Shown piece after piece: positions 1 through 64,000 of a stretch of DNA of 64,000 bases. The stretch is taken from positions 82,657-146,656 of the forward strand of contig JAUXYA010000024.1 of NCBI GenBank assembly GCA_030684405.1, in the 5' to 3' direction. Within the stretch, counting starts at the first letter, position 1, and each line of letters starts with the position of its first letter. The translations under genes were made by a program, and so were the position numbers. This stretch comes from Burkholderiales bacterium. GTDB lineage: Bacteria > Pseudomonadota > Gammaproteobacteria > Burkholderiales > SG8-41. The notes under the pieces are model-generated. The model was not told where the DNA came from. It saw only the letters and a list, made by a program, of their open reading frames with translations, and ran no database searches.

Positions 1-230
1 TGCTCGTCAAGCACATCCTTGCCGGCGACACCGAGGTCGGCGCCGCCGTACTGGACGTAGGTCGGCACGTCGCTGGCGCGGACGATGATCAGGCGCACTT
101 CGCGGCGGTTGGTGGCAAGGATCAGCTTGCGCGAGGACTCCGGGTTTTCAAGCGCGACGATGCCCGCCGCCTTCAGCAACGGCACGGTTTCGTCAAAAAT
201 GCGGCCCTTCGAAAGGGCAATGGTAATCAT
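1..230 (-). CDS. hisG: ATP phosphoribosyltransferase, N-terminal part (the gene runs off the window start)
   Basis: Reverse-strand translation from the ATG at 228-230 gives [24 protein letters not shown]...[29 protein letters not shown], a typical short-form HisG N-terminus. It is absent from the ORF track because it is truncated. Confidence 0.85.
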
Positions 231-412
231 GGCGGAGCAGGCTGCGGGTACGTTGAAATTACGTTCATGGCGACGCGTTGGGAACCCGGCGCGGCGGCGC
301 GTGGAAAGGGTTGGATTGTAGCGCATCTCCCCTCTCACCCGGGGGCTGCGCGGTTCCCGGAAACCACGCCAGCGGTTACACTCCGCAGTCCAGACCGCAT
401 CGCGCCGCTACC

Positions 413-1219
413 ATGCCTACCGTCGACAACATCGTGGAAATCCGGGATCTCGCGTTCTCTTACGAAGCGCTTGAGATCTTCAAATCCGTCAGCCTCACCA
501 TTCCGCGCGGCAAGGTCGTCGGCATCATGGGCGCCAGCGGTAGCGGAAAATCAACGCTGCTGCGACTGATCGGTGCCCAGTTGCGCCCGGCTCGTGGCAG
601 CGTGCACGTTTTGGGAGAAAACATTCACGAACTCGACCGCAATGCGCTGTACCGGACGCGGCGCAAGATGGGCATGCAGTTCCAGCAAGGGGGGCTGTTC
701 ACCGACCTCTCGGTGTTCGAGAACATCGCATTCCCGATGCGCGAGAAGACCGATCTGCCGGAAGACATGATCAACGACCTGGTGCTGATGAAACTCAATG
801 CTGTCGGCCTGCGCGGGGCGGCGAAACTGATGCCCTCGGAATGTTCCGGCGGCATGGTGCGCCGGATAGGCCTCGCGCGCGCAATTGCGCTTGACCCCGA
901 CCTGATCATGTATGACGAGCCCTTCGCCGGCCTCGACCCGATATCCTGCAGCGTCGTCGGCAAACTGATCCGGCGCCTGAACGACGCGCTGGGTGTAACC
1001 TCGATCGTGGTGTCTTACGACGCGAAGGAAGCGCTGCGCTGTATCGACTATGTCTACTTCCTTGCCGACGGCAAGGTCGTGGCGCAGGGAACGACCGAAG
1101 AAGTGAAGAACTCCGACGATCCTTTCGTCCGCCAGTTCATCGGCGGCCTGCCCGATGGTCCTGTGCCCTTCCACTACCGCCAAAACACGTATGCCGCAGA
1201 TCTCGATCTTACGGCATAA
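413..1219 (+). CDS. Orphan MlaF-like ABC transporter ATP-binding protein (paralogue of the mlaF at 6940-7770)
   Basis: ATG at 413 (MPTVDNIVEIRDL). It has Walker A GASGSGKST, a Q-loop, signature CSGGM and Walker B LIMYDEP. More than half the positions match the canonical MlaF by eye. The H-loop reads SYD instead of THD. Confidence 0.85.
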   Translation: MPTVDNIVEIRDLAFSYEALEIFKSVSLTIPRGKVVGIMGASGSGKSTLLRLIGAQLRPARGSVHVLGENIHELDRNALYRTRRKMGMQFQQGGLFTDLSVFENIAFPMREKTDLPEDMINDLVLMKLNAVGLRGAAKLMPSECSGGMVRRIGLARAIALDPDLIMYDEPFAGLDPISCSVVGKLIRRLNDALGVTSIVVSYDAKEALRCIDYVYFLADGKVVAQGTTEEVKNSDDPFVRQFIGGLPDGPVPFHYRQNTYAADLDLTA

Positions 1220-1220
1220 T

Positions 1221-1243
1221 ATTCAATAAAAACAATTAGTTAA
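1221..1243 (+). repeat. AT-rich 23-nt motif, copy 1 (attcaatAAAAACAAttagttaa)
   Basis: Lies in the convergent intergenic gap between the orphan mlaF-like gene and murA. It shares the AAAAACAA core and flanks with six other copies. Confidence 0.8.
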
Positions 1244-1261
1244 AAAAACTTCCCGCTCCGC

Positions 1262-2530
<1,269 letters not shown>

Positions 2531-2533
2531 TTA

Positions 2534-2643
2534 GCCGCAGAGTTCACAGAGAAGATCAAAAACATACCCAGAGCAGGCACTGCACATCTTGCCGCTGATT
2601 GCCAATGTGCTTTTTTCTCTGTGTCCTCTGTGAACTCTGTGGC
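2534..2643. repeat. REP-like long hairpin element (18-bp arms gccgcagagttcacagag / ctctgtgaactctgtggc, one mismatch)
   Basis: Inverted repeat with arms at 2534-2551 and 2626-2643, in the murA-ibaG intergenic region. Its tail ttttttctct...ctctgtggct recurs near 63105-63126. Confidence 0.7.
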
Positions 2644-2651
2644 TGATGGTT

Positions 2652-2891
2652 TTAAGAGTTGTCCGCCCACTGCTCCGGCGTCAGGGTCTTCATCGACAGC
2701 GCGTGAATTTCCTCGCGCATGCGGTCGCCCAACGCCCGGTACACCAACTGGTGCTGCTGGACCTTGTTCTTGCCCTGGAACGCCGCGCTGACGATCACCG
2801 CCTCCCAGTGATGGCCGTCGCCGGCAACCTCGACATGCTGGCAGTCGAGTCCTGTCGCAATGGATTGCTTGATGCTTTCTGCAGTAACCAT
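2652..2891 (-). CDS. ibaG: BolA family protein (IbaG/YrbA-like)
   Basis: 79 aa, with motifs VSAAFQGKNKVQQHQLVY and HALSMKT. It sits in the conserved position between the mla/yadGH genes and murA. Confidence 0.85.
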   Translation of the reverse strand: MVTAESIKQSIATGLDCQHVEVAGDGHHWEAVIVSAAFQGKNKVQQHQLVYRALGDRMREEIHALSMKTLTPEQWADNS

Positions 2892-2930
2892 GTTCTTCTC
2901 TTTCCGTTCAGTGAAGCGCCGGCCACGCGC

Positions 2931-3686
2931 TCATTGGCGCAACTTATAGCCCGATTTGAGCAGTCCCAGAGTCAGCCATGATAAGGCGATGAAACTGCCG
3001 CCGACAATCGCCAGACTCAGCCACGGCGAAGTATCAGACGCGCCGAAGAAGCCGTAGCGGAAACCGTCGATCATGTAAAACACGGGATTCAGATGCGAGG
3101 CCGCCTGCCAGAATGCGGGCAGCGACTGGATCGAATAGAACACTCCCGACAGGAAAGTCAGCGGCAGGATGATGAAATTGGTGAAAGCCGCAAGCTGGTC
3201 AATCTTGTCGGAATGGATGCCTGCGACGATGCCCAGCGCCCCCATCACCGCGCTGCCGCAGACGCCGAACAGCAGCACCCACCAGGGGTGGACAACGCTC
3301 ACTTCGGTGAACCACAGCGTTGCCAGCAACACGCCGGCGCCAACCACCACGCCGCGGGCCATTGCCGCGAGCAGGTAGGCGAGAAAAAACTCGCGATGCG
3401 ACAGCGGCGGCAGCAGCACGAAGACGATATTGCCGGTCATTTTCGACTGCATCAGGCTCGACGAGGCATTGGCAAATGAATTCTGCAGCACCGACATCAT
3501 CGCCAGGCCCGGTGCCAGGAAAGCGATGTAATCCACCCCTGGAAAGACTTCGACCCGGCCGCGCAGCGCGTGGCCAAACACCAGCAGGTAGAGCAGCGCG
3601 GTCAGCACCGGCGCGAGCACTGTCTGCACGCTCACCTTCCAGAAGCGCAGCCATTCCTTGTAGAACAGGGTGTAGAAACCGGTCAT
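2931..3686 (-). CDS. yadH: ABC-2 type transporter permease (YadH-like)
   Basis: Polytopic membrane protein. The likely start is MTGFYTLFYKEWLRFWK (ATG at 3684-3686). It follows the YadG-like ATPase. Confidence 0.85.
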   Translation of the reverse strand: MTGFYTLFYKEWLRFWKVSVQTVLAPVLTALLYLLVFGHALRGRVEVFPGVDYIAFLAPGLAMMSVLQNSFANASSSLMQSKMTGNIVFVLLPPLSHREFFLAYLLAAMARGVVVGAGVLLATLWFTEVSVVHPWWVLLFGVCGSAVMGALGIVAGIHSDKIDQLAAFTNFIILPLTFLSGVFYSIQSLPAFWQAASHLNPVFYMIDGFRYGFFGASDTSPWLSLAIVGGSFIALSWLTLGLLKSGYKLRQ

Positions 3687-3696
3687 TATTTCGAGG

Positions 3697-3725
3697 GTGA
3701 GGAGTGAGGAGTGAGGAGTGAGAGG
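3697..3725. repeat. Tandem heptamer (GAGGAGT x3) in the yadG-yadH spacer
   Basis: The sequence gtgaggagtgaggagtgaggagtgagagg is read directly. Complementary cctcac/ctcctcac segments lie at 3749-3778. Confidence 0.7.
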
Positions 3726-3771
3726 CAAACCGTCCCCCACTTCCCATTCCTCACGCCTGACCCCTCGCTCC

Positions 3772-4671
3772 TCACGCTTTTCTCATGATCTGCACAAAAA
3801 TTTCCTCCAGATCGGGCTGCATGATCTCCATTTCGAGCACCGCGACGCCAGCTTCGCGCAGCGCCGCCATCACGCGCTCCACCTCCGCGTAATCGGGCAG
3901 CGCGAGGCGGATCGCACCATCGTCCTGGCGCTGCGCGACCAGTGGCTCCAACGCCGCCGGCAGCGCGCCGCCGAGACGCAGCCCGACATAACAGCCCGAA
4001 TGCAGCCGCAGCAGGTTCTCGGTAGTGTCGAGCGTGACGATGCGCCCCTGCTTGAGCATAGCCACCCGCCCGCACAGCGCTTCAGCCTCCTCAAGGTAGT
4101 GCGTGGTCAGAACGATGGTATGTCCATCGCGATTCAGGCGCCGGATGAAACGCCACAATGCCTGACGCAGCTCGACGTCAACGCCGGCGGTAGGCTCGTC
4201 GAGCACGATCACCGGCGGCTTGTGAACCAGCGCCTGCGCCACCAGTACGCGGCGTTTCATGCCGCCCGACAGCGCGCGCATATTGGTGTCCGCCTTGTCA
4301 GCCAGGTCGAGGTTCTCGATCACCTCGTCGATCCACGCGCGGTTGTCGCGCAGGCCAAAGTAACCCGACTGTATGGTCAGAGCCTCGCGCACCGTGAAAA
4401 ACGGGTCGAACACCAGCTCCTGCGGCACCACGCCCAGCGCGTGCCGCGCCGCGCGGTAATCGACGCCGACGTCATGACCCATGATTCGCGCCGTGCCGCT
4501 GTCCGGCCGTACCAGCCCGGCAAGGATGCTGATCAGCGTGGTCTTGCCGGCACCATTAGGACCGAGCAACCCGAAAAACTCACCAGGCTCGACACAGAGG
4601 CTGACGCCGCCCAGCGCCTGCAGACTGCCGTAGCGCTTGGTGACATCGCTGATTTCGATCGCGTAAGTCAT
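3772..4671 (-). CDS. yadG: ABC transporter ATP-binding protein (YadG-like)
   Basis: The likely start is MTYAIEISDVTKRYG (ATG at 4669-4671). It has Walker [10 protein letters not shown], signature LSGGMKRR and Walker B VLDEPT. Confidence 0.88.
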   Translation of the reverse strand: MTYAIEISDVTKRYGSLQALGGVSLCVEPGEFFGLLGPNGAGKTTLISILAGLVRPDSGTARIMGHDVGVDYRAARHALGVVPQELVFDPFFTVREALTIQSGYFGLRDNRAWIDEVIENLDLADKADTNMRALSGGMKRRVLVAQALVHKPPVIVLDEPTAGVDVELRQALWRFIRRLNRDGHTIVLTTHYLEEAEALCGRVAMLKQGRIVTLDTTENLLRLHSGCYVGLRLGGALPAALEPLVAQRQDDGAIRLALPDYAEVERVMAALREAGVAVLEMEIMQPDLEEIFVQIMRKA

Positions 4672-4717
4672 TCTTAGGGCCGGAAGCGCCGCGACGGGGC
4701 GGCGCGGGGCGGGAGAG

Positions 4718-4999
4718 TTATTCCGCGTCGACCAGCTCGGTAACACCGTAAAGCCGCGCCAGGCTTACCAGGTTGTCGGGCAGGCTGACATAGCGGATGC
4801 TGCGGCCGGCTGCGAGCGCGGTGCGGCGCCACTCGAAGAGCAGGCTGACTGCGGCCGAATCGACTTCGGTGACGCCGGAAAGATCCAGCGTCACTTCCGG
4901 CGCCGTGAGCAGGCGCAGGCCGTCCTCGCGCAATGCGAGGACAGTTTCAAGATTGACGGCGCCTGTCAGCGTGCAGCGACCGTCGCTACATTCGATCAT
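4718..4999 (-). CDS. mlaB: STAS-domain lipid asymmetry maintenance protein MlaB
   Basis: 93-aa STAS-like protein. Its start overlaps the mlaC stop (ATGA). Confidence 0.8.
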   Translation of the reverse strand: MIECSDGRCTLTGAVNLETVLALREDGLRLLTAPEVTLDLSGVTEVDSAAVSLLFEWRRTALAAGRSIRYVSLPDNLVSLARLYGVTELVDAE

Positions 5000-5613
5000 T
5001 TCGCCTGCGCCACCAGCGCGCGGTTCTTGTCACGCAGCGACGCGATCAGGCCGTCGATGCCGCCCTTGCGGATCTCGGTGTTGAAAGTGCTGCGGTAGTT
5101 CTCGACCAGACTGATGCCACCGATCTTGACGTTGTAGACCTTCCAGCCACTATCGGTTTTTTCCACGCTGTAATCGATCTGCACCGGCTCACCCCCGCCC
5201 GACTGGCGAACCAGTGAGCGCACGGTGACATCGGACTCATCCGCCGCGAGCTTCAGCGGCCGGTATTCGAACCTCTGGTCCCTGAACAGCGCCAGAGACG
5301 CGGTATAGGTCTGCAGCAGCAGGGCGCGGAACTCTGCGGTCAATGCCTTGCGCTGTTCGGGGCTCGCCGCACCCCAGTTGCGACCCAGCGCGAGCTGCGT
5401 CATGCCGGCAAAATTGAAGTGCGGCGCGATCTTGGTCTCGATCAACTCGCGTGCCTTCTTCTGGTTGCCAGACTGAATGTCCTTATCGGCACGCAACACC
5501 GTGAGCACCTCGTCGGTGACAGTTCGCGCCATGACGTCGGGTGGTAGAGCGGCGAGCGCAGACCCCGCCCCGAAAAATAGATTAAAAGTCAATAAAAACA
5601 TATACTTATACAT
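4996..5613 (-). CDS. mlaC: Phospholipid-binding periplasmic protein MlaC
   Basis: 205 aa with a signal peptide and a Toluene-tolerance Ttg2D-like sequence. Position within the mla operon supports the call. Confidence 0.9.
   Translation of the reverse strand: MYKYMFLLTFNLFFGAGSALAALPPDVMARTVTDEVLTVLRADKDIQSGNQKKARELIETKIAPHFNFAGMTQLALGRNWGAASPEQRKALTAEFRALLLQTYTASLALFRDQRFEYRPLKLAADESDVTVRSLVRQSGGGEPVQIDYSVEKTDSGWKVYNVKIGGISLVENYRSTFNTEIRKGGIDGLIASLRDKNRALVAQAK
5587..5609 (+). repeat. AT-rich 23-nt motif, copy 2 (agtcaatAAAAACATatacttat)
   Basis: Lies inside the first codons of mlaC on the opposite strand, where it encodes MYKYMFLLTFNLFF. Confidence 0.8.
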
Positions 5614-5663
5614 AACTCACCATCGCTCTTGTGCAATCAGTCGTGATTAAGAAACTCTGACCC

Positions 5664-6137
5664 CTATTTGCTTGAGGTGCCGCCTTCGGCCGCCTTGTCG
5701 AACAGGAACTGGCTGATCAGCTTCTCCAGCACCACCGCCGACTGGGTCAGCCGGATATTGTCGCCGGCCTTCAGCATCTGGTCATCGCCGCCACCATCGA
5801 GCCCGATGTATTGCTCACCGAGCAGGCCCGAAGTCAGGATCGAGGCCGTAGTGTCCTTCGGAAACTGGTAGGTTTTTCCAATGGCTATCGAGACCTTGGC
5901 AGTGAAGCGGTCGTTGTTGAAGCTGATCGCAGTCACCCGGCCAACCACGACGCCGGCGCTCTTGACCGCCGCCCGCGGCTTGAGGCCGCCGATGTTGTCG
6001 AAATTGGCATGAATCACATAGGTCTCGCCTCCGCCCATGCTCGACATGTTGCCAACCTTGAACGCCAGGATCACCAGCGCGGCGATCCCCGCGACAACGA
6101 ACACGCCCACCCATAAATCCAGCATCGATCGTTCCAT
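5664..6137 (-). CDS. mlaD: Outer membrane lipid asymmetry maintenance protein MlaD (MCE domain)
   Basis: 157 aa with an N-terminal TM segment followed by an MCE domain (VKSAGVVVGRVTAI). Confidence 0.9.
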   Translation of the reverse strand: MERSMLDLWVGVFVVAGIAALVILAFKVGNMSSMGGGETYVIHANFDNIGGLKPRAAVKSAGVVVGRVTAISFNNDRFTAKVSIAIGKTYQFPKDTTASILTSGLLGEQYIGLDGGGDDQMLKAGDNIRLTQSAVVLEKLISQFLFDKAAEGGTSSK

Positions 6138-6155
6138 TAGGCACCCTTGCGCATC

Positions 6156-6950
6156 TTAAACAGCACTGAACATGAAAGAAGTCAGGATGAAATCCAGACC
6201 CAGTATCGCCAGCGACGACGTTACCACGGTGCGCGTAGTCGCGCCCGACACGCCCTCGGCCGTCGGCGGCGCGTCATAACCCTCGAGCAGCGCGATCGAG
6301 GTCACCGCGACGCCGAACACGAAACTCTTGATCACGCCGTTCATGATGTCCTCGCGGAAATCGACCGCGCTCTGCATCTGCGACCAGAAGGAGCCCTCGT
6401 CGACGCCGATCAGCACAACGCCCACGATATAGCCGCCGAACACGCCCATCGCGCTGAACATCGCCGCCAGCAGCGGCATCGAGATGACGCCCGCCCAGAA
6501 CCGCGGCGCCACCACGCGGGCGATCGGATCAACCGCCATCATTTCCATCGCCGAGAGTTGCTCGGTCGCCTTCATCAGGCCAATCTCCGCGGTCATTGCT
6601 GAACCCGCACGGCTGGCGAAAAGCAGCGCCGACACCACCGGCCCCAGTTCCCGTACCAGCGACAGCGCCACCAGCACGCCGAGCGCCGATTCCGAGCCAT
6701 AGGTGGTCAGGGTCTGGTAACCCTGCAGGCCGAGCACCATACCGACAAACAGGCCTGACACCAGGATGATGATCAGCGACAGCACACCGGTGTAATAGAG
6801 TTCGCGCACGATCAGGCGCGGCCGCGCGAAGCTGGTACCGGAATGGGCGATGGTCAGGCCGATGAAGCGTGCCGCGTAGCCGAGGCGCAATACGGTGTCA
6901 ATGGCGCTGGCACCGATGCCACGCACCGTAGGCAGAGACCTATGCGGCAC
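6156..6950 (-). CDS. mlaE: Lipid asymmetry ABC transporter permease MlaE
   Basis: 264-aa polytopic protein with a GTG start that overlaps the mlaF stop. Confidence 0.9.
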
Positions 6951-7770
6951 GGCGCCCCTCCATCCTCAGTTCGGCCGCGTAATCGCCGCTCGGATACTGG
7001 TAGGCAACCGGTCCTTCCGCCTCGCCGTGCACGAACTGGTGCACCAGCGGATCGGTGTTCGCGCGCAGTTCTTCCGGCGTGCCGTGGGCCTTCATCTTGC
7101 CGTCGGACAGGTAGTACACATAATCCACCACATCAAGCGCCTCCTGCACATCATGGGTCACCACCAGCGAGGTCGTGCCCAGCGTGTCGTTCAGTTCGCG
7201 GACCAGGTTGGCGATCACGCCCAGCGAAATCGGGTCCAGCCCGGTGAAGGGCTCGTCGTACATCATGATCATCGGATCAAGCGCGATCGCCCGCGCCAGC
7301 GCCACCCGCCGCGCCATGCCACCCGAGAGTTCCGCCGGCATCAGCTTCGCCGCGCCGCGCAGCCCCACCGCATGCAGCTTCATCATCCCCAGGTCGCGGA
7401 TCATGCTTTCCGGCAGACCCGTGTGCTCGCGCATCTGGAAAGCAACATTGTCGTAGACGGACAGATCAGTGAAGAGTGCGCCGAACTGGAACAGCATGCC
7501 CATGCGCCGGCGCATGCGGTAGATGCCCTGCTGGTCAAGCGCGCTGGTGCACTTGCCGTCGACCCAGACTTCACCCGTGGTCGGTTTCATCACCCCGCCG
7601 ATCAGCCGCAGCAACGTAGTCTTTCCCGAGCCGCTGATGCCCATCAGCGCAACGACCTTGCCGCGCGGGATGGTCATGTTGATGCCGGTCAGGATCGGAC
7701 GTCGCCCGTAGGCAAAGTTCACGTCCTTGATTTCGATCAGGGTGTCGGATGCCACAAATTGGACCGTCAT
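6940..7770 (-). CDS. mlaF: Lipid asymmetry ABC transporter ATP-binding protein MlaF
   Basis: The likely start is [17 protein letters not shown] (ATG at 7768-7770). It has Walker [10 protein letters not shown], signature LSGGMARR and H-loop THD. Confidence 0.9.
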
Positions 7771-7901
7771 CACTGCGGGTAAAACCCCGATTTTAAACGA
7801 GAACGGCGTCCCGGCCAAAACCACACAGGAAATGCGCGGTCAGCTTGGCCATCTTGGGGCGCGGCTGGCATGATGCACCACCAAGCACTGTTTTCTTCCC
7901 C

Positions 7902-8954
7902 ATGCGTTTCGACCTGTTCCACGAGCTGGCCCTGCCCGCGCACGACGCGCGCAGCGAAACCGCGCTCTACGCCGACACCCTCACCGAGATCGCGCTCGCC
8001 GACGAGCTCGGCTACGGCTGCGCCTGGCTGGTCGAGCACCATTTCATGCGCGCCTATTCCCATATCTCGAAGCCGGAAATCCTGCTCGGCGCAGCCGCCG
8101 CGCGCACCCGCCGCATCCGCCTCGGCCACGCCATCATTCCGCTGCCGCTGCACCACCCGGTGCATGTCGCCGAACGCGTGGCGACGCTCGACGTGCTGTC
8201 AGGCGGGCGTCTGGAAGTCGGCATAGGCCGCGGCTTTTCGCCACGGGAATACGACACCTTCGGCGGCAACATGGCCGACAGCCGGGCGCTGGTCGACGAA
8301 GGACTCGCCGTACTGCGCGCGTCCTTCCGCCCGGATCCGCTCAGCCATCGCGGCACGCACTACAGCTTCTCGGACATCGACCTCGTGCCGCGCGTGGTAC
8401 AGCAGCCGCATCCGCCGCTGTGGACCGCCGCAGTCAGTCCCGAGACCTGGGACTGGGCCGCGGCGCAAAAACTCGGCGTGCTCGCCGGGCCGTTCAAGCC
8501 CTGGTTCATGGTCGAACAGGACCTGCAGCGCTACCGCAAGGCATGGACGCATGCCACAGCGCCACGTACCGGAATGACGCTGGGCGTGCTGTGCCTTGAT
8601 GACGGCGGCCGCGCGCAGGCGCTGGCGCGCGAGGCCTTTCGCTGGTTCTACGGCGAGCTCTACAGGACCACACTGCCGGTGCTGGAAAAGCTGTATCCGG
8701 GTTACGAACACCTGCACGAACTGGGCCGCTTCCGCAGTCTGATGAAACTCGGCGTCGACCTCGGCCTCACCGACTTTGCCGGCCTCACCGTGGTCGGGAC
8801 GCCACGGGAATGCGTTCACAAGCTGCAAAAATACCGCGAGGCTGGCATCACCCACATCCTGTGCGCATTCGGCGCCGGCGCGATCGACAGCGCTACCGTG
8901 CGCGAATCGATGACGCTGTTTGCGCGCGAAGTGATGCCGGCATTCGCCGCGTGA
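7902..8954 (+). CDS. Luciferase-like (LLM class) flavin-dependent oxidoreductase
   Basis: The sequence MRFDLFHELALP...LGYGCAWLVEHHF...LDVLSGGRLEVGIGRG is typical of the LLM family. Confidence 0.85.
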   Translation: MRFDLFHELALPAHDARSETALYADTLTEIALADELGYGCAWLVEHHFMRAYSHISKPEILLGAAAARTRRIRLGHAIIPLPLHHPVHVAERVATLDVLSGGRLEVGIGRGFSPREYDTFGGNMADSRALVDEGLAVLRASFRPDPLSHRGTHYSFSDIDLVPRVVQQPHPPLWTAAVSPETWDWAAAQKLGVLAGPFKPWFMVEQDLQRYRKAWTHATAPRTGMTLGVLCLDDGGRAQALAREAFRWFYGELYRTTLPVLEKLYPGYEHLHELGRFRSLMKLGVDLGLTDFAGLTVVGTPRECVHKLQKYREAGITHILCAFGAGAIDSATVRESMTLFAREVMPAFAA

Positions 8955-9871
8955 AAGTCCTGGTCACCGGCTCCAGCGCGAGCCTTGCCCATGCGCTGCT
9001 GCCGCAGCTCTGTGCCGACCCGGCCATCACGGAAATCACCGGCATCGACCTGCGGCCGCCGCATTTTGTCCACCCGAAATTCCAGACTTTGCAGGCCGAT
9101 ATCCGCGACCGGCGGATCGGTGAACTGCTGCCCGCGCATGACGCGCTGGTACATCTCGCCTATGTCGTGCTGCGCGGGCGTCTGCGAGCGGAGGCGATGC
9201 ACGGGATCAATGTCGGCGCCAGCCTCCAGCTGCTGCAGGCAGCGCAGGCAGCGGGATTGAAGCGCATCGTCCATCTCTCAAGTGCTGCCGTCTATGGCAG
9301 CGGCAGCGCTCTCGACGAGCAGTCGGCATTCGCGCCGCTGCAGGGCTTCCTCTACGGCATGCACAAGGCCGAGCTTGAGCAGCAAATCGCGCGCACGGTG
9401 CCGGAATGCGTGCGCCTGCGCCCCCATGTCATTCTCGGCCCGCATGCGCAGCCGGTGTTGCGGCAGATCCTCGACCTGCCGCTATGCCTGCGGCTCGACG
9501 AACCCCAACCCGAGCTGCAGTGCGTGCACGAGGACGACGTCGCCGCTGCCATCGTGGCCAGCCTGCAGCAGGACGTCAGCGGCCCCTACAACCTCGCCGC
9601 CCGCGACTGCTGGACGCTGCGCGCGGTGATGCGCGGGCGGCACGCGCACTGCCTGCCACTGCCGCCGGGGATCGCGCGCGCCGGGCTCGCCTTGGCGCAT
9701 GGCATCAGCGGCTGGGGAGGCGAACCGGGCTGGCTGGAGGGCCTGCGCCACACGCTGACCCTGGACTGCCGGCGCGCTGAACAGGAACTCGGCTGGAAGC
9801 CGGCTCAAAGCAGCGCGCAGGCGCTGGCAGCTACCGGCGGCGGAAACAGAAAAAACTCTAGTGCAGTCTGA
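8951..9871 (+). CDS. NAD-dependent epimerase/dehydratase family protein
   Basis: A GTG start overlaps the upstream stop (GTGA). It has the N-terminal Rossmann motif VKVLVTGSSASLAH and later YGMHKAELE. Confidence 0.8.
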   Translation: MKVLVTGSSASLAHALLPQLCADPAITEITGIDLRPPHFVHPKFQTLQADIRDRRIGELLPAHDALVHLAYVVLRGRLRAEAMHGINVGASLQLLQAAQAAGLKRIVHLSSAAVYGSGSALDEQSAFAPLQGFLYGMHKAELEQQIARTVPECVRLRPHVILGPHAQPVLRQILDLPLCLRLDEPQPELQCVHEDDVAAAIVASLQQDVSGPYNLAARDCWTLRAVMRGRHAHCLPLPPGIARAGLALAHGISGWGGEPGWLEGLRHTLTLDCRRAEQELGWKPAQSSAQALAATGGGNRKNSSAV

Positions 9872-10709
9872 AGCCGTAGCCTTCGAGCAGGTGTAGCGTC
9901 GACGCAAGGCGCTCGCGGACAAAAGCCTGACGCACCGGGTTGCGCAGGGCCATCCGCCGCCAGTGCTCGCCATGCGGCAGCCCCGACAGCCCGTAGAACT
10001 GCGCCGGCGGCGCATAAAACACCCGCGCGTACTGGCGAACCAGCAAGCGCAGCAACGGACTGAGCAGGGCCGGCAGTGCACGCGGCAATGGCTGCAGGGC
10101 CGCCTCGAGTTGGGCGCGCGCCGCTGCAATATGGCGCGCCTCGTCGATGCAATGCACGGTGCAGATGTCGCGCACTGCCGGATTGATGCCGTCGAGCGCG
10201 CGCAGATGGCGATTGAACTTGTCCGGGACATCCTCGGCGACCACCGTTGCAGCCCAGAACAAAACGCCGCCGGCCGGCGCCCGCCGCGCCAGCCAATCGG
10301 CGAGCGCCGGCGGCCGCCATGCCTCAGCGGGAACAGCCAGTCCGGCAGCTCCGATCGCGCGCAGAAACATCAGACTGTGGCCGGACTCCTCGCGCATCTC
10401 GTGCAGGAAATACTCATACTCCTCGCGCGGCAACACTGCCGTCAGCCGCCGCGTCAGGCGTTGCATGAACACGCGCTCCAGCCACAGACCGGCATGCATC
10501 ACATTGATGAATTCGTACTGGGAGAGCCGCCGCCGCACATCCAGGGCCAGGTCCTCATACGCGGCAAGGCCGTACAGCGACAGTGCCGTCTCAGGCAGCC
10601 AGAAGGCGTCCCGGTCGAGCCGCGCCCAGTCGACCGCCGCCAGCGGGTCGCGGTAACGCTGGCTGTTTTCCGACAGCTGGCGCAGCAGCGCGTGATCGGC
10701 GTTTTGCAT
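9858..10709 (-). CDS. Di-iron oxygenase family protein (AurF-like)
   Basis: 283 aa with two ExxH motifs (EESGH and DEARH) in a helical context resembling the AurF-type family. Confidence 0.65.
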   Translation of the reverse strand: MQNADHALLRQLSENSQRYRDPLAAVDWARLDRDAFWLPETALSLYGLAAYEDLALDVRRRLSQYEFINVMHAGLWLERVFMQRLTRRLTAVLPREEYEYFLHEMREESGHSLMFLRAIGAAGLAVPAEAWRPPALADWLARRAPAGGVLFWAATVVAEDVPDKFNRHLRALDGINPAVRDICTVHCIDEARHIAAARAQLEAALQPLPRALPALLSPLLRLLVRQYARVFYAPPAQFYGLSGLPHGEHWRRMALRNPVRQAFVRERLASTLHLLEGYGFRLH

Positions 10710-10796
10710 GTAACGATTATAAGACCGCCACCGCAGTCGCGGTGTGCCCTGCCGGCGATGTTTACCACCGGGTGAGTTTCGGCTAAGTTACGCCGC

Positions 10797-11519
10797 ATGT
10801 CAGCGCTCGCATTGCACATCAACCGCCTGTGCAAATCCTATGGCAAGGCCGTCGCGCTGGCCGAGGTGTCGCTCGACATCGCCGCTGGCGAATTCTTCGG
10901 ACTGGTCGGCGCCAACGGCGCTGGCAAGACCACGCTGGTCAAGTGCGCCCTCGATTTCTGCGACATCCAGTCCGGCAGCATCAGCATCTTCGGAACCCCG
11001 CACCAGGATACCGTAGCGCGCAGCCGGATCGCCTTCCTGCCCGAACGTTTCATGCCGCCTCATTACCTGAGCGGCCGCGACTTCCTGCGTTACCTCGCCG
11101 AACTGCACCAGCAGCGTTACGAGGAGACGCGCGCGCGCGCGATGCTGGAGTCACTGGAGCTTGATGCTGCGGCGCTCGACAAGCCGGCACGCGCCTACTC
11201 GAAAGGAATGACCCAGAAGCTCGGTCTCGCCGCCTGCCTGCTCTCGGCCAAGGACCTGCTGATCCTCGATGAGCCCACCAGCGGCCTTGACCCCAAGGCA
11301 CGGGCCCTGCTCAAGCGGGAATTACGCCGCCAGCATGAATCGGGCAAAACCGTAGTGATGACCACGCATGCCCTGCACGATGTCGGCGAGATGTGCGGAC
11401 GCATGGCGGTCGTCGACCGCGGCCGCCTGCTGTTTGCAGGCACCCCGGCGGAATTTGTGCGCCACCATGACGCCGCTGATCTTGAGCAAGCCTACCTCGC
11501 TTGCGTCGCCGCACACTGA
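10797..11519 (+). CDS. ABC transporter ATP-binding protein (ABC-2 / NosF-CcmA type), with no adjacent permease
   Basis: It has Walker A GANGAGKTT, signature YSKGMTQKLGLA and Walker B LILDEPTSGLD. Confidence 0.9.
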   Translation: MSALALHINRLCKSYGKAVALAEVSLDIAAGEFFGLVGANGAGKTTLVKCALDFCDIQSGSISIFGTPHQDTVARSRIAFLPERFMPPHYLSGRDFLRYLAELHQQRYEETRARAMLESLELDAAALDKPARAYSKGMTQKLGLAACLLSAKDLLILDEPTSGLDPKARALLKRELRRQHESGKTVVMTTHALHDVGEMCGRMAVVDRGRLLFAGTPAEFVRHHDAADLEQAYLACVAAH

Positions 11520-11595
11520 ACACTCACACCGGCGGTCGTATCGCGACCATGGCCAATCTGGCACAATGCACTGCAATGCCCAATCGTTTCAGTCA

Positions 11596-11621
11596 CTTAG
11601 AGCGCCTAACATAATGATGCG
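11596..11621 (+). promoter_or_regulatory. 26-nt box, left copy (cttagagcgcctaacataatgatgcg), 23 nt upstream of the regulator ATG
   Basis: 23 of 26 positions match the reverse complement of 26971-26996, which lies upstream of the histidine kinase gene. Confidence 0.6.
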
Positions 11622-11644
11622 TCCGCGCTAACGCGACCAGCGCC

Positions 11645-13078
11645 ATGGCCAATCCGGCAAAACCCGAACTGCTGATCGTCGACGACGATCCCGCGATCAC
11701 CGACACGCTGGCCTACGTGCTGGGCGGCGACTTCGACGTGCGCACCGCGGAATCGCGGCCTCATGCCAAAGCCCTGCTGCGGCAAATGGATGCGCCGCCG
11801 CAGCTTGCCCTGATTGACCTCGGCCTGCCGCCACGCCCGCACCGTCCCGACGAAGGCTTCCAGCTGATCGCCGAACTGATCGCGGCCTCGCCGGAGATGA
11901 AGATCATCGTGCTCTCCGGTCAGAACGACGAAGCCAACGCCCGCCATGCGCGCACGCTGGGCGCCATCGACTTTGTCGCCAAGCCGGCCGATCCGGCGCA
12001 ATTGAAAGCCCTGCTGCTGCAGGCGCTGAGTGTCGCCGCCGCGGAGACCGGCGTTCCCGCCTCCGGCCTGCTCGGCAACAGCCCGCCGATGCAGAAACTG
12101 CGCGAGCAGATCGCGCAGTTCTCCGACGCGCCTTTCCCGGTGCTGATCGAAGGCGAATCCGGCAGCGGCAAAGAGCTGGTCGCGCAGGCGCTGCACCGGC
12201 AGAGCCGGCGCGCGGGCAAACCTTTCCTCGCGCTGAACTGTGCGGCGATTTCGCCGACCCTGGTCGAGCCCACGTTGTTCGGCTACACCAAAGGCGCGTT
12301 CACCGGAGCCGTCACCGCGCGCGCCGGTTATTTCGAAGATGCCGTCGACTCGACGCTGTTCCTCGACGAAGTCGGCGAACTGCCGCTGGAACTGCAGGCC
12401 AAGCTTCTGCGGGTGCTCGAGAACGGCGAATTCCAGCGTGTCGGCGAAACTCAGAGCCGGGTATCCAACGCCCGCGTCGTCGCCGCAACCAACCGCGACC
12501 TGCGCAACGAGATCCGCCACGGCCGCTTCCGCGCCGACCTCTATCACCGGCTGTCGGTGTTCACCATTGGCATGCCCTCGCTGCGCGACCTCAACGACGA
12601 CAAGCTGCTGCTGCTCGACCATTTCCGCCAGTTCTATGCCGGCCAGATAGGCGCCCAGCCGGTGGAACTCGACAACGACGCGCTGCGGCTGTGGCGCGAC
12701 TACACCTTTCCCGGCAATGTCCGCGAACTGCGCAACATCGTGATTCGCCTGTGCACCAAGTACGCCGGCACCCGCATCACGCCGGCCCTGCTGCAGATCG
12801 AACTCGACCGTGACAGCCTCGCGCCGGCCGGCGCCGGCATGCCCGCACTCGTGGACGAAAGCGTGCTGCTCGACTCGGCGCGCCGCCAGCTCGAAGCGGA
12901 CCCCGATTTCCGCCTCGACGACGTGCTCAAGCGCTGGGAACGTGCATTCATCGAAGCTGCACTGGCCCTGACCAACGGCAACCTGTCGCAGGCTGCGAAA
13001 CGGCTGGGCGTGCACCGCACGACGCTCTACAGCCGCATGCAGACCCGTGAGGGAGCGGGCGCGGACGAGGACAAATAA
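11645..13078 (+). CDS. Sigma-54-dependent response regulator (REC + AAA+ + Fis-type HTH), PrsR-like
   Basis: It has a REC domain (LLIVDDDP, DLGLPP), an AAA+ domain with GESGSGKE and the GAFTGA loop, and a C-terminal HTH (NLSQAAKRLGVHRTTLYSR). Confidence 0.92.
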   Translation: MANPAKPELLIVDDDPAITDTLAYVLGGDFDVRTAESRPHAKALLRQMDAPPQLALIDLGLPPRPHRPDEGFQLIAELIAASPEMKIIVLSGQNDEANARHARTLGAIDFVAKPADPAQLKALLLQALSVAAAETGVPASGLLGNSPPMQKLREQIAQFSDAPFPVLIEGESGSGKELVAQALHRQSRRAGKPFLALNCAAISPTLVEPTLFGYTKGAFTGAVTARAGYFEDAVDSTLFLDEVGELPLELQAKLLRVLENGEFQRVGETQSRVSNARVVAATNRDLRNEIRHGRFRADLYHRLSVFTIGMPSLRDLNDDKLLLLDHFRQFYAGQIGAQPVELDNDALRLWRDYTFPGNVRELRNIVIRLCTKYAGTRITPALLQIELDRDSLAPAGAGMPALVDESVLLDSARRQLEADPDFRLDDVLKRWERAFIEAALALTNGNLSQAAKRLGVHRTTLYSRMQTREGAGADEDK

Positions 13079-13081
13079 GCG

Positions 13082-14554
13082 ATGTACTACGAACACTTCG
13101 GTCTTAGTCAGGCGCCGTTCAAGATCACCCCGAACACCGATTTCTTTTTTGGCGGCGGCAATCGCGGCCCGATCCTTGAGGCACTGATCTACGCCATCAC
13201 CCAGGGAGAGGGCATCGTCAAGGTCACCGGCGAAGTTGGCAGCGGAAAAACGATGCTCTGCAGCATGCTGCAGGCACGGCTGACCGAGCACGTGGAAACG
13301 ATCTACCTCGCGAATCCCAGCGTCTCGCCGGAAGAAATCCTCCACGCCATCGCCTTCGAACTGCAACTCGACGTGCCGCGGGATGCGACCCGGCTGGCGG
13401 TGATGCACGCGATCCAGGAACACCTGCTGAAACGCCATGCCGAAGGCAAGCGCGTGGTGCTGTTCGTCGAGGAATCACAGGGCATGCCTATTGCCACGCT
13501 CGAAGAAATCCGCCTGCTGTCGAACCTTGAGACCAAGTCCGACAAGCTGCTGCAGATCGTGCTCTTCGGCCAGCCCGAACTCGATGACAACTTGCGCGAG
13601 AACAACATTCGCCAATTGAAGGAGCGCATCACCCACAGCTTCCGGCTGGAGCCTCTGACTACGGCAGAAACCCGCGAATACCTGATGTTCCGCCTGCGTG
13701 CCGCCGGCTACCGCGGCCCGGATCTGTTCAGCGACGGCATCGTGCGCGAAATTGCGCGCATCTCCGGCGGCCTGACCCGGCGCATCAACCTGATCACCGA
13801 CAAGGCGCTGCTCGCGGCCTTTTCCGAGAACACCCACAGCATTCGCCAGAAGCATATTGATGCCGCGGTCCGCGACAGTGAATTCGCCCGGATCGAGCGC
13901 TCCGCAGCGACGGGGCCACGTTGGGCCTGGGGCGCACTGCTGGTGCTTGCCGGGATGGCGGCTGGCGCTGCCATTTTTGCGCTGCTCGACAGCAGGCACG
14001 CGACGGCGCCAGCTGTCACCGGTCCGCCCGCCACCTCCGCCACGCCACAGACCCCGCCTGCCGTGAGCCCGACGCAAGCTCAGGCAGCCCCCGAAGAGAA
14101 ACAAATAAATGATTTAAAAACAAATACTTATAAAGAGGAGGCGGCGGCGCCTGCTAACCCCGCAACGGCCACGGTAGAAGCGGTGCAGCCTGCAGCCGAA
14201 GCCCCTCGCGCGACGGGCAGCCTGCTGGAGGCACGGCTGGCGGCGACAGAAGCCTGGCTGGACAGCGCAAACCCCAAAACCCACACCATCCAGCTGATGG
14301 GTTCGAGCGACGACCAACAGCTTAACAATCACCTCAGAATTCTCTCTAATCTCGTTGAAATTAATAGTCTTTTTGTGTATCGTACTGTTGCAAAAGGTGC
14401 GCCGGCACTGAACGTGGTCTGGGGCAGTTTCGACAGCCCCGGCGAAGCCAGGGAAGCAATGGCAAAATTACCGCCGTCGCTAAAGGCTTATCGGCCGTTG
14501 CTGCGCACCGTGCAGGGGATCAAGGCTGAAGTCCGGGAACGGAAGGCGCCATGA
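13082..14554 (+). CDS. ExeA/MshM-like AAA ATPase with a C-terminal SPOR-like domain
   Basis: The N-terminus MYYEHFGLSQAPF and Walker A GEVGSGKT indicate an ExeA-type core. A TM segment and a Pro/Ala-rich linker follow. The C-terminus HTIQLMGSSDDQQL...VVWGSFDSPGEAREAMAKLP resembles DamX-type SPOR domains. Confidence 0.82.
   Translation: MYYEHFGLSQAPFKITPNTDFFFGGGNRGPILEALIYAITQGEGIVKVTGEVGSGKTMLCSMLQARLTEHVETIYLANPSVSPEEILHAIAFELQLDVPRDATRLAVMHAIQEHLLKRHAEGKRVVLFVEESQGMPIATLEEIRLLSNLETKSDKLLQIVLFGQPELDDNLRENNIRQLKERITHSFRLEPLTTAETREYLMFRLRAAGYRGPDLFSDGIVREIARISGGLTRRINLITDKALLAAFSENTHSIRQKHIDAAVRDSEFARIERSAATGPRWAWGALLVLAGMAAGAAIFALLDSRHATAPAVTGPPATSATPQTPPAVSPTQAQAAPEEKQINDLKTNTYKEEAAAPANPATATVEAVQPAAEAPRATGSLLEARLAATEAWLDSANPKTHTIQLMGSSDDQQLNNHLRILSNLVEINSLFVYRTVAKGAPALNVVWGSFDSPGEAREAMAKLPPSLKAYRPLLRTVQGIKAEVRERKAP
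14109..14131 (+). repeat. AT-rich 23-nt motif, copy 3 (atgatttAAAAACAAatacttat)
   Basis: Lies inside the linker of the ExeA-like gene, where it encodes QINDLKTNTYK using the codons ATA, TTA, ACA and ACT. Confidence 0.75.
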
Positions 14555-16437
14555 GGCGAACTTCGGAATCCGCGGGACAAGCTCAACAGAAAACACCCGG
14601 ATACAAGGGGAAAATGATCAACATGTCCGCGCGGTGGCCCGACAGAAGGTCCACAACCTTGCCTTTCCTGGCCGCCAGCCTGATTGCACTCGGCGGATGT
14701 GCGCAATTCCGCCCCAGCTTGCCCCAGTCCGAAGGACATATTGCCGCCCCGGCAGTGAAACCCCAGGCCACCGCAGACATCCCGCCCCCCGCCAGAGTAT
14801 CGACGCTGGTACCCCCGCCGGTACCGCAGGTGAAACCGCAGACCTACAGCGTGGTGGTGCACGAAGTGCCGGTGAAAGAATTGCTGATCGCACTGGCACG
14901 GGACACCAGGCAGAACATCGACATTCATCCTCTGCTCTCCGGTGTGGTCAGCCTGAACGCAATCAACGAGACGCTCCCGGCTATCCTCGAACGTATTTCG
15001 CGCCAGGTGGACATGCGTTACGAGACAAAGGGCAACACCTTGATCGTGTCTCCAGACACGCCCTTCATCAGGACCTACGTCGTCAACTACGTCAACATAC
15101 AGCGCAACACCACCTCGATCACCGGAGCCTCGGGGCAACTGGCAACCACCGGTCAGCAAGGTGGCCAGGGTGGCGGTAGCCAAGGCGCCGGCAATACCTC
15201 GAGCACCACGGTAACCACGACGTCGACTTCGGATTTCTGGAAACTGCTGGAACAGTCGGCGCGATCGATCCTGAATTCGTCGATGAAGCAGAGCCAGTCG
15301 GTTCAGGCGCGGCAGGACCGTCTTGAGCTGATCAAACAGGAACAGGAACTGCGCACCAAGCAGATCGAGGCTGCGAGCAAGGCCGGCCAGTCGGCGCCCG
15401 CTCTGGCAAGCTCCATGGCCGGCCTCGCCGGATCACAGGCAATTACGGCCTCGCTGCTGCCGGACGATGTCATTGTCAACCCGGTCGCCGGCACCATCAC
15501 CATCAACGGCACGGAAAAGCAGCACCTGCTGATCAGCGACTACCTGACCAAGGTAGAGCGTGGCGCCCAGCGCCAGGTGCTGATCGAAGCGACCATCGTC
15601 GAAGTCAACCTCTCTGACAACTATCAGGGCGGCATCGACTGGAGCCGCCTGCCGGTCAGCGGCGGACTCTCCTTTAGCCAGCAACTGCTGCGAGGGTTCG
15701 GCACCGGCCTCTCCCAGCTCGGCGCGAATTCCTTTCAGCTCGGATATACCAATCCGAACTCCGACGTCGGCAACTTCAACGCCACCATCAAGCTGTTGCA
15801 GGAGTTCGGCAACACCCGCGTGCTGTCCAGCCCGAAACTGATGGTGCTCAACAACCAGACGGCACTGCTCAAGGCAGTGGACAACCTGGTCTATTTCGAA
15901 ATCCAGGCACAGTCCAACACCACCCAGGGCGTGGCCTCGACGACCTTTAATTCCACGGCCAAGACCGTGGCTCTGGGGGTGGTGATGGGTGTCACTCCCC
16001 AGATCAACGACGACGGACGCGTGCTGCTCACCGTGAGGCCGACGATCTCGCGCTTCCTGCGCTTCCGCAATGATCCCAACCCCAGTCTTTGCGACGCCAA
16101 CCGCATGAACTGCGTGGCCAATCCGGTTCCGGAAATCCAGGTGCGTGAAATGGAGTCGGTGTTGCAGATCGGCAACGGCCAGACGGTGATTCTCGGCGGA
16201 CTGATGCAGGACAACGTGCAACGCAACCGGGAACAGCTGCCGGGCGCCGACAGAATCGGTGAACTCGGTGAACTGTTCCGCTTCCGCGACGAGCGTGTCA
16301 GCAAAAGCGAACTGGTCATTTTCCTGCGCCCCACCGTGGTACCCAACCCCTCGCTGGACAGCGACGAATTGAAATTTTTCCGGCGCTTCCTGCCGCAAGT
16401 CGAGTCTGCCGCGCCTGCCCCCAAGCCCACCCCATGA
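14551..16437 (+). CDS. Secretin (MshL/PilQ/GspD family), probably a lipoprotein
   Basis: It has the lipobox LIALGGC and a secretin C-domain (NTRVLSSPKLMVLNNQTALLKAV, ELVIFLRPTVV). Its start overlaps the upstream stop (ATGA). Confidence 0.9.
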   Translation: MRRTSESAGQAQQKTPGYKGKMINMSARWPDRRSTTLPFLAASLIALGGCAQFRPSLPQSEGHIAAPAVKPQATADIPPPARVSTLVPPPVPQVKPQTYSVVVHEVPVKELLIALARDTRQNIDIHPLLSGVVSLNAINETLPAILERISRQVDMRYETKGNTLIVSPDTPFIRTYVVNYVNIQRNTTSITGASGQLATTGQQGGQGGGSQGAGNTSSTTVTTTSTSDFWKLLEQSARSILNSSMKQSQSVQARQDRLELIKQEQELRTKQIEAASKAGQSAPALASSMAGLAGSQAITASLLPDDVIVNPVAGTITINGTEKQHLLISDYLTKVERGAQRQVLIEATIVEVNLSDNYQGGIDWSRLPVSGGLSFSQQLLRGFGTGLSQLGANSFQLGYTNPNSDVGNFNATIKLLQEFGNTRVLSSPKLMVLNNQTALLKAVDNLVYFEIQAQSNTTQGVASTTFNSTAKTVALGVVMGVTPQINDDGRVLLTVRPTISRFLRFRNDPNPSLCDANRMNCVANPVPEIQVREMESVLQIGNGQTVILGGLMQDNVQRNREQLPGADRIGELGELFRFRDERVSKSELVIFLRPTVVPNPSLDSDELKFFRRFLPQVESAAPAPKPTP

Positions 16438-17669
16438 GTTTGCTGATGAAGGCCTTGGAAAAGGCCGCCAAGGACAGGGGCGAAGCACAGCCGCAGGCAC
16501 AGGCACAGCCCGCGGAAAAATCTGCCACGCAGCCGGCGACCGCACCCAAAACGCCACCGCGGGAACTGACACTGGAGCCGCTGCAGGCCGACACCCCGGT
16601 GCCGCCGTCAGAAGAGCCGACGAAGCCGCCCCCCAAGTCTGTCGTCCAGACTCGTGCCGAGCGCAATCAGGCGCGCGCCGCCACTGTCATGCAGGCCACT
16701 GCACGGCCTGCCGCCGCAGCTACGCCGGTCAACCGCTTCCATCTCAGTCCGGTGATGGCCCTCGGGCTCGTCGCCGGACTCATCGCCCTCGGCTTCGCGA
16801 TCTATGTTTACCTGCAGATCACCAATCCGGGGCTGTTCATTCGCAAGCCGCCAGCTGCCCCGCAGCCGGCTCCGCTGTCCGGGCTGCCGCAACCCGCGCC
16901 CAGCGTCCAGGCCCCGATCGCAATCGGCACCGTGGTCGCGCCGGCATCACCAGCCGATGCCGCTGCAGCCACTCCCCGCGTCCAGACCGAAGCGCCGCCG
17001 CGTCAGCCGATACCGGCCGCGCCAGTGGCCGCACCGACACGACCCGCCGGGCCGCCGACCGACCGTATCCAGATCAGCAGTGGCTCCGCAGAACCGCAAG
17101 TCGACAATCGCCTGGTTCAGGCCTATACCGCGCTGCAGTCGGGCAAGACCGACGCCGCCCGCCAGTTCTACGGCGACGTCAGCCGTAGCGACCCGCGCAA
17201 CATCAATGCCTTGCTCGGACTGGCCGCCATCGCACAGCAGGAAGGCCGGACCGACGAAGCCAGCCGCCTCTACATGAACGTACTCGATCTTGAGCCGCGC
17301 AACGCCTATGCACAGACCGGGCTGATCGGCATGATGGGGCGCGCCGATCCGCTGGCCTCTGAATCCCGGCTCAAGCAGTTGATTGCACGCAATGCCTCGG
17401 CCCCCCTTTATTTCACGCTGGGCAATCTCTACGGCGATCAGGCGCGCTGGGCCGAAGCCCAGCAGGCGTATTTCCAGGCTCACCAGTTAGAAGTCGGCAA
17501 CCCGGATTACACCTACAATCTCGCCGTGAGCCTTGAACACATCGGGCAGCCGAGGCTGGCTGTCAATTTCTACCGGCAGGCCGTCGACCAGGCTCAGGCC
17601 CGGGGACGCGCCGGATTCAACCTGGCACAGGCCCAGGATCGCATCCGCCAACTTGCCGCGCAGCAATAA
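16434..17669 (+). CDS. TPR-repeat pilus biogenesis protein (MshN-like) with a Pro/Ala-rich N-terminal half and one TM segment
   Basis: TPR-like repeats occupy the C-terminal half (ALQSGKTDAARQFY..., NALLGLAAIAQQEG...). Its start overlaps the upstream stop (ATGA). Confidence 0.7.
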   Translation: MSLLMKALEKAAKDRGEAQPQAQAQPAEKSATQPATAPKTPPRELTLEPLQADTPVPPSEEPTKPPPKSVVQTRAERNQARAATVMQATARPAAAATPVNRFHLSPVMALGLVAGLIALGFAIYVYLQITNPGLFIRKPPAAPQPAPLSGLPQPAPSVQAPIAIGTVVAPASPADAAAATPRVQTEAPPRQPIPAAPVAAPTRPAGPPTDRIQISSGSAEPQVDNRLVQAYTALQSGKTDAARQFYGDVSRSDPRNINALLGLAAIAQQEGRTDEASRLYMNVLDLEPRNAYAQTGLIGMMGRADPLASESRLKQLIARNASAPLYFTLGNLYGDQARWAEAQQAYFQAHQLEVGNPDYTYNLAVSLEHIGQPRLAVNFYRQAVDQAQARGRAGFNLAQAQDRIRQLAAQQ

Positions 17670-17689
17670 ACGGCTTCGGGGCTGCCACG

Positions 17690-19396
17690 ATGGCCGAACA
17701 ACGGAAAAAACTGCGGCTGGGTGAACTGCTGGTTCAGCAGGGGCTGATCACCAAGGATCAGCTGGCGATCGTGCTCGCCGAGCAGCGCAACAGCAACATC
17801 CCCCTCGGCCGCCTGCTGGTCCGTCTCGGCTTCGTCACCGAGACCGCGATCCGCGACATCATGGCGCGGACCGTCGGCCAGGAATCGATCGACCTCGCAC
17901 AGGTCGTGGCCGATCCCGAAGCACTGAGCCTGGTCCCGGAGGAATTCGCGCGACGCAACCACGTGTTACCGATCGCCTATGATCCCGTCGAGCAGTTGCT
18001 GACCATCGCAACCACGGAAATCTTCAACGTCGTCGCGCTCGATCAACTGCGCGCAATGCTCGGCCCGCAGGTCGAACTCAAGACGCAGCTGGCTGCGGAA
18101 GCTCAGCTCGGTGACTACATCGACCAGTTCTACGGACACGAACTGTCGGTCGACGGCATCCTGACCGAGATCGAGACCGGCGAGATCGACTACGAGAGCC
18201 TGGGAGTCGGTGACGACGAATACACCCAGCCGATGGTCCGACTGGTCAACGCCATCCTGGTCGATGCCGTCAAGCGCAGCGCCTCGGACATCCATTTCGA
18301 ACCCGAGTATGCGTTCATGCGCATCCGCTACCGCATCGACGGCGTATTGGAGACGGTACGCAGCCTGCACAAGACCTACATGCCCGGGATCACTGTGCGC
18401 GTGAAAGTGGTCAGCGAGATGAACATCGCCGAGACCCGCGCGCCACAGGACGGGCGGCTGTCGCTGACGCTGAACGGCAGGCCTGTCGATTTCCGCGTCT
18501 CGACCCAGCCAACCATCTACGGCGAGAACATCGTGTTGCGTGTGCTCGACCGCGAAAAATCCATCGTCAACCTCGACCGCATGAACCTGCCGGCCGAAAC
18601 CATGAGCAAGCTCGAGCTCATGCTGGCGCGTCCGGAAGGCATCCTGATCGTCACCGGCCCCACCGGCAGCGGCAAGACGACGACCCTGTACTCACTGCTC
18701 GCCCAGGTCAACGATGAAACCGTCAACATCATGACGCTGGAAGACCCGGTCGAGTATCCACTGACTCTGATGCGTCAGACCTCGGTAAACGAGGTTGCAC
18801 GCATGGACTTCGCCAACGGCATCCGCTCGATCATGCGCCAGGATCCGGACATCATCCTGGTGGGCGAGGTGCGCGACAAGGAAACCGCGGAAATGGCTTT
18901 CCGCGCTGCAATGACCGGCCACCAGGTGTTCACCACGCTGCACACCAATTCCGCGCTGGGTGCCTTCCCGCGCCTGCTCGACATCGGCATCCAGCCTGAC
19001 ATCATGGCCGGCAACATCATCGGTGTCATCGCGCAGCGTCTGGTGCGCATGTTGTGCACCCATTGCAAGGAAGCCTATGCACCGTCGCAGGAAGAGCGCG
19101 CGCTGCTCGGCACCGCGGCCGATTCCGCCTCATTTTTGTATCGCCCCGTGGGCTGCAAGCACTGCGCGAACAAGGGCTACCGCGGGCGTACGCCGATCAT
19201 GGAGCTGCTGGTGATGGACGGTGACATGGACGAACTGGTGGCCCGTCGCGCCACTGCGAAAGAGTTGCGCGCCGAGGCCGCCCTGAAAGGTTTCCGCGCT
19301 CTGGCCGAGGAAGGAATCGCCCGCGTCATCGACGGCAGCACCAGTCTTGCCGAGGTCGCGCGCTCGGTGGACCTGACCGGCAGGCTGCGTCAGTGA
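17690..19396 (+). CDS. GspE/PilB-family secretion ATPase with an N-terminal MshEN-type domain (MshE-like)
   Basis: It has Walker A GPTGSGKTT, Asp and His boxes, and the tetracysteine CTHC...CKHC. The N-terminus RLGELLVQQGLITKDQLAIVLAEQ plus PLGRLLVRLGFVTETAI matches the MshEN motif. Confidence 0.93.
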   Translation: MAEQRKKLRLGELLVQQGLITKDQLAIVLAEQRNSNIPLGRLLVRLGFVTETAIRDIMARTVGQESIDLAQVVADPEALSLVPEEFARRNHVLPIAYDPVEQLLTIATTEIFNVVALDQLRAMLGPQVELKTQLAAEAQLGDYIDQFYGHELSVDGILTEIETGEIDYESLGVGDDEYTQPMVRLVNAILVDAVKRSASDIHFEPEYAFMRIRYRIDGVLETVRSLHKTYMPGITVRVKVVSEMNIAETRAPQDGRLSLTLNGRPVDFRVSTQPTIYGENIVLRVLDREKSIVNLDRMNLPAETMSKLELMLARPEGILIVTGPTGSGKTTTLYSLLAQVNDETVNIMTLEDPVEYPLTLMRQTSVNEVARMDFANGIRSIMRQDPDIILVGEVRDKETAEMAFRAAMTGHQVFTTLHTNSALGAFPRLLDIGIQPDIMAGNIIGVIAQRLVRMLCTHCKEAYAPSQEERALLGTAADSASFLYRPVGCKHCANKGYRGRTPIMELLVMDGDMDELVARRATAKELRAEAALKGFRALAEEGIARVIDGSTSLAEVARSVDLTGRLRQ

Positions 19397-19422
19397 CGCT
19401 CGCCTGAACCGCAAAGCTCCCC

Positions 19423-20628
19423 GTGCCCTCCTTCGAGTACAAAGCGATCGACAAGACCGGCCAGCCGGCGCGTGGCGGACTCGACGCCGTCAACGAAGTC
19501 GATCTCGAACTGCGGCTGCGCCGCATGGGGCTCGACCTGATCACCTGCAAACAGGTCGACCGCCAGACCTCCATCGCCTCCGGCGGCAGCATCACGCGTC
19601 AGGACCTGGTCAACTTCTGTTTCGACATGGAACAGATGGTGCGCTCCGGGATCCCGATCATCGACGGCCTGCGAGACATGCGCGACACTATCGACACCCC
19701 GCGCTTTCGCGAAGTGCTGACGGTAATGACCGAGGACATGGAGGGCGGCAATGTGCTGTCGCAGTGCATGGCTTCGCACCCTGACGTGTTCGACAAGGTC
19801 TTCGTCAGCCTGATCCGCGCCGGCGAGCAGTCAGGCCAATTGCCGGAAGTGTTCAAGAACCTTGCCGATACCATCCGCTGGCAAGACGAACTGATCTCGC
19901 AAACGCGGCGCCTGCTGATGTATCCGGCACTGACGCTGGTGGTGGTGCTGGGCGTGATGGCAGCCCTGCTGATCTTCCTGGTGCCGCAAATCGCCCAGCT
20001 CTTCAAGTCCATGGGCATGGAGCTGCCGGCACAGACCCGCGCCCTGCTCGCGGTTTCCGGCGTCGCCAAGGATTTCTGGCTGCCGATCCTGGTCGCCCCG
20101 GTCGTGGCCATCATCGCGCTGATGGTGACGGTGCGCCGCTCCAGCAAGGCCGCCTACATGTGGGACTACGCCAAGCTGCAGTTGCCGGTGGTGGGGCCGA
20201 TCCTCCAGAAAATCATCCTTTCCCGCTTCGCCAATGTCTTCGGGCTGATGTACCGCTCGGGCATCACGGTGCTCGATGCCATACGCATCAGCGAGGATGT
20301 TGTCGGCAACCGCGTGGTCGCCGACGGGCTCAACCGCGCCGTGCAGCAGATCGCCGCCGGCGACGGCATGACCGAAACCTTCAACAACCTCGGACTGTTT
20401 CCACCGCTGGTGATCCGTATGCTGCGGGTCGGCGAAAGCACCGGCGCGCTCGACGTTGCGCTGGCGAACGTCACCTACTTCTACAATCGGGATGTCAAGG
20501 ATTCCGTGGACAAGGGCATGAAAATGCTTGGCCCGGCGCTGACGCTGATCCTCGGCGGCATGATCGCCTTCGTAATCTGGGCGGTGCTCGGACCCGTCTA
20601 TGATATTCTCGGCAAGCTGCAATTTTAG
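19423..20628 (+). CDS. GspF/PilC-family inner-membrane platform protein (MshG-like)
   Basis: 401 aa with a GTG start (translated MPSFEYKAIDKTG) and duplicated T2SS-F domains. Confidence 0.92.
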   Translation: MPSFEYKAIDKTGQPARGGLDAVNEVDLELRLRRMGLDLITCKQVDRQTSIASGGSITRQDLVNFCFDMEQMVRSGIPIIDGLRDMRDTIDTPRFREVLTVMTEDMEGGNVLSQCMASHPDVFDKVFVSLIRAGEQSGQLPEVFKNLADTIRWQDELISQTRRLLMYPALTLVVVLGVMAALLIFLVPQIAQLFKSMGMELPAQTRALLAVSGVAKDFWLPILVAPVVAIIALMVTVRRSSKAAYMWDYAKLQLPVVGPILQKIILSRFANVFGLMYRSGITVLDAIRISEDVVGNRVVADGLNRAVQQIAAGDGMTETFNNLGLFPPLVIRMLRVGESTGALDVALANVTYFYNRDVKDSVDKGMKMLGPALTLILGGMIAFVIWAVLGPVYDILGKLQF

Positions 20629-20646
20629 CCGCGGCCCCTCCCCACC

Positions 20647-22212
20647 ATGGCCAGCAAACTCCTGATCTGCATCTCGGCAAACCGCACAACGGCGGCGCGC
20701 TGGCGTGGCGGCCGCCTTCAAGATTGCGTGGTGTTCGCTCCGGATGAAACGGGTGCGGACGAGTTCCGCGATTACGTCGCGGACAGCGGCAAAATCCCCG
20801 CATTTATCATTGTCGATGTGGTCGAGGAAGATTACCGGCTCGAGACACTGCCCCATGCGTCTGGCTCCGACCGCGCGCAGATGGTCGAACGCAAGCTGCG
20901 CCAGTACTACCGCAACTCGCCATACTGTGCGGCCTCGCTGATCGGCCGCGACAACAGCAAGCGCCGCGATGACCGTTTCCTGTTTTCCGCGCTGACCAAC
21001 CCCGACATCGTCACGCCCTGGCTCAACGTGCTGGTCGAGCACGAACTGCCGGTCGGCGGCATTTTTCTGCTGCCGGTGGTGACCTCCGGCATCCTGCCCA
21101 TCCTCGGCGGCAAGTCCCACAACCTGCTGCTGGTCGCTGCACATCCCGCCGGCATCCGGCTCACTTTTTTCCGCGACGGCGCATTCCGTCTGAGCCGACT
21201 GAACCGTAGTGACGCCAGCGCGGACATGCAAAGCCGCACCCTCGTCGACGAAATATCCAATACCCGGCTCTACTTGCATGCCCTCCGCGCAGCAACCCTC
21301 GACGAACCGGTCAGCGTGGTATTCCTCGACCACAACGACCGGCTCGGCGACATCGCACGCCAGATCAGCGAGGAGAATCCCAGCCTGCAGTGCAGCGCCC
21401 TCGGGCGCAACGACATCGCGAAGCGGCTCAGGCTGGATCCCGCGCTGATCGACATCTCGCCGGCAGCCATCTACCTGCAGCTGCTCGGCAGCCGCATACC
21501 GGATAATAACCTCGCGTCACCGGCGGTCACCGCAGGATATCGTCGTCACCGTTTCCGCCACCAGTTGTTCGCCGCCAGCGCCGCAGCTGCCTGTATCGGA
21601 CTGATTTGGTCAGGCGCCAACCTCTGGCAGCAATTTTCGACTCAGGGCGAAATCGACGATACGGTCCGCCGTACCGCCCGGGTCAATTCCGAATATCAGG
21701 CGGCCACGTTGCAGTTTCCCGCAGCACCGACTTCGTCTGACAACCTCAAGCGGGCGACTGAACTCGCTGAAAGGCTGCGCACGTCTGCAACCACGCCAGA
21801 ACCTTTCATGCAGGTCATCGGCCGGGCGCTGGCACCAAGCCCGGAAATCGTCCTTACCGAACTGGGCTGGCAGTACCGCGCCGGAGAGTTCGAAGCCGGC
21901 GGCCAGCCCGGCGCGACCGCGCCGCGCCAAGGCACAGCACCCGCCGCACCGGCACCCGCTGCGCGCAGGCACAGCGGACTGCTCGCGGGGCAGGTCCGCG
22001 ACTTCACGGGCGATTTCCGCCAGGCCATCATGTCCATCAATACCTTTGCGGAGCGCCTGCGCGCCGACCCCGTCGTCGAGAGCGTGCGCGTCGTCCAGCT
22101 TCCGCTCAACGTGAATCCCGCACTGGCCCTGTCCGGCAACACCGCGGACACGCCGGCGCAGGGGGGCAGCGCCGACTTCCGGATCGTGGTGGTATTGAAA
22201 CAGCCCTCATGA
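20647..22212 (+). CDS. PilM/PilN-like fusion protein (MshI-like)
   Basis: 521 aa. The N-terminal half is a cytoplasmic domain, there is a single TM segment (LFAASAAAACIGLIWSGANLW), and the rest is a periplasmic domain. The assignment rests on position and architecture only. Confidence 0.55.
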   Translation: MASKLLICISANRTTAARWRGGRLQDCVVFAPDETGADEFRDYVADSGKIPAFIIVDVVEEDYRLETLPHASGSDRAQMVERKLRQYYRNSPYCAASLIGRDNSKRRDDRFLFSALTNPDIVTPWLNVLVEHELPVGGIFLLPVVTSGILPILGGKSHNLLLVAAHPAGIRLTFFRDGAFRLSRLNRSDASADMQSRTLVDEISNTRLYLHALRAATLDEPVSVVFLDHNDRLGDIARQISEENPSLQCSALGRNDIAKRLRLDPALIDISPAAIYLQLLGSRIPDNNLASPAVTAGYRRHRFRHQLFAASAAAACIGLIWSGANLWQQFSTQGEIDDTVRRTARVNSEYQAATLQFPAAPTSSDNLKRATELAERLRTSATTPEPFMQVIGRALAPSPEIVLTELGWQYRAGEFEAGGQPGATAPRQGTAPAAPAPAARRHSGLLAGQVRDFTGDFRQAIMSINTFAERLRADPVVESVRVVQLPLNVNPALALSGNTADTPAQGGSADFRIVVVLKQPS

Positions 22213-22820
22213 CCGCCGAAGAACTCAAGGCACTGCGCGTGCCGCTGATCCTGCTGATCGTGGTGATCGCTGCCGCGGCCGGCGCCATCTATTACACCGA
22301 CCTGCTGCGTGAGCAAACGCAGATCACGCTCGTCCGCGCGCAGGCCCAGCTACGCGAAGCCCAGACCCGGATGCAGCGCTCCGGCGACGAAGAAAAGATC
22401 ATCGTCCAATATGCCGACAAGTACCGGCAACTGGAAAACGCCGGCTTTATCGGTGAGGAACAGCGCATCAACTGGATCGACGCGCTGCGCAATGCGAACA
22501 TCCGCGCCGACCTGTTCGGCATCAGCTACGAGATCGGCGCCCAGCAGGCCTATGCCCATGCCACCGAACTGGTCCCGGGACCGATCGCCCTGAAACAGTC
22601 GCGCATGAAACTCGATTTCCGGCTGCTGCACGAAGGCGACCTGCTGAGATTCTTCGATATCCTGCGCGAACAGGGCGCGGGCCTGTTCCACCTCGACCAG
22701 TGCACGCTGCGGCGGACCGACGCCGGCGGCGCCCTGCGCTACCAGCCGAATATCACGGCGAACTGCGAACTCGCCTGGATCACCGCCACGCCGGATGCGA
22801 CGCCCGGAGCGAAACCATGA
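22209..22820 (+). CDS. PilO/MshJ-like bitopic assembly protein
   Basis: 203 aa with an N-terminal TM segment, a coiled coil and a periplasmic domain. Its start overlaps the upstream stop (ATGA). Confidence 0.55.
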   Translation: MTAEELKALRVPLILLIVVIAAAAGAIYYTDLLREQTQITLVRAQAQLREAQTRMQRSGDEEKIIVQYADKYRQLENAGFIGEEQRINWIDALRNANIRADLFGISYEIGAQQAYAHATELVPGPIALKQSRMKLDFRLLHEGDLLRFFDILREQGAGLFHLDQCTLRRTDAGGALRYQPNITANCELAWITATPDATPGAKP

Positions 22821-23350
22821 AGGCACTGCTGCTGATTCTGCTGCTGCTTGCACTGCCGGCCACCCATGCCGCCGAGCTCGCGGGCCGCCTGTTCTTCACT
22901 CCCCAGCAGCGCGTGCAATTGGACCAGCTGCGCACACAAAAAGCCGTGGCATCCCAGGTTCGCGAGGAGCCGATTCCCGAAACGGTGACCTACAACGGCA
23001 TCATCCGCCGCAGTGACGGCAAAACCACGATCTGGATGAACAACCAGCCGATGTCGGCCGCCGAACTGCGCAGCGGTCAGGCGGTGACCGGCACCGTGAG
23101 CCGAGACGGCCGCATCCTGTTGCAAAATCCCCAGGCAGGGACCGGGGGGCGGCTGGAACTCAAGGTCGGGCAGAGCGCGACACTGCTGTCGGGCAAGGTG
23201 GATGAATCGTTTTCATCGCAACGCGCAGCACCTGAAAAAAGCAAAGCCGCCGACCCCAAGGCCGCGACTGAAGCCACGAAACCCGCGCCGGCGCCGGGGG
23301 CCGGGCCCGAACGTCCATCTGCCGGAATACCAGAGCCGGTTTCCCGTTAG
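22817..23350 (+). CDS. Small secreted pilus-assembly protein (MshK/PilP-like)
   Basis: The start MKALLLILLLLALPATHA is a signal peptide and overlaps the upstream stop (ATGA). The C-terminus is Pro/Ala-rich. Confidence 0.45.
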   Translation: MKALLLILLLLALPATHAAELAGRLFFTPQQRVQLDQLRTQKAVASQVREEPIPETVTYNGIIRRSDGKTTIWMNNQPMSAAELRSGQAVTGTVSRDGRILLQNPQAGTGGRLELKVGQSATLLSGKVDESFSSQRAAPEKSKAADPKAATEATKPAPAPGAGPERPSAGIPEPVSR

Positions 23351-23353
23351 GGC

Positions 23354-24508
23354 ATGTCCAGACCCATGAACCGGCGAGCCCGCAGAACGCCAGCATCTGG
23401 CCGCCAGACGCAAAAAGGCGCGGCATTCCTGATCCTGGTCTTCATGCTGGGCGTTGCCGCCGCGTCAGCCATTGTTGTTGTTGGGCCTACCGGAAATGCA
23501 CAACTCGCCGCCGCAGAAAAAACCGCCTCGGCCCTCGCGACCGCACGCGAAGCCCTGATGGCTTACGCCGTGAGCGTTCCGGACACTGCGCGACTCGGTG
23601 ACCTGCCCTGCCCGGCCACTAGTTATTCCAACGGTCAAACGGCAACATCCTGTGACACCCCGGCTTCTCGGATGGGTTACTTGCCGTGGAAAACCTTGGG
23701 ACTACCCGAATTGAGGGATGGATCAGGCTCTCCACTGTTATATGCCGTTTCCAGCGGGTTCAAATACAACACCCGTACGGGCATCCTGAATTCGGACACG
23801 GCCGGAGAATTCACAATATCCGGCGAAAATGCCATTGCGGTCGTGTTCGCACCGGGCCCGGCATTGCCCACCCAGGATCGCAACGCCGCGACCTTCAACG
23901 TCACCAACTTTCTCGAACTCGACAACGCGAACGGTGATCCGGTCTTTACCAGCTCGCTGGAAACAGACAACTTCAATGACCGTCTGCTGTGGATCACCCC
24001 CCGCGCATTTTTCCCGGCGCTGGAGATGCGTGCAATGCGCGTAGCGCAGGAGCGCCTCAACCATTACGTGTCCGTAACCAATCGTTATCCGAGATCCAAC
24101 CGTTACCTTAATGACTTTTCCTGCTGGGATAACGGTGGCCGGCTGCCTTACCCTGTGAGCGGCAACCCCTGCTTGCCCGGCGGCAATGGCGCAACTGCCG
24201 CACAGTGGACTATGGCCTGGCCCGGTTGGTTTTTTTCGAACTACTGGGACTATGTTATCCATTACGCGGTATCGACCCGCTGTATCACGACTTCCGGAGG
24301 TGTCTGCGACGGCAGCGGCAGCCTGCTGACTGTAGACAGCCAGAACAACGTGCGCGCATTGATGATCCGACAGGGCATCCCCAACGGCCAGACCAGGCCG
24401 TGCTCACTCGTCTCTCAATGTCTGGACGATCCCGAGAACCGCAACAGCGATACGATTTACGTCACGCCCTCGCTAGGTAATGACCGCCTGACGATCGTTG
24501 CCCCCTGA
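23354..24508 (+). CDS. Large pseudopilin-like protein (GspK/PilX-like; hydrophobic N-terminus without a canonical G-F/Glu5 site)
   Basis: A basic leader is followed by QKGAAFLILVFMLGVAAASAIVV. The 384-aa size and the position before a canonical pseudopilin support the call. Confidence 0.5.
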   Translation: MSRPMNRRARRTPASGRQTQKGAAFLILVFMLGVAAASAIVVVGPTGNAQLAAAEKTASALATAREALMAYAVSVPDTARLGDLPCPATSYSNGQTATSCDTPASRMGYLPWKTLGLPELRDGSGSPLLYAVSSGFKYNTRTGILNSDTAGEFTISGENAIAVVFAPGPALPTQDRNAATFNVTNFLELDNANGDPVFTSSLETDNFNDRLLWITPRAFFPALEMRAMRVAQERLNHYVSVTNRYPRSNRYLNDFSCWDNGGRLPYPVSGNPCLPGGNGATAAQWTMAWPGWFFSNYWDYVIHYAVSTRCITTSGGVCDGSGSLLTVDSQNNVRALMIRQGIPNGQTRPCSLVSQCLDDPENRNSDTIYVTPSLGNDRLTIVAP

Positions 24509-25201
24509 ATGATGAATAAACGCGAAGCGGGTTTTTCCTTCCTCGAACTGGCCGTGGCCATGTTCATTCTGACGCTGCTGCTCGGGAGCATCCTGGTGCC
24601 GCTGGGCACTCAGGTCGAGCAGCGGCAGATTTCGGAAAGCCTGCGCACGATGGAGCAAGCCAGGGACGCCCTGCTCGGACATGCCATGGCATTCGGATTT
24701 CTGCCTTGCGCCGATACTGACAACGACGGCGCAGAAAACGTTACCGGCACGGCGTGTACGGGGACTGCGGCAGGCATCGCCCACGGCAACCTGCCGTGGC
24801 GAACCCTGGGGCTAGCCGCCTCCGACGCCTGGGGCAACCGCATCCGCTACGCCGTGCATGAAGATTACGCGCGCCGCACCTTCTTCACGCTCGGCACCAA
24901 CACCTCCAACCTCCGGGTTTGCGAAGCAGCCGGATGCGCTTCCGATCTGACCTCGACGGCGGTGGCGGTGCTGATTTCACACGGGAAAAACGGCTACGGC
25001 GCAACCAACAGCGCGAGTGGAACGGTTTATGCCGCGCCCACCAGCGCGGATGAACTGGAAAACACCGACGCAGACCGCGACTTTGTCAGCCGGGTGGCCA
25101 CGGCCACCGGTACAGCTGCCGGCGAATTTGACGACATCCTGATATGGCTGCCGCGCTACATCCTGTTCAACCGTATGGTAACGGCAGGCCGGCTCCCCTA
25201 A
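24509..25201 (+). CDS. Prepilin-type N-terminal cleavage/methylation domain protein (minor pseudopilin)
   Basis: MMNKREAGFSFLELAVAMFILTLLLG carries the G/FSFLE class III signal with Glu5. Confidence 0.8.
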   Translation: MMNKREAGFSFLELAVAMFILTLLLGSILVPLGTQVEQRQISESLRTMEQARDALLGHAMAFGFLPCADTDNDGAENVTGTACTGTAAGIAHGNLPWRTLGLAASDAWGNRIRYAVHEDYARRTFFTLGTNTSNLRVCEAAGCASDLTSTAVAVLISHGKNGYGATNSASGTVYAAPTSADELENTDADRDFVSRVATATGTAAGEFDDILIWLPRYILFNRMVTAGRLP

Positions 25202-25207
25202 GGGGAA

Positions 25208-26935
25208 TCAGTGGCTCCGTGTCAGTTCGAAACACACCCGCCCCTCCCGGTTATCCGCCAGCACCAGCGCATAACCCGACTGTTCGGCAAACTTCGCGGC
25301 CTGGAACAGGCCCACCCCCAGGCCGTTTTCCGAAGGCACCGGCGCGTTAAGTATGTCAGCGGCAATCTCCGGCGGCACCGGCTCTCCATCATCGCAGACA
25401 CTGAGGCAGGGCCCGGATGACAGTCCGACACTGACGCGCAGCGGATCGCCCTGCGTGACCTTGTAAAGCGCATTCTCGATCAGGGTATCGGCAACGCTGT
25501 CGAAGAGTTCAGCAGGCAGGCGCTCGCCCTCGCGCAAATCCTGCTTCAGGAACACGATATTGCGACCGACATAGCGCGCCTGCAGGCCCTGCCACCAGAT
25601 TGCCGCATCGACGCCCTTCATTTCGATGACGCCGGGAGACTTGAGCTTCTCCAGTGTCGCGCCGAGGCGCCGGGTGATCTGCGGCAACTGCCGCTGCACC
25701 AGTGCGCGGAAGGCCTGGCTGTCGTCGACACCACGCATCTCCGCTGCCGCGCAAATCGAGCGCAGCGACTGCAGCAGGTTCTTGACGTCGTGGGTCAGCC
25801 GCGCGCCGGTCTCGTAGATGGCCTGGGTGTACGCCGATTGCTGCCGCAGCTGCTCGCGGCGCAACGCCTCGTGGAAATGGCCGACCATCTGCATCAGCAG
25901 CTTGAGGTGGAGCAGCACCGCCGGTGAGAACGACCGCTCGGCGTGCAGCGCGAACACAATCCCGCCGGTCTCATAATGCTCGGTGTGCTTTGCGGTCTGG
26001 CCGACCGTACCTTCGAATTGCGCCGAACGCCAGCCATAACCGGTGACCCAGGGCAGTTCGAGCAAGTCGGTCAGCGCTCTGCGCAGAAACTGCTCGGGTC
26101 GGGTCTCCGTCTGTGCGAGTTCCGCCAGCCGCCGCATGCGCAGTTCGAAGGGTAATCCCAGCCCGAGCAGGTAACTCGACAGCAGGGTGCCGAGCCCGCC
26201 GAAACCTGCGCGCGGATTCCACAGCCAGGACAGGCCCGCGAGCAGCACCGCAATCACCATCAGTGCCTGCATCAGCCCGAGCAGGTACTGTCCCTGGGTG
26301 ACCTCCTGGATCACGAAGCTGCCCAGCGCCAGCGCCACCACCAGCAGGAACAGCATCACACTGTAGAAGAGGTCAATGATGACCGGATCGTCGCGCCTGT
26401 GCTCCCCGCGCGGCACCGCGAAAATGGCCAGGGGCAGCAGGGGCAGGCCGAAACGCACCATGGTGACAATCTCCTGCGGCACGACGTAACTGCTGAACAA
26501 CTGCGGCACCACCCACATCAGCAGTATCGAGACCAGGTAGACCGCACCGAATATCGCCACCAGGCGTTCGCGTCGGCCCAAGGTCCCGGGAACCGCACCG
26601 CCGATCAGACCGAACAGCACGGCAATCCAGGTCCCGATCAGCCACCAGGTGCCGGCCACGGCAAAGAATGCGCCCAGGCACAGCACCAGCAGGGCCAATG
26701 TCATCGACACCTGCCGCTCACCCCGCCATACCGGCTGCCAGATCAGGAACAAACCGAAATGCGCGAGCAGCAGCCCGCGCTGCCACCACTCGCCGCCGCC
26801 CCAGGCAATCGCGCCATGCAGGGTCAGCAGCATCGCCGCAAACAGAAAATTCAGATTACGGCCGGACGCGGCGGACGTGGCTGCGCCGGGCAGTGGCCGG
26901 GCCGAGCGCAGGGGATCGGGCAATTCTTCAGACAT
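25208..26935 (-). CDS. Multi-TM sensor histidine kinase (PrsK-like architecture)
   Basis: About 290 aa of TM helices precede an H-box LTHDVKNLLQSL and a HATPase_c domain (GLGVGLFQAAKFAEQSGY). Confidence 0.85.
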   Translation of the reverse strand: MSEELPDPLRSARPLPGAATSAASGRNLNFLFAAMLLTLHGAIAWGGGEWWQRGLLLAHFGLFLIWQPVWRGERQVSMTLALLVLCLGAFFAVAGTWWLIGTWIAVLFGLIGGAVPGTLGRRERLVAIFGAVYLVSILLMWVVPQLFSSYVVPQEIVTMVRFGLPLLPLAIFAVPRGEHRRDDPVIIDLFYSVMLFLLVVALALGSFVIQEVTQGQYLLGLMQALMVIAVLLAGLSWLWNPRAGFGGLGTLLSSYLLGLGLPFELRMRRLAELAQTETRPEQFLRRALTDLLELPWVTGYGWRSAQFEGTVGQTAKHTEHYETGGIVFALHAERSFSPAVLLHLKLLMQMVGHFHEALRREQLRQQSAYTQAIYETGARLTHDVKNLLQSLRSICAAAEMRGVDDSQAFRALVQRQLPQITRRLGATLEKLKSPGVIEMKGVDAAIWWQGLQARYVGRNIVFLKQDLREGERLPAELFDSVADTLIENALYKVTQGDPLRVSVGLSSGPCLSVCDDGEPVPPEIAADILNAPVPSENGLGVGLFQAAKFAEQSGYALVLADNREGRVCFELTRSH

Positions 26936-26970
26936 CGTGATCTGAACGCCTTTTGGCTGTAACGCAGGTG

Positions 26971-26996
26971 CGCTTCATTCTGTTAGGCGCTCTTAG
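26971..26996 (-). promoter_or_regulatory. 26-nt box, right copy (reads ctaagagcgcctaacagaatgaagcg on the minus strand), 35 nt upstream of the kinase ATG
   Basis: 23 of 26 positions match the box at 11596-11621. It has the same orientation relative to its downstream gene. Confidence 0.6.
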
Positions 26997-27030
26997 CTAT
27001 ACTGTCCGTCGACAAGAAAGTCCCGCAAAC

Positions 27031-27798
27031 GTGCACATCACCACCATCGGTCGATACACCGCGCTCGAAGCACTGCGCACCCGCGTTCCGGCCACCACGC
27101 TGTTGACCCTGTGCGTCCTGCTCGGCGCCAGCCTGTTCGTACGCGAACTTGCGGTCACCGAAAGCGCTCGCTTCCAGACCGGTTTCTACGCAGCGGCAGC
27201 ACGGTTCTGCGCAGTGTTCATCGCCGGTCTCTACGTGCTCGCCAGCATAACCCGGGAATTCAACGACAAGGGGCTTGAGGTACTGCTCGCGCTCGACGTG
27301 CCACGCAGCCATTATATCTGCGGCAAGCTGGGCGGCTTCGTGTTGACGGCAACCGGAATCGCGGTCCTGTTGTCCTTGCCGCTGTGGCTGCTAGCGCCGG
27401 CGTCAGCAGTGCTGCTGTGGACGGCCTCACTGGCAATCGAGTTGGCAATCGTTGTTGCACTGGCCCTGTTCTGCATCATCACCTTCAACCAGTTGCTGCC
27501 GGCTGCGGGCTTCGTCGCCGCGTTCTACCTCCTTGCCCGCAGCATCACCGCCATGCGTCTGATGAGTGCACATCCGGTGGCCGGCCAGGACACGCTGTCG
27601 CACCAGGTCACCAGCGCACTGGTCGATGGTCTTGCCTTCCTCTTGCCGGCGCTGGACACGTGGACACAAACCGCCTGGCTGGTCGATGGGCCGTCCGGTG
27701 GCGCCACCCTCATGGCCACGCTCGTAATCCAGGGGGCTGTCTACGTCGCCCTGCTGACTGCGGCGGCACTGTTCGACTTTTACCGCCGGAGCCTCTGA
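27031..27798 (+). CDS. ABC-2 family permease (NosY-like), with no adjacent ATPase
   Basis: Six predicted TM segments and the loop REFNDKGLEVLLALDVPRSHYICGKLGGF, typical of ABC-2 permeases. The likely GTG start is at 27031; the ORF track starts at 26953. Confidence 0.65.
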   Translation: MHITTIGRYTALEALRTRVPATTLLTLCVLLGASLFVRELAVTESARFQTGFYAAAARFCAVFIAGLYVLASITREFNDKGLEVLLALDVPRSHYICGKLGGFVLTATGIAVLLSLPLWLLAPASAVLLWTASLAIELAIVVALALFCIITFNQLLPAAGFVAAFYLLARSITAMRLMSAHPVAGQDTLSHQVTSALVDGLAFLLPALDTWTQTAWLVDGPSGGATLMATLVIQGAVYVALLTAAALFDFYRRSL

Positions 27799-28542
27799 TT
27801 GCCTGTCATCGGCGCCACCGAGGAACGCAACTTGCGTGCGGTGCCGCGCGGCGTCGGATGGCTGCTGGCTGCCACACTTGCGGCCCAGTTCTGGTGGCAC
27901 GCACAGGGCCCGCTGCCCGAAGCCCGCGCTGTTGACCTGCCGCCGGCGCCCCATGCCGGCCTATTGCGTGCCGCCAGTTTCGGCGAACCCGTTGCCGCGG
28001 CGCAGATGCTGCTGCTCTACCTGCAGGCCTTCGACAACCAGCCCGGCATCAGTATTCCCTTCGCCGAACTTGATTACGTGCGGGTGATGGGCTGGCTGGA
28101 GGCAGCGCTGCGTTTAGACAGCCGCACGAACTACCCGCTGATGATGGCGTCACAACTCTACGGCCAGGTCGCAGACCCCGCCAAACAACGTGCGATGTGC
28201 GATTTCGTGCATGCGCGTTTTCTGGAGGCGCCGGATCTGCGCTGGCGCTGGCTCGCACACTGCGCAATCATGGCCAAGCACCGCCTGCGTGATACCAATC
28301 TCGCGTTGCGCTACGCGGCGGACATCACCCGCCACGCCGGTAGCGCTTCGGGCTGGGCGCGGCAGATGCAGGTGTTTATCCTTGAGGATCTCGGGGAAAC
28401 GGACAGCGCAAGAATCCTGCTCGGCGGCCTTCTGGCAAATGACGAAGTGAAGGACCCCGCCGAACTGCATTTCCTGACCGAGCGCCTGAAAGCGCTGGAA
28501 AGTAGTGAAAAACCGCCATCATCGTCGAAATTCCGACAGTAA
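27799..28542 (+). CDS. Hypothetical protein with an N-terminal TM segment and a helical-repeat body
   Basis: 247-aa ORF with a TTG start immediately after the permease stop. I recognised no motif. Confidence 0.45.
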   Translation: MPVIGATEERNLRAVPRGVGWLLAATLAAQFWWHAQGPLPEARAVDLPPAPHAGLLRAASFGEPVAAAQMLLLYLQAFDNQPGISIPFAELDYVRVMGWLEAALRLDSRTNYPLMMASQLYGQVADPAKQRAMCDFVHARFLEAPDLRWRWLAHCAIMAKHRLRDTNLALRYAADITRHAGSASGWARQMQVFILEDLGETDSARILLGGLLANDEVKDPAELHFLTERLKALESSEKPPSSSKFRQ

Positions 28543-28617
28543 TCGTCGGACTTCCGTCTGCCCTATTCAGCTCTGAAAGCCGGCGCGCTGGTTGCACAGC
28601 CTCAACCAGGGTTAAAA

Positions 28618-28640
28618 TATCAATAAAAACAAGTACTTAT
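28618..28640 (+). repeat. AT-rich 23-nt motif, copy 4 (tatcaatAAAAACAAgtacttat)
   Basis: Intergenic, about 70-90 nt upstream of the sigma-54 promoter of the pilin gene. Confidence 0.8.
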
Positions 28641-28706
28641 GTCACATCTCCCAGCAATGCCCGCCCCCCCCCTGCCACGGTACGGACCCCTTGGCCCAGG
28701 ATTGAG

Positions 28707-28722
28707 TGGTACGGACTTTGCA
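28707..28722 (+). promoter_or_regulatory. Sigma-54 (-24/-12) promoter TGGTACG-gact-TTGCA for the pilin gene
   Basis: It matches TGGCACG-N4-TTGCW at all but one position with exact GG-N10-GC spacing. It lies 47 nt upstream of the pilin ATG. Confidence 0.65.
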
Positions 28723-28768
28723 TATGCTCAGGCACTGTTTCCGCTCACGGGCGGCAAAGGGAGAAAAA

Positions 28769-29443
28769 ATGAAACGGCAACAAGGGTTTACATTAATTGA
28801 GATCGCGATTGTGCTGGTCATCATCGGACTGCTGCTCGGTGGTGTGCTGAAGGGCCAGGAGCTGATCACCAGCGCCCGTGTGCGCAACGTCATCTCGTCG
28901 CAGGACGGCATCAAGGCTGCCTACTTCGGCTTCCTCGACCGCTACCGTGCACTGCCCGGCGACTACCTTGAGGTTTCCGCTAGAGCCAACATCCCTGGCT
29001 GCGGCGGCTGCTTCGGTGGCAACGGCAATGGCCAGATTGTCACCGACGGCACCAGCTCGGAAGCCGTGCATGTCTGGGAACATTTGTCCAAAGCGGGTTT
29101 CATCACCGGGAGTTACGTGTCGGGTGCTGCAGTGGCTGCCCCAACAACGGCCAATACGCCCTCGAATCCCTACGGCTCTCTTATTCAGTTGATTTTCGAC
29201 AACGTGTACCAGGATCCCGCCCCGGCCAACCGCCACAACCTCAAGACTGGTGCGAACATCCCCTCGGATATCATGGCCGAAGTTGACCGCAAGGTTGACG
29301 ATGGTCTGGGCAACGGCGGCCAACTGCGCTTCTCGACATTTGGTGGCGCAGTTAACGGTGCACAGGAATGTTTCAACACCACGACGGGCGCCTGGCAATC
29401 CGCCAATCCCAATGCCAACTGTGGCGGCGCACTGTTATTCTGA
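28769..29443 (+). CDS. Type IV pilin / major pseudopilin (MshA-like)
   Basis: MKRQQGFTLIEIAIVLVIIGLLLGGVLKGQE carries the class III signal G/FTLIE. An RBS (gggagaaaaaATG) precedes it and a strong terminator follows. Confidence 0.87.
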   Translation: MKRQQGFTLIEIAIVLVIIGLLLGGVLKGQELITSARVRNVISSQDGIKAAYFGFLDRYRALPGDYLEVSARANIPGCGGCFGGNGNGQIVTDGTSSEAVHVWEHLSKAGFITGSYVSGAAVAAPTTANTPSNPYGSLIQLIFDNVYQDPAPANRHNLKTGANIPSDIMAEVDRKVDDGLGNGGQLRFSTFGGAVNGAQECFNTTTGAWQSANPNANCGGALLF

Positions 29444-29463
29444 CCAAAAAAGCGTCAACGAAA

Positions 29464-29487
29464 AGCCCGCGATAGCGGGCTTTTTTA
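29464..29487 (+). terminator. Rho-independent terminator after the pilin gene
   Basis: The stem agcccgc-gata-gcgggct is followed by TTTTTT. Confidence 0.8.
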
Positions 29488-29512
29488 TTGGTCGCTGCAC
29501 GCGTAGTTCGGC

Positions 29513-30028
29513 CTAACCCTGTAGCAACTGCATTTCCGCGGCGGCCACCGCCGCCTCGATGCCCATCAGCACCACCACGTCGCCTTCCTCAATGCGCATG
29601 TCCGGAGCGAGCGCCGCGGTCTTCACGTTGCGGCGGCGCAGAGCGGTCACCTCGGCACCCGAGCCGGTGAGGTTGATCTCGCTGAAGGGCTTGCCGATGG
29701 CCTTGGCGCCTGCGGTCAGCAGCACGGAATGCAGTCGCGGCTGCAGCGCCTGGTCGCCGCCCTCGCTGGCATCGGTCATGCCGCGGAAAAAGCCGCGGAA
29801 CAGTTCGTAACGGCTTTCCCGCGTCTCGCGGATACGGCGCAACACCCGGTTAAGCGGCACCCCGACCAGCATCAGCGTGCTAGAGGCCAGCATCAGGCTC
29901 GCCTCCATCAGGTCGGCGACCACTTCGGTGGCTCCGGCAATACGCAGCTTTTCGACGTCGCTGTCGTCTAGTCGCACGACCACCGGCAGGCCGGGGCGCG
30001 GCAGGGTACTTGCTATAATTTCGACCAT
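29513..30028 (-). pseudogene. C-terminal RCK (end of TrkA-N plus TrkA-C) remnant of a CPA2 K+/H+ antiporter (KefB/YbaL-like)
   Basis: The sequence LPVVVRLDDSDVEKLRIAGATEVVADLMEASLMLAS...RRIRETRESRYELFRGFF...EEGDVVVLMG matches the last ~170 aa of ~650-aa CPA2 proteins. The membrane domain and the GxGxxG part are absent, and further upstream the frame is only the antisense of kdsD. Confidence 0.55.
30011..30019 (+). promoter_or_regulatory. Possible extended -10 element TGcTATAAT, 7 nt upstream of the kdsD ATG
   Basis: Read directly from the sequence. No convincing -35 element is present. It would place the transcription start at or next to the ATG. Confidence 0.3.
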
Positions 30029-31019
30029 GAGCAAACCCCACGACGGCACCGGCGCCGGCACCGCGATCGCGGCGGCCCGTGAGGTGCTCGCCATCGAAGC
30101 CCGGGCCATCTCCGACCTGATTCCGCAGGTCGACGAATCCTTTGAGCGGGCCATCCGCACCATCCTGCAATGCCGCGGCCGCGTGGTTGTCAGCGGCATC
30201 GGCAAATCGGGCCACATCGCCCGCAAGATCGCATCCACGCTGGCGAGCACCGGCACGCCGGCCTTCTTCGTGCACCCCGCCGAAGCAAGCCACGGCGATC
30301 TCGGCATGGTCACCCGGGACGATGTGTTCCTTGCGTTGTCCAACTCCGGTGAAAGCGCCGAGCTGCTGACGATCATTCCGGTGCTCAAGCGCCAGGGCGC
30401 GAAACTCGTCGCGCTGACCGGCAATGCCGCTTCGACGCTGGGCCGCGAGGCCGACGTGCACCTGTATGCCGGCGCCGCGCTCGAAGCCTGCCCGCTGAAC
30501 CTGGCGCCGACCGCCAGCACTACGGCGACACTGGCTCTGGGGGACGCCATCGCCGTCGCACTGATGCGGGCTCGCGGCTTCACACAGGACGAATTTGCGC
30601 GCTCACATCCAGGCGGATCGCTGGGCCGCAGGCTGCTGACCCTGGTCCGCGACGTGATGCGTTCCGGACCCGACGCGCCGCGGGTCAATACAACGGCGAC
30701 GCTGACCGACACGCTGCTTGAAATGTCACGCGGCCGGATGGGCATGACCGCCGTGGTCGACGCAGCGCAGGTCGTGCAGGGCGTATTTACCGACGGCGAC
30801 CTGCGGCGTGCGATCGAAAAAGGCCAGGACCTGCGCAAGACGGCGATCCGCGACATCATGTCGGCGAATCCGCGCACCATAGGCCCCGACCGACTTGCCG
30901 CCGAAGCCGTTGAAATCATGGAGCGCAGCAAGGTCAACCAACTGCTGGTCGTCGATGACGAGCATAAGCTGCTGGGCGCGCTGAACATCCATGACCTGTT
31001 CCGCGGCAAAGTGGTCTGA
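30027..31019 (+). CDS. kdsD: Arabinose-5-phosphate isomerase
   Basis: It has a SIS domain (VVVSGIGKSGHIARKIASTLASTGTPAFFVHPAEASHGDLGM) plus tandem CBS domains. Confidence 0.93.
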   Translation: MSKPHDGTGAGTAIAAAREVLAIEARAISDLIPQVDESFERAIRTILQCRGRVVVSGIGKSGHIARKIASTLASTGTPAFFVHPAEASHGDLGMVTRDDVFLALSNSGESAELLTIIPVLKRQGAKLVALTGNAASTLGREADVHLYAGAALEACPLNLAPTASTTATLALGDAIAVALMRARGFTQDEFARSHPGGSLGRRLLTLVRDVMRSGPDAPRVNTTATLTDTLLEMSRGRMGMTAVVDAAQVVQGVFTDGDLRRAIEKGQDLRKTAIRDIMSANPRTIGPDRLAAEAVEIMERSKVNQLLVVDDEHKLLGALNIHDLFRGKVV

Positions 31020-31042
31020 CCGGCCATCCCGCGCCTGAACCC

Positions 31043-31576
31043 ATGACCGGCACCCGGACATCGCCTACGATCAGGCTCGCGGCGTTCGACGTCGACGGCG
31101 TGCTGACCGACGGCGGCCTGCACTATGCCGATGCCGGCGATGCCATGAAGACCTTTGACGTGCGCGACGGCATGGGCATCCGCCTGCTGCAGGAAGCCGG
31201 CATCGAGGTCGCCATCATCACCAGCCGCAAGGCGCCGATGGTGGCGGCACGCGCAAGCGATCTCGGCATACGCCATCTGCAGCAGGGTGTGCAGGACAAG
31301 GCGGCCGCATTCGCCGACCTGCTCGCCGGGCTCGCCATGCCGCCCGAAACCAGCGCTTTCATGGGCGATGACCTGGTCGACCTCCCGGCCTTCCAGCTGT
31401 GCGGCTTCGCGGTCACCGTGGCCGACGCGCCGGCACTGCTGAAACGCCATGCCCACCACGTCACCCGCGCGCGCGGCGGGCACGGCGCGGTGCGTGAGTT
31501 CTGCGAACTGCTGCTGCACCGGCAGGGCGCTCTGGCGGCGCAGACGCGACGCTTCCTGAACAAGGCGCGGGGCTGA
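31043..31576 (+). CDS. kdsC: 3-deoxy-D-manno-octulosonate 8-phosphate phosphatase
   Basis: It has the HAD-IIIA motifs FDVDGVLTDG and GDDLVDLP. Confidence 0.92.
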   Translation: MTGTRTSPTIRLAAFDVDGVLTDGGLHYADAGDAMKTFDVRDGMGIRLLQEAGIEVAIITSRKAPMVAARASDLGIRHLQQGVQDKAAAFADLLAGLAMPPETSAFMGDDLVDLPAFQLCGFAVTVADAPALLKRHAHHVTRARGGHGAVREFCELLLHRQGALAAQTRRFLNKARG

Positions 31577-31578
31577 AG

Positions 31579-32175
31579 ATGCTGCGCGCAATACCGCGAC
31601 TTTCCGGTTTTTTTCCACTGCTGCTGTTGGCAGTGCTTGCCGCCCTGACCTTCTGGCTTAACCAAGCCATGCAGCCGAACGTCGCGCCGGTGGAAAGCCA
31701 GCGCGAGGACCCCGACTCCATCGTCGACAACGTCACAGCGTACCGCATGGATGCCAACGGCAACATCAAGCACACCCTGCACGCGCGGCGCATGACCCAT
31801 TATCCGCATGACGGCAGCAACCACCTTGTCGCGCCGCATTTCACCAGCAATGCGTCAGCGCGTGCGCCGATGACCATCACCTCGCGCACCGCGCGCATCT
31901 CCAGCGGCGGCGAGCATGTCTACTTTGAAACCGACGTGCGTGCGGTGCGCGCTGCTTACGACGGCCATAGCGAAATGGTCATGGAAACCAGTTTTCTGCA
32001 TGTGACGCCGGACGAGAACATCGCGCGCACCGACAAGCCGGTCACCATCACCGACGCCAATACCGTTGCGCACGCGATTGGCTTAGAATTGAACAGTGAA
32101 ACCCGCATCATCAAATTCCTGTCAAGCTTCCGCGGCACCTACCATGATCCCGATCGCGCAAAAAGCCGCCGCTGA
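31579..32175 (+). CDS. lptC: LPS export system protein LptC
   Basis: 198 aa with an N-terminal TM anchor. It sits between kdsC and lptA. Confidence 0.85.
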   Translation: MLRAIPRLSGFFPLLLLAVLAALTFWLNQAMQPNVAPVESQREDPDSIVDNVTAYRMDANGNIKHTLHARRMTHYPHDGSNHLVAPHFTSNASARAPMTITSRTARISSGGEHVYFETDVRAVRAAYDGHSEMVMETSFLHVTPDENIARTDKPVTITDANTVAHAIGLELNSETRIIKFLSSFRGTYHDPDRAKSRR

Positions 32176-32773
32176 ACTTGCGCATGCCGCGCGGTGCGTG
32201 ATCCTCGGGGCGCTGCTGCTGGCCGCCCCGGCCTTCGCCGAAAAAGCTGACCGTGAAAAGCCGATCAACATCGAAGCAGACCGCGTGACTGTCGATGATG
32301 CAAAGCAGATCTCGACTTTCGAGGGACGCGTCGTGCTCACCCAGGGCACGCTGGTCATCCGCGGCGACCGCATGGAGGTGCGTCAGGACAGCCAGGGATT
32401 CAATAGCGGCATCACCTGGGGCAATCTTGCCTACTTCCGGCAGAAGCGCGAGGGTCATGACGAAATTATCGAAGGCTGGGCCGAGCGCATCGAATACGAC
32501 AGCCGTGCCGACAAGCTGCAGATGTTCAACCGCGCATCAATGAAAAAAACCGGTGGCGACGAGGTTCACGGAAACTACATCTCTTACGACGGCAACACCG
32601 AGTTCTTCCAGGTCATCGGCGGCGGCGCAAAGGCGGCGGAATCGCGCGATGGCCGGGTGCGCGCGGTACTGCAGCCCAAACCCAAGGCCAAACCGGAGCC
32701 CCAGCCGCCGGTATCGCTGAAACCCGAGGCGATGCTCTCCTCGCCCCGTGGCGAGTTGACCGCGCCCCGCTGA
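32144..32773 (+). CDS. lptA: LPS transport periplasmic protein LptA
   Basis: It has a signal peptide ending PAFA and the OstA-like sequence [13 protein letters not shown]...[22 protein letters not shown]. Confidence 0.88.
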
Positions 32774-32780
32774 ACGCGCC

Positions 32781-33560
32781 GTGGATTCCGTGGAACAGAC
32801 GCCAGCCGCAGCAAGCCGGGATGTGTCCGCCCGCGACGGCTTCCTGCTGAAGGCCGAAAACCTGAAAAAGCGTTACCGCACGCGCACGGTAGTCAAGGAT
32901 GTGTCGCTGGAAGTGCGCAGCGGCGAGGTGGTCGGGCTGCTCGGTCCCAACGGCGCAGGCAAGACCACCTGCTTCTACATGATGGTGGGGCTGGTCGCGA
33001 TGGACGGCGGCGAACTCTATCTCGATGATATGCGGCTCACCCACATGCCGATGCACCGTCGCGCCCGGCTCGGGCTTAGCTACCTGCCGCAGGAGGCTTC
33101 GATATTCCGCCGGCTGACGGTTGCCGACAACGTGCGTGCGATCCTCGAGCTCTACCACGACACGGCCGATGCCATCGAATCCCGCCTTGACGCGCTGCTG
33201 CAGGATCTGCATGTCGGCCACCTGCGCAACAATCCGGCCATCAGCCTGTCCGGCGGAGAGCGCCGCCGCGTCGAAATCGCACGTGCGCTGGCGACCGAAC
33301 CGCGCTTCATTCTGCTCGACGAACCCTTCGCCGGTGTCGACCCGATCGCCGTCATCGAAATCCAGAAAATCATCGGCTTCCTGAGGGCGCGGGGGATTGG
33401 CGTGCTGATCACGGACCACAATGTCCGGGAAACCCTGGGCATCTGCGACAGGGCCTACATCATCAACGACGGCAGCGTGCTGGCCTGCGGCAAGCCCGAC
33501 GAGATCGTCTATAATGAGAGCGTAAGAAAAGTCTACCTCGGCGAGCATTTTCGCCTCTGA
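32781..33560 (+). CDS. lptB: LPS export ABC transporter ATP-binding protein LptB
   Basis: It has Walker [10 protein letters not shown], signature LSGGERRR and Walker [13 protein letters not shown]. The GTG start is uncertain by a few codons. Confidence 0.95.
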
Positions 33561-33624
33561 GATGGCTAGCCGCACGTAACCGTCTGCGTGCGATCCCGGG
33601 AGGCGCTCCCCTGTCCGGACCCCG

Positions 33625-35061
33625 ATGAAACATTCCTTACAGCTCAGGCTTTCGCAACACCTCACGTTGACGCCGCAACTGCAGCAGTCGATCCGGCTGC
33701 TGCAGCTGTCCACGCTCGAGCTCAATCAGGAAATCGAAAGGCTGCTGCAGGACAACCCCCTGCTCGAGCGTGAGGACGGCACGGCGGAGACGCCGCCACT
33801 GGCCAACGACGCATCGTTACAGGCAGTCCCCGGCGACACGACGACACCGGATCCGGAGCCCGAGCCCACAACAACGGCGGAGGACGGCAGCACCTTTGAC
33901 ATGCAGGGCGGGGACGGCACTTCCTTTGGCAGCGGCGGCAACGATGAGGACGAGGACTACTCGCCGCTTGCCGAGCAGCCGGCGAACCTTCGCGAACACC
34001 TCACCGGGCAGCTGGCGCTGCTCCACCTCTCCGACCGCGACCGGCAACTGGTCGGCCTGCTGATCGACTCCCTCGACGAAGGCGGCTACATGACGCAGTC
34101 GCTGGAGGAAATCGCCGCGATGCTGCCCGACGAACTCGAGGTCGAGCCCGAGGAGCTGTCAATCGCGCTACAGCACTTGCAGCACCTGGAGCCGACCGGC
34201 GTCGGTGCACGCAGTCTCGCCGAGTGCCTCAGGCTGCAGCTTGACGCGCTGCCACCGGACACGCCTTACCGCGAGCAGGCGCAGGAGATCGTTCGCGAGC
34301 ACCTTGACGCTCTTGCGGCACGCGACTTCGCACGCCTGAAGCGCACACTCAAATGCGACGACAGCTGCCTGCGGGGCGTGCAGAAGCTGATTCTCAGCCT
34401 GAATCCGCGCCCCGGCCGGGAGTTCTCGGTGGAGGAAACGCGCTTCGTCGTGTCCGACGTCATCGTGCGCAAGCTCAAGGGCGTGTGGGTTGCCGCGCTG
34501 AATCCCGCTGCCATGCCCAAGCTCAAGGTGAACCGTCTGTATGCGGACATCCTGCAGCGCAACCGCGGCAGCAATTCGCAACAGATCACCGCGCAGCTGC
34601 AGGAAGCGAAATGGCTGATCAAGAACGTGCAGCAGCGTTTCGACACCATACTCCGCGTCTCGCAGGCCATCGTCGACAGGCAGCGCAATTTCCTTGAGCA
34701 CGGTGAAGTCGCAATGCGGCCGCTGGTGCTGCGTGAAATCGCCGACACCCTCGGCCTGCACGAGTCGACGGTGTCACGGGTGACCACCCAGAAGTTCATG
34801 CACACGCCGCGCGGCATTTTCGAGCTCAAGTATTTCTTCGGCAGCCATGTCGCCACCGAAGCCGGCGGCTCGGCATCAAGTACCGCGATCCGCGCCCTGA
34901 TCAAGCAGCTGGTCGGCGCCGAAAACACCCGGTCCCCGCTCAGCGATGGCCAGATATCGGAATTGCTGGGCCAGCAGGGTATAGTCGTGGCAAGACGCAC
35001 CATCGCGAAATACCGGGAATCCATGCATATTCTGCCCGTAAACCTCAGAAAGACCCTTTGA
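33625..35061 (+). CDS. rpoN: RNA polymerase sigma-54 factor
   Basis: It has the N-terminus [29 protein letters not shown] and the RpoN box [10 protein letters not shown]. Confidence 0.97.
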
Positions 35062-35077
35062 CAGAAAGAGCCATGCC

Positions 35078-35404
35078 ATGAACCTTCACCTTACCGGTCA
35101 TCACCTGCAAATCACCCCCGCCATCCGCGACCACGTGGCGACCAAGCTCGAGAAGATCATTTTGCATTTCGATCATGTCATCGAAATCAATGTGATCATG
35201 ACCGTCGAGAAACTCCAGCACAAAGTCGAGGCAACCGTTCACCTCAGCGGCAAGGACATTTTCTGCGAGGCGCGCGAGGAAGACATGTATGTGGCGATCG
35301 ACCATCTGGTCAACAAGCTCGACCGGGCGATCATCAAGCACAAGGAAAAAAACCTGTCGCACCGCCACGACGGCGACGCGCTGAAGCAGCAGGCAACCGA
35401 ATAA
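35078..35404 (+). CDS. hpf: Ribosome hibernation promoting factor
   Basis: 108 aa starting MNLHLTGHHLQITPAIRDHV. It sits in the conserved position after rpoN. Confidence 0.93.
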   Translation: MNLHLTGHHLQITPAIRDHVATKLEKIILHFDHVIEINVIMTVEKLQHKVEATVHLSGKDIFCEAREEDMYVAIDHLVNKLDRAIIKHKEKNLSHRHDGDALKQQATE

Positions 35405-35436
35405 ACCCGACATTACCGGCTACGGCCGCCACAACC

Positions 35437-35922
35437 ATGAACCTGATCGCCAAGCTGCTGCCCGAAAGCCACATTCTGCTGGATGCCGACCTGACCAGCA
35501 AAAAGCGGGTCTTCGAACAGGCCGGCCTTATATTTGAAAACACGGGCAGCGCCGGCCGCAATGTGGTGTTCGACTGCCTGTTCGCCCGGGAAAAACTCGG
35601 TTCCACCGGCCTCGGCCAGGGTGTCGCCATCCCGCACGGCCGCATCAAAGGCCTGAAGACGGCATCCGGAGCAATGATCCGGGTGCGCAATGCGATACCC
35701 TTCGATGCCCCGGACGGCCAGAACGTCAATCTGGTTTTTGTGCTGCTGGTGCCCGAGCGCGCCACCGACGAGCACCTGCAGATCCTGTCCGAGCTGGCGC
35801 AGATGTTCTGCGACAAGCCGTTCCGCGAACGGCTGCTCGCAGCTACAACGCCGGCGGAACTGCTGCAATTGATCACCTCATGGGAACCCGATGCCCCAGG
35901 TCAGCATAGCCCGGCTGTTTGA
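35437..35922 (+). CDS. ptsN: PTS IIA-like nitrogen regulatory protein PtsN
   Basis: It has the EIIA-Ntr motif GLGQGVAIPHGR. Confidence 0.9.
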   Translation: MNLIAKLLPESHILLDADLTSKKRVFEQAGLIFENTGSAGRNVVFDCLFAREKLGSTGLGQGVAIPHGRIKGLKTASGAMIRVRNAIPFDAPDGQNVNLVFVLLVPERATDEHLQILSELAQMFCDKPFRERLLAATTPAELLQLITSWEPDAPGQHSPAV

Positions 35923-36835
35923 AGACACCCGGGAGAAACTTCAGCTCACCTGGATTGCCGGCCAGGGCGGTGCCGGCAAGGGCATCGACAGCGAACTGAC
36001 CAAGGATTCCTCCAAGGGACTGGTCGGGCACCTCAACTTCATTCACCCCAACCTGATCCAGGTGCTCGGTGATTCCGAGGTGCAATACCTCAATGGACTG
36101 GAGGCCGCGGAGTGCAAGGCGTTGCTCGAGAAAGCCGCCATCCGCGAACTGGCCTGCTTCATCGTCGCCGGCGGCAACGCAGTGCCGCACGCACTGAAGG
36201 AAGTCGCGGAAGCAACGCAGACCCCGCTGTTTTCGTCGCCGATTCCCAGCGTCGAACTGATGTGGATCATGCGGCCGCAGCTCGCGCGCGAGCTCGCGGA
36301 ATCGGACACCACGCACGGCGTTTTCCTTGATGTGCTGGGCGTCGGCGTGCTGCTCACCGGGGATTCCGGCGTGGGAAAAAGCGAGCTCGGACTGGAGTTG
36401 ATCAGCCGCGGCAGCGGGCTGATCGCCGACGACGTCGTCGAACTCTACCGGCTGGGCCCGGAAAGCATCGAGGGGCGCTGCCCGCCGATGCTGCGCGACT
36501 TCCTCGAAGTACGCGGACTCGGCGTGCTCAACATCCGCACGATTTTCGGCGAGGCCGCGCTGCGCCCGCGCAAAAACGTCAAGCTGATCGTCCATCTTGA
36601 GCGCCCGAAGGGCGCCGACCCGACCCACCTCGAACGCCTGCCACTGAAACCTGGCACGGAATCGCTTATGGGCGTCGAGATCCACAAGGTCACCATTCCG
36701 GTCGCGGCAGGCCGCAATCTGGCTGTACTGACCGAGGCCGCCGTACGCAGCCACGTGCTGCAAATGCGCGGCATCGACAGCACGCGCGAATTCATCGAGC
36801 GCCAGGAACGCGCAATGAACCGTCGCGATGGCTGA
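35891..36835 (+). CDS. hprK: HPr kinase/phosphorylase
   Basis: It has the P-loop GDSGVGKSE and LEVRGLGVLNI. Confidence 0.93.
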   Translation: MPQVSIARLFEDTREKLQLTWIAGQGGAGKGIDSELTKDSSKGLVGHLNFIHPNLIQVLGDSEVQYLNGLEAAECKALLEKAAIRELACFIVAGGNAVPHALKEVAEATQTPLFSSPIPSVELMWIMRPQLARELAESDTTHGVFLDVLGVGVLLTGDSGVGKSELGLELISRGSGLIADDVVELYRLGPESIEGRCPPMLRDFLEVRGLGVLNIRTIFGEAALRPRKNVKLIVHLERPKGADPTHLERLPLKPGTESLMGVEIHKVTIPVAAGRNLAVLTEAAVRSHVLQMRGIDSTREFIERQERAMNRRDG

Positions 36836-36854
36836 CACCCGGACCGCTTCAGCG

Positions 36855-37694
36855 ATGCAGCTGATCCTGATCACGGGCCTCTCGGGATCAGGCAAGAGCG
36901 TGGCACTGGCCGTGCTTGAGGACGCGGGCTTCTACTGTGTCGACAACCTGCCCGTCGCGATGATCGGCGCGCTGGTGGCAACGCTGCGCAATGAGGGCCA
37001 CAACCGCGTCGCCCTGACGGTCGATGCGCGCACCGGTGACGCGGTCGCCGGCCTGCCTCACGAAGTCGAAAGCCTGAAATCAGGCGGCATTGATGTACGC
37101 GTGCTGTTCCTCGAAGCCAAGGCCGATGCCTTGATCAAGCGCTTTTCCGAAACACGCCGCCGCCATCCGCTGTCCTCCGGCGGGCTGACGCTGCCCGAGT
37201 GCATCACCCGCGAGCGCGACATGGTCGAAGGCATACCGGAAATCGCCCACCGTATCGACACCAGCGACCTCGCTCCCAACACCCTGCGCAACTGGGTCAG
37301 GGAGTTCGCGGCACTGTCGCCCTCGGGGCTGACGCTGCTGTTCGAATCCTTCGGCTTCAAGCACGGCATACCGCTGGACGCCGATTTCGTGTTCGACGTG
37401 CGCTGCCTGCCCAACCCCTACTATGACCCCGTGCTGCGGCCGCTGACCGGATGCGATGCCGCGGTTGCAGAATTCATCCGCGCCACGCCGGAAGCGATGC
37501 GCATGCTCGAGGACATCCACCGCTTCGTCAGCGACTGGCTGCCGGCCTTCGACCGCGACAACCGCAGCTACCTGACTGTCGCCATCGGCTGCACCGGCGG
37601 ACGCCACCGCTCAGTGTTTCTCGCCGAAACCCTCGCCGGCCGCTTCCGCGAGCGCGGACGCACGCTGGCGCGTCATCGCGAACTTGGCGCATGA
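36855..37694 (+). CDS. rapZ: RNase adapter protein RapZ
   Basis: MQLILITGLSGSGKSVALAVLED is a typical N-terminus. The ORF track offers an earlier ATG at 36828. Confidence 0.92.
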   Translation: MQLILITGLSGSGKSVALAVLEDAGFYCVDNLPVAMIGALVATLRNEGHNRVALTVDARTGDAVAGLPHEVESLKSGGIDVRVLFLEAKADALIKRFSETRRRHPLSSGGLTLPECITRERDMVEGIPEIAHRIDTSDLAPNTLRNWVREFAALSPSGLTLLFESFGFKHGIPLDADFVFDVRCLPNPYYDPVLRPLTGCDAAVAEFIRATPEAMRMLEDIHRFVSDWLPAFDRDNRSYLTVAIGCTGGRHRSVFLAETLAGRFRERGRTLARHRELGA

Positions 37695-38299
37695 GCAGCG
37701 ACATTCGCGAACTGCCGCTGTTTCCGTTGGGCACCGTGCTGTTTCCCGGCGGCCTGCTGCCGCTGAAGATCTTTGAGCAGCGTTATGTCGACATGACCAA
37801 GGCCTGCCTGCGCGACTCCACGCCCTTCGGCGTGTGTCTGATCAAGGAAGGTCGCGAAGTCGGCGAGCCCGCGGCACCGCATGCAGTGGGCTGCCTCGCG
37901 CAGATCGAGCAATGGGACGTGCCGCACCCGAATCTTTTCGCCGTGCTAGCGCGCGGCGGCGCGCGCTTCCGCATCCTCGGCGCCTCGGTGGGGACTAACG
38001 GACTCATCACTGGCCGCATCGAAATGCTTCCCGAACCCACTCGGCCCGAAACTGTCGACCGTGCCTGCCAGGAAGTGCTGCGTCTCGCAATCGAACGCGC
38101 CGGCGCCGACAGCGTGCCGGGACCGATACAACTCGACGATGCACTCTGGGTCAGCTACCGGCTTGCTGAAATCCTGCCGATCTCGCCGCCGGAAAAGCAG
38201 GCGTTGCTGGAAATGGATGACACCGCGGAACGGCTTGCCCAGTTGCAGGCACTGCTGCTGAGCCATGGAATCATAGAAAATATCAATAAAAACAAATAG
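37691..38299 (+). CDS. LON peptidase substrate-binding (Lon N-terminal) domain protein
   Basis: MSSDIRELPLFPLGTVLFPGGLLPLKIFEQRY is a typical LON-N start. Its ATG overlaps the rapZ stop (ATGA). Confidence 0.8.
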   Translation: MSSDIRELPLFPLGTVLFPGGLLPLKIFEQRYVDMTKACLRDSTPFGVCLIKEGREVGEPAAPHAVGCLAQIEQWDVPHPNLFAVLARGGARFRILGASVGTNGLITGRIEMLPEPTRPETVDRACQEVLRLAIERAGADSVPGPIQLDDALWVSYRLAEILPISPPEKQALLEMDDTAERLAQLQALLLSHGIIENINKNK

Positions 38300-38303
38300 T
38301 TAT
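38281..38303 (+). repeat. AT-rich 23-nt motif, copy 5 (tatcaatAAAAACAAatagttat)
   Basis: It spans the abutting stop codons of two convergent genes (TAG at 38297-38299 and TAA, read on the minus strand, at 38300-38302). Confidence 0.8.
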
Positions 38304-39001
38304 ATACTGTTCTCGGAGACGCCCCGCGGCAAGCGACGTGCCACCAGCAACTCCCGCACACGCGCTGCCGATGTCACAGCATCGAGCAGTTGCAGCGCCT
38401 CTCCACCGGCTGCATGGAGGCCTGCCTCGGTGACCACCAGATCCATCGGCAGGTCATGCGCCTGTGGAAAAATGCTCGGCACGCGGCAGGCATCGAAAGT
38501 GACGCCGATCGCGATCACGCGCCGCTCCAGTGCCGCCAGCGTGCGATCGAAATAGCCGCCGCCATAACCCAGACGATAGCCGCGTCCGTCGAAGGCATTC
38601 ATCGGTACGATCGCAAAATCAGGCAACGCCTCGGGCGTGCCGTCCGGCAGGGGAATATCGTAAACCCCGCGGGTCATCGGCGCACCGGGCCACCACTGCC
38701 GGAACCGCAGCGGCTGCCCCTTCGCCACCACTTCGGGCAGGGCTGCCTCGGCACCGGCCTCGCGCCATTGCCGCACGGCAAAACGCGCATCGAACTCCGC
38801 CTTGAACGGCCAGCAGAATCCGACAACGGCGCCGGAGGGCACCGGTATGCCCGCGGCCAGCAGCGCGGTCATCCGCTGTCCCCACTGCGCGCGTTGCCCG
38901 GCGGATACTTCGCAACGCCAGCCGATCCAGTGCGCGCGCTGCGTTTTGCGCCAGGCATTGATATCCTGCCATTCCTTCAAAGCCGGTTCGTTCATGTCCA
39001 A
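38300..39001 (-). CDS. 5-formyltetrahydrofolate cyclo-ligase family protein
   Basis: It has GYRLGYGGGYFDR and a C-terminal DLPMDLVVTE. The start is either TTG at 39001 or ATG at 38995. Confidence 0.8.
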   Translation of the reverse strand: MDMNEPALKEWQDINAWRKTQRAHWIGWRCEVSAGQRAQWGQRMTALLAAGIPVPSGAVVGFCWPFKAEFDARFAVRQWREAGAEAALPEVVAKGQPLRFRQWWPGAPMTRGVYDIPLPDGTPEALPDFAIVPMNAFDGRGYRLGYGGGYFDRTLAALERRVIAIGVTFDACRVPSIFPQAHDLPMDLVVTEAGLHAAGGEALQLLDAVTSAARVRELLVARRLPRGVSENSI

Positions 39002-39077
39002 TTCCGTTATTGCAGACTTGTAGTCCTGTTATTACGAATGGAATACCACGGGATTCCCATTCCGGACAACCCTGTGG

Positions 39078-40160
39078 TCAAGCGGTTTTGCCGCACGCGA
39101 GCAGACGTTCGACGATGCCGCGCACCGGCGCGGGCAAGGCAGCCTGCAGTGCATCTTCGGGAGAAATCCACAGGCAGCCCGCTTCTTCCGCGCGCTGCGG
39201 CCAGCTTTTAACAATAGCTGGCTGCGGCAGGATATCGAGACGGAAATGGGTAAAGCCGTGTGCAATCATGGGCAACATCTCACCGGGCACAACTTTCGCA
39301 CCGAAGCGCCGCGCGCAGGCCGCCACCGGATCCGCATCGGCATCTTCCTCGGGAAAACACCACAGCCCGCCCCAGATCCCCGTCGTCGGGCGTTTTTCGA
39401 GCAGGATTTCTCCCGCTCGCTGCAGCACCAGCATCATCGTGCGCCGCTGCGGCAAGGCTTTGCGCGGCTTCGGCGTCGGCAATTCAGACACGCGATCCGA
39501 GGCAAGCGCCACGCACAGCACGCGGGCCGGACACTCGCTGCAGCGCGGCCTGCACCGCGTGCACACCGTGGCGCCCAGATCCATCAGTCCCTGGGTGTAG
39601 GCCACAATTTTTTTCTCCGGCAGCAGGGCTTCGGCATCCCGCCACAACCGCGCCGCCACCGCCGTCTCCCCCGGGTAACCTTCGATGCCGCGCAGGCGCG
39701 CGAGCACGCGCTTGACGTTGCCGTCGAGGATGGCCGCACGGCCGCCGAAGGCAAAAACGTATATCGCCGCCGCCGTTGAACGACCGATGCCCGGCAGTGC
39801 CATCAGCGCTTCAGGTGTTGCGGGAAACCGCCCGCCATGTTCGGCAACGATGATCCCGGCGGCGCGATGCAGATTGCGCCCCCGCGAGTAATAACCGAGT
39901 CCGCTCCATAACGCGAGCACATCGTCCTCTGCGGCAGCGGCCAGAGCAGCGACGGTCGGAAAACGCTCGAGGAAGCGCTGGTAATAAGGCATCACCGTCG
40001 CGACCTGCGTCTGCTGCAGCATGATCTCCGACAGCCACACCGCATAGGGATCACGGGTGTTCTGCCACGGCAGGTCGTGCCGGCCGTGGCGCTGCTGCCA
40101 GGCAATCAGCGCCGGCGCGAACGCCGCGACAGCACGATCAGTCACGGCATCAGCGGCCAA
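39078..40160 (-). CDS. mutY: A/G-specific adenine DNA glycosylase
   Basis: It has WLSEIMLQQTQV, the HhH-GPD motif, the FeS cluster loop CTRCRPRCSECPARVLC and a NUDIX-like C-terminal domain. Confidence 0.93.
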   Translation of the reverse strand: MAADAVTDRAVAAFAPALIAWQQRHGRHDLPWQNTRDPYAVWLSEIMLQQTQVATVMPYYQRFLERFPTVAALAAAAEDDVLALWSGLGYYSRGRNLHRAAGIIVAEHGGRFPATPEALMALPGIGRSTAAAIYVFAFGGRAAILDGNVKRVLARLRGIEGYPGETAVAARLWRDAEALLPEKKIVAYTQGLMDLGATVCTRCRPRCSECPARVLCVALASDRVSELPTPKPRKALPQRRTMMLVLQRAGEILLEKRPTTGIWGGLWCFPEEDADADPVAACARRFGAKVVPGEMLPMIAHGFTHFRLDILPQPAIVKSWPQRAEEAGCLWISPEDALQAALPAPVRGIVERLLACGKTA

Positions 40161-42297
40161 GCAGTCCTTTCAGCGCATCGCGCGCACTGCCACCGCTTTT
40201 TGCCCCCTCCGCCGGTGCCGATCCGGCGCCGGATTGCGGCGCCAGCCGGTCGAGCACCCGTTTCTTCAGCGCATCCTCTGCCTTCTGCCTCACGGTGTCG
40301 GTAACCATCGCACCGAAGTCGAGCCGGTAGGACGGTGCCTTCAGCGGCCCGGACACGCGCACCGGTATGGTGAGGCCGCGCAGATCATCAGTCTCGCGCC
40401 CGCCCTGGCCCTTGCTGGTGCCGACGATACTGGCCTTGACCAGGTAATTGAGGCTGTCCGCGCCAATGTTGATCTCGCCTTCGCCGCCTACCCGCAGCAG
40501 CGGCGACTTCATCGACAGGTCGTTGTTGCGCGCCACCCCGTCGGCAATCCGGAAACTCGCTGTCAGTTCCGAGAAATCGGTTTTCTGCCGCGCATCCGCC
40601 TGCTGGGTCTGCTCGCCCTTGAGCGTGCCGAGGCGGGCTTTGGCGGTGTGTATCGCGCCGGCGATATCGATGCCCTTCAGCGCGCCGTCGGCTACCTGCA
40701 GCGCGGCGGTGCCACTCAGCGCGCGTTTCAGCGCATCGGCCGTGTTGCCGCGGGTGTTCAGATCCACCGTCACCGTGCCGCGCCCCTCCAGTGTTTCATT
40801 ATCGGCGAGATCCTTCAGCAAGGGTGCGAGGCTGACCCCGGCCAGCGTCTGCTTCAGCGCAAACACTGGAATCTTCGGCGCAGCATCGACCGTGGCCGAG
40901 CCCTCCAGCGTGCCCTGATACAGGCCTGCGCTCAGTGGGCTGAGGCTGAGCCGTCCACCGCCGGCCTTGAGCCCCGCGCGCAGGTTCTGCAGTTTCAGCT
41001 TGTTGACCGTCAGCGCGCCGATGCGGAGATTGCCATCAGCACGTAATGCCTTCAGGGCGGACACATCGAAAGACTTTGTCGGCGTGGCGGCCGGCTGGGC
41101 AGTCGATGCCGAAGCCGACGGTGTGCCGCTCCCCTTGCCGGCCGGCGCCCCCACGGGCAGCAGGCGGTCAACATCGAGTTGATCGAGATCGATGTCGAAA
41201 CTGTATGCCGAAGGGTCAAAGCCGGCGATGCCCAAACGCGCTTTCAGTGTACTGCCGGCCAAGGTCCCGGAAAGATCGAGCCGCAGGTTCTCTTTGACGA
41301 CATCGGCGCTGGCGCTGCCCGTCAGTTCGCCGCTGATGCCCTGCCCGGGCAGCCCCGCACCGCTTGCGCTGACGCTTGCCTTAAGCTGCGGCAGGGTGAA
41401 CTGTTGCGTTTGCAGGTTGCCGTTGACCGGCGAGGCCAGACGCAGCTTGAACGCGCGGCCGTCCTGCCTGAAGCCGGCATCGATCGTCGCGACGGCCGCC
41501 TTGAATGCCTCCAGTGTGCCGGCGACCGCGGGCAACTCCAGCTTGAATTCGAGGTTCTCCAGTGTCGCCGCCTTGCCGCGGATGTCCAGAACCAGCTGCT
41601 CCAGTGCGGCGGATTTTTGTCCGGCATCGAATGCCAGCCGGGTTTTGAGGTCGACCGCTACATCGAGCATTGGACGGTCCGCCTGCGCGATCATGGTCAA
41701 CCGGATGTCGGCCGGGACTCCGCTGGCGATACGTCCGGTCTGCAGGTTCAACTTTGACACCGCGTAGCGCGTACCCGCAGTCTCGTCGTGAAACTCCAGC
41801 ATCGAGTCGGTAATCATCACGCGGTCGATGTCGAAGGCAAACTGCCGGCCCGGCTCTCCGGCGGGCTTCCGCGTTTCCGGCTTGCCGCCCTCCGCCGCAT
41901 CACCACCGATCAGGCCCTCGAGGTTCAGCCGGCCCTTGCGGTCACGCGACAGGTTGATGCGTGCACCGCGCACCGTCACCTCGTCAACCACCAGCTGCTT
42001 CGACAGCAGTGGCAACAGCTTCAAAGAAAAACGGGCCCCGTCAACGGACATGAAAAGCTTGTCGCTGTTGCGTTCCGACAGCGACAGCTTTCCCAGTTCG
42101 GCGCCAATGCCGGGCCAGAACGCGAGCTGAATATTGCCTTCGAGTTTCAGCGTGCGCTGGCTGTGCTCCCGCACCAGTTCGACGATCTGCGGTTTGTAGT
42201 CGTTCGGATCAAAAGTTGCGGCGACATAGGCCAGCACAGCACCGGCGAGGAGCGCCAGTGCACCAATAACAAGAGCGGCAATCTTGAGGATTTTCAT
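40150..42297 (-). CDS. asmA: AsmA family outer-membrane assembly protein
   Basis: 715 aa with an N-terminal anchor (MKILKIAALVIGALALLAG), a repetitive beta-rich body and a conserved C-terminus (LNYLVKASIVGTSKGQGG). Confidence 0.85.
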   Translation of the reverse strand: MKILKIAALVIGALALLAGAVLAYVAATFDPNDYKPQIVELVREHSQRTLKLEGNIQLAFWPGIGAELGKLSLSERNSDKLFMSVDGARFSLKLLPLLSKQLVVDEVTVRGARINLSRDRKGRLNLEGLIGGDAAEGGKPETRKPAGEPGRQFAFDIDRVMITDSMLEFHDETAGTRYAVSKLNLQTGRIASGVPADIRLTMIAQADRPMLDVAVDLKTRLAFDAGQKSAALEQLVLDIRGKAATLENLEFKLELPAVAGTLEAFKAAVATIDAGFRQDGRAFKLRLASPVNGNLQTQQFTLPQLKASVSASGAGLPGQGISGELTGSASADVVKENLRLDLSGTLAGSTLKARLGIAGFDPSAYSFDIDLDQLDVDRLLPVGAPAGKGSGTPSASASTAQPAATPTKSFDVSALKALRADGNLRIGALTVNKLKLQNLRAGLKAGGGRLSLSPLSAGLYQGTLEGSATVDAAPKIPVFALKQTLAGVSLAPLLKDLADNETLEGRGTVTVDLNTRGNTADALKRALSGTAALQVADGALKGIDIAGAIHTAKARLGTLKGEQTQQADARQKTDFSELTASFRIADGVARNNDLSMKSPLLRVGGEGEINIGADSLNYLVKASIVGTSKGQGGRETDDLRGLTIPVRVSGPLKAPSYRLDFGAMVTDTVRQKAEDALKKRVLDRLAPQSGAGSAPAEGAKSGGSARDALKGLLGR

Positions 42298-42323
42298 CGG
42301 TCGACCCGCGGCTGTTGCTGGGG

Positions 42324-42397
42324 TGGAGCGGGTGAAGGGAATCGAACCCTCGTATGCAGCTTGGGAAGCTGCCGTTCTGCCATTGAACTACACCCGC
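42324..42397 (-). tRNA. tRNA-Gly (anticodon CCC)
   Basis: The reverse complement GCGGGTGTAGTTCAATGGCAGAACGGCAGCTTCCCAAGCTGCATACGAGGGTTCGATTCCCTTCACCCGCTCCA folds as a cloverleaf with anticodon loop TTCCCAA and an encoded CCA end. Confidence 0.95.
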
Positions 42398-42717
42398 AAT
42401 TTCGGCCATTTTAACGGCGGAAGGAGTTGAGCGCCAAGCGGGATCGTTATGTCGGTAGCGGGTAGGGCTGTGAATACTTTCTCAAATCCCGGTCATTAGC
42501 GGTTACAGGAGATTGATGTGGCAATTATTTCCATGAAGCAGGAATTTCTCCATCTCAAAAATCAAAAGCTTCGCAGCGCTTCGTCAAATGTGCATGGGGT
42601 GAAAAGAGGCACGCGTTAAATGTGAAGTCAGGCGGCACATGTTGAAAAGCAAGAAATTTCGGCTGAAAAAAGCGGACAATAGCCGCCCAATCATTATCGA
42701 CGCCATCTGGAACCCCC

Positions 42718-44919
42718 ATGGAAATCAAGGTCAATTTTCTCGACAAGTTTCGCCTGGAGGCCAAATTCGATGATTTCACGGTGGTGGCCGATCAGCCTAT
42801 CCGCTACAAGGGTGATGGCTCGGCCCCCGGTCCGTTCGATTACTTTCTGGCTTCATCGGCTCAGTGTGCAGCTTACTTTGTGAAGTTGTACTGCGTTACG
42901 CGCAATATTCCTACCGACAACATCCGCCTGTCGCAGAATAATATTGTTGATCCGGAAAACCGCTACAAGCAGATTTTCAAGATCCAAGTCGAATTGCCGG
43001 CAGATATCTCCGCCACAGACCGCCAGGGAATTTTGCGGTCTATCGAGCGTTGCACAGTGAAAAAGGTGGTGCAGGCCGGCCCTGAGTTTGTGATTGAAGA
43101 GGTGGAAACCCTGGATGCCGATGCTCAGGCCTTGCTGATGCTGAAACCGGCTTCAGAAGCAAGTACTTATATTACGGGCAAGGATCTGCCGCTGGAGCAA
43201 ACCATCGCCAATATGTCAGGAATCCTCGCGGGCCTGGGCATGAAAATCGAAATCGCTTCGTGGCGCAATATTGTTCCCAATGTATGGTCTCTGCATATCC
43301 GCGATGCCCACTCCCCGATGTGTTTCACCAATGGCAAAGGGGCGACCAAAGAAAGCGCGCTGGCGTCTGCGTTGGGCGAGTTTATAGAGCGGCTGAGTTG
43401 CAATCATTTTTACAACGATCAGTTTTGGGGTGAAGACATTGCCAGCGCGGCGGTCGTGCATTATCCGAGCGAGCGCTGGTTCAAGCCCGGTTCTGAGGAT
43501 GCACTGCCGGCTGAAATACTCGATGAATACTGCCTGCGGATTTACAACCCCGATGGCGAGTTGCGTGGCTCGCATCTGTACGACACCAACTCCGGCAACA
43601 TAGAGCGCGGCATCTGCTCTCTGCCGTATGTGCGTCAGTCGGACGGCGAGGTGGTGTATTTCCCGTCTAACCTGATCGACAATCTGTTCCTCAGCAATGG
43701 CATGAGTGCGGGCAATACGCTGGCCGAAGCGCAAGTGCAATGCCTGTCCGAAATTTTCGAGCGGGCAGTAAAACGAGAAATTCTCGAGGGTGAAATCTCA
43801 CTCCCTGATGTGCCGCCCGAAGTGATGGCCAAATACCCCGGCATTCTGGCCGGCATTCAGGGGTTGGAGGAGCAGGGTTTTCCAGTGCTGGTGAAGGATG
43901 CGTCGCTGGGCGGGGAATTTCCAGTGATGTGCGTCACCTTGATGAATCCGCGTACGGGCGGTGTGTTCGCCTCGTTCGGATCGCACCCCAGTTTCGGGGT
44001 GGCGCTGGAACGCAGTCTTACGGAGTTGCTGCAGGGTCGCAGTTTTGAAGGTCTGAACGATTTACCCCGGCCCACCTTTGAAAGTAACGCCGTGACCGAG
44101 CCGAATAACTTTGTTGAGCACTTTATCGATTCCAGTGGCGTCGTGTCGTGGCGCTTTTTCAGCTCCAAAGCTGATTTCGATTTTGTTGAGTGGGACTTTT
44201 CTGGTCGGGGTAAAAATTCCAATGCCGAAGAAGCTGCGACCCTGTTCGGCATTCTCGAAGGCATGGGGAAAGAAGTGTATATGGCGGTGTATGAGGATTT
44301 AGGCGCAACGGCCTGCCGCATCCTGGTGCCGGGTTATTCCGAGGTGTATCCGGTAGAGGATTTGATCTGGGATAACACCAACAAAGCACTGTTGTTCCGC
44401 GCCGATATCCTGAACCTGCATCGTCTGGACGATGCCAGTCTGAAAGCATTGCTTGAACGTCTGGAAGCCAGTGATCTGGATGTTTACACGGACATCATCA
44501 CATTGATTGGCGTCGAATTTGACGAGAACACGGCCTGGGGTCAGCTAACGATTCTGGAATTGAAGCTGCTGATTAATCTCGCCTTGAAGCAATTTGAAGC
44601 AACGCAAGAGCTGGTGGAAGCCTTCCTGCAGTACAACGAAAACACGGTCGAGCGCGGATTGTTTTATCAGGCCTTGAACGTGGTGCTGGAGGTACTGCTG
44701 GACGACGATCTGGAACTGGACGATTTCGCGGTCAATTTCCGCCGGATGTTTGGCAACCCGCGAATGGACGCGGTAATGGGCTCAGTGGACGGCAGCGTGC
44801 GCTTCTTCGGCTTGACATCAACGAGCATGAAACTGGAGGGGCTCGACAGGCACCAGCGCCTGATCGACAGCTACAAAAAACTGCACGCGGTACGGGCCAA
44901 GGCAGCTTTATCCGATTGA
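42718..44919 (+). CDS. OsmC domain / YcaO domain fusion protein
   Basis: The N-terminal ~130 aa are OsmC-like (GDGSAPGPFDYFLASSAQCAAYF...ERCTVKKV). A YcaO-type domain follows (CFTNGKGATKESALASALGEFIERLS) with a helical C-terminal region. GC content is clearly lower than in the flanks. Confidence 0.85.
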   Translation: MEIKVNFLDKFRLEAKFDDFTVVADQPIRYKGDGSAPGPFDYFLASSAQCAAYFVKLYCVTRNIPTDNIRLSQNNIVDPENRYKQIFKIQVELPADISATDRQGILRSIERCTVKKVVQAGPEFVIEEVETLDADAQALLMLKPASEASTYITGKDLPLEQTIANMSGILAGLGMKIEIASWRNIVPNVWSLHIRDAHSPMCFTNGKGATKESALASALGEFIERLSCNHFYNDQFWGEDIASAAVVHYPSERWFKPGSEDALPAEILDEYCLRIYNPDGELRGSHLYDTNSGNIERGICSLPYVRQSDGEVVYFPSNLIDNLFLSNGMSAGNTLAEAQVQCLSEIFERAVKREILEGEISLPDVPPEVMAKYPGILAGIQGLEEQGFPVLVKDASLGGEFPVMCVTLMNPRTGGVFASFGSHPSFGVALERSLTELLQGRSFEGLNDLPRPTFESNAVTEPNNFVEHFIDSSGVVSWRFFSSKADFDFVEWDFSGRGKNSNAEEAATLFGILEGMGKEVYMAVYEDLGATACRILVPGYSEVYPVEDLIWDNTNKALLFRADILNLHRLDDASLKALLERLEASDLDVYTDIITLIGVEFDENTAWGQLTILELKLLINLALKQFEATQELVEAFLQYNENTVERGLFYQALNVVLEVLLDDDLELDDFAVNFRRMFGNPRMDAVMGSVDGSVRFFGLTSTSMKLEGLDRHQRLIDSYKKLHAVRAKAALSD

Positions 44920-45148
44920 CCTGGCTGTGGCGCTTCTGAACCAGATTGAATATTGTATTTTCACCTGAACGGGGGGGCTGACAGATGGCGAGCAAGCAAC
45001 ACAGCCCGGAGCAGGCAGTCGCAAAGCCGCAGCAGATTCTATGGGCGTGGGCGTCGCTTATGCCCGAGATTTGTGAAGGCGTTCACAATCCCGCCCCCCA
45101 CCGACATAACCATCCCAACACAAGGATTTACTGCCGTTTGGCGAAAGC

Positions 45149-46468
45149 TCAGGGCCGCCACAGCGGCCGCGCGGGCAAAGCGCCCTCGAGCAAAGACTGT
45201 TCGAGGAAAAAATACGCGTCGAAGTGATCCCGCGGCACGATCTCGATGCCATTCTCGAGGCCCACTGCATTGCCGTTCTGCATCCACCAGCGCGGATGCT
45301 CACCAAGAAATGGCGCCTCGGCCGTAAAAAACGCGAAGCGGTGTCCGGCATCGCGCAGCTTGCGATCCATCGAGTTCTCCGCCGTCGGCACCATCCAGTC
45401 ACCCTGGGTGCCGCTGGCGCGATAGGCCGTGAGCGCGATGTTGAATACCCGCTTCCCGCTGAGGGCGCTGAAGAAAAACACGCCGGACTTGAGATCGCCG
45501 AAGCCCCACCAGTCGGCCGGCGACCGGTTGTGTGAGACATGACTGGTATGCGCCGCCAGCAGCGCGCGCTGCACGCCATGCATTTCCATCACCAGCATCA
45601 GGTTGCGCCCCTGCGCGCGGTCGCGCTCGTTCCAGCTCAGCACATCGTCCGCCTGTTCGAGATGATAGAACCCGAGCCACCCGAGCAGGGTCGATGCCGA
45701 GATCGCCAGCTCGTAGGCATCAGTAGCGGCAGGATCACCTGATTTGCGTGAGCTCGCGCCTGCAGTCCGTGCTGTTTCCATCAGCAGCGTCAGCGCGGCC
45801 CTGCAATCTTCGTATGCGCCCTCCGGCAGGAACCGCGGACCCTGGCGGGGCTCGGGCAGCAGGCTGTCGAATTCGTCCCAGGAGCGCGCGCCGTGACCCG
45901 GACAGCGGCTCCGGATGCGAACCGCCAGTGCCGCAGAAACACCGGCCCCTGCACCCAGCCGTTCGATCCGCTCGAAATGCGCCCACGGCCGGTCCCAGAC
46001 ATCAATGCCGCGGAACATCAGCGGATCGGCTGGATGATCGCGGTTGTAGGCACAGGCCCATTCCCAGAGGTCGCGGTCGGCGGCGGTCGGCATGTACATG
46101 ACGTCCAGCGGCACCGGCGTACTCCCTTGGGTGCATGAGGCCAACCAGCGCGCCAGCTCCAGGCTGCGCAGCGTCGGGTTTTCCCAGGTGATCAGGCGCA
46201 GGCCCTGCCGGGAGACGAGGTAACGGATCAGTCGCGCCTGCACGCGCAGGAAGCCGGCCGAACCGTGGACGCTCTCGCCGATCGCCACCACGTCGGCGGC
46301 TGCGACCGCCGTCTTCAGCAGTGCATCGAGGTCGGTATCGGTCAATGCTTCGGATGCGGAACGGAGTTCGGTGACTCCCGGCAATGCTGCCCGCACGGGC
46401 AGCACCTCACACAGGCAGCAGGCAAGAACCAGCGCGGCGGCTCCGAGGCCCGGAATTCCGCCGCGCAT
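45149..46468 (-). CDS. Erythromycin esterase-like family protein with a signal peptide
   Basis: VVAIGESVHGSAGFLRVQARLIRYLV resembles the GExxHGxxEF motif of the Ere/ChaN-like family. It has an N-terminal signal peptide. Confidence 0.55.
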   Translation of the reverse strand: MRGGIPGLGAAALVLACCLCEVLPVRAALPGVTELRSASEALTDTDLDALLKTAVAAADVVAIGESVHGSAGFLRVQARLIRYLVSRQGLRLITWENPTLRSLELARWLASCTQGSTPVPLDVMYMPTAADRDLWEWACAYNRDHPADPLMFRGIDVWDRPWAHFERIERLGAGAGVSAALAVRIRSRCPGHGARSWDEFDSLLPEPRQGPRFLPEGAYEDCRAALTLLMETARTAGASSRKSGDPAATDAYELAISASTLLGWLGFYHLEQADDVLSWNERDRAQGRNLMLVMEMHGVQRALLAAHTSHVSHNRSPADWWGFGDLKSGVFFFSALSGKRVFNIALTAYRASGTQGDWMVPTAENSMDRKLRDAGHRFAFFTAEAPFLGEHPRWWMQNGNAVGLENGIEIVPRDHFDAYFFLEQSLLEGALPARPLWRP

Positions 46469-46508
46469 CGTCAGCTGCGGGCCGCGCCCGTGAAAGCCAG
46501 TCCGCCGC

Positions 46509-49493
46509 TCAGGCGCGCGACACCCGGCACAGCAGCACCTTGAGGTTGGTCTGGTCCGATATCGGATCGCGCTGGGTCTTGTCGGTGAGAAAGTTCACCG
46601 GCCGCCAGGGATTGTAAGGTTGACGCTCGCCCCAGCCGATGGGAATGAACACGGCAGTCGGACGAATGCCCGCGTGTACCCAGGCCATGGCTTCGATTTG
46701 TCCGTGCGCCGATTCGACGCACACGCGTTCTCCATCCTTGATACCCAGCTGTGCCGCCTTCTCCGGATGAATCTGGCAATAGAGGTCAGGACACATTTCC
46801 TGCGACTGCCAGAAATAATGCGTCCAGCTGTGGAAATGCGCAGCCAGCGGCCGTCCGGTGACCAGTTCGGTGTCGAAGCCCAGGGCACGCAGCTTCGCGC
46901 CGGGATGTTCGGGACCGGGAGCAATGATTTTCCCACGCGCACTGCCGGTGTTCGGCGTACAGAAGGGTGAAATCACGCCCTCCTCGGCATCGGTCTCCTG
47001 CAGTTCCATGTACGGCAGATCAACCAATTGCTCTCGTTCCGAATAGAACTCCGGCAGCGCCGACATCCCCAGAGTGTTGAATTTGGCTTCGAGTTCTTCG
47101 GTCCAGAATTCGAGTTTCCCGGACAGCGTCGGAAAACGCCGGCCTGGTGCACCGGTCGGCACGGTCGTGCCTTCGAGGTAAAGGGTTTCGATCTCCGGCG
47201 CGTCCTCGGTTGCAACGGGGATCCGCACCCAGCGGTGCGGCACCGAATGCAGGCGTTTCTGGGTGCACCCCTTCATCGCCGGGCTGTCGATGCAGACCTC
47301 GTCCCAGAACACCGCCGGATCCTTGTATCTTTCCTTCAGCACATCGTCGAAACCGAAGCGCTTGCCGAGCTCGATCCAGATCCAGGTATCGGATTTCGCC
47401 TCGCCCGGCGGATCGATCATCTTGTCGATCCACACCACGCGGCGGTCGTCGTTGGAACGGCCAATCTCGCCTTTTTCAATGCCGCTTGCCGCCGGCAGCA
47501 GGTAATCAGCATAGGCCGAGGTCTCGTTTGCGAACAGCTCGATGTGCACCATCAGGTCGAGCGCGGCAAAGGCCTCGCGCGCCTTCGCCTGTCCCGGCCA
47601 CTGCGCCAGCGGATTGTTGCAGCTGATCAGCGCGCGGATCGGATAGGGTTTGCCGTGCAGCATCGCGTCGGTCCAGCCGGCGGGACTGCGCCGCACCCGT
47701 TGCTTGTTCAGTTTCGGCGCGCGGTGTTCCGGCACCTTCGCCGCGATCGGCGTGCCGGCGCTCATGTTGAAATAAGCACCGCCGCGACGGCCCCAGTTGC
47801 CGGTAATCGCGGCGAGGAACATCAGCACGCGGTTGGTCTGGGTGCTGTTGGTGTGCTGATTGATACCGCGACTGGCAAAGATCACGCAGCCGTCAGCTGC
47901 CGCAATCTCTTCCGCCAGCTGGCGAATGTCGTTCGCTGCGAGCCCGGTGATCGGCGCCGCCCACTCCGGCGTGTACTGTTTCTGCAGAATGAAGTCGCGC
48001 CACTGCTCGAAACCCAGCAACCAGTCGGAGCAGAACTGCGCGTCATGCAAGTTGTTGGCGAGGATGTGCTGGGCCAACGCCAGACCCAGCGCCATGTCAG
48101 TGCCGGGACGGATCGGCAGCCAGCGATCAGCCTTGGAGGCCGTCGCAGTCAGACGCGGGTCGACGGCAACCAGCTTCGCGCCGTTCTTCAGTCGCCAATC
48201 GTTGATCATGCCGAAGTACACCGGCCGCGTTTCGGCCTGGTTGTCGCCCATGTAGACGTAAAGCTCGGCGGAACCGAGGTCGTTTTCGGTATAGCTGTTG
48301 CCGCTGCCGATGCTGCCCAGCGTGATTTCGAAGGCGACATTCTTGCCGCTGGCGCAGAAGGGATCGGTGCCGTCCTTGTTCGGCGTGCCGAACATCTGGG
48401 CGAACATCTTGGTCGTCGCGCGGTAGTCGAGGATACCGGTGCGCGTGCCGATAAACATCGCCAGCGCTTCGGGACCGTACTGGTCGCGGATGACTTTCAG
48501 TTTCTCCGCGATCTCGTCCAGAGCCTGGTCCCAGGAAATGCGCTCGAAGCGGCCTTCGCCGCGCGCGCCGACGCGTTTCTGCGGATACAGCAGCCGGTGT
48601 TCGCTGTGATACATCTGCAGCGTCAGCTGCGACTTGGGGCAAACACGGCCCTTTAGCAGGGGATCGTCTTCATTCCCGGTGATTTTCACTAACTTATTGT
48701 TTTTAAAGTGAAATTTAACCGTGCAGCAGTTGAAGCAGATATTGCAGCCGCCAGGCACCACACGATCCGCAGCGGTGTCTGTGCGCTCTTCGCGATAAGG
48801 AAATGCCGGCTGCTGCGCCTGCACTGCAGTCTGCGCCGCAAGTCCGTCCATGAACGAGGGACGACGCGAATGATCCGGGTGCGCGCGCGCCGGTGTCACC
48901 GCGATCATCTCGCCCACCTTCTGCGTTGTGCTGCGTTCGAGGTAGATCGTCGCCGGCCCGAGCAGGAAATGATCCTGGTCGCGCGGCGTGCGGCCCGACT
49001 GTTGCGCGTCGGCCAGCAGTTCACTGCGTTTACCGAAACGAATCGCCTGCGTCGGACAGACACTGGCGCAGGCGGTGGTCTTTTCACCCTCTGCGCGGCG
49101 ATCGACACACAGATCACACTTCACCGCGTGGTGACCTTGCGCATCGAAACCCATCGCGCTATAGGGACAGGCGATCACACATTCGCCACAGCCGGTGCAG
49201 CGCGACTCGTCGACACGGACAATACCGGTGACCGGATCCTTGCCGATCGCCTTCGGGTTCACCGGACAGGCGCGCAGGCAGGCCGGTCGCTCGCAGTGCT
49301 GGCAGGTCAGCGTCAGGAAGGCGAGGCCCGCCTGCTCCAGCTCGCTCGCCCACACTACTTTGTTGCGATACTCGCCAGGGCCGAGACGGTGCTCGGTCTT
49401 GCAGGCCGCCTCGCAGCTCTTGCAGCCGGTGCAGCGCTCAAGGTCGATCAGCAGCGCCAGGCGCTCGGAGGGTCCGGTGTTCACGCCATCCAT
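46509..49493 (-). CDS. Fusion of a 4x[4Fe-4S] ferredoxin domain (N-terminal) and a molybdopterin (Mo/W-bisPGD) oxidoreductase catalytic domain
   Basis: Four CxxCxxCxxxC(P)-type motifs appear first (CTGCKSCEAAC, CQHCERPACLRACP, CTGCGECVIACP, CDLCVDR...CASVCP). The MopB FeS0 motif CNICFNCC...RVCPKS and a candidate Cys ligand region DPFCASGK follow. There is no Tat signal. The likely start is MDGVN at 49493. Confidence 0.88.
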   Translation of the reverse strand: MDGVNTGPSERLALLIDLERCTGCKSCEAACKTEHRLGPGEYRNKVVWASELEQAGLAFLTLTCQHCERPACLRACPVNPKAIGKDPVTGIVRVDESRCTGCGECVIACPYSAMGFDAQGHHAVKCDLCVDRRAEGEKTTACASVCPTQAIRFGKRSELLADAQQSGRTPRDQDHFLLGPATIYLERSTTQKVGEMIAVTPARAHPDHSRRPSFMDGLAAQTAVQAQQPAFPYREERTDTAADRVVPGGCNICFNCCTVKFHFKNNKLVKITGNEDDPLLKGRVCPKSQLTLQMYHSEHRLLYPQKRVGARGEGRFERISWDQALDEIAEKLKVIRDQYGPEALAMFIGTRTGILDYRATTKMFAQMFGTPNKDGTDPFCASGKNVAFEITLGSIGSGNSYTENDLGSAELYVYMGDNQAETRPVYFGMINDWRLKNGAKLVAVDPRLTATASKADRWLPIRPGTDMALGLALAQHILANNLHDAQFCSDWLLGFEQWRDFILQKQYTPEWAAPITGLAANDIRQLAEEIAAADGCVIFASRGINQHTNSTQTNRVLMFLAAITGNWGRRGGAYFNMSAGTPIAAKVPEHRAPKLNKQRVRRSPAGWTDAMLHGKPYPIRALISCNNPLAQWPGQAKAREAFAALDLMVHIELFANETSAYADYLLPAASGIEKGEIGRSNDDRRVVWIDKMIDPPGEAKSDTWIWIELGKRFGFDDVLKERYKDPAVFWDEVCIDSPAMKGCTQKRLHSVPHRWVRIPVATEDAPEIETLYLEGTTVPTGAPGRRFPTLSGKLEFWTEELEAKFNTLGMSALPEFYSEREQLVDLPYMELQETDAEEGVISPFCTPNTGSARGKIIAPGPEHPGAKLRALGFDTELVTGRPLAAHFHSWTHYFWQSQEMCPDLYCQIHPEKAAQLGIKDGERVCVESAHGQIEAMAWVHAGIRPTAVFIPIGWGERQPYNPWRPVNFLTDKTQRDPISDQTNLKVLLCRVSRA
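48689..48711 (-). repeat. AT-rich 23-nt motif, copy 6 (minus strand: tcactttAAAAACAAtaagttag)
   Basis: Lies inside the molybdoenzyme gene, where it encodes KFHFKNNKLVK using the codons AAA, TTT, AAT and TTA. Confidence 0.75.
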
Positions 49494-49494
49494 T

Positions 49495-50274
49495 TCAGCC
49501 TCCCCAGGCCGTGATATGCCACCAGGTGATCGGTGCGCCGTCGGCAACATAGCCGGCGAAGAAAGTGACGGTGATCACGTGGATCACCACACCAAGCACG
49601 AAAATCCACGCCAGTGCCATGTGCAGCGGGCGCCACCAAGCCTGCTGTGCGGAGACCGCAGCACGTGTACCGAGCAGTATTGATTCTTCCCGTGCCAGGC
49701 GCCGGTAGGCCAGCGCCAGCCGCGGCGCGCGCAGGAAATGCGGCAGGTTCACCGAAAACGTGGCCTCGCTCGCCCGCGGGTCGAGTTGCGCCAGCAGAGC
49801 ACGTTTCTCCGAAATCAGCGCGCGCAAGCGTTCACGCGTCGCGGCGTCGGGAACCATGAATCGAGGGGCCTTGGAAGCGAAGGTCGCCGCCATGCGTCGC
49901 GAACCGCGCACCCGCGCCCAGATCCCGAGCGCGGCCAGTACAAGCAACGTGAGCAACAGCAGCGCGGGGGGGCGGCGCAGGAATCCGCCGGAGTGGATTG
50001 CAATCAGCACCATGCCGGCGAGCGAACAGGCCACATGTGCATTGAACCAGCCCACCGGATTACTGCCACTGCCGCCACGCTTGGCCAGCACGAAAGCCAC
50101 CGGCACCAGCAGCAGCAGCACGCCAGCGATGCCGACCAGGTAGAGCTCCGGGCTGCCCGGCGTGTGCCAGGCTTCAGGCAGGCCGCCGCGCAGCAAAAAC
50201 CAGGCGAAGGTGGCAATGACCGCCGCTGCAGTCAGCTGCAGCAGCCGGGCGTCGGGAATGTCGGGGCGTTGCAC
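49495..50274 (-). CDS. Membrane protein with two H-x13-H helices (putative di-haem cytochrome b)
   Basis: About five TM helices. HVACSLAGMVLIAIH and HMALAWIFVLGVVIH each carry two His residues 14 positions apart. Its stop lies 1 nt before the molybdoenzyme ATG. It uses a GTG start. Confidence 0.55.
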   Translation of the reverse strand: MQRPDIPDARLLQLTAAAVIATFAWFLLRGGLPEAWHTPGSPELYLVGIAGVLLLLVPVAFVLAKRGGSGSNPVGWFNAHVACSLAGMVLIAIHSGGFLRRPPALLLLTLLVLAALGIWARVRGSRRMAATFASKAPRFMVPDAATRERLRALISEKRALLAQLDPRASEATFSVNLPHFLRAPRLALAYRRLAREESILLGTRAAVSAQQAWWRPLHMALAWIFVLGVVIHVITVTFFAGYVADGAPITWWHITAWGG

Positions 50275-50291
50275 TGGGTGAAGGAATGAGA

Positions 50292-50305
50292 TTGGTGATG
50301 AACAA
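50292..50305. promoter_or_regulatory. Weak FNR/CRP-family-like palindrome TTGGT-gatg-AACAA
   Basis: It matches 8 of 10 half-site positions of TTGAT-N4-ATCAA. It lies only ~24 nt upstream of the annotated GTG start, so the geometry is doubtful. Confidence 0.25.
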
Positions 50306-50384
50306 ATTCATTCTAGCACCGGCCGCGCCGCGAACTCGCGTCCGAATCCATATCGTAGGCACCCCGCTGGCGCCTGCGGCAGGC

Positions 50385-53084
50385 TCAGTCCTGCAGCGCC
50401 AGCGTCACCCGTTTCACCAGCGGATCGTCGGCGCTTTCGGAAACGACAAAGCCGAGGCCCTGGCACAACTTGAGCATGCCGCGGTTGTTGCCGAACACAT
50501 GGCCGATCATGGTCTGTAGCCCGCGTGCGCGCGCCACCTCGATCAGCTGGGTCATCATGCGTCGGCCCAACCCGCGCTGCTGCCAGTCATCGGACACCAC
50601 GATCGCATACTCGCAGCTCTCGCCGTCGGGGTTGGTGACGTAGCGGCAGACGCCGACTTCGGTCTCGCGCCCCTCGCGCTTTACGGTGGCGATGAAGGCC
50701 ATCTCGCGGTCGTAGTCGATCTGGGTGAAGCGGGCGAGCATCTGCGGCGTCAATTCGCGCAGCGTGTCCATGAAGCGGAAGCGGCGGCTCTCGGGCGACA
50801 GCCCGCGCACGAATTCCTGCTCGATTTCCGCATCCTCGGGGCGGATCGGCCGCAGCGTCACCGATTCCCCGTCCGACTCCCAGGTCTCCACCAGTTCGGC
50901 CGGATAGGGATGGATCGCCATGTGGCCATAACGCCCGCGCACCGGTACATAATCAGCGATGATCACGCGGGCATCGACAACGATTGCGCCCTGCTCATCG
51001 ACGATCAGCGGATTGATGTCGAGTTCGACAATCCACGGCAGCTCGCAGACCATTTCAGAAACCCGCAGCAGTACCGACTCCAGCGCGTCCATGTTCGCCG
51101 CAGGCATGCGCCGGAAAGGCCCCAGCAGCTTTGCGACCCGGGTGCCGCGGATCAGCTCCGCGACCAGGAAACTGTTGAGCGGCGGCAGCGCCACCGCTCG
51201 GTCCCTGTGCACTTCGATCGCGATACCGCCGCTGCCGAAGGCGATCGCCGGTCCGAACACCGGGTCCCGCAGCACGCCAACCATCAACTCGCGTCCGTTC
51301 GAACGTCTGACCATCGGCTCGATGACGGCGCCGCTGATACGCGCCTGCGGCTTGACGCGAGCAGCCTGTGCAATGACCTGTGCAAACCCTGCCCGCACTG
51401 CTGCGGCATCACGCAGGTTCAGCAGCACGCCGCCGACGTCGGTCTTGTGCGTGATGTCCGGCGAGTCGATTTTCAGTACGACCGGATAGCCGATACGCCC
51501 GGCCTCGGCCACGGCCGCATCGGCGTCGGCGACAGCGACGGTTTCCGCCACCGGGATGCCGAAGGCCGCAAGCACGTCCTTTGATTCGATTTCGGTGAGT
51601 ACCGTGCGCTTGCCGGCGAGCGCGGCATCAATGATGCGGCGCGCGGCGGCAACATCCGGCGAGGAATGCGCCGCCAGCGGCCCGGGCGTCTGCAGCAGTG
51701 TCTGCTGGTTGCGATAGAAGGAGGACAGGTGGCCGAACATTTCGACCGCCGGATCCGGCGTGCGGAACACCGGGATGCCGGCGCCCGCAAAATGCTTGCG
51801 CGCGGCGACCACGCTCGCCTCACCCATCCAGCAGGCCAGCACCGGCTTCGAGCGCCCGCGCGCGGCGGTGATCACCGCATCCGCGATCTTTGCCGGTTCG
51901 GTCATCGCCTGCGGGGTCAGGATCACCAGCGCGCCGTCGACCTGTTCGTCGTCAAGGCAGGCCGTGACCGCAGCGCTGTAGCGCGCAGCATCGGCATCGC
52001 CGATCAGGTCAGCCGGATTGCCGTGAGACCAGTTGGCAGGCAGCGCATCCTGGAGAACATCTATGGTCTGCTGCGACAGTGCGGCCAGCGGAATCCCGAG
52101 GTCGGCCGCGCGATCCGCCGCCATCACGCCTGGCCCGCCCCCATTGGTGATGATCGCCAGCCGCTCGCCGCGGGGCCGCACATGCGCAGTCAGTGCTTGC
52201 GCCGCCGCAACCAGCTGGCCGATGGTGGTGACGCGCACCGCGCCCGCGCGACGCACCACCGCGTCGAACACGTCGTCGGCACCAACAATGGCCCCGGTAT
52301 GCGACACTGCAGCACGCGATCCGACAGGATGTCGTCCGACCTTGATCAGAATCACCGGCTTGATGCGCGCCGCGGCGCGCAGACTTGAGAAAAAGCGTCG
52401 CGCATCGCGCACGCCCTCGATGTAGAGCAGGATATGTTCGGTCTTCGGGTCGTGGATCAGGTAATCGATGATTTCGCCAAAATCGATGTCGCGTGAGCCG
52501 CCCATCGAGATCACACTGGAAAAACCGACCTTGTTGGGCAGTGCCCAGTCGAGCATGGCCGTGCACACGGCCCCCGACTGCGATACCAGGCCCAGCCCGC
52601 CGGGAAGACCGTTGCCGCGCGCGAAAGTCGCATTGAGCCCGATGCCGGGCCGCATGATGCCGAGGCAGTTGGGTCCGATCACGCGCACGCCGTGCCGCCG
52701 CGCGTTGTCGAGCGCCGCGCGCTCCAGCCGCGCCCCCGCCTCGCCAGTTTCGGAAAATCCCGCGGTGATGATCACCACCGCGCGCACGCCGGCCAGGCCG
52801 CATTCGGCCATCAGTTGCGGCACGGTATGCGGTGGGGTGGCAATCACCGCCAGGTCAACACGCTGCGGGACCTCACCGATCGACGGATAACAGGGCACGC
52901 CGTTGATGCTGCGATGCTTCGGATTCACCGCGAACAGCGCGCCGCGGTAATGCGCGGCACGCATGTTTTCCACCAGCACCGTTCCGATGGCACCAGCACG
53001 TTCGGTCGCGCCGATAATCGCCACCGAGGCGGGTTCAAACAGCGGGGTCAGGTAATGGCGGTCGGGTAACGCAGCGGGTGTCAT
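50385..53084 (-). CDS. Pat-like protein: ADP-forming acyl-CoA synthetase-like domains (CoA-binding, ATP-grasp) fused to a C-terminal GNAT acetyltransferase
   Basis: It has LFEPASVAIIGATERAG (CoA-binding), succinyl-CoA-synthetase-like and ATP-grasp regions, and a C-terminal GNAT motif QQRGLGRRMM. The likely ATG is at 53084. Confidence 0.88.
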   Translation of the reverse strand: MTPAALPDRHYLTPLFEPASVAIIGATERAGAIGTVLVENMRAAHYRGALFAVNPKHRSINGVPCYPSIGEVPQRVDLAVIATPPHTVPQLMAECGLAGVRAVVIITAGFSETGEAGARLERAALDNARRHGVRVIGPNCLGIMRPGIGLNATFARGNGLPGGLGLVSQSGAVCTAMLDWALPNKVGFSSVISMGGSRDIDFGEIIDYLIHDPKTEHILLYIEGVRDARRFFSSLRAAARIKPVILIKVGRHPVGSRAAVSHTGAIVGADDVFDAVVRRAGAVRVTTIGQLVAAAQALTAHVRPRGERLAIITNGGGPGVMAADRAADLGIPLAALSQQTIDVLQDALPANWSHGNPADLIGDADAARYSAAVTACLDDEQVDGALVILTPQAMTEPAKIADAVITAARGRSKPVLACWMGEASVVAARKHFAGAGIPVFRTPDPAVEMFGHLSSFYRNQQTLLQTPGPLAAHSSPDVAAARRIIDAALAGKRTVLTEIESKDVLAAFGIPVAETVAVADADAAVAEAGRIGYPVVLKIDSPDITHKTDVGGVLLNLRDAAAVRAGFAQVIAQAARVKPQARISGAVIEPMVRRSNGRELMVGVLRDPVFGPAIAFGSGGIAIEVHRDRAVALPPLNSFLVAELIRGTRVAKLLGPFRRMPAANMDALESVLLRVSEMVCELPWIVELDINPLIVDEQGAIVVDARVIIADYVPVRGRYGHMAIHPYPAELVETWESDGESVTLRPIRPEDAEIEQEFVRGLSPESRRFRFMDTLRELTPQMLARFTQIDYDREMAFIATVKREGRETEVGVCRYVTNPDGESCEYAIVVSDDWQQRGLGRRMMTQLIEVARARGLQTMIGHVFGNNRGMLKLCQGLGFVVSESADDPLVKRVTLALQD

Positions 53085-53256
53085 GATCTGCAAGCTTCCT
53101 GGAGAACGGGTTCGGGACGTGGTGTCAGGGAAAGAGGAAAGGGAAAAGGGGACAGGGGGCAATGGCAAACCGGGCATCAGGCCGGTGCAGTATAAAATAC
53201 AGGTCAACTGATTCTATCGCCAACCCCTAACCAAACCGTTCCCAGACCGCAAGACC

Positions 53257-53460
53257 GTGATTTCCGTGATCATCAATGGCGAGCCACGCAGCTTCGACCA
53301 CGCGCTGAGCTGCGGCGAGCTGATCGGCGAGCTCGGCCTCGCCGGCAAGCGCATCGCCATGGAGCGCAACGGCGAGATCGTTCCGCGTAGTCAGTATGGC
53401 CTGTGTACATTGCAGGACGGTGACTGCCTGGAAATCGTCGCTGCGGTGGGTGGTGGCTGA
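53257..53460 (+). CDS. thiS: Sulfur carrier protein ThiS
   Basis: 67 aa ending in VGGG, with a GTG start, directly upstream of thiG. Confidence 0.9.
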   Translation: MISVIINGEPRSFDHALSCGELIGELGLAGKRIAMERNGEIVPRSQYGLCTLQDGDCLEIVAAVGGG

Positions 53461-53551
53461 ATGCCCCTGAATACTCCTGAAGCAGCTGTTGCCGCCGGCA
53501 TCGGCGGCGTCCACAATCCAGCCCTCAATCCCACCTCACCAGAAACTCGCC

Positions 53552-54355
53552 ATGAATGCCATTGAAAATCCTGATCCGCTGATCATCGGCGGACAGAGCT
53601 TCCACTCCCGGCTGCTGATTGGCACCGGGAAGTACCGCGATTTCACCGAAACCCGCGCCGCCATCGATGCCAGCGGCGCGCAGATCGTCACCGTCGCCAT
53701 CCGCCGCACCAACATCGGGCAGAACGCCGGCGAGCCCAGCCTGCTCGATGCAGTGCCGGCATCCCGCTTCACGATGCTGCCCAATACCGCAGGCTGCTAC
53801 ACCGCGGACGATGCGGTGCGCACGCTGCGCCTGGCACGCGAGCTGCTCGACGGGCACGACCTGGTCAAGCTGGAAGTGCTGGGCGACCCGAAAACCCTCT
53901 ACCCGAACGTGGTCGAGACGCTCGTTGCCGCGAAAACCCTGGTCAAAGACGGTTTTCGCGTGATGGTTTACACCTCCGACGACCCCATCGTCGCGAAGCA
54001 GCTGGAAGACATCGGCTGCGTGGCAGTGATGCCGCTCGCTTCACTGATCGGCTCCGGCATGGGCATCCTCAATCCCTGGAATCTGCAGATCATCATCGAG
54101 AATGCAAAGGTGCCGGTGGTTGTCGATGCCGGCGTCGGCACCGCCTCCGACGCCGCGATCGCGATGGAGCTGGGCTGCGATGCCGTGCTGATGAACACCG
54201 CGATCGCGGCGGCGCGCGACCCGGTGTTGATGGCGCGGGCGATGAAACAGGCTGTCACTGCGGGACGCGATGCCTGGCGCGCCGGACGGATGCCGAAAAA
54301 ACTCTACTCCGCCGCCCCCAGCTCGCCGACCGCCGGCCTGATCGGGAAGGCCTGA
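53552..54355 (+). CDS. thiG: Thiazole synthase
   Basis: It has [17 protein letters not shown] and [13 protein letters not shown]. Confidence 0.95.
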
Positions 54356-54472
54356 TCGGCACTCGGCCGTCGCCGGGTCGCGGAACCCAAATACCCCCGA
54401 AAATCCCCCCTTAATCCGGGTTTAAGCGGCGCGCCCCTCTCTGCACAATCCCGCTAACGCCCTACAAGGGCA

Positions 54473-57400
54473 TTGGGGGACATTCCCGTGAACGCTCGCG
54501 CAGCCATTGATTCCGCAAACGCCGCACCGACCGAATCCACAGACGAAGGACCGGGACCGCAGTTACGCGTCATCAAGGAAGCCCTGGCGCGCAGCCAGGC
54601 CGAATACCACACCCGACTCGAAGCGGAGTCCCGCATCGCTTGGGAAACCCGTGGACACGCACAGGCCGAAGCCCGCCTGCAGGCAGAAATCAACGCACGC
54701 GAGGCCGCGCAGGCTCGTGCTGCTGCCGATGAACAGGCGGCTCTTGAGGCAGACCAGCGCCGCGCCACGGAACAGGAAGCCCTGACCCGCGCCGAAGCCC
54801 GTCGCGCCGCAGAGGCTGCAGCCGCCCATGAGGCTGCCGAACGGCTGGCGCTGGAAGAACAGCGCGCCAGCGCGGCCCGGGCCACCCTGCGCAGGGAGCA
54901 AGAAGCCCGCCGCGCCACTCTCGCCAAAACCGAACTTGAAGCGGCCGCTCATCGCCGTGCCGAAGAGGACAGCCGGCTGATCAATGAACTGCTTGCCGGC
55001 CTGCGCACTGCGGAAGCAGCGCGGGCGGCCGAACACGCCCGCTCCGAAGCCATGACGCGCGCGCGGCTGGCCGCGGAAACTGCAGCCGCTGCGGAAGCGC
55101 GCGCCCGCGCCGCCGCAGAGTCACGTGCCGAAGAGGAGGCACGCGCCAGGTCTGACGCTGAAACACGCGCCCGTGAACTCGCTGCGGAGCGTGCCGAAAC
55201 CGATGCACGCCTGCGCTTCCTCGCAGAGACCCGGATCGAGGCCGACGCCGCCTGCGCCGCCGAAGCAGAGGCACGCGCGAAAGCAGAACAGGCAGCACTC
55301 TCTGAAGCGCAGGCGCGCAACACCGCCGAAGCCCGGGCCCGTGCAGCCGCGGAAGCACGCAGCCGCATCGACCAGGAGCTCGCCGCCGCGGCACGCGCCA
55401 AGGCCGAGGAAGAACGCCTGTGCATGGTGGAAACCGAAGCGCGTGCAACGCTGATTGAGCGCGAGCGCGCCGAAATCGCCGCCCGCCGCAACGCGCAGCA
55501 GCGGGAGCAGCAGGCCATCGCTGCACGCCTTGCCGCCGAGGAGGAGTTTCGGCGGATCACGCAGGAACGCGCGGATGCGGAACTCGCGGCGCAGGAACAG
55601 TCCGAGGCGCGCGTACGCGCCGAAAGCCGGGCTTCCCAAGCCGCGCGGACACGCGCCGGGGCCGATGCGGCGGCGGCAACAGCCGCCGAGGCACGGCATG
55701 CCGCAGAAAACGAGGCGGCAAGGCTTGCCGAAGCGCGCGCCGAACTGGATCGCCTGACCGCGGAAGTCACCGCATCACGCAACGAGGCGCTGGCCCGCAC
55801 CGCGGCTGCCGCCGAGGCCCGGCTCGCAGCGGAGGCCGAAGCCCGCGCCGAAGCGGAAGCGCGAGCGGCAATGGACATCGAAGCCGAACGCGCGGCGCAG
55901 GCGGCCGCCCATGCCGACCGTCTCGCGCAGCAGGCCGCACTCGCGCTGCAACAGGCCGCGGTCGCCGCCGAGGGGGCAGCGCGGCTGCGTGCTACGGAAG
56001 AACACCAGGCCACGCTCGCCGAGGAAGCGCGTGAGCGTGCCGAACGAAAAGCCGCAGACGAGGCGACGGCACGGCGTGTTGCAGAGGAACAGGCCCACGC
56101 TGATGCGGAACGCCGCGCAGCACTGGATGCGGCCGCAAGACAGGAAGCGGAAATCCGCGACCAGGCGGAAAAGGCCGCGCAGCAGGCGGCCCACGAACGC
56201 ATCGCCGCTGAGCAGCAGGCACGCAACTCGGCCGAACTGCGAGCGCGTCGCGAAGCCGAGCGTTGCGCTGCCGCACTGGTGCGTGCGGATGCCGAGCGCA
56301 AAGCGAGCGAGCAGCTTGCCACCGAAACCCGGCTGGACGCCGCTGCGGCTGCAGCGGCACGCGAACATGCCGAACGCCTGGAGGCCGCTGCAGAGGCGCT
56401 GGCAGAACGCGAAGCTGCGGAACGGCAGGCTACTGAAGCCGCACGCGCGCGCGCAGCCCGCGAATCGGAACTGGCGGCAACTGCACAGGAAAAAATGCGG
56501 ACGGAACAGGCACTGGCCAAAACTCTTGCCGCCCGCCTGGAAAACGAAGCTGCGGCAAACCGCGCTGCGGACGAACGGCGGCGCGTCGAAGCCGGGGCTG
56601 CGAAAGCAGCAGCGGACCGGGCCGCGGCAGAAAAACAGTGTGCTCAAAACGCGCTGGAGCGCAGTGATGCGGACAGTCTGGCCGCCGAGCAGGCGCGCGA
56701 GGCCGCGGTTGCCGAAGCAGCGGCCGGCCGGGCCGCGCACGAGCGGATAGCGGCGGAGGCCGCCGTACTTGCGGCGACCCGGCAACGGCAGCAGGCCGAG
56801 ACCGATGCCGCGGACGCCGCAGGCCGGCGCGTCGAAGCGGAACAGGCACTGACGGAGCAATGCGCCGCAGCCGCTGCTGCGGCCCGCGCGGCCACCCACA
56901 AAAGACAAACCGGGCAGCAGCGCACCCGCGCCGCATCCATCGCCCGCCGTTATGCGGAGCAGGCGCTGGCAGAAGCACAGTCACGGCTCGCCGCCGCCGA
57001 TCTTGCGGCCGCAACCGCGGCACGCCGCAAGGAAATGGCAGTGCAGGAGCAGTCCCGTCTGGCGGAGACCGCGCGGATCGCCGCGGAACAGGCGGCGGCA
57101 GATGCAGAGACAGCCCAGAAGCTGGCGGGAGAATCACGTGCCGCTGCCGCAGAGCAGCAGGCCGCAGCCGCGGCACGGCTTGCAGCCGAACGTTCGGCCG
57201 TGGCGGCACTGCGCGAACGCGCTGCAGCCGATGCGCGCCGTGCGGCGGCTGCAGCCGAACTCGCGGCGGCGGCCCAGGCACGTCAGGCCGTGCTGGCGGA
57301 AGAAGCAGCCCTGCTCGAAACACTGGGTGCAAGGGAGAGCGCCGTCGTCATCGCCACGGCCGATGCCAATTCGGCACGACAGGCGCGGTTGCTCGCCGAA

Positions 57401-57889
57401 GGGGAAAACGCAGCGCTGGCCGCCGAACGCCTCGAAACCGAACAACGCGCGGCGGATGCCGCGCAGAGACGCTGCAACGACGAGTATGCGGCCGTCAATG
57501 CCGCCCGCGTTCGTGCCGAAGCGGAAGCTGCTGCAGCCACCGCGGCGCAGCAACGTGCGATCGCCGAGCGCGACGCGGCAGAACGCGCGTGGACAGCCGC
57601 CGCGCAAAACCGGACTTGCACCAGGGCGCTGCGCCGTGCAGGACGCAGAGCAGCGCTGGCAAAGGCATTGCGCCACCCGGCGCCGAGCTGGGCCATCGCC
57701 GCCTCATTTGCCGCCTGGGCCGTGTTCTCGGGCTGGGCGCCCGCCACGCTGCCTGCTGCCGCACCGCAGGCAGCAGCGGCATTGCAGATCGCCGCGATCT
57801 ATCCGGCAGGAGATGACACGGGCATCAGCCTGAAGTTCGACATGCTGGGCGCCAGCAACTCGCCACAGGCCGGCATCGCGCAGCCCTGA
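54473..57889 (+). CDS. Very large Ala/Glu/Arg/Gln-rich predicted alpha-helical protein with a single C-terminal hydrophobic segment
   Basis: This 3.4 kb frame stays open and is dominated by GCN/GAR/CGN codons (G in first position). The other long ORFs here read as Ser/Ala/Arg or Pro/Arg shadow frames. The start is TTG at 54473 or GTG at 54488. The C-terminus is [22 protein letters not shown]. Confidence 0.6.
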
Positions 57890-57930
57890 GCGGCGGCCAC
57901 TGGCCGTCGATTCCGTTACACTCGGCGGCC

Positions 57931-58617
57931 ATGAATCCGCCGGAACAACGATCGATCCGCAGCTACGTGCTGCGTCAGGGGCGCGTGTCGAACGCGCAGA
58001 GACGCGCGCACGATACCCTGCTGCCCCGTTATGGACTTGAGTACCGGGATTCCCCGCTCGACCTTGATCAGGTTTTTGGCCGCAACGCGCCGCACATGCT
58101 CGAAATCGGCTGCGGAATGGGTGAAACAACGGTGGCGATCGCCGCAGCGCATCCCGACATCGATTATCTGGGCATCGAGGTGCATACCCCCGGCGTGGGC
58201 AGCCTGTTGAAACAGATCGAGGCTGCCGGACTTGCCAATCTGCGCGTGGTCCAGCATGACGCGGTCGCGGTACTGCAGCAGATGATCGCGCCCGACAGCC
58301 TCGACGCCATTCACATCTTCTTTCCGGATCCCTGGCCGAAAAAGCGCCACCACAAGCGGCGGCTGATCCAGCCACCCTTCGTCGGGCTTGCAGCGTCACG
58401 CCTCAAGCCCGGCGGCTACCTGCATGCGGCAACGGACTGGCACGAATACGCCGAACAGATGCTGGTCGTGTTCGGCTCCGAGCCGCTGCTCGAGAATACG
58501 GCCTTGACCTATGCACCGCGGCCGGCCTACCGGCCACAGACCAAATTCGAGACCCGCGGACTGAAACTGGGCCATGGCGTCTGGGATCTCGTGTTCCGGC
58601 GCAGCACGCAGACATGA
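57931..58617 (+). CDS. trmB: tRNA (guanine-N7)-methyltransferase
   Basis: It has LEIGCGMGE and [16 protein letters not shown]. Confidence 0.93.
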
Positions 58618-58620
58618 AAA

Positions 58621-58642
58621 ACGGCGGCCCGCGGGCCGCCAT
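58621..58642. terminator. GC-rich hairpin between convergent trmB and the Bug-family gene (followed by a T-run on the minus strand)
   Basis: aaaaacGGCGGCCCGCGGGCCGCCatg forms a palindromic stem. Read on the minus strand, TTTTT follows the stem. Confidence 0.55.
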
Positions 58643-58660
58643 GTGCTGAAGCAGTCGCGC

Positions 58661-59638
58661 TTACTGGATGCCGCCGATCTTTGCTTCGCGGATCACGTCA
58701 CCCCAGGCCTTGCGCTCGGACTTGATGAAAGCGCCGAATTCTTCAGGCGAACTGTAGACGGCTTCGATCGCCATGGTGCCGAGGTTCTTTTTGACTTCGG
58801 CATCGTTAAGGGCAATCTTCAGGTCGGCGGACACCTTGTCGACCACCGAGCGCTGCACCCCGGCCGGGAACATGATGCCCCACCAGTTGGCGGCGTCGAA
58901 GCCTTTCAGACCCTGCTCGGCCAGCGTCGGCAAATCGGGATTGAAGGGTGTGCGCTGGCCACTGGTCACCGCCAGCGCCTTCAGCTTGCCAGCCTTGATG
59001 TTGCCCATCACCGGCGGCGCGTCAGAAAACATCAGCATGATGTGGCCGCCCTGCACCGCGGCGATCGAATACACGCCACCCTGGAAGGGCACTGTAACGA
59101 TATCGACCTGGGCAGCCCGCTTGAACATTTCACCGACCAAATGCGACATGCTGCCGGGACCGCTGGTGGCATAGGTCAGCACGCCGGGCTGCTTCTTCGC
59201 GAGGGCAATGACATCCTTGACGTTTCTCACCGGCAGCGTGTTAGGGGTCACCAGGATGTTTGCGGCGCGCGTGATCTGTCCGACCGGCACAAAATCCTTG
59301 TCCACGTCGTACTTGACCTTGTTGAGCAGAGGATTCGCCAGCACCGGTCCAAAGTTTCCGAGCAGGAAGGTGTGCCCGTCCGGAGCCTGCTTCGCCGCGT
59401 ACTCCATGCCCACCGCACCGGCGGCGCCCGGCCGCGAATCCACCAGCACGTTCTGGCCCCACAGCTCGGTCAGTTTTTTCCCGATGATCCGCGCCATCAC
59501 ATCGGAACTGCCACCGGCGGGATAAGTCACCACGAATCGCACCGGTTTTGACGGATAGGCCTGCGCCTGCGCGGCCGTTCCCGCCAAGGTGGCGATGGCC
59601 GCTGCGGACGAGATCAAAATCTGTTTGATGCCGATCAT
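58661..59638 (-). CDS. Tripartite tricarboxylate transporter substrate-binding protein (Bug/TctC family)
   Basis: 325 aa with a signal peptide, and the sequence YPSKPVRFVVTYPAGGSSDVMARI typical of the Bug family. Confidence 0.9.
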   Translation of the reverse strand: MIGIKQILISSAAAIATLAGTAAQAQAYPSKPVRFVVTYPAGGSSDVMARIIGKKLTELWGQNVLVDSRPGAAGAVGMEYAAKQAPDGHTFLLGNFGPVLANPLLNKVKYDVDKDFVPVGQITRAANILVTPNTLPVRNVKDVIALAKKQPGVLTYATSGPGSMSHLVGEMFKRAAQVDIVTVPFQGGVYSIAAVQGGHIMLMFSDAPPVMGNIKAGKLKALAVTSGQRTPFNPDLPTLAEQGLKGFDAANWWGIMFPAGVQRSVVDKVSADLKIALNDAEVKKNLGTMAIEAVYSSPEEFGAFIKSERKAWGDVIREAKIGGIQ

Positions 59639-59795
59639 GAAAAAACCTCCTTTGGATGCTGCAGCTATATGGTTTAGTTATGATGTCCGCTTTGCCGCTC
59701 CGGAAGCACCGGCGGAGCAAACCGCAAACGCTTGCATTCTAGCCGGTGAAGGTGGAAACGCAACGCCCCCCTGACGATCGGTCGGGAATCACCCA

Positions 59796-61007
59796 CTACA
59801 GGAACCGGGCGATGTCGATACCCCAGTTTTCGGGGTTCTCGTGCTGCACGATGCGATCGCCGCCGCCACGACCAAGGGGCTTGGAAAGATCGACATCTTC
59901 GGCCGGAAGGTAATGGTTGTGCTTGACGCTGAAGATCACCCGCACCAGTGGTTTCAGCAGATTGCCCTCGCACTGCCCGATGACGACCGCCAGTCGTCCA
60001 CTTTCCAGGCGAACCAGGGAGCCGGTGGGATAGATGCCAATACAGCGAGTGAAGGCATGTACCAGCTCCGGGTTGAAGTGGAACTTGCTCCACTCGAATA
60101 TCTTGCGCATCGCCTCGGTCGGCTCCATGCCCTTGTGATAACAGCGGTCGGAGGTAATGGCGTCGTAAACGTCAACGATCGCCGCCATTTGGCCCATCTG
60201 CGAGATCTCGCCCGCTTTCAGGCCCAACGGATAACCGCTGCCGTCATGGCGCTCGTGGTGCTGTGCCGCGACCTGCACCGCGATCGCTGAAATGCCGGGC
60301 GTTGCCTCGAGAATGCGCCGACTTTCCACGACATGGCACTTGATCTGGCGGAACTCGTCGTCGGTCAGGCGACCGGGCTTGTTGAGTATTTCGTCAGAAA
60401 CTTTCGTCTTGCCGATGTCGTGCAGCAAGCCGCCGATCCCAGCTTCGTGGATGTCTGAGGGTGGTAGACCCAGCGCTCGCGCAAAAGCGGTCTGCAGTCC
60501 GCAAACACTGACCGAATGCTGGAACGTGTAGTCATCCTTGTTCTTGATCCGGCACAGGCTCAGCAGCGCGCCGCTGTTGCGCAGGATCGACTGGGTTATT
60601 TTCCCCACCACCGGCTCGACACGCTCGCTCTGGATCTGCCGGCCCAGCCGCACATCCTGCATCAGGTCGCGGATCAGCGCATTGGCCTCGCCCTGGATGC
60701 GTTGCGCGCTGGCCACCTCTTCCCGCATCGAGGTCTGGCGCTGACGCGGCGCAGCGGCTTCGGCAAAAGCCACCATTTCCCGGTCGAGTTCGCGCTCAAC
60801 CTCGACTGCGTCCTGACCGGGGCCATCAACCCCGCGCGCCGGATCGATGTAGACCTCGCGGATGCCAGCTTCGCGGATTTTCAGGATCTGCCCCTCGTTC
60901 GAGAGCGCGAACTGCCTGCGCAGGAAGGGATGATCCATCCAGTCGCAGTTCAGATCCTGTATGAACATGCCGACCCGCAGGTCTGACACGCCGATTTTTC
61001 TGAACAT
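59796..61007 (-). CDS. HD-GYP domain phosphodiesterase
   Basis: It has HDIGKTKV and HHERHDGSGYPLGL. Confidence 0.9.
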   Translation of the reverse strand: MFRKIGVSDLRVGMFIQDLNCDWMDHPFLRRQFALSNEGQILKIREAGIREVYIDPARGVDGPGQDAVEVERELDREMVAFAEAAAPRQRQTSMREEVASAQRIQGEANALIRDLMQDVRLGRQIQSERVEPVVGKITQSILRNSGALLSLCRIKNKDDYTFQHSVSVCGLQTAFARALGLPPSDIHEAGIGGLLHDIGKTKVSDEILNKPGRLTDDEFRQIKCHVVESRRILEATPGISAIAVQVAAQHHERHDGSGYPLGLKAGEISQMGQMAAIVDVYDAITSDRCYHKGMEPTEAMRKIFEWSKFHFNPELVHAFTRCIGIYPTGSLVRLESGRLAVVIGQCEGNLLKPLVRVIFSVKHNHYLPAEDVDLSKPLGRGGGDRIVQHENPENWGIDIARFL

Positions 61008-61092
61008 TTGCCGAATAACCCGGACGCATTGCCGGACATTCCGGCACGGTGTTAACGGCGCAAACGGCGAGAATATTGAGCCACGAAGCTCC

Positions 61093-62277
61093 TCACGGCA
61101 GGAACATTGCCAGCAGATCGTTCAGGAAACGGCGCCCGAGCGGAGTCGGCCGGACGCTTAGGTGGTCACGCATCAGCAGGCCGCGCGCCTCGGCCTGGTC
61201 AAGTACGGGCAGCACAGGGGTCAGGTCCAGCCCCGTCCTATCGGCAAACAGGGACAATTCGAAGCCATCGTTCAGCCGCAGGGCATTCATCATGAATTCA
61301 CCTGGCAGCTCCACAGCACTGAGCTCGCGCTGCTCGCTGAGCGCAGAACCGGCGGCAACCTGCGTCAGGTAGGCCTTCGGCTGCCTCGCACAGGAATAAC
61401 GCAATATATTGTTTTTAAATGATATTTTTCCATGCGCTCCAGCGCCGATACCGAGATAGTCGCCGAAGGTCCAGTAATTCAGGTTGTGCCGGGCCGGCAG
61501 GCCCGGACGGGCAAATGCGGAAATTTCATAATGCCCGTAACCGGCATCGGCGAGCCGCGTTTCCACCGCAGCCTGCATCGCTGCTGCCGCATCGTCGTCG
61601 GGCACAGCGGGCGGATAGCGGTGGAAATACGTGTTGGGTTCGATGGTCAGGTGATAGGCACTGACATGCTGGGGCGCCAGTGCAATCACCGCCGCAATGT
61701 CGGCTTCGGCTTCTTCCTGCGTCTGTCCGGGCAGGCCGTACATCAGGTCGAGGTTGACGTTGTCGAAAGTGGCCAGCGCCAATTCCGCGGCGCGGCGCGC
61801 TTCGCCGGCATCGTGGATGCGTCCGAGCGCATGCAGGTGGCGGTCGTTCAAGCTCTGGATACCCAGCGACAGGCGGTTCACGCCGGCGGCACGGAAACCC
61901 CTGAATTTTTCAGCTTCGACGGTGCCCGGATTCGCCTCGAGCGTAATCTCGGCATCCGCCGCCAGCGGCAAACGGGCCCGCACGCCAGACAGCAGCGCAT
62001 CCAGCGCGGATACTGACAGCAGGCTCGGCGTGCCGCCGCCAATGAACACCGTCAGCACCGGACGCCCCCAGACCTGAGGCAGTGTGAACTCCAGATCGGA
62101 GAGCAGCGCGGCCACGTATTCATCCTCGGGCAGCGTGCCGCGGGCTTCATGGGAATTGAAATCGCAGTACGGGCATTTGCGCACGCACCAGGGCACGTGA
62201 ATGTACAGCGACAACGGCGGCAGGACAGAAAACTGCAGCGGTGAGTGCGGAGTGATAAGTGATGAGCCTGAAGGCAC
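61093..62277 (-). CDS. hemW: Radical SAM family haem chaperone HemW (HemN-like)
   Basis: It has LSLYIHVPWCVRKCPYCDFNS. A GTG at 62277 lies just after the rdgB stop. The ORF track start at 62349 would overlap rdgB. Confidence 0.9.
   Translation of the reverse strand: MPSGSSLITPHSPLQFSVLPPLSLYIHVPWCVRKCPYCDFNSHEARGTLPEDEYVAALLSDLEFTLPQVWGRPVLTVFIGGGTPSLLSVSALDALLSGVRARLPLAADAEITLEANPGTVEAEKFRGFRAAGVNRLSLGIQSLNDRHLHALGRIHDAGEARRAAELALATFDNVNLDLMYGLPGQTQEEAEADIAAVIALAPQHVSAYHLTIEPNTYFHRYPPAVPDDDAAAAMQAAVETRLADAGYGHYEISAFARPGLPARHNLNYWTFGDYLGIGAGAHGKISFKNNILRYSCARQPKAYLTQVAAGSALSEQRELSAVELPGEFMMNALRLNDGFELSLFADRTGLDLTPVLPVLDQAEARGLLMRDHLSVRPTPLGRRFLNDLLAMFLP
61401..61423 (-). repeat. AT-rich 23-nt motif, copy 7 (minus strand: atcatttAAAAACAAtatattgc)
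   Basis: Lies inside hemW, where it encodes GKISFKNNILRY using the codons GGA, AAA, ATA, TCA, TTT, AAT, ATA and TTG. Confidence 0.75.
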
Positions 62278-62293
62278 GGCGCTGCCCGGAGTG

Positions 62294-62920
62294 TCAGTCC
62301 TGCGGGAGTTCACGAAGGCGCTGCACCAGCATGGCGAGGGCCCGGCCACGGTGGCTCAAGGCGTTTTTTTCTTCCGGCTCTAGCTCGGCACCGGTCCTGC
62401 CGAGTTCCGGAATCAGGAACAGCGGATCGTAGCCGAAGCCGCCGTTGCCGCGCGGTGCCTCGAGGATCTCGCCATGCCACTCTGCCTCGGCGATCAGCGG
62501 CTGCGGATCATCGGCATGGCGCACCACGACGATGACACAGCAGTAATGGGCGCCGCGGTCATCCGCATCGGCCAGCGCCTGCAGCAGCATCTCGTTGTTC
62601 AGGCGGTCCTGGGTTTCGCGATCGACTGCACCCGCTGCCCTGGCATAACGCGCTGAATGCACGCCGGGCTCGCCGCCCAGCGCGTGCACGCAGACGCCGG
62701 AATCGTCGGCCAGCGCCGGCAGGCCGGTGAGGCGGCTGGCATGCCGCGCCTTGGCCAGCGCGTTCTCGACGAAGGTGCCGTGCGGTTCCTCCGCCTCCGG
62801 CACACCGAGGGCGCCCTGCGGCAGGACCTCGATCCGCAGCGGCGCCAGGATCGCAGCGATCTCGCGCAGCTTGCCAGGATTGTTGGAGGCGATGACGAGT
62901 TTGTTCAAGGACAACACCAC
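62294..62920 (-). CDS. rdgB: dITP/XTP pyrophosphatase
   Basis: It has KLVIASNNPGKLRE and ADDSGVCVHALGGEPGVHSARYA. The true start is probably GTG at 62920 or TTG at 62908. The longer ORF N-terminus reads through a repeat element. Confidence 0.9.
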   Translation of the reverse strand: MVLSLNKLVIASNNPGKLREIAAILAPLRIEVLPQGALGVPEAEEPHGTFVENALAKARHASRLTGLPALADDSGVCVHALGGEPGVHSARYARAAGAVDRETQDRLNNEMLLQALADADDRGAHYCCVIVVVRHADDPQPLIAEAEWHGEILEAPRGNGGFGYDPLFLIPELGRTGAELEPEEKNALSHRGRALAMLVQRLRELPQD

Positions 62921-62957
62921 ATTTGGCTGCAAAGCATCCACAGAAAATCGAAACCAT

Positions 62958-63096
62958 TTAACAGGATGGACAGGATAGGCAGGATCAAAAAACGGACTGT
63001 TCAAGATCTCCGCGCTCAATGAGCGGCTTGGGTCTGAGGAGAATAAAACGCTTCAATTCATGGATCTTATCCTGACTATCCTGTCCATCCTGTTAA
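62958..63096. repeat. REP/MITE-like long hairpin (about 30-bp arms ttaacaggatggacaggataggcaggatc / gatcttatcctgactatcctgtccatcctgttaa)
   Basis: Imperfect inverted repeat with arms at 62958-62986 and 63063-63096, separated by ~76 nt, in the rdgB-rph spacer. Confidence 0.7.
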
Positions 63097-63126
63097 TTGA
63101 GGTTGTTTTTTCTTCGCTCTCTGTGG

Positions 63127-63858
63127 CTAGGATGTTTTTTCCGTTTTTTCCAGTGCCGCACGCTGCGCAGCGATCAGCTGCGCGATGCCGTTCTGCGCAA
63201 GGTCGAGCATCGCCTGCATCTCGGCGCGGCTGAACGGCGCACCTTCAGCGGTTCCCTGCACCTCGATGATGCCGCCGCTTTCGGTCATCACCACGTTCAT
63301 GTCGGTATCGCAGTCCGAGTCCTCGGCGTAATCCAGGTCAAGCACCGGCACGCCACGGTAAACCCCGACCGAAACCGCTGCGACAGCCTCGCGCAGCGGC
63401 GATGCAGTCAGGCGTTTTTCGCGCAGCAGGAAGGCGACGGCATCGGCCAGCGCAACATAGGCGCCGGTAATGCTCGCGGTGCGGGTGCCGCCGTCTGCCT
63501 GAATGACGTCACAGTCGAGCTGGATCGTGCGCGGCCCGAGGCGGTCGAGGTCGACCACCGCGCGCAACGAGCGCCCGATCAGGCGCTGGATTTCCTGGGT
63601 GCGACCGGATTGTTTGCCGCGCGCCGCCTCGCGGTCGGTGCGGGTATTGGTCGAGCGCGGCAGCATGCCGTATTCGGCGGTTACCCAGCCGCGCTCGGTG
63701 CCGCGCAGATGCGGCGGCTGCTTTTCCAGCACGCTCGCGGTGCACAGCACCCGGGTCGCGCCAGCCTCGATCAGCACGGAACCTTCGGCGTGACAGGTGT
63801 AATTGCGGGTGATGCGGATAGTGCGCAGTTCATCTGTTTTGCGCAAGCTGGGTCGCAC
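63127..63858 (-). CDS. rph: Ribonuclease PH
   Basis: It has [12 protein letters not shown]...[14 protein letters not shown] and [19 protein letters not shown]. The GTG at 63858 is preceded by the RBS GGGAGG. Confidence 0.95.
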
Positions 63859-64000
63859 GGAAACCTCCCGGTGTATGCCATGTTCAACAGCCTGCAATTA
63901 TAAAGCCCCGAACACGACCTGCGGCCCGACAAGCGGTAGCGTAACCAATTATGCCGTGTAAACCAATTCTAGATTCTGTGCCGTACGCCGTCAGCACGCA

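Follow-up and report, generated by a model that had tools for sequence, protein, structure and literature searches.

Why should the same short AT-rich DNA sequence lie inside several conserved genes of a GC-rich chromosome? The question is raised by a 64,000-nucleotide stretch of a Burkholderiales genome (the window; 63% GC), in which the original prediction had singled out three motif copies written into coding sequence with A/T-ending codons. Re-reading the DNA confirmed the position, codons and peptide of each. At 48689-48711 (-) the sequence is cac ttt aaa aac aat aag tta g, within KFHFKNNKLVK; at 61401-61423 (-) it is GKISFKNNILRY; and at 14109-14131 (+) it lies within QINDLKTNTYK, its frame offset by one nucleotide from that of the other two, so that the copies do indeed occupy different reading frames. 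A position-weight matrix (PWM) scan then identified exactly seven copies in the window of an AT-rich element of about 35 bp, with the consensus AAAAAT-TCAAT-AAAAACAA-ATAC-TTA-T:

Copy 1, 1213..1247, + strand: PWM scores 48.2/30.3; sequence CATAATATTCAATAAAAACAATTAGTTAAAAA.
Copy 2, 5579..5613, + strand: a PWM match, antisense to the first codons of mlaC (4996-5613, -).
Copy 3, 14101..14135, + strand: on the sense strand of an mshM/exeA-like gene (13082-14554), in the Pro/Ala-rich linker.
Copy 4, 28610..28644, + strand: intergenic; PWM scores 45.9/32.7.
Copy 5, 38273..38307, + strand: PWM scores 51.3/28.6.
Copy 6, 48685..48719, - strand: on the sense strand of a fused FeS/Mo-bisPGD enzyme gene (46509-49550, -).
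Copy 7, 61397..61431, - strand: a PWM match on the sense strand of hemW (61093-62349, -).

Four of the seven copies are therefore coding, across three frames or orientations; the mlaC copy had been missing from the original prediction. Copy 1 fills the 42-bp spacer between convergent genes for an ABC ATPase (stop TAA 1217-1219) and murA (stop 1262-1264). Copy 5 overlaps the last codons and stop (38297-38299) of a gene for a Lon-N-domain protein (37451-38299, +; Pfam) and abuts the stop of a convergent 5-formyl-THF cyclo-ligase gene (38300-39001, -; Pfam), with no spacer between the two ORFs. An 11-mer common to three copies, TTGTTTTTAAA, occurs three times in the window against 0.12 expected, and none of 100 shuffles contained it three times or more. 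Because any AT-rich island scores against a GC-rich background, the PWM null obtained from reversed sequences was inflated; a second score, calculated with an AT-rich background, was used in its place and gave about 5 false matches per 195.

The wider distribution leads us to conclude that the element is a dispersed repeat of one lineage, freshwater betaproteobacteria with GC-rich genomes, represented by uncultured MAGs. Clade loci contained 65 matches in 512 kb (1.27 per 10 kb), and the element recurs every 8-10 kb or so through the clade genomes. Outside the clade, other GC-rich loci of betaproteobacterial type yielded only 2 matches in 308 kb, and the remaining 660 kb yielded 3 (about 0.05 per 10 kb). 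A metagenome scan with a 20-mer pattern recovered at least 120 loci; among the matches listed, about 75 were on contigs of 54-66% GC, in unrelated gene contexts. Coding copies are the exception in the family as a whole: 7 of 133 members lie in CDS, and the other 126 (about 95%) are intergenic or at gene edges. The positions of individual copies are conserved. Genomes with MshM proteins of only 64-74% identity still have the copies in mshM, in mlaC and at the 3' end of murA; the murA copy has its orthologue in locus L201, with the core AATCAAatatTTA; and more than 15 clade loci retain the ATAGAAAATATCAATAAAAACAAnTAGTTA of copy 5 in syntenic position, with diverged flanks.

High copy number, restriction to one lineage and a mainly intergenic location would also suit a micro-repeat, selfish or neutral, that transposition or gene conversion among copies had spread with no benefit to the host. 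We consider this very unlikely, since positions so stable across divergent genomes argue against it, as does the anatomy of the element. Folding of the window copies revealed neither terminal inverted repeats nor a hairpin: minimum free energies were 0 to -1.1 kcal/mol, with z about 0, in six of the seven, and copy 6 alone folds (-5.1 kcal/mol), through flanks specific to it. No target-site duplications were evident in those copies that were read individually. A BLAST search of plasmids with the 32-mer consensus gave only chance matches, in AT-rich taxa, and was uninformative; a literature search for the motif and its complement as exact strings found no relevant paper, and a wider one by keyword gave nothing of use. 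Further evidence against a selfish repeat comes from the coding copies.

Copy 6 reads TTT CAC TTT AAA AAC AAT AAG TTA GTG AAA (F-H-F-K-N-N-K-L-V-K) and lies between Cys3 and Cys4 of the N-terminal 4Fe-4S motif (CNICFNCC...VCPK). The predicted location between the FeS0 cysteines is thus correct in sequence; that the segment is also a beta-turn or beta-hairpin is probable from homology to PsrA (2vpw). We aligned the codons of 22 sequences from the motif-bearing clade (related genomes). GC3 within the motif was 0.21, compared with a gene mean of 0.77, making it the lowest-GC3 stretch of the gene, as had been anticipated; codon entropy was 0.28-0.35 against 0.80, placing the motif among the least synonymously variable stretches. 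The codons AAA, TTT and AAC are invariant across all 22 sequences, and leucine is encoded by TTA in 19 of 22, compared with 10 of 1391 leucine codons elsewhere, whereas the codon beneath a degenerate motif position varies freely (AAT 12, AAC 10). Synonymous constraint therefore tracks the information content of the motif, implying purifying selection after the copy arose. This is also evidence against a selfish repeat.

Comparison with orthologues indicates how the copy was made. Clade orthologues keep TTT AAA AAC AAY AAG TTA, synonymous positions included, whereas outgroups of similar GC content use TTC AAG GGC GAC .. CTG and have the turn FKGD, with the protein length unchanged. About eight directional GC-to-AT changes separate the two states. 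A gene-conversion patch could have delivered these at once, a point in favor of the selfish repeat; against it, the coding copies differ from motif-free orthologues by substitutions only, with no change in length, and the copy decays by single substitutions, for example to AAAGACAA in loci L005 and L009. The pattern in hemW is the same. Copy 7 reads AAA ATA TCA TTT AAA AAC AAT ATA TTG (K-I-S-F-K-N-N-I-L) and clade orthologues AAA ATA TCR TTT AAA AAC AAT ATA TTA, but hemW genes of similar GC outside the clade have AAG ATC AGY TTC CCC GAT CGC ATC CTG, encoding an FPDR turn in a protein of the same length. The Mo-enzyme and hemW copies share FKNN at a probable beta-turn. Since outgroups of equal GC have GC-rich codons and proteins of the same length, we conclude that the copies arose by point substitutions. 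The orthologue alignment thus upheld the claims that the AT-rich codons are peculiar to motif-bearing relatives and that the host proteins (Mo enzyme and HemW) remain full length.

The other two coding copies lie in different kinds of segment. Copy 3 (GAT TTA AAA ACA AAT ACT TAT, D-L-K-T-N-T-Y) places LKTNTY in the disordered linker of the mshM/exeA product. This linker is otherwise hypervariable and unalignable, and among the homologues listed its sole conserved piece is a peptide island, xK[TS]N[TS]Y, kept in 118 of 120 MshM homologues down to about 60% identity; the DNA motif itself is present at the orthologous position in L201-L204. The complement of copy 2 encodes the start of the MlaC signal peptide, M-Y-K-Y-M-F-L-L-T-F, and the mlaC 5' end carries orthologous copies in L201, L202 and L203; in L204 the peptide is similar, its codons are richer in GC and no motif match is present.

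Codon usage had been described as a sharp local anomaly in genes with almost exclusively G/C-ending codons. The second part was overstated, GC3 being only 0.72-0.77 in the host genes. The anomaly itself holds in that each gene has its lowest 10-codon GC3 window at the motif (0/10 and 1/10 in the two genes other than that of the Mo enzyme), except that in the Mo-enzyme gene the value of 3/10 ties with the N terminus, and there the anomaly is unambiguous only in the 22-sequence codon alignment. Clusters of rare codons could in principle act on RNA or translation, as a ribosome-pausing site (for FeS insertion, for example) or as an AU-rich RNase E or Hfq site. Of the four coding copies, three run in the sense orientation and put rare TTA, ATA and AAT codons just behind the cluster cysteines. 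The mlaC copy is antisense, however, the frames differ among copies, about 95% of members are intergenic and in either orientation to their neighbors, and the window copies match no Rfam family and have no structure. A signal at this level is already disfavored, and we regard it as extremely improbable. Instead, because one and the same DNA occurs in three frames or orientations here and lies mainly between genes elsewhere, the conserved object is the DNA and not a peptide, a claim of the original prediction with which orthologue codons and codon statistics agree.

We therefore asked whether the DNA is tied to transcription or replication. Orientation proved independent of transcription: the gene arrangements flanking copies were ++ in 18 cases, -- in 19, +- in 13 and -+ in 8. 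Copy 4 lies about 80 bp upstream of a sigma54-type promoter (28707-28722, 1 mismatch) that belongs to a pilin gene starting at an ATG at 28770. The promoter is a good one, but a general sigma54/IHF promoter association was rejected, since sigma54 promoters, the classic setting of IHF sites, are not enriched beside copies (18 observed, 13 expected). A sigma70 promoter was rejected too: the hemW copy offers a weak 9/12 match only and the Mo-enzyme copy none, and orientation relative to genes is random. As for replication, the window copies run +++++--, GC skew flattens after 42 kb, and neighboring copies share an orientation in 30 of 45 pairs, all of which might suggest a replication-polar motif such as a Ter-like fork trap or a KOPS- or Chi-like sequence. 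Yet over 105 copies neither local GC skew nor AT skew was associated with element orientation (GC skew 45 positive versus 60 negative, P=0.17); the first copy beyond the left edge of the window runs the opposite way, at odds with a single switch of orientation; and there is no dif-like sequence among the AT-rich islands of the window. This explanation, disfavored already, deserves hardly any credence.

What the element does resemble is a binding site for IHF. A canonical IHF site, such as the H'-type site of lambda attP (WATCAR-N4-TTR), is bound specifically by IHF and bent by about 160 degrees. For the comparison in register we used what we take to be the lambda H' sequence. The four elements of such a site have been described (PMC1874591; bioRxiv 10.1101/382655), among them two AA (or TT) steps 9 bp apart at the kinks made by proline intercalation (PMC1874591). 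We scored the fit over 133 family members. An AA/TT step lies 9 bp upstream of the CAA step in 124 (93%). The core positions agree with W in 100%, A in 92%, C in 94%, A in 99% and R in 93%, while the third is A in 81% and T, the canonical base, in 18%; it is A in all seven window copies. Four bases 3' of the core, TT is present in 128 (96%) and the following R in 131 (98%). Taken together, WA.CAR-N4-TTR is in register in 112 of 133 members; shifted by 1 to 4 bases in either direction, it matches none. The 5' A-tract of 4-6 A, an optional element, is found in 70 (53%) and in four of the seven window copies, with A enriched at -7 to -4. The AT-rich span, -9 to +27, equals the IHF site length of about 34-35 bp. 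When the 35-mer is permuted, all four elements are present in only 0.29% of cases.

The likeness to canonical sites thus extends to length, asymmetry, the A-tract in the 5' half, the paired kink steps and the register of core and TTR. The differences are the A at the third core position of most copies, conservation beyond what E. coli IHF requires (TC at -7/-6 and WTAS in the N4 spacer), amplification as a near-identical repeat in one lineage and the lack of preference for promoters or recombination sites. IHF is universal in proteobacteria, whereas relatives with the same GC content do not have the repeat, so that the amplification needs more than IHF to explain it. The lineage restriction, the extra conservation and the A at the third core position speak for a site of another DNA-binding protein, either a lineage-specific factor or another nucleoid protein like H-NS/MvaT or Fis; AT-richness and A-tracts would then account for the likeness to IHF sites. 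The extra conserved positions could reflect a different or additional protein, or common descent. We nevertheless think another protein unlikely. Besides the rarity of the four-element register among permutations, canonical WATCAA-N4-TTR variants occur inside the same family and genome: 24 of 133 members and several sister-lineage copies read exactly AATCAA-N4-TTA, as does the next copy of the same genome, in the hisF/hisI spacer. Moreover, H-NS-type proteins usually coat long AT-rich tracts, unlike these isolated 35-bp islands, and the element is without the G/C ends of Fis sites.

An uptake signal of the DUS (Neisseriaceae) or USS (Pasteurellaceae) type, spread by point mutation through preferential uptake in natural transformation, accounts for another set of features. 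Like these signals, the element is a short, lineage-specific motif dispersed in both orientations without regard to genes or skew, and its in-gene copies arose by point mutation in tolerant segments, in particular frames that determine the peptide. USS positions are evolutionarily stable and evenly spaced, with phased AT tracts, and the element is likewise stable in position. Element variants differ between lineages in a way that resembles dialects, and type IV (MSHA-type) pilus genes are present. Against this, DUS and USS occur about once per kb, whereas the element, at about 1.3 per 10 kb, is roughly ten times sparser; about 5% of copies are coding, compared with a large coding share for USS; and a short core with G/C is lacking. 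In length and internal register the element matches an IHF site, an architecture not known from DUS or USS. Uptake signaling is decidedly unlikely on this evidence.

Two other known systems are instructive. The BIME-1/RIP (RIB) repeats of E. coli are dispersed extragenic repeats with an IHF site. Like them, the element is present in hundreds of scattered copies, in spacers inside operons as well as between them, with an IHF-type site and a proposed architectural or topological role. BIMEs are built of GC-rich REP palindromes and are strictly extragenic, whereas the element has no palindrome, is AT-rich in a GC-rich genome and also enters coding sequence. BIMEs have been considered candidate domain barriers (PMC6907758). 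Protein-binding chromosomal sites inside genes have precedents in parS in spo0J, and in matS and Ter in E. coli genes. There, as here, codons are constrained by a DNA site overlaid on the coding sequence. A genome has few such sites, in particular regions, and they are palindromic or replication-polar, unlike the element, which is genome-wide and non-polar.

Overall, we favor, with evenly balanced confidence, the view that each copy is a full high-affinity site for IHF (DNABII family), with an architectural role and maintained by selection at the DNA level; both the binding protein and the role are inferred from sequence. From 5' to 3', the site would comprise an A-tract, an AA/TT step 9 bp before CAA, the core W-A-(A/T)-C-A-R, four bases and TTR. 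The IHF heterodimer would bind each copy and fold the DNA into a U-turn, so that a stiff GC-rich chromosome would have set points of bending at intervals of some 8-10 kb; even spacing of the window copies has a P of about 0.01 (coefficient of variation about 0.35), post hoc and from one window. The majority of sites would be accommodated in short spacers between genes, and those within genes would have been built by GC-to-AT point substitutions, with protein length unchanged, in segments that tolerate them: a beta-turn (FxGD/FPDR to FKNN), a disordered linker (SIKTNTY/DLKTNTY) and a signal peptide (KYxFLL, antisense).

A bolder version, which we hold only tentatively and think unlikely, is that the copies form a positionally selected lattice of IHF-type bend sites about 8-10 kb apart, a chromosome-folding or supercoil-domain code of enough selective value to override codon usage and even amino-acid sequence. 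The conserved hosts concerned are HemW, the FeS-domain hairpin of the molybdoenzyme, the linker of MshM and the signal peptide of MlaC.

If the element is indeed an IHF-type site, this lineage offers sequence-defined, countable nucleoid-protein sites whose positions are conserved between species. Selection for DNA sites at the level of the chromosome would then be able to prevail over codon bias and to mold proteins, and the recoded beta-turns, linker and signal peptide would be a direct display of such selection. In practice, conserved peptide islands such as SIKTNTY in MshM linkers, or the FKNN turns, can arise as a side effect of a DNA motif, and no function in the protein should be read into them. 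Two long-standing questions, what sets the boundaries of bacterial topological domains and how strongly non-coding functions constrain coding DNA, would become testable in a single lineage.

Reading the sequence directly, we recovered the three AT-rich coding stretches of the original prediction with the codons and peptides it had given. At 48689-48711 (- strand), cac ttt aaa aac aat aag tta g forms part of KFHFKNNKLVK in a molybdoenzyme (46509-49550, 1013 aa; domains 4Fe-4S dicluster, Molybdop_Fe4S4, Molybdopterin and Molydop_binding); the hemW stretch (61401-61423, in a radical-SAM/HemN_C protein) yields GKISFKNNILRY, and QINDLKTNTYK comes from 14109-14131, within the gene for an AAA_22 protein of ExeA/MshM type. 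Three copies of the 11-mer TTGTTTTTAAA are present in the window, where 0.12 would be expected. As had been claimed, the frame differs among copies, LKTNTY being one nucleotide out of phase with both FKNN copies. The sharp codon anomaly is also real: the motif is the lowest 10-codon GC3 window of each gene (joint lowest in the molybdoenzyme). The description of the surrounding codons as almost exclusively G/C-ending was overstated, GC3 of the three genes being only 0.72-0.77; GC of the window is 63%.

The window holds exactly seven copies, found by listing AT-rich islands, by AAAAACA anchoring and by a position-weight scan scored against two backgrounds.

Copies of the element in the window (AAAAACA anchor and position-weight scan)
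1229, + strand: copy 1, murA 3' spacer
5595, + strand: copy 2, mlaC
14117, + strand: copy 3, mshM
28626, + strand: copy 4, upstream of a pilin gene
38289, + strand: copy 5, end of a Lon-N-domain gene
48703, - strand: copy 6, molybdoenzyme gene
61415, - strand: copy 7, hemW

Column counts over 75 independent GC-rich instances give the element an AT-rich span of some 35 bp (about -9 to +27) and the consensus AAAAAT-TCAAT-AAAAACAA-WTAS-TTA-T. Copy 2 (5579-5613), missing from the original prediction, is antisense to the opening codons of mlaC; its complement, ATG TAT AAG TAT ATG TTT TTA TTG ACT TTT, encodes MYKYMFLLTF, the start of the MlaC signal peptide. Because copy 2 is also coding, four of the seven copies lie within genes, in three frames or orientations: FKNN (twice), LKTNTY and antisense KYxFLL. 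Spacing is more even than random (gaps 4.4-14.5 kb, CV 0.35, P ~0.01 by simulation, a post hoc value from one window). Going left, the next copy (10105-10140 of a contig of the same genome, L205) is 7.1 kb away from copy 1 and inverted relative to it; it occupies the hisF|hisI spacer, some 5.9 kb beyond window position 1, and is consistent with the window spacing.

Other features of the window deserve mention. The pilin gene (ATG at 28770) has a sigma54-type promoter, TGGTACggactTTGCA, at 28707-28722, a distance of 48 nt from the start codon, and copy 4 lies about 80 bp upstream of this promoter; a gene for a sigma54 activator (11645-13078) precedes mshM. The element has no general association with sigma54 promoters. 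A tRNA gene (42327-42397, - strand) adjoins the only low-GC stretch (54-58%), whose genes encode an OsmC-YcaO fusion (42718-44919) and an erythromycin-esterase-like protein (45149-46468); this stretch, within 42327-46468, may be an acquired island. A 70% GC stretch whose AT skew is strong (+0.32 to +0.37) holds a long ORF of 1138 aa (54473-57889); its identical counterpart on a second contig is recorded with no Pfam match.

The element recurs as a dispersed repeat. In metagenomes, TCAATAAAAACAANTANTTA matched at least 120 loci, and about 75 among the matches listed are on contigs of 54-66% GC in unrelated gene contexts. Of 133 position-weight matches, just seven fall in coding sequence, and the other 126 lie between genes or at their edges; intergenic copies often completely fill very short spacers. 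Density per 10 kb is 1.27 in the clade of motif-bearing relatives, versus 0.06 in other GC-rich betaproteobacterial-type loci and 0.05 in the remaining loci. Flanking gene arrangements (++18, --19, +-13, -+8) show no association with promoters or terminators, and neither GC nor AT skew predicts the orientation of copies (45 against 60), although adjacent copies are weakly co-oriented (30 of 45 pairs). Folding revealed no secondary structure in six of the seven window copies, and none of the seven matched an Rfam family. The results on location, gene arrangement, replication, lineage and structure therefore exclude a REP/BIME palindrome, a MITE, a polar motif (KOPS, Chi or Ter) and an mRNA- or codon-level signal.

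Orthologues show how the coding copies were made. With the molybdoenzyme protein as query, a genome scan returned 80 loci, the closest clade being uncultured freshwater and activated-sludge 'Burkholderiales' MAGs (~83-96% identity). This clade keeps TTT AAA AAC AAY AAG TTA, whereas more distant orthologues, no different in GC, read TTC AAG GGC GAC/GAG .. CTG (FKGD/FQGD) at unchanged length. Likewise, hemW reads AAA ATA TCR TTT AAA AAC AAT ATA TTA (KISFKNNIL) in the clade and AAG ATC AGY TTC CCC/GCG GAT CGC ATC CTG (FPDRIL, FADRIT, FQDRIV) in outgroups. Since same-length orthologues carry GC-rich codons, both copies arose by serial GC-to-AT substitutions in a beta-turn, with no insertion. Some lineages show single-base decay (AAAGACAA in loci L005/L009, AAGAACAA in L028).

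We aligned the codons of 22 motif-bearing clade molybdoenzyme sequences, excluding decayed and partial loci. GC3 is 0.21 in the motif versus 0.77 in the gene, the lowest stretch of the whole gene, and codon entropy is 0.28-0.35 versus 0.80, among the least synonymously variable stretches. AAA, TTT and AAC are invariant (22/22), and the motif leucine is TTA in 19 of 22 sequences versus 10 of 1391 conserved leucine codons elsewhere; the codon at the motif's degenerate position is unconstrained (AAT 12, AAC 10). Synonymous constraint tracks the information content of the DNA motif, and the original interpretation, that the conserved object is the DNA, is supported.

The molybdoenzyme itself joins, in one chain, a PsrB/NrfC-like 4Fe-4S module (residues ~30-185) and a PsrA-like catalytic subunit (2vpw being the best PDB match); MAGs of Nitrospinota and alphaproteobacteria have the same fusion, with 61-70% identity. 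Its copy is flanked (48680-48724, - strand) by an inverted repeat, TTTCAC...GTGAAA (codons F-H and V-K), giving a hairpin of -5.1 kcal/mol (z = -2.55) without counterpart in the other six copies; the repeat is absent from some clade members.

Conservation of position is deep. In MshM/ExeA homologues to ~60% identity, the motif-covered stretch, xK[TS]N[TS]Y, is the sole conserved island in a hypervariable Pro/Ala linker. Its frequent form SIKTNTY is exactly the peptide that TCA ATA AAA ACA AAT ACT TAT encodes. DNA of four genomes from this range (L201-L204) has the motif at orthologous mshM, mlaC and murA-3' positions; at the mlaC 5' end, L201-L203 carry the coding copy and L204 a similar peptide in GC-richer codons without the motif. 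A second AT-rich patch of mshM (14355-14377, TTGAAATTAATAGTCTTTTTGTG, peptide EINSLFV, in a conserved domain) retains its codons in the four genomes and does not match the motif. Selfish spread is very improbable as an account of the element: coding copies show no length change, copies hold their positions over long times, and the synonymous constraint is shaped like the motif.

The host sites appear tolerant ones. In the molybdoenzyme, the copy lies, as originally placed, between cysteines 3 and 4 of the N-terminal 4Fe-4S motif (CNICFNCC ... VCPK), aligned with GIVAHAVGNRVYKVEG of PsrA (2vpw) and, by homology, probably in a beta-hairpin, where turn residues GD/GN became NN; in HemW a PDR/QDR turn became KNN. 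The MshM copy is in a disordered linker, and that of MlaC supplies the signal-peptide n- and h-regions. At the population level the element resembles DNA uptake sequences in many ways: both are lineage-specific, occur in either orientation, keep their positions and arise by point mutation where a gene tolerates change. Nevertheless, the element's density is about ten times too low, its coding share is just 5% and its IHF-like internal register fits poorly, making an uptake sequence an unlikely identity.

A canonical IHF site of ~34 bp has WATCAA/WATCAR near its centre, TTR four bases downstream, two AA steps nine bp apart as proline intercalation points and, in strong sites, a 4-6 A tract in the 5' half (PMC1874591; bioRxiv 10.1101/382655). 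All four have a counterpart in the element in matching register, the core with one departure. Among the 133 family members, the AA/TT step occurs in 93%, the core as W 100%, A 92%, C 94%, A 99% and R 93%, TTR as TT 96% and R 98%, and the A-tract in 53%. WA.CAR-N4-TTR is in register in 112/133 and at neighbouring offsets in 0/133. The element is presumably in register with the lambda H' 35-mer. The one departure from consensus concerns core position 3, where A (81%) largely replaces T (18%). Copies reading exactly AATCAA-N4-TTA are found within the family, at orthologous positions in sister lineages and in the hisF|hisI copy, whose core is the canonical IHF sequence AATCAAatacTTA. Just 0.29% of permutations of the 35 letters contain all four elements. 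The family conserves more positions than IHF requires, however, and IHF is universal whereas the repeat is confined to this lineage, which IHF alone does not explain; the element could conceivably be the site of another DNA-binding protein, though we doubt it.

Scattered sites for nucleoid proteins are a known kind of element, as are DNA motifs overlaid on genes; no earlier description of this element was found in the literature searched. What is new is the motif as a putative lineage-wide family of IHF-like sites, its fourth coding copy, the deep positional conservation and the quantified synonymous constraint. The four IHF elements in register, the exact variants and the permutation result lead us to take the element, with about even confidence, as a predicted bend site of the IHF (DNABII) type that this lineage has amplified and whose role would most likely be architectural.

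Follow-up and report, generated by a model that had tools for sequence, protein, structure and literature searches.

A 64,000-nucleotide stretch of DNA from a Burkholderiales bacterium (the window) carries on its plus strand, at positions 54488-57889, the coding sequence of a rod-like protein of 1133 residues plus stop. Judged by its sequence pattern, the protein is a member of a family that has no annotation and occurs across the GTDB order Burkholderiales. Weighing the evidence below, we consider the chances slightly better than even that it would serve as a membrane-anchored cytoplasmic scaffold or tether with a heptad coiled-coil rod, tied to the FlhF/FlhG-type flagellum. From N- to C-terminus, such a protein would consist of a short disordered segment, about 1040 residues of alpha-helical rod, and one membrane anchor followed by a periplasmic tail of 45 residues, an arrangement that would place the rod in the cytoplasm.

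The earlier note on this DNA had regarded the Ala/Glu/Arg/Gln runs of the protein as irregular. Phase tracking and autocorrelation (z about 9-10) instead revealed about 72 in-register 14-residue units spanning residues 35-1049 (54590-57634, plus strand). The composition is 36.3% Ala, 13.6% Glu, 13.5% Arg, 6.5% Leu and 6.1% Gln, with charged residues (Glu, Asp, Arg and Lys) amounting to 32%, no Pro at residues 30-1068 in the 1138-residue reading, 20 Gly in total and 7 Cys. The unit consensus reads R(0) a x A(3) E/D(4) x x A(7) x x a(10) A(11) x a; Arg or Lys occupies position 0 in 57 of the 72 units, Glu or Asp occupies position 4 equally often (57/72), and 50 of the 72 have both. Autocorrelation of the signed charge is negative at lag 4 (-0.33, z -10.4) and positive at lags 14 and 28 (+0.28 and +0.27, z +8.9 for both), with z taken against 2000 shuffles, and the protein ranks top for charge autocorrelation among the 6054 open reading frames of at least 200 residues in its genome. 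At the DNA level, a 42-bp period is not seen by Tandem Repeats Finder, which reports just six short local arrays. Conservation among the orthologues follows the phase of the repeat: the fraction of invariant columns is 0.54 at position 0, 0.33-0.38 at positions 3, 4, 7, 10 and 11, and 0.12-0.26 elsewhere. No columns are better conserved than Arg(0) and Glu(4), and the conserved positions coincide with a, d and e of the heptad.

Only four phase breaks occur in the whole rod, and residues 171-789 are unbroken. The first register break, at residues ~171-179 (54998-55024, plus strand) with an invariant Gly171, shifts the phase by +10, equivalent to a stutter-like insertion of 4 residues, and AF2 breaks the helix at residues 176-179. 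A shift of the same size is found at residues 160-274 of the distant homologues in G122, G033 and G336. The second interruption of the AF2-predicted helix, at residues 380-388 (55625-55651, plus strand; pLDDT below 50 for 372-391), leaves the 14-residue phase unchanged. The third, at residues ~789-810 (56852-56917, plus strand), comes with a register shift and was located by phase tracking, AF2 and the orthologue alignment. Insertions and deletions between the orthologues measure 14, 42, 56 and 112 residues within the rod; the sole one that is not a multiple of 14, of 3 residues, lies at this third interruption.

AF2 predicted helices at residues 23-175, 180-379, 389-797 and 811-1060, in agreement with the earlier description of an almost wholly alpha-helical protein, and both AF2 models are extended helices with a pTM of 0.2. 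The length of ~150 nm proposed previously holds only if the three predicted helix breaks stay straight, in which case the rod could reach up to ~155 nm. Between the coiled coil and the ER/K-type single helix that had been offered as alternatives, the sequence pattern favours a heptad-based alanine-core coiled coil, because the period is exactly 14 residues (2x7), the conserved positions (0, 3, 4, 7, 10 and 11) map to a, d and e, length changes come in multiples of 14, and lower-GC homologues have a hydrophobic seam. In these homologues, positions 1, 3, 7, 8, 10 and 11 are filled by L/I/V/A, with an L/I/V/M/F occupancy of 25-47%. Register shifts of 7 and of +4 occur across the family, and one homologue of 619 residues runs through 39 units with zero breaks. 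In the rod protein, Ala fills most of the seam, and every other a position is Arg. Each unit would place Arg at heptad a and, four residues on, Glu at e, which interrupt an otherwise alanine-lined a/d/e seam. On this reading, alanines would form the core of a heptad-based coiled coil or helical bundle in which charge pairs recur at 2.1-nm intervals. Its oligomeric state is something that we can only infer.

An unlikely though still credible alternative is that the rod stays monomeric as a stable single alpha-helix, whether an SAH or an Ala-based helix of EAAAR type, and acts purely as a long flexible spacer, with the 14-residue period as a relic of ancient tandem duplication and not a sign of packing. 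SAHs have been described as R/E/K-rich helices stabilised by salt bridges (PMC5347031, PMC5812594), and the rod has the dense opposite-charge pairs between i and i+4 expected of them: z is 11.5 for R-to-E and 5.0 for E-to-R pairs, and at i+3/i+4 there are 185 opposite-charge versus 43 same-charge pairs, the latter being depleted. L/I/V/M/F make up just 11% of the rod protein and display no 3.5-residue periodicity, and the long isolated helices modelled by AF2 with their low pTM would suit a monomer as well. However, the composition is not dominated by E/K/R as in SAHs (PMC5812594, PMC5347031), with 32% charged residues against 36% Ala, so the rod does not have an ER/K composition. A period of exactly 2x7 and conservation at a, d and e also argue against a relic, as do length changes in multiples of 14 despite the lack of a 42-bp DNA period (six short local arrays in Tandem Repeats Finder) and the L/I/V residues at seam positions of homologues with 20-25% Ala. 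A two-copy complex prediction of residues 28-175, run without controls, scored 0.00; it gave no answer and is no evidence either way.

The rod is flanked by distinct ends. The N-terminal ~22 residues (54488-54553, plus strand) are acidic, contain Pro and Gly, and vary among orthologues, including by insertions and deletions; they are probably disordered, as modelled by AF2 with pLDDT below 50 for residues 1-24. There is no N-terminal signal peptide, as this acidic, Pro/Gly-containing N-terminus has no hydrophobic stretch. The head of the rod, residues ~26-78 (54563-54721, plus strand), is the densest block of invariant columns across the seven orthologues. Its pattern L-x-x-I-K-E-A-L-A-R...R-L-Q-A-E-I-x-A-R-E-A-A matches the family-wide start motif A-I-x-E-A-x-A-R-x-E-A-E, with which the rods of the distant homologues from G122, G033, G336, G297 and G373 also begin.

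The claim that the sole hydrophobic segment sits at the extreme C-terminus was borne out. A predicted membrane anchor spans residues ~1067-1088 (57686-57751, plus strand), all top-scoring 19-residue hydrophobic windows fall within residues 1068-1088, and no hydrophobic segment exists elsewhere. The best 19-mer has a marginal mean Kyte-Doolittle value of 1.29 and is followed by 45 residues. AF2 places a helix at 1070-1081 in this segment; a basic stretch directly precedes it, and a PAP-x-W-A motif and the hydrophobic stretch are kept in the orthologues. Distant homologues have stronger anchors (Kyte-Doolittle 1.7-2.3) at the same relative position with 50-74 residues after them, although some family members, including fliR-linked ones, are without an anchor. 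The 45-residue tail (57752-57886, plus strand) carries I-S-L-K-F-D at 57824-57841, an instance of an alternating motif, h-x-L-[KR]-h-[DxL], also seen in orthologue tails (LSLKLD, VSLRLDH) and in those of distant homologues (PLKLRLD in G232, LSLRMRL in G122). By the positive-inside rule, the basic cluster before the anchor suggests that the rod is cytoplasmic and the tail periplasmic.

Profile matches with a common register were found in G122, G255, G033, G324, G336, G297, G373, G232 and eight genomes of ammonia oxidisers. We recognised the family by the motif A-I-x-E-A-x-A-R-x-E-A-E at the head followed by phased R(0)/E(4) 14-mers, both of which the rod protein has. A homologue from another taxonomic family (G122, from the second genus treated below and its only genome with flanks checked) occupies the same thiG-trmB site, and some others lie in unrelated contexts next to upp, glnD, guaA or fabF. 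Matches of the order-wide search in G352, G333 and G420 were not confirmed as rods. Pfam, NCBIfam and PDB sequence searches returned no match to the rod protein or its family. When the whole protein, the last 99 residues or the family alignment served as query, word-indexed searches gave nothing or only look-alike Ala/Glu/Arg proteins; in such searches the list of candidates fills up with low-complexity words. A profile search run exhaustively over 1.84 billion representatives returned only short orthologue fragments (P0004, P0006 and P0007) and weak matches; exact look-ups of 20 family members in a large protein collection found none, and none of the large protein collections searched yielded the rod protein at full length. 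The genomic contexts of P0012 and P0008 were uninformative. Our literature search found no described 14-residue Ala-rich bacterial repeat and no fliR-linked coiled-coil protein.

The flanking housekeeping genes, as had been remarked, say little about function; the phyletic pattern and the gene contexts elsewhere point to the flagellum. In its own genus, the rod gene is present in 7 of 10 flhA-positive and in none of 30 flhA-negative genomes, and in a second genus, belonging to another family, in 6 of 9 versus 2 of 28, counts in which related genomes are not independent of each other. Both rod-bearing MAGs of the second genus without detected flhA are fragmented or incomplete. In six of eight genomes of an ammonia-oxidiser genus, the homologue comes immediately after fliM...fliP...fliR, and in a seventh it lies by flgA. 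Across a sample of the order, 20 of 21 profile matches came from flhA-positive genomes, compared with 264 of 401 genomes being flhA-positive overall. On the thiG+trmB tree, the rod gene requires at least five changes, never against flhA in independent pairs; the tree-aware sign test of rod versus flhA is not significant (p 0.125). Links to c-di-GMP came from G232, where the homologue is a fusion of REC, HD-GYP, rod and anchor, and from G297, where a GAF-PAS-GGDEF-EAL gene adjoins it. Distribution and gene contexts thereby appear to tie the family to flagellar motility and c-di-GMP signalling, and it is from comparative genomics only that we infer a flagellar role for the rod protein. Its own genome carries flhDC, motAB, flhB, flhA, an FlhF-type GTPase and an FlhG-type ATPase. 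Since three flhA-positive genomes of the genus lack the rod gene, the protein is not essential for flagella; it would be an accessory partner of the FlhF/FlhG-type flagellum that helps with positioning, spacing or signalling.

The co-loss of rod and flhA could also reflect a motile lifestyle in general, including chemotaxis or pili, and not the flagellum itself. The protein would then be a membrane-anchored scaffold unrelated to the flagellum, engaged in cell polarity, division, pili or chemoreceptor arrays, and its co-occurrence with flhA would stem from a shared motile lifestyle with a larger gene repertoire. We consider this quite improbable. It would accommodate the location of the rod gene outside the flagellar cluster of its own genome (~66 kb from flhA), the three flhA-positive genomes without it, the non-significant tree-aware test and the homologues beside upp, glnD, guaA and fabF. 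It accounts less readily for an association replicated in two genera of different families and for a third genus in which fliR or flgA adjoins the gene in 7 of 8 genomes, and genome size alone is insufficient to explain the pattern because rod-free genomes reach 3.5-4.1 Mb.

Within the flagellar reading, we tentatively put forward a more specific proposal, possible though leaning to the unlikely side: the polar flagella of Burkholderiales may have an accessory part that has so far gone undescribed, and this protein would be it, working as a coiled-coil ruler or tether that is fixed to the membrane and up to ~150 nm long. Register or spacing would be dictated by its strictly phased Arg/Glu pairs, one per 2.1 nm. 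The protein could serve to place the base of the flagellum with respect to the pole, to other flagella or to chemoreceptor arrays. Alternatively, it could present c-di-GMP enzymes at the flagellar base, an option at which the REC-HD-GYP fusion hints.

That the open frame is a real plus-strand protein gene, as the earlier note held, was confirmed by comparison with relatives. Among 40 genomes of the genus, seven have a colinear orthologue, 1025-1138 residues long, 46-86% identical and with an intact frame in independent assemblies, and in every case it lies between thiG and trmB. The plus frame is under purifying selection, with dN/dS of 0.16-0.32 between orthologues. Substitutions between G000 and G019 (338 at third positions versus 104 and 73 at the other two) are third-position-dominated, which settles the reading frame, and the synonymous codon choice fits the genome. 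The G-first codon pattern cited previously pointed to the correct frame but is not decisive alone, because GC3 is 0.84 in the in-register antisense frame against 0.68 in the plus frame. The notion that the open frame is non-functional, an artefact of GC-rich low-complexity composition, an antisense shadow or an assembly error, can draw on the long open reading frames in all six frames (up to 523 residues on the minus strand inside the region), the higher antisense GC3 and the missing exact protein in large collections, but is extremely improbable and already refuted by the comparative data, namely the seven intact orthologues, the low dN/dS, position-specific conservation that tracks the plus-frame repeat, the interruption of every minus-strand frame where only the plus frame spans the region, and homologues in other families.

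The location between thiG and trmB was likewise verified: upstream lies thiG, for thiazole synthase (53489-54355, plus strand; PF05690, E 1e-109), and downstream trmB, for the tRNA m7G46 methyltransferase (57931-58617, plus strand; TIGR00091, E 1e-56; PF02390). The open frame of 1138 codons at 54473-57889 had been counted from a TTG. The GTG at 54488, five codons downstream in the same frame, is most likely the start, as it is preceded by a Shine-Dalgarno sequence (GGGGGA, 7 nt upstream, 54475-54480) and aligns with an ATG (MNA...) in five orthologues. The leader (54356-54487, plus strand) may contain a sigma-70-like promoter, TTTAAG (54421-54426) and CACAAT (54444-54449) with a 17-nt spacer, read from the sequence; the arrangement TTKRRG-N17-CACWAT and the leader are kept at the orthologous loci of G019 and G002. 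A consensus promoter scan found none in the leader region, and inspection by eye disclosed no convincing sigma-54 or sigma-28 promoter there. The spacer before trmB (57890-57930, plus strand) has a conserved element, TTCCGTTACACTCGGCGGCC, found upstream of trmB in genomes with and without the rod gene, and no terminator-like site was found on the plus strand between the rod gene and trmB. In 32 of 39 genomes of the genus, trmB follows thiG after only 29-298 bp. We dropped insertion as a mobile element, given the remnant of the rod-gene leader at the empty sites of G009 and G004, a dS to G019 (0.50) equal to that of the flanks (0.48-0.59), and gene similarities that track the flank tree.

The control of flagellar placement and number has been well studied in a few model bacteria (TipN/TipF, HubP/FimV and FlhF/FlhG), and we know of no comparable work in most Betaproteobacteria. 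With its co-distribution with flhA in two genera, adjacency to fliR and fusion to a c-di-GMP phosphodiesterase module, the rod family is a concrete candidate for a missing flagellar scaffold. The 14-residue Arg(a)-Glu(e) alanine-core repeat would, if true, represent a new class of coiled-coil sequence. About 72 phased units with an Arg-Glu pair on an alanine seam, and length changes almost always in whole units, could make it a natural model for long rigid helical spacers. It also warns annotators that extreme Ala/Glu/Arg composition can mask ordered, selected sequence.

Among known systems, the polar landmark scaffolds (Caulobacter TipN with TipF and PflI, PodJ, and HubP/FimV of Vibrio and Pseudomonas) are likewise long, mostly coiled-coil, membrane-anchored and cytoplasmic, and connected with flagellar placement and c-di-GMP. 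TipN has been described as polytopic with a coiled coil, and TipF as a c-di-GMP effector that carries an EAL domain (PMC3792480). The rod protein differs from these scaffolds in having no sequence or domain match to them (Pfam finds no LysM, FimV or TPR modules in it), an anchor at the extreme C-terminus, a periplasmic part of just 45 residues, a uniform 14-residue repeat and a function that is only predicted. Membership of FimV/HubP was rejected, as Pfam gave no match at E 0.01 to the periplasmic LysM domain or the FimV C-terminal motif. PodJ has the order predicted for the rod protein, with a cytoplasmic coiled coil, one transmembrane segment and a periplasmic C-terminus. To our knowledge, a uniform 14-residue repeat has not been described for TipN, PodJ or HubP/FimV.

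With the ER/K motif of SAHs the rod shares a very long Pro/Gly-free helix, enrichment of opposite charges from i to i+4 and a proposed spacer role, and designed Ala-based helices such as A(EAAAK)n are comparable to it; it differs from SAHs in its strict 2x7 period, the conserved a/d/e seam and the hydrophobic seam residues in relatives. Alanine-core (Alacoil-type) coiled coils, which Gernert et al. are said to have treated in 1995, and stuttered coiled coils have in common with the rod Ala at core heptad positions and discontinuities of 4-residue insertion and 7-residue shift. Intermediate-filament coiled coils contain such stutters. What sets the rod apart from Alacoil-type coiled coils is that alternate a positions are Arg, each with a Glu partner at i+4, over ~72 units. 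TolA domain II and other Ala/Glu/Lys-rich envelope rods also have a long helix rich in Ala, Glu and basic residues on the inner membrane. TolA, however, has an N-terminal anchor, a periplasmic rod and a TolA C-terminal domain at its end; it was rejected for lack of a Pfam or NCBIfam match and because the anchor of the rod protein is C-terminal. The FliK hook-length ruler, an exported protein that lacks a membrane anchor and ends in a Flg_hook (T3S4) domain, was rejected too, with no Pfam match to that domain and with a C-terminal hydrophobic anchor and 7 Cys present in the rod protein, and substrates of the flagellar T3SS in general were dropped because defining domains or topology are missing.

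The myxobacterial motility proteins of the FrzS/AglZ type join a receiver, a signalling domain, to a very long helical rod. We found REC-like proteins with rod and DnaJ (P0013-P0017), three of which (P0013-P0015) have a 14-residue charge period with a lag-14 autocorrelation of 0.23-0.31. The myxobacterial unit is a different 14-mer, R-A-E-A-E-A-x-A-R-A-E-A-E-A, and these proteins have no membrane anchor; the likeness is one of architecture. In that architecture, the REC, HD-GYP and rod fusion of one family member parallels the myxobacterial layout of receiver and rod.

An open reading frame on the plus strand, 54473-57889, lies between thiG and trmB and encodes what we call the rod protein, in which alanine (36%), glutamate (13.6%) and arginine (13.5%) predominate, a span of 1039 residues is free of proline, and glycine totals 20. 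GC at third codon positions is lower in this frame (0.68) than in the in-register antisense frame (0.84), and the frame is therefore undecidable from composition alone. The synonymous choice for each amino acid resembles that of the genome (CGC 0.53 versus 0.59 genome-wide, CAG 0.86 versus 0.87, and CTG 0.58 versus 0.60). Moreover, six more genomes of the genus carry colinear orthologues with intact frames (1025-1138 aa, 46-86% identity), all downstream of thiG, and the differences between orthologues concentrate at third codon positions (338, versus 104 and 73 at the other two, between the window's genome and G019). Codon choice, orthologues and third-position-dominated change together establish that the ORF is a protein-coding gene under purifying selection. 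The dN/dS between orthologues is 0.16-0.32, exceeding that of thiG and trmB on either side by a factor of about 1.5-3, and every minus-strand ORF in the region is interrupted. The open plus frame between thiG and trmB claimed in the earlier note is confirmed, and so is the claim of genuine plus-strand coding, by orthologues, codon choice and dN/dS. The proposed 5' limit is probably not the true start: a Shine-Dalgarno sequence (GGGGGA) is found 7 nt upstream of a GTG at 54488, and five orthologues open with ATG at the matching aligned residue (MNA...), so we prefer the start at 54488, giving 1133 aa.

Further along the window, 58574-59638 holds an antisense-overlapping pair of 325-codon ORFs. 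The real gene of the pair, 58661-59638 on the minus strand, encodes a TctC/Bug-family periplasmic receptor (PF03401, E 1e-57), and the plus-strand ORF had no family match. A GC-rich hairpin with a T-run (58621-58642) separates this receptor gene from the convergent trmB.

The earlier note described the rod as irregular AEARA runs, a description contradicted by a 14-residue periodicity. The signed-charge autocorrelation is negative at lag 4 (-0.33) and positive at lags 14 (+0.28), 28 (+0.27) and 42 (+0.22), with z-scores against 2000 shuffles of -10.4, +8.9 and +8.9 for lags 4, 14 and 28. For charge patterning, the ORF ranks first among the genome's 6054 ORFs of 200 aa or more. A phase-tracking model returned the unit R(0) a x A(3) E/D(4) x x A(7) x x a(10) A(11) x a, in which numbers denote positions 0 to 13, and the repeat can be recognised by eye once the units are stacked. 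Among 72 units, R/K at position 0 and E/D at position 4 each occur in 57, and both in 50. Only four phase breaks were detected, none within residues 171-789. When six full-length orthologues were compared, the share of invariant columns reached 0.54 at position 0, against 0.33-0.38 at positions 3, 4, 7, 10 and 11 and 0.12-0.26 elsewhere in the unit; the conserved sites therefore correspond to heptad a, d and e of two consecutive heptads. Furthermore, indels in the rod between orthologues are exact multiples of 14 (14, 42, 56 and 112 residues), except for one of 3 residues within a predicted helix break. TRF detected no 42-bp DNA repeat in the gene.

Neither the rod protein nor eight distant homologues matched Pfam, NCBIfam or PDB sequences, and large protein collections yielded only short fragments. 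A profile built from the first 141 residues, searched against 401 sampled genomes of the order, matched in 21. Outside the window's own genome, 17 of the 20 matches were confirmed as rods of 616-1778 aa, which keep the R(0)/E(4) register and open with the head motif A-I-x-E-A-x-A-R-x-E-A-E. In one member of 619 aa, 39 units follow one another with no phase break. Anchored members occur in G122 and G255 (872-887 aa), G033 and G324 (1778 aa) and G373 (928 aa), and those of G336 and G297 are without an anchor. The G232 member (L039:3256-7254, minus strand), from another genus, is a single 1332-aa ORF comprising a receiver, an HD-GYP domain (HD_5), the 14-residue-repeat rod, a TM anchor and a PLKLRLD tail. 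As a candidate Rosetta stone, this fusion would tie the rod family to c-di-GMP turnover.

The family occurs mostly in genomes with flagellar genes, scored by flhA (PF00771). In the genus, flhA is present in 10 of 40 genomes, which include all seven rod carriers, and the rod occurs in none of the 30 flhA-negative genomes (uncorrected hypergeometric p of about 6e-6). On the maximum-likelihood tree of thiG and trmB, the minimum number of changes is at least five for the rod and at least seven for flhA; independent pairs differing in flhA were concordant for the rod three to four times and never discordant, which is too few pairs to reach significance (p 0.125). The pattern recurs independently in the genus of G122, from another family, where the rod was found in 6 of 9 flhA-positive and 2 of 28 flhA-negative genomes (uncorrected p of about 9e-4), both of the latter being MAGs, one 76% complete and one in 580 contigs. 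Across the order, 20 of the 21 profile-match genomes are flhA-positive, versus 264 of the 401 sampled; this tally takes in an unpublished genome, G242, on which we build no claim. A motile lifestyle in general could also account for such co-occurrence. In a genus of ammonia oxidisers with 42-48% GC, where four of the five genomes checked have 1-3 amoA-family genes, the rod homologue comes directly after fliM, fliN, fliO, fliP, fliQ and fliR, on their strand, in six of eight genomes, and adjoins flgA in a seventh. At four of these post-fliR loci (L041, L044, L046 and L048), a DUF4139 gene (PF13598, about 490-510 aa) lies directly 3' of the homologue.

Contexts related to c-di-GMP comprise the HD-GYP fusion and two neighbours of rod homologues, a GAF-PAS-GGDEF-EAL gene in G297 and an HDOD gene in G329. 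The HD-GYP gene at 59796-61007 in the window, two genes from the rod gene, was counted as weak evidence of this kind. The flagellar cluster of the window's own genome (L083, C20:199000-217000), with flhDC, motAB, flhB, flhA and genes for an FlhF-type GTPase and an FlhG-type ATPase, is about 66 kb away from the rod gene. This cluster brings together flhC, of the FlhDC-type master regulator, and genes of the FlhF and FlhG types; motB and flhB flank an HDOD gene, and flhDC has a REC-GGDEF-EAL gene next to it.

AF2 predicted helices at residues 23-175, 180-379, 389-797 and 811-1060 and a short extra one in the anchor, with a mean pLDDT of 60 and a pTM of 0.22. Two of the three breaks between the long helices fall at register shifts. 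We consider that the rod is probably a heptad-based coiled coil or bundle. A single free-standing helix would accord with the very strong R-to-E i+4 pairing, with the scarcity of bulky hydrophobics, which lack 3.5 periodicity, and with the extended AF2 models. However, this form seems less likely, because the period is exactly two heptads, the conserved sites are a, d and e, and lengths differ solely by whole units. Register shifts amount to 7 residues or are stutter-like (+4), and lower-GC homologues (20-28% Ala) have 25-47% L/I/V/M/F at positions 1, 3, 7, 8, 10 and 11. These same features underlie our preference for the coiled coil or bundle, whose core would have turned to nearly pure alanine in the GC-rich lineage, with an Arg(a)-Glu(e) pair at every second heptad. 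The 1038 residues of the rod, at 0.15 nm each, would span about 155 nm if stretched out in full, and less if the breaks act as hinges.

A hydropathy scan bore out the previous proposal of a single hydrophobic stretch, located at the C-terminus. The segment, marginal in hydrophobicity (KD 1.29), comes after a basic cluster and a PAP-x-W motif that is conserved. Clear segments (KD 1.7-2.3) occupy the equivalent place in the homologues of G122, G255, G232, G033/G324 and G373, with 50-74 residues beyond them, and an alternating motif recurs in the tails (ISLKFD, VSLRLDH, PLKLRLD, LSLRMRL). From these features taken together, we infer an N-in/C-out topology. P0012, a metagenomic protein of 289 aa encoded beside Polysacc_synt and glycosyltransferase genes, looks like a miniature anchor-plus-tail module: its Ala/Glu/Arg-rich helix leads to a clear TM at the C-terminus and a tail containing VHLRLDG.

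Of 39 genomes in the genus, 32 have a thiG-trmB gap of 29-298 bp, whereas the two genes lie 3.3-3.8 kb apart in five rod carriers; in G019 and G020 they are on different contigs, one of them adjoining the rod gene. A leader remnant of the rod gene persists in the empty sites of G009 and G004, dS relative to G019 is equal for the rod gene (0.50) and its flanks (0.48-0.59), rod-protein similarities track the thiG+trmB tree, and the G122 homologue occupies the equivalent thiG-trmB site. These observations rule out a recent mobile insertion and argue that the gene was lost at empty sites rather than inserted at filled ones, being old at this location and repeatedly deleted. The flhA-positive, rod-less G047 has a 298-bp AT-rich spacer (L067:867-1164) with two direct repeats of CTGGATCTTGACTTCCT, whereas the spacers at the other empty sites measure 29-132 bp.

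On the best-supported reading of these sequence comparisons, the rod protein works with the flagellum as a cytoplasmic coiled-coil scaffold or tether anchored in the membrane. Its role is accessory: three flhA-positive genomes of the genus are without the rod, and some family members are unanchored. By analogy with landmark systems such as TipN/TipF/PflI (PMC3792480), it may serve placement, spacing or local c-di-GMP signalling.

The ORF that ranks second in the genome for R/E i+4 charge patterning lies outside the window (C36:267072-270329, plus strand, 1085 aa). Behind its N-terminal domain come a helical stretch of Ala/Glu/Lys/Arg (about 560 residues), a single TM and a periplasmic domain (about 370 aa), and the protein is similar to P0016, which bears AsmA-type Pfam domains. 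It has in common with the rod protein the design of cytoplasmic rod, TM and periplasmic part. Four Myxococcota proteins of 1500-1750 aa (P0013, P0014, P0015 and P0017), one named 'response regulator receiver protein [Corallococcus sp. M34]', combine a receiver-like N-terminus with a very long Ala/Glu/Arg rod, and three have a precomputed C-terminal DnaJ domain (PF00226). P0013-P0015 resemble the rod protein in their 14-residue charge period (lag-14 autocorrelation 0.23-0.31; weaker, 0.14, in P0017) but differ in the unit, R-A-E-A-E-A-x-A-R-A-E-A-E-A. Pfam, NCBIfam, PDB and the literature yielded no curated model, solved structure or paper on the family, its repeat or its flagellar tie. The rod family, its 14-residue Arg/Glu alanine-seam repeat and the link to flagellar genes thus appear to be new, within a kind that is already known, the membrane scaffolds of long coiled coil.
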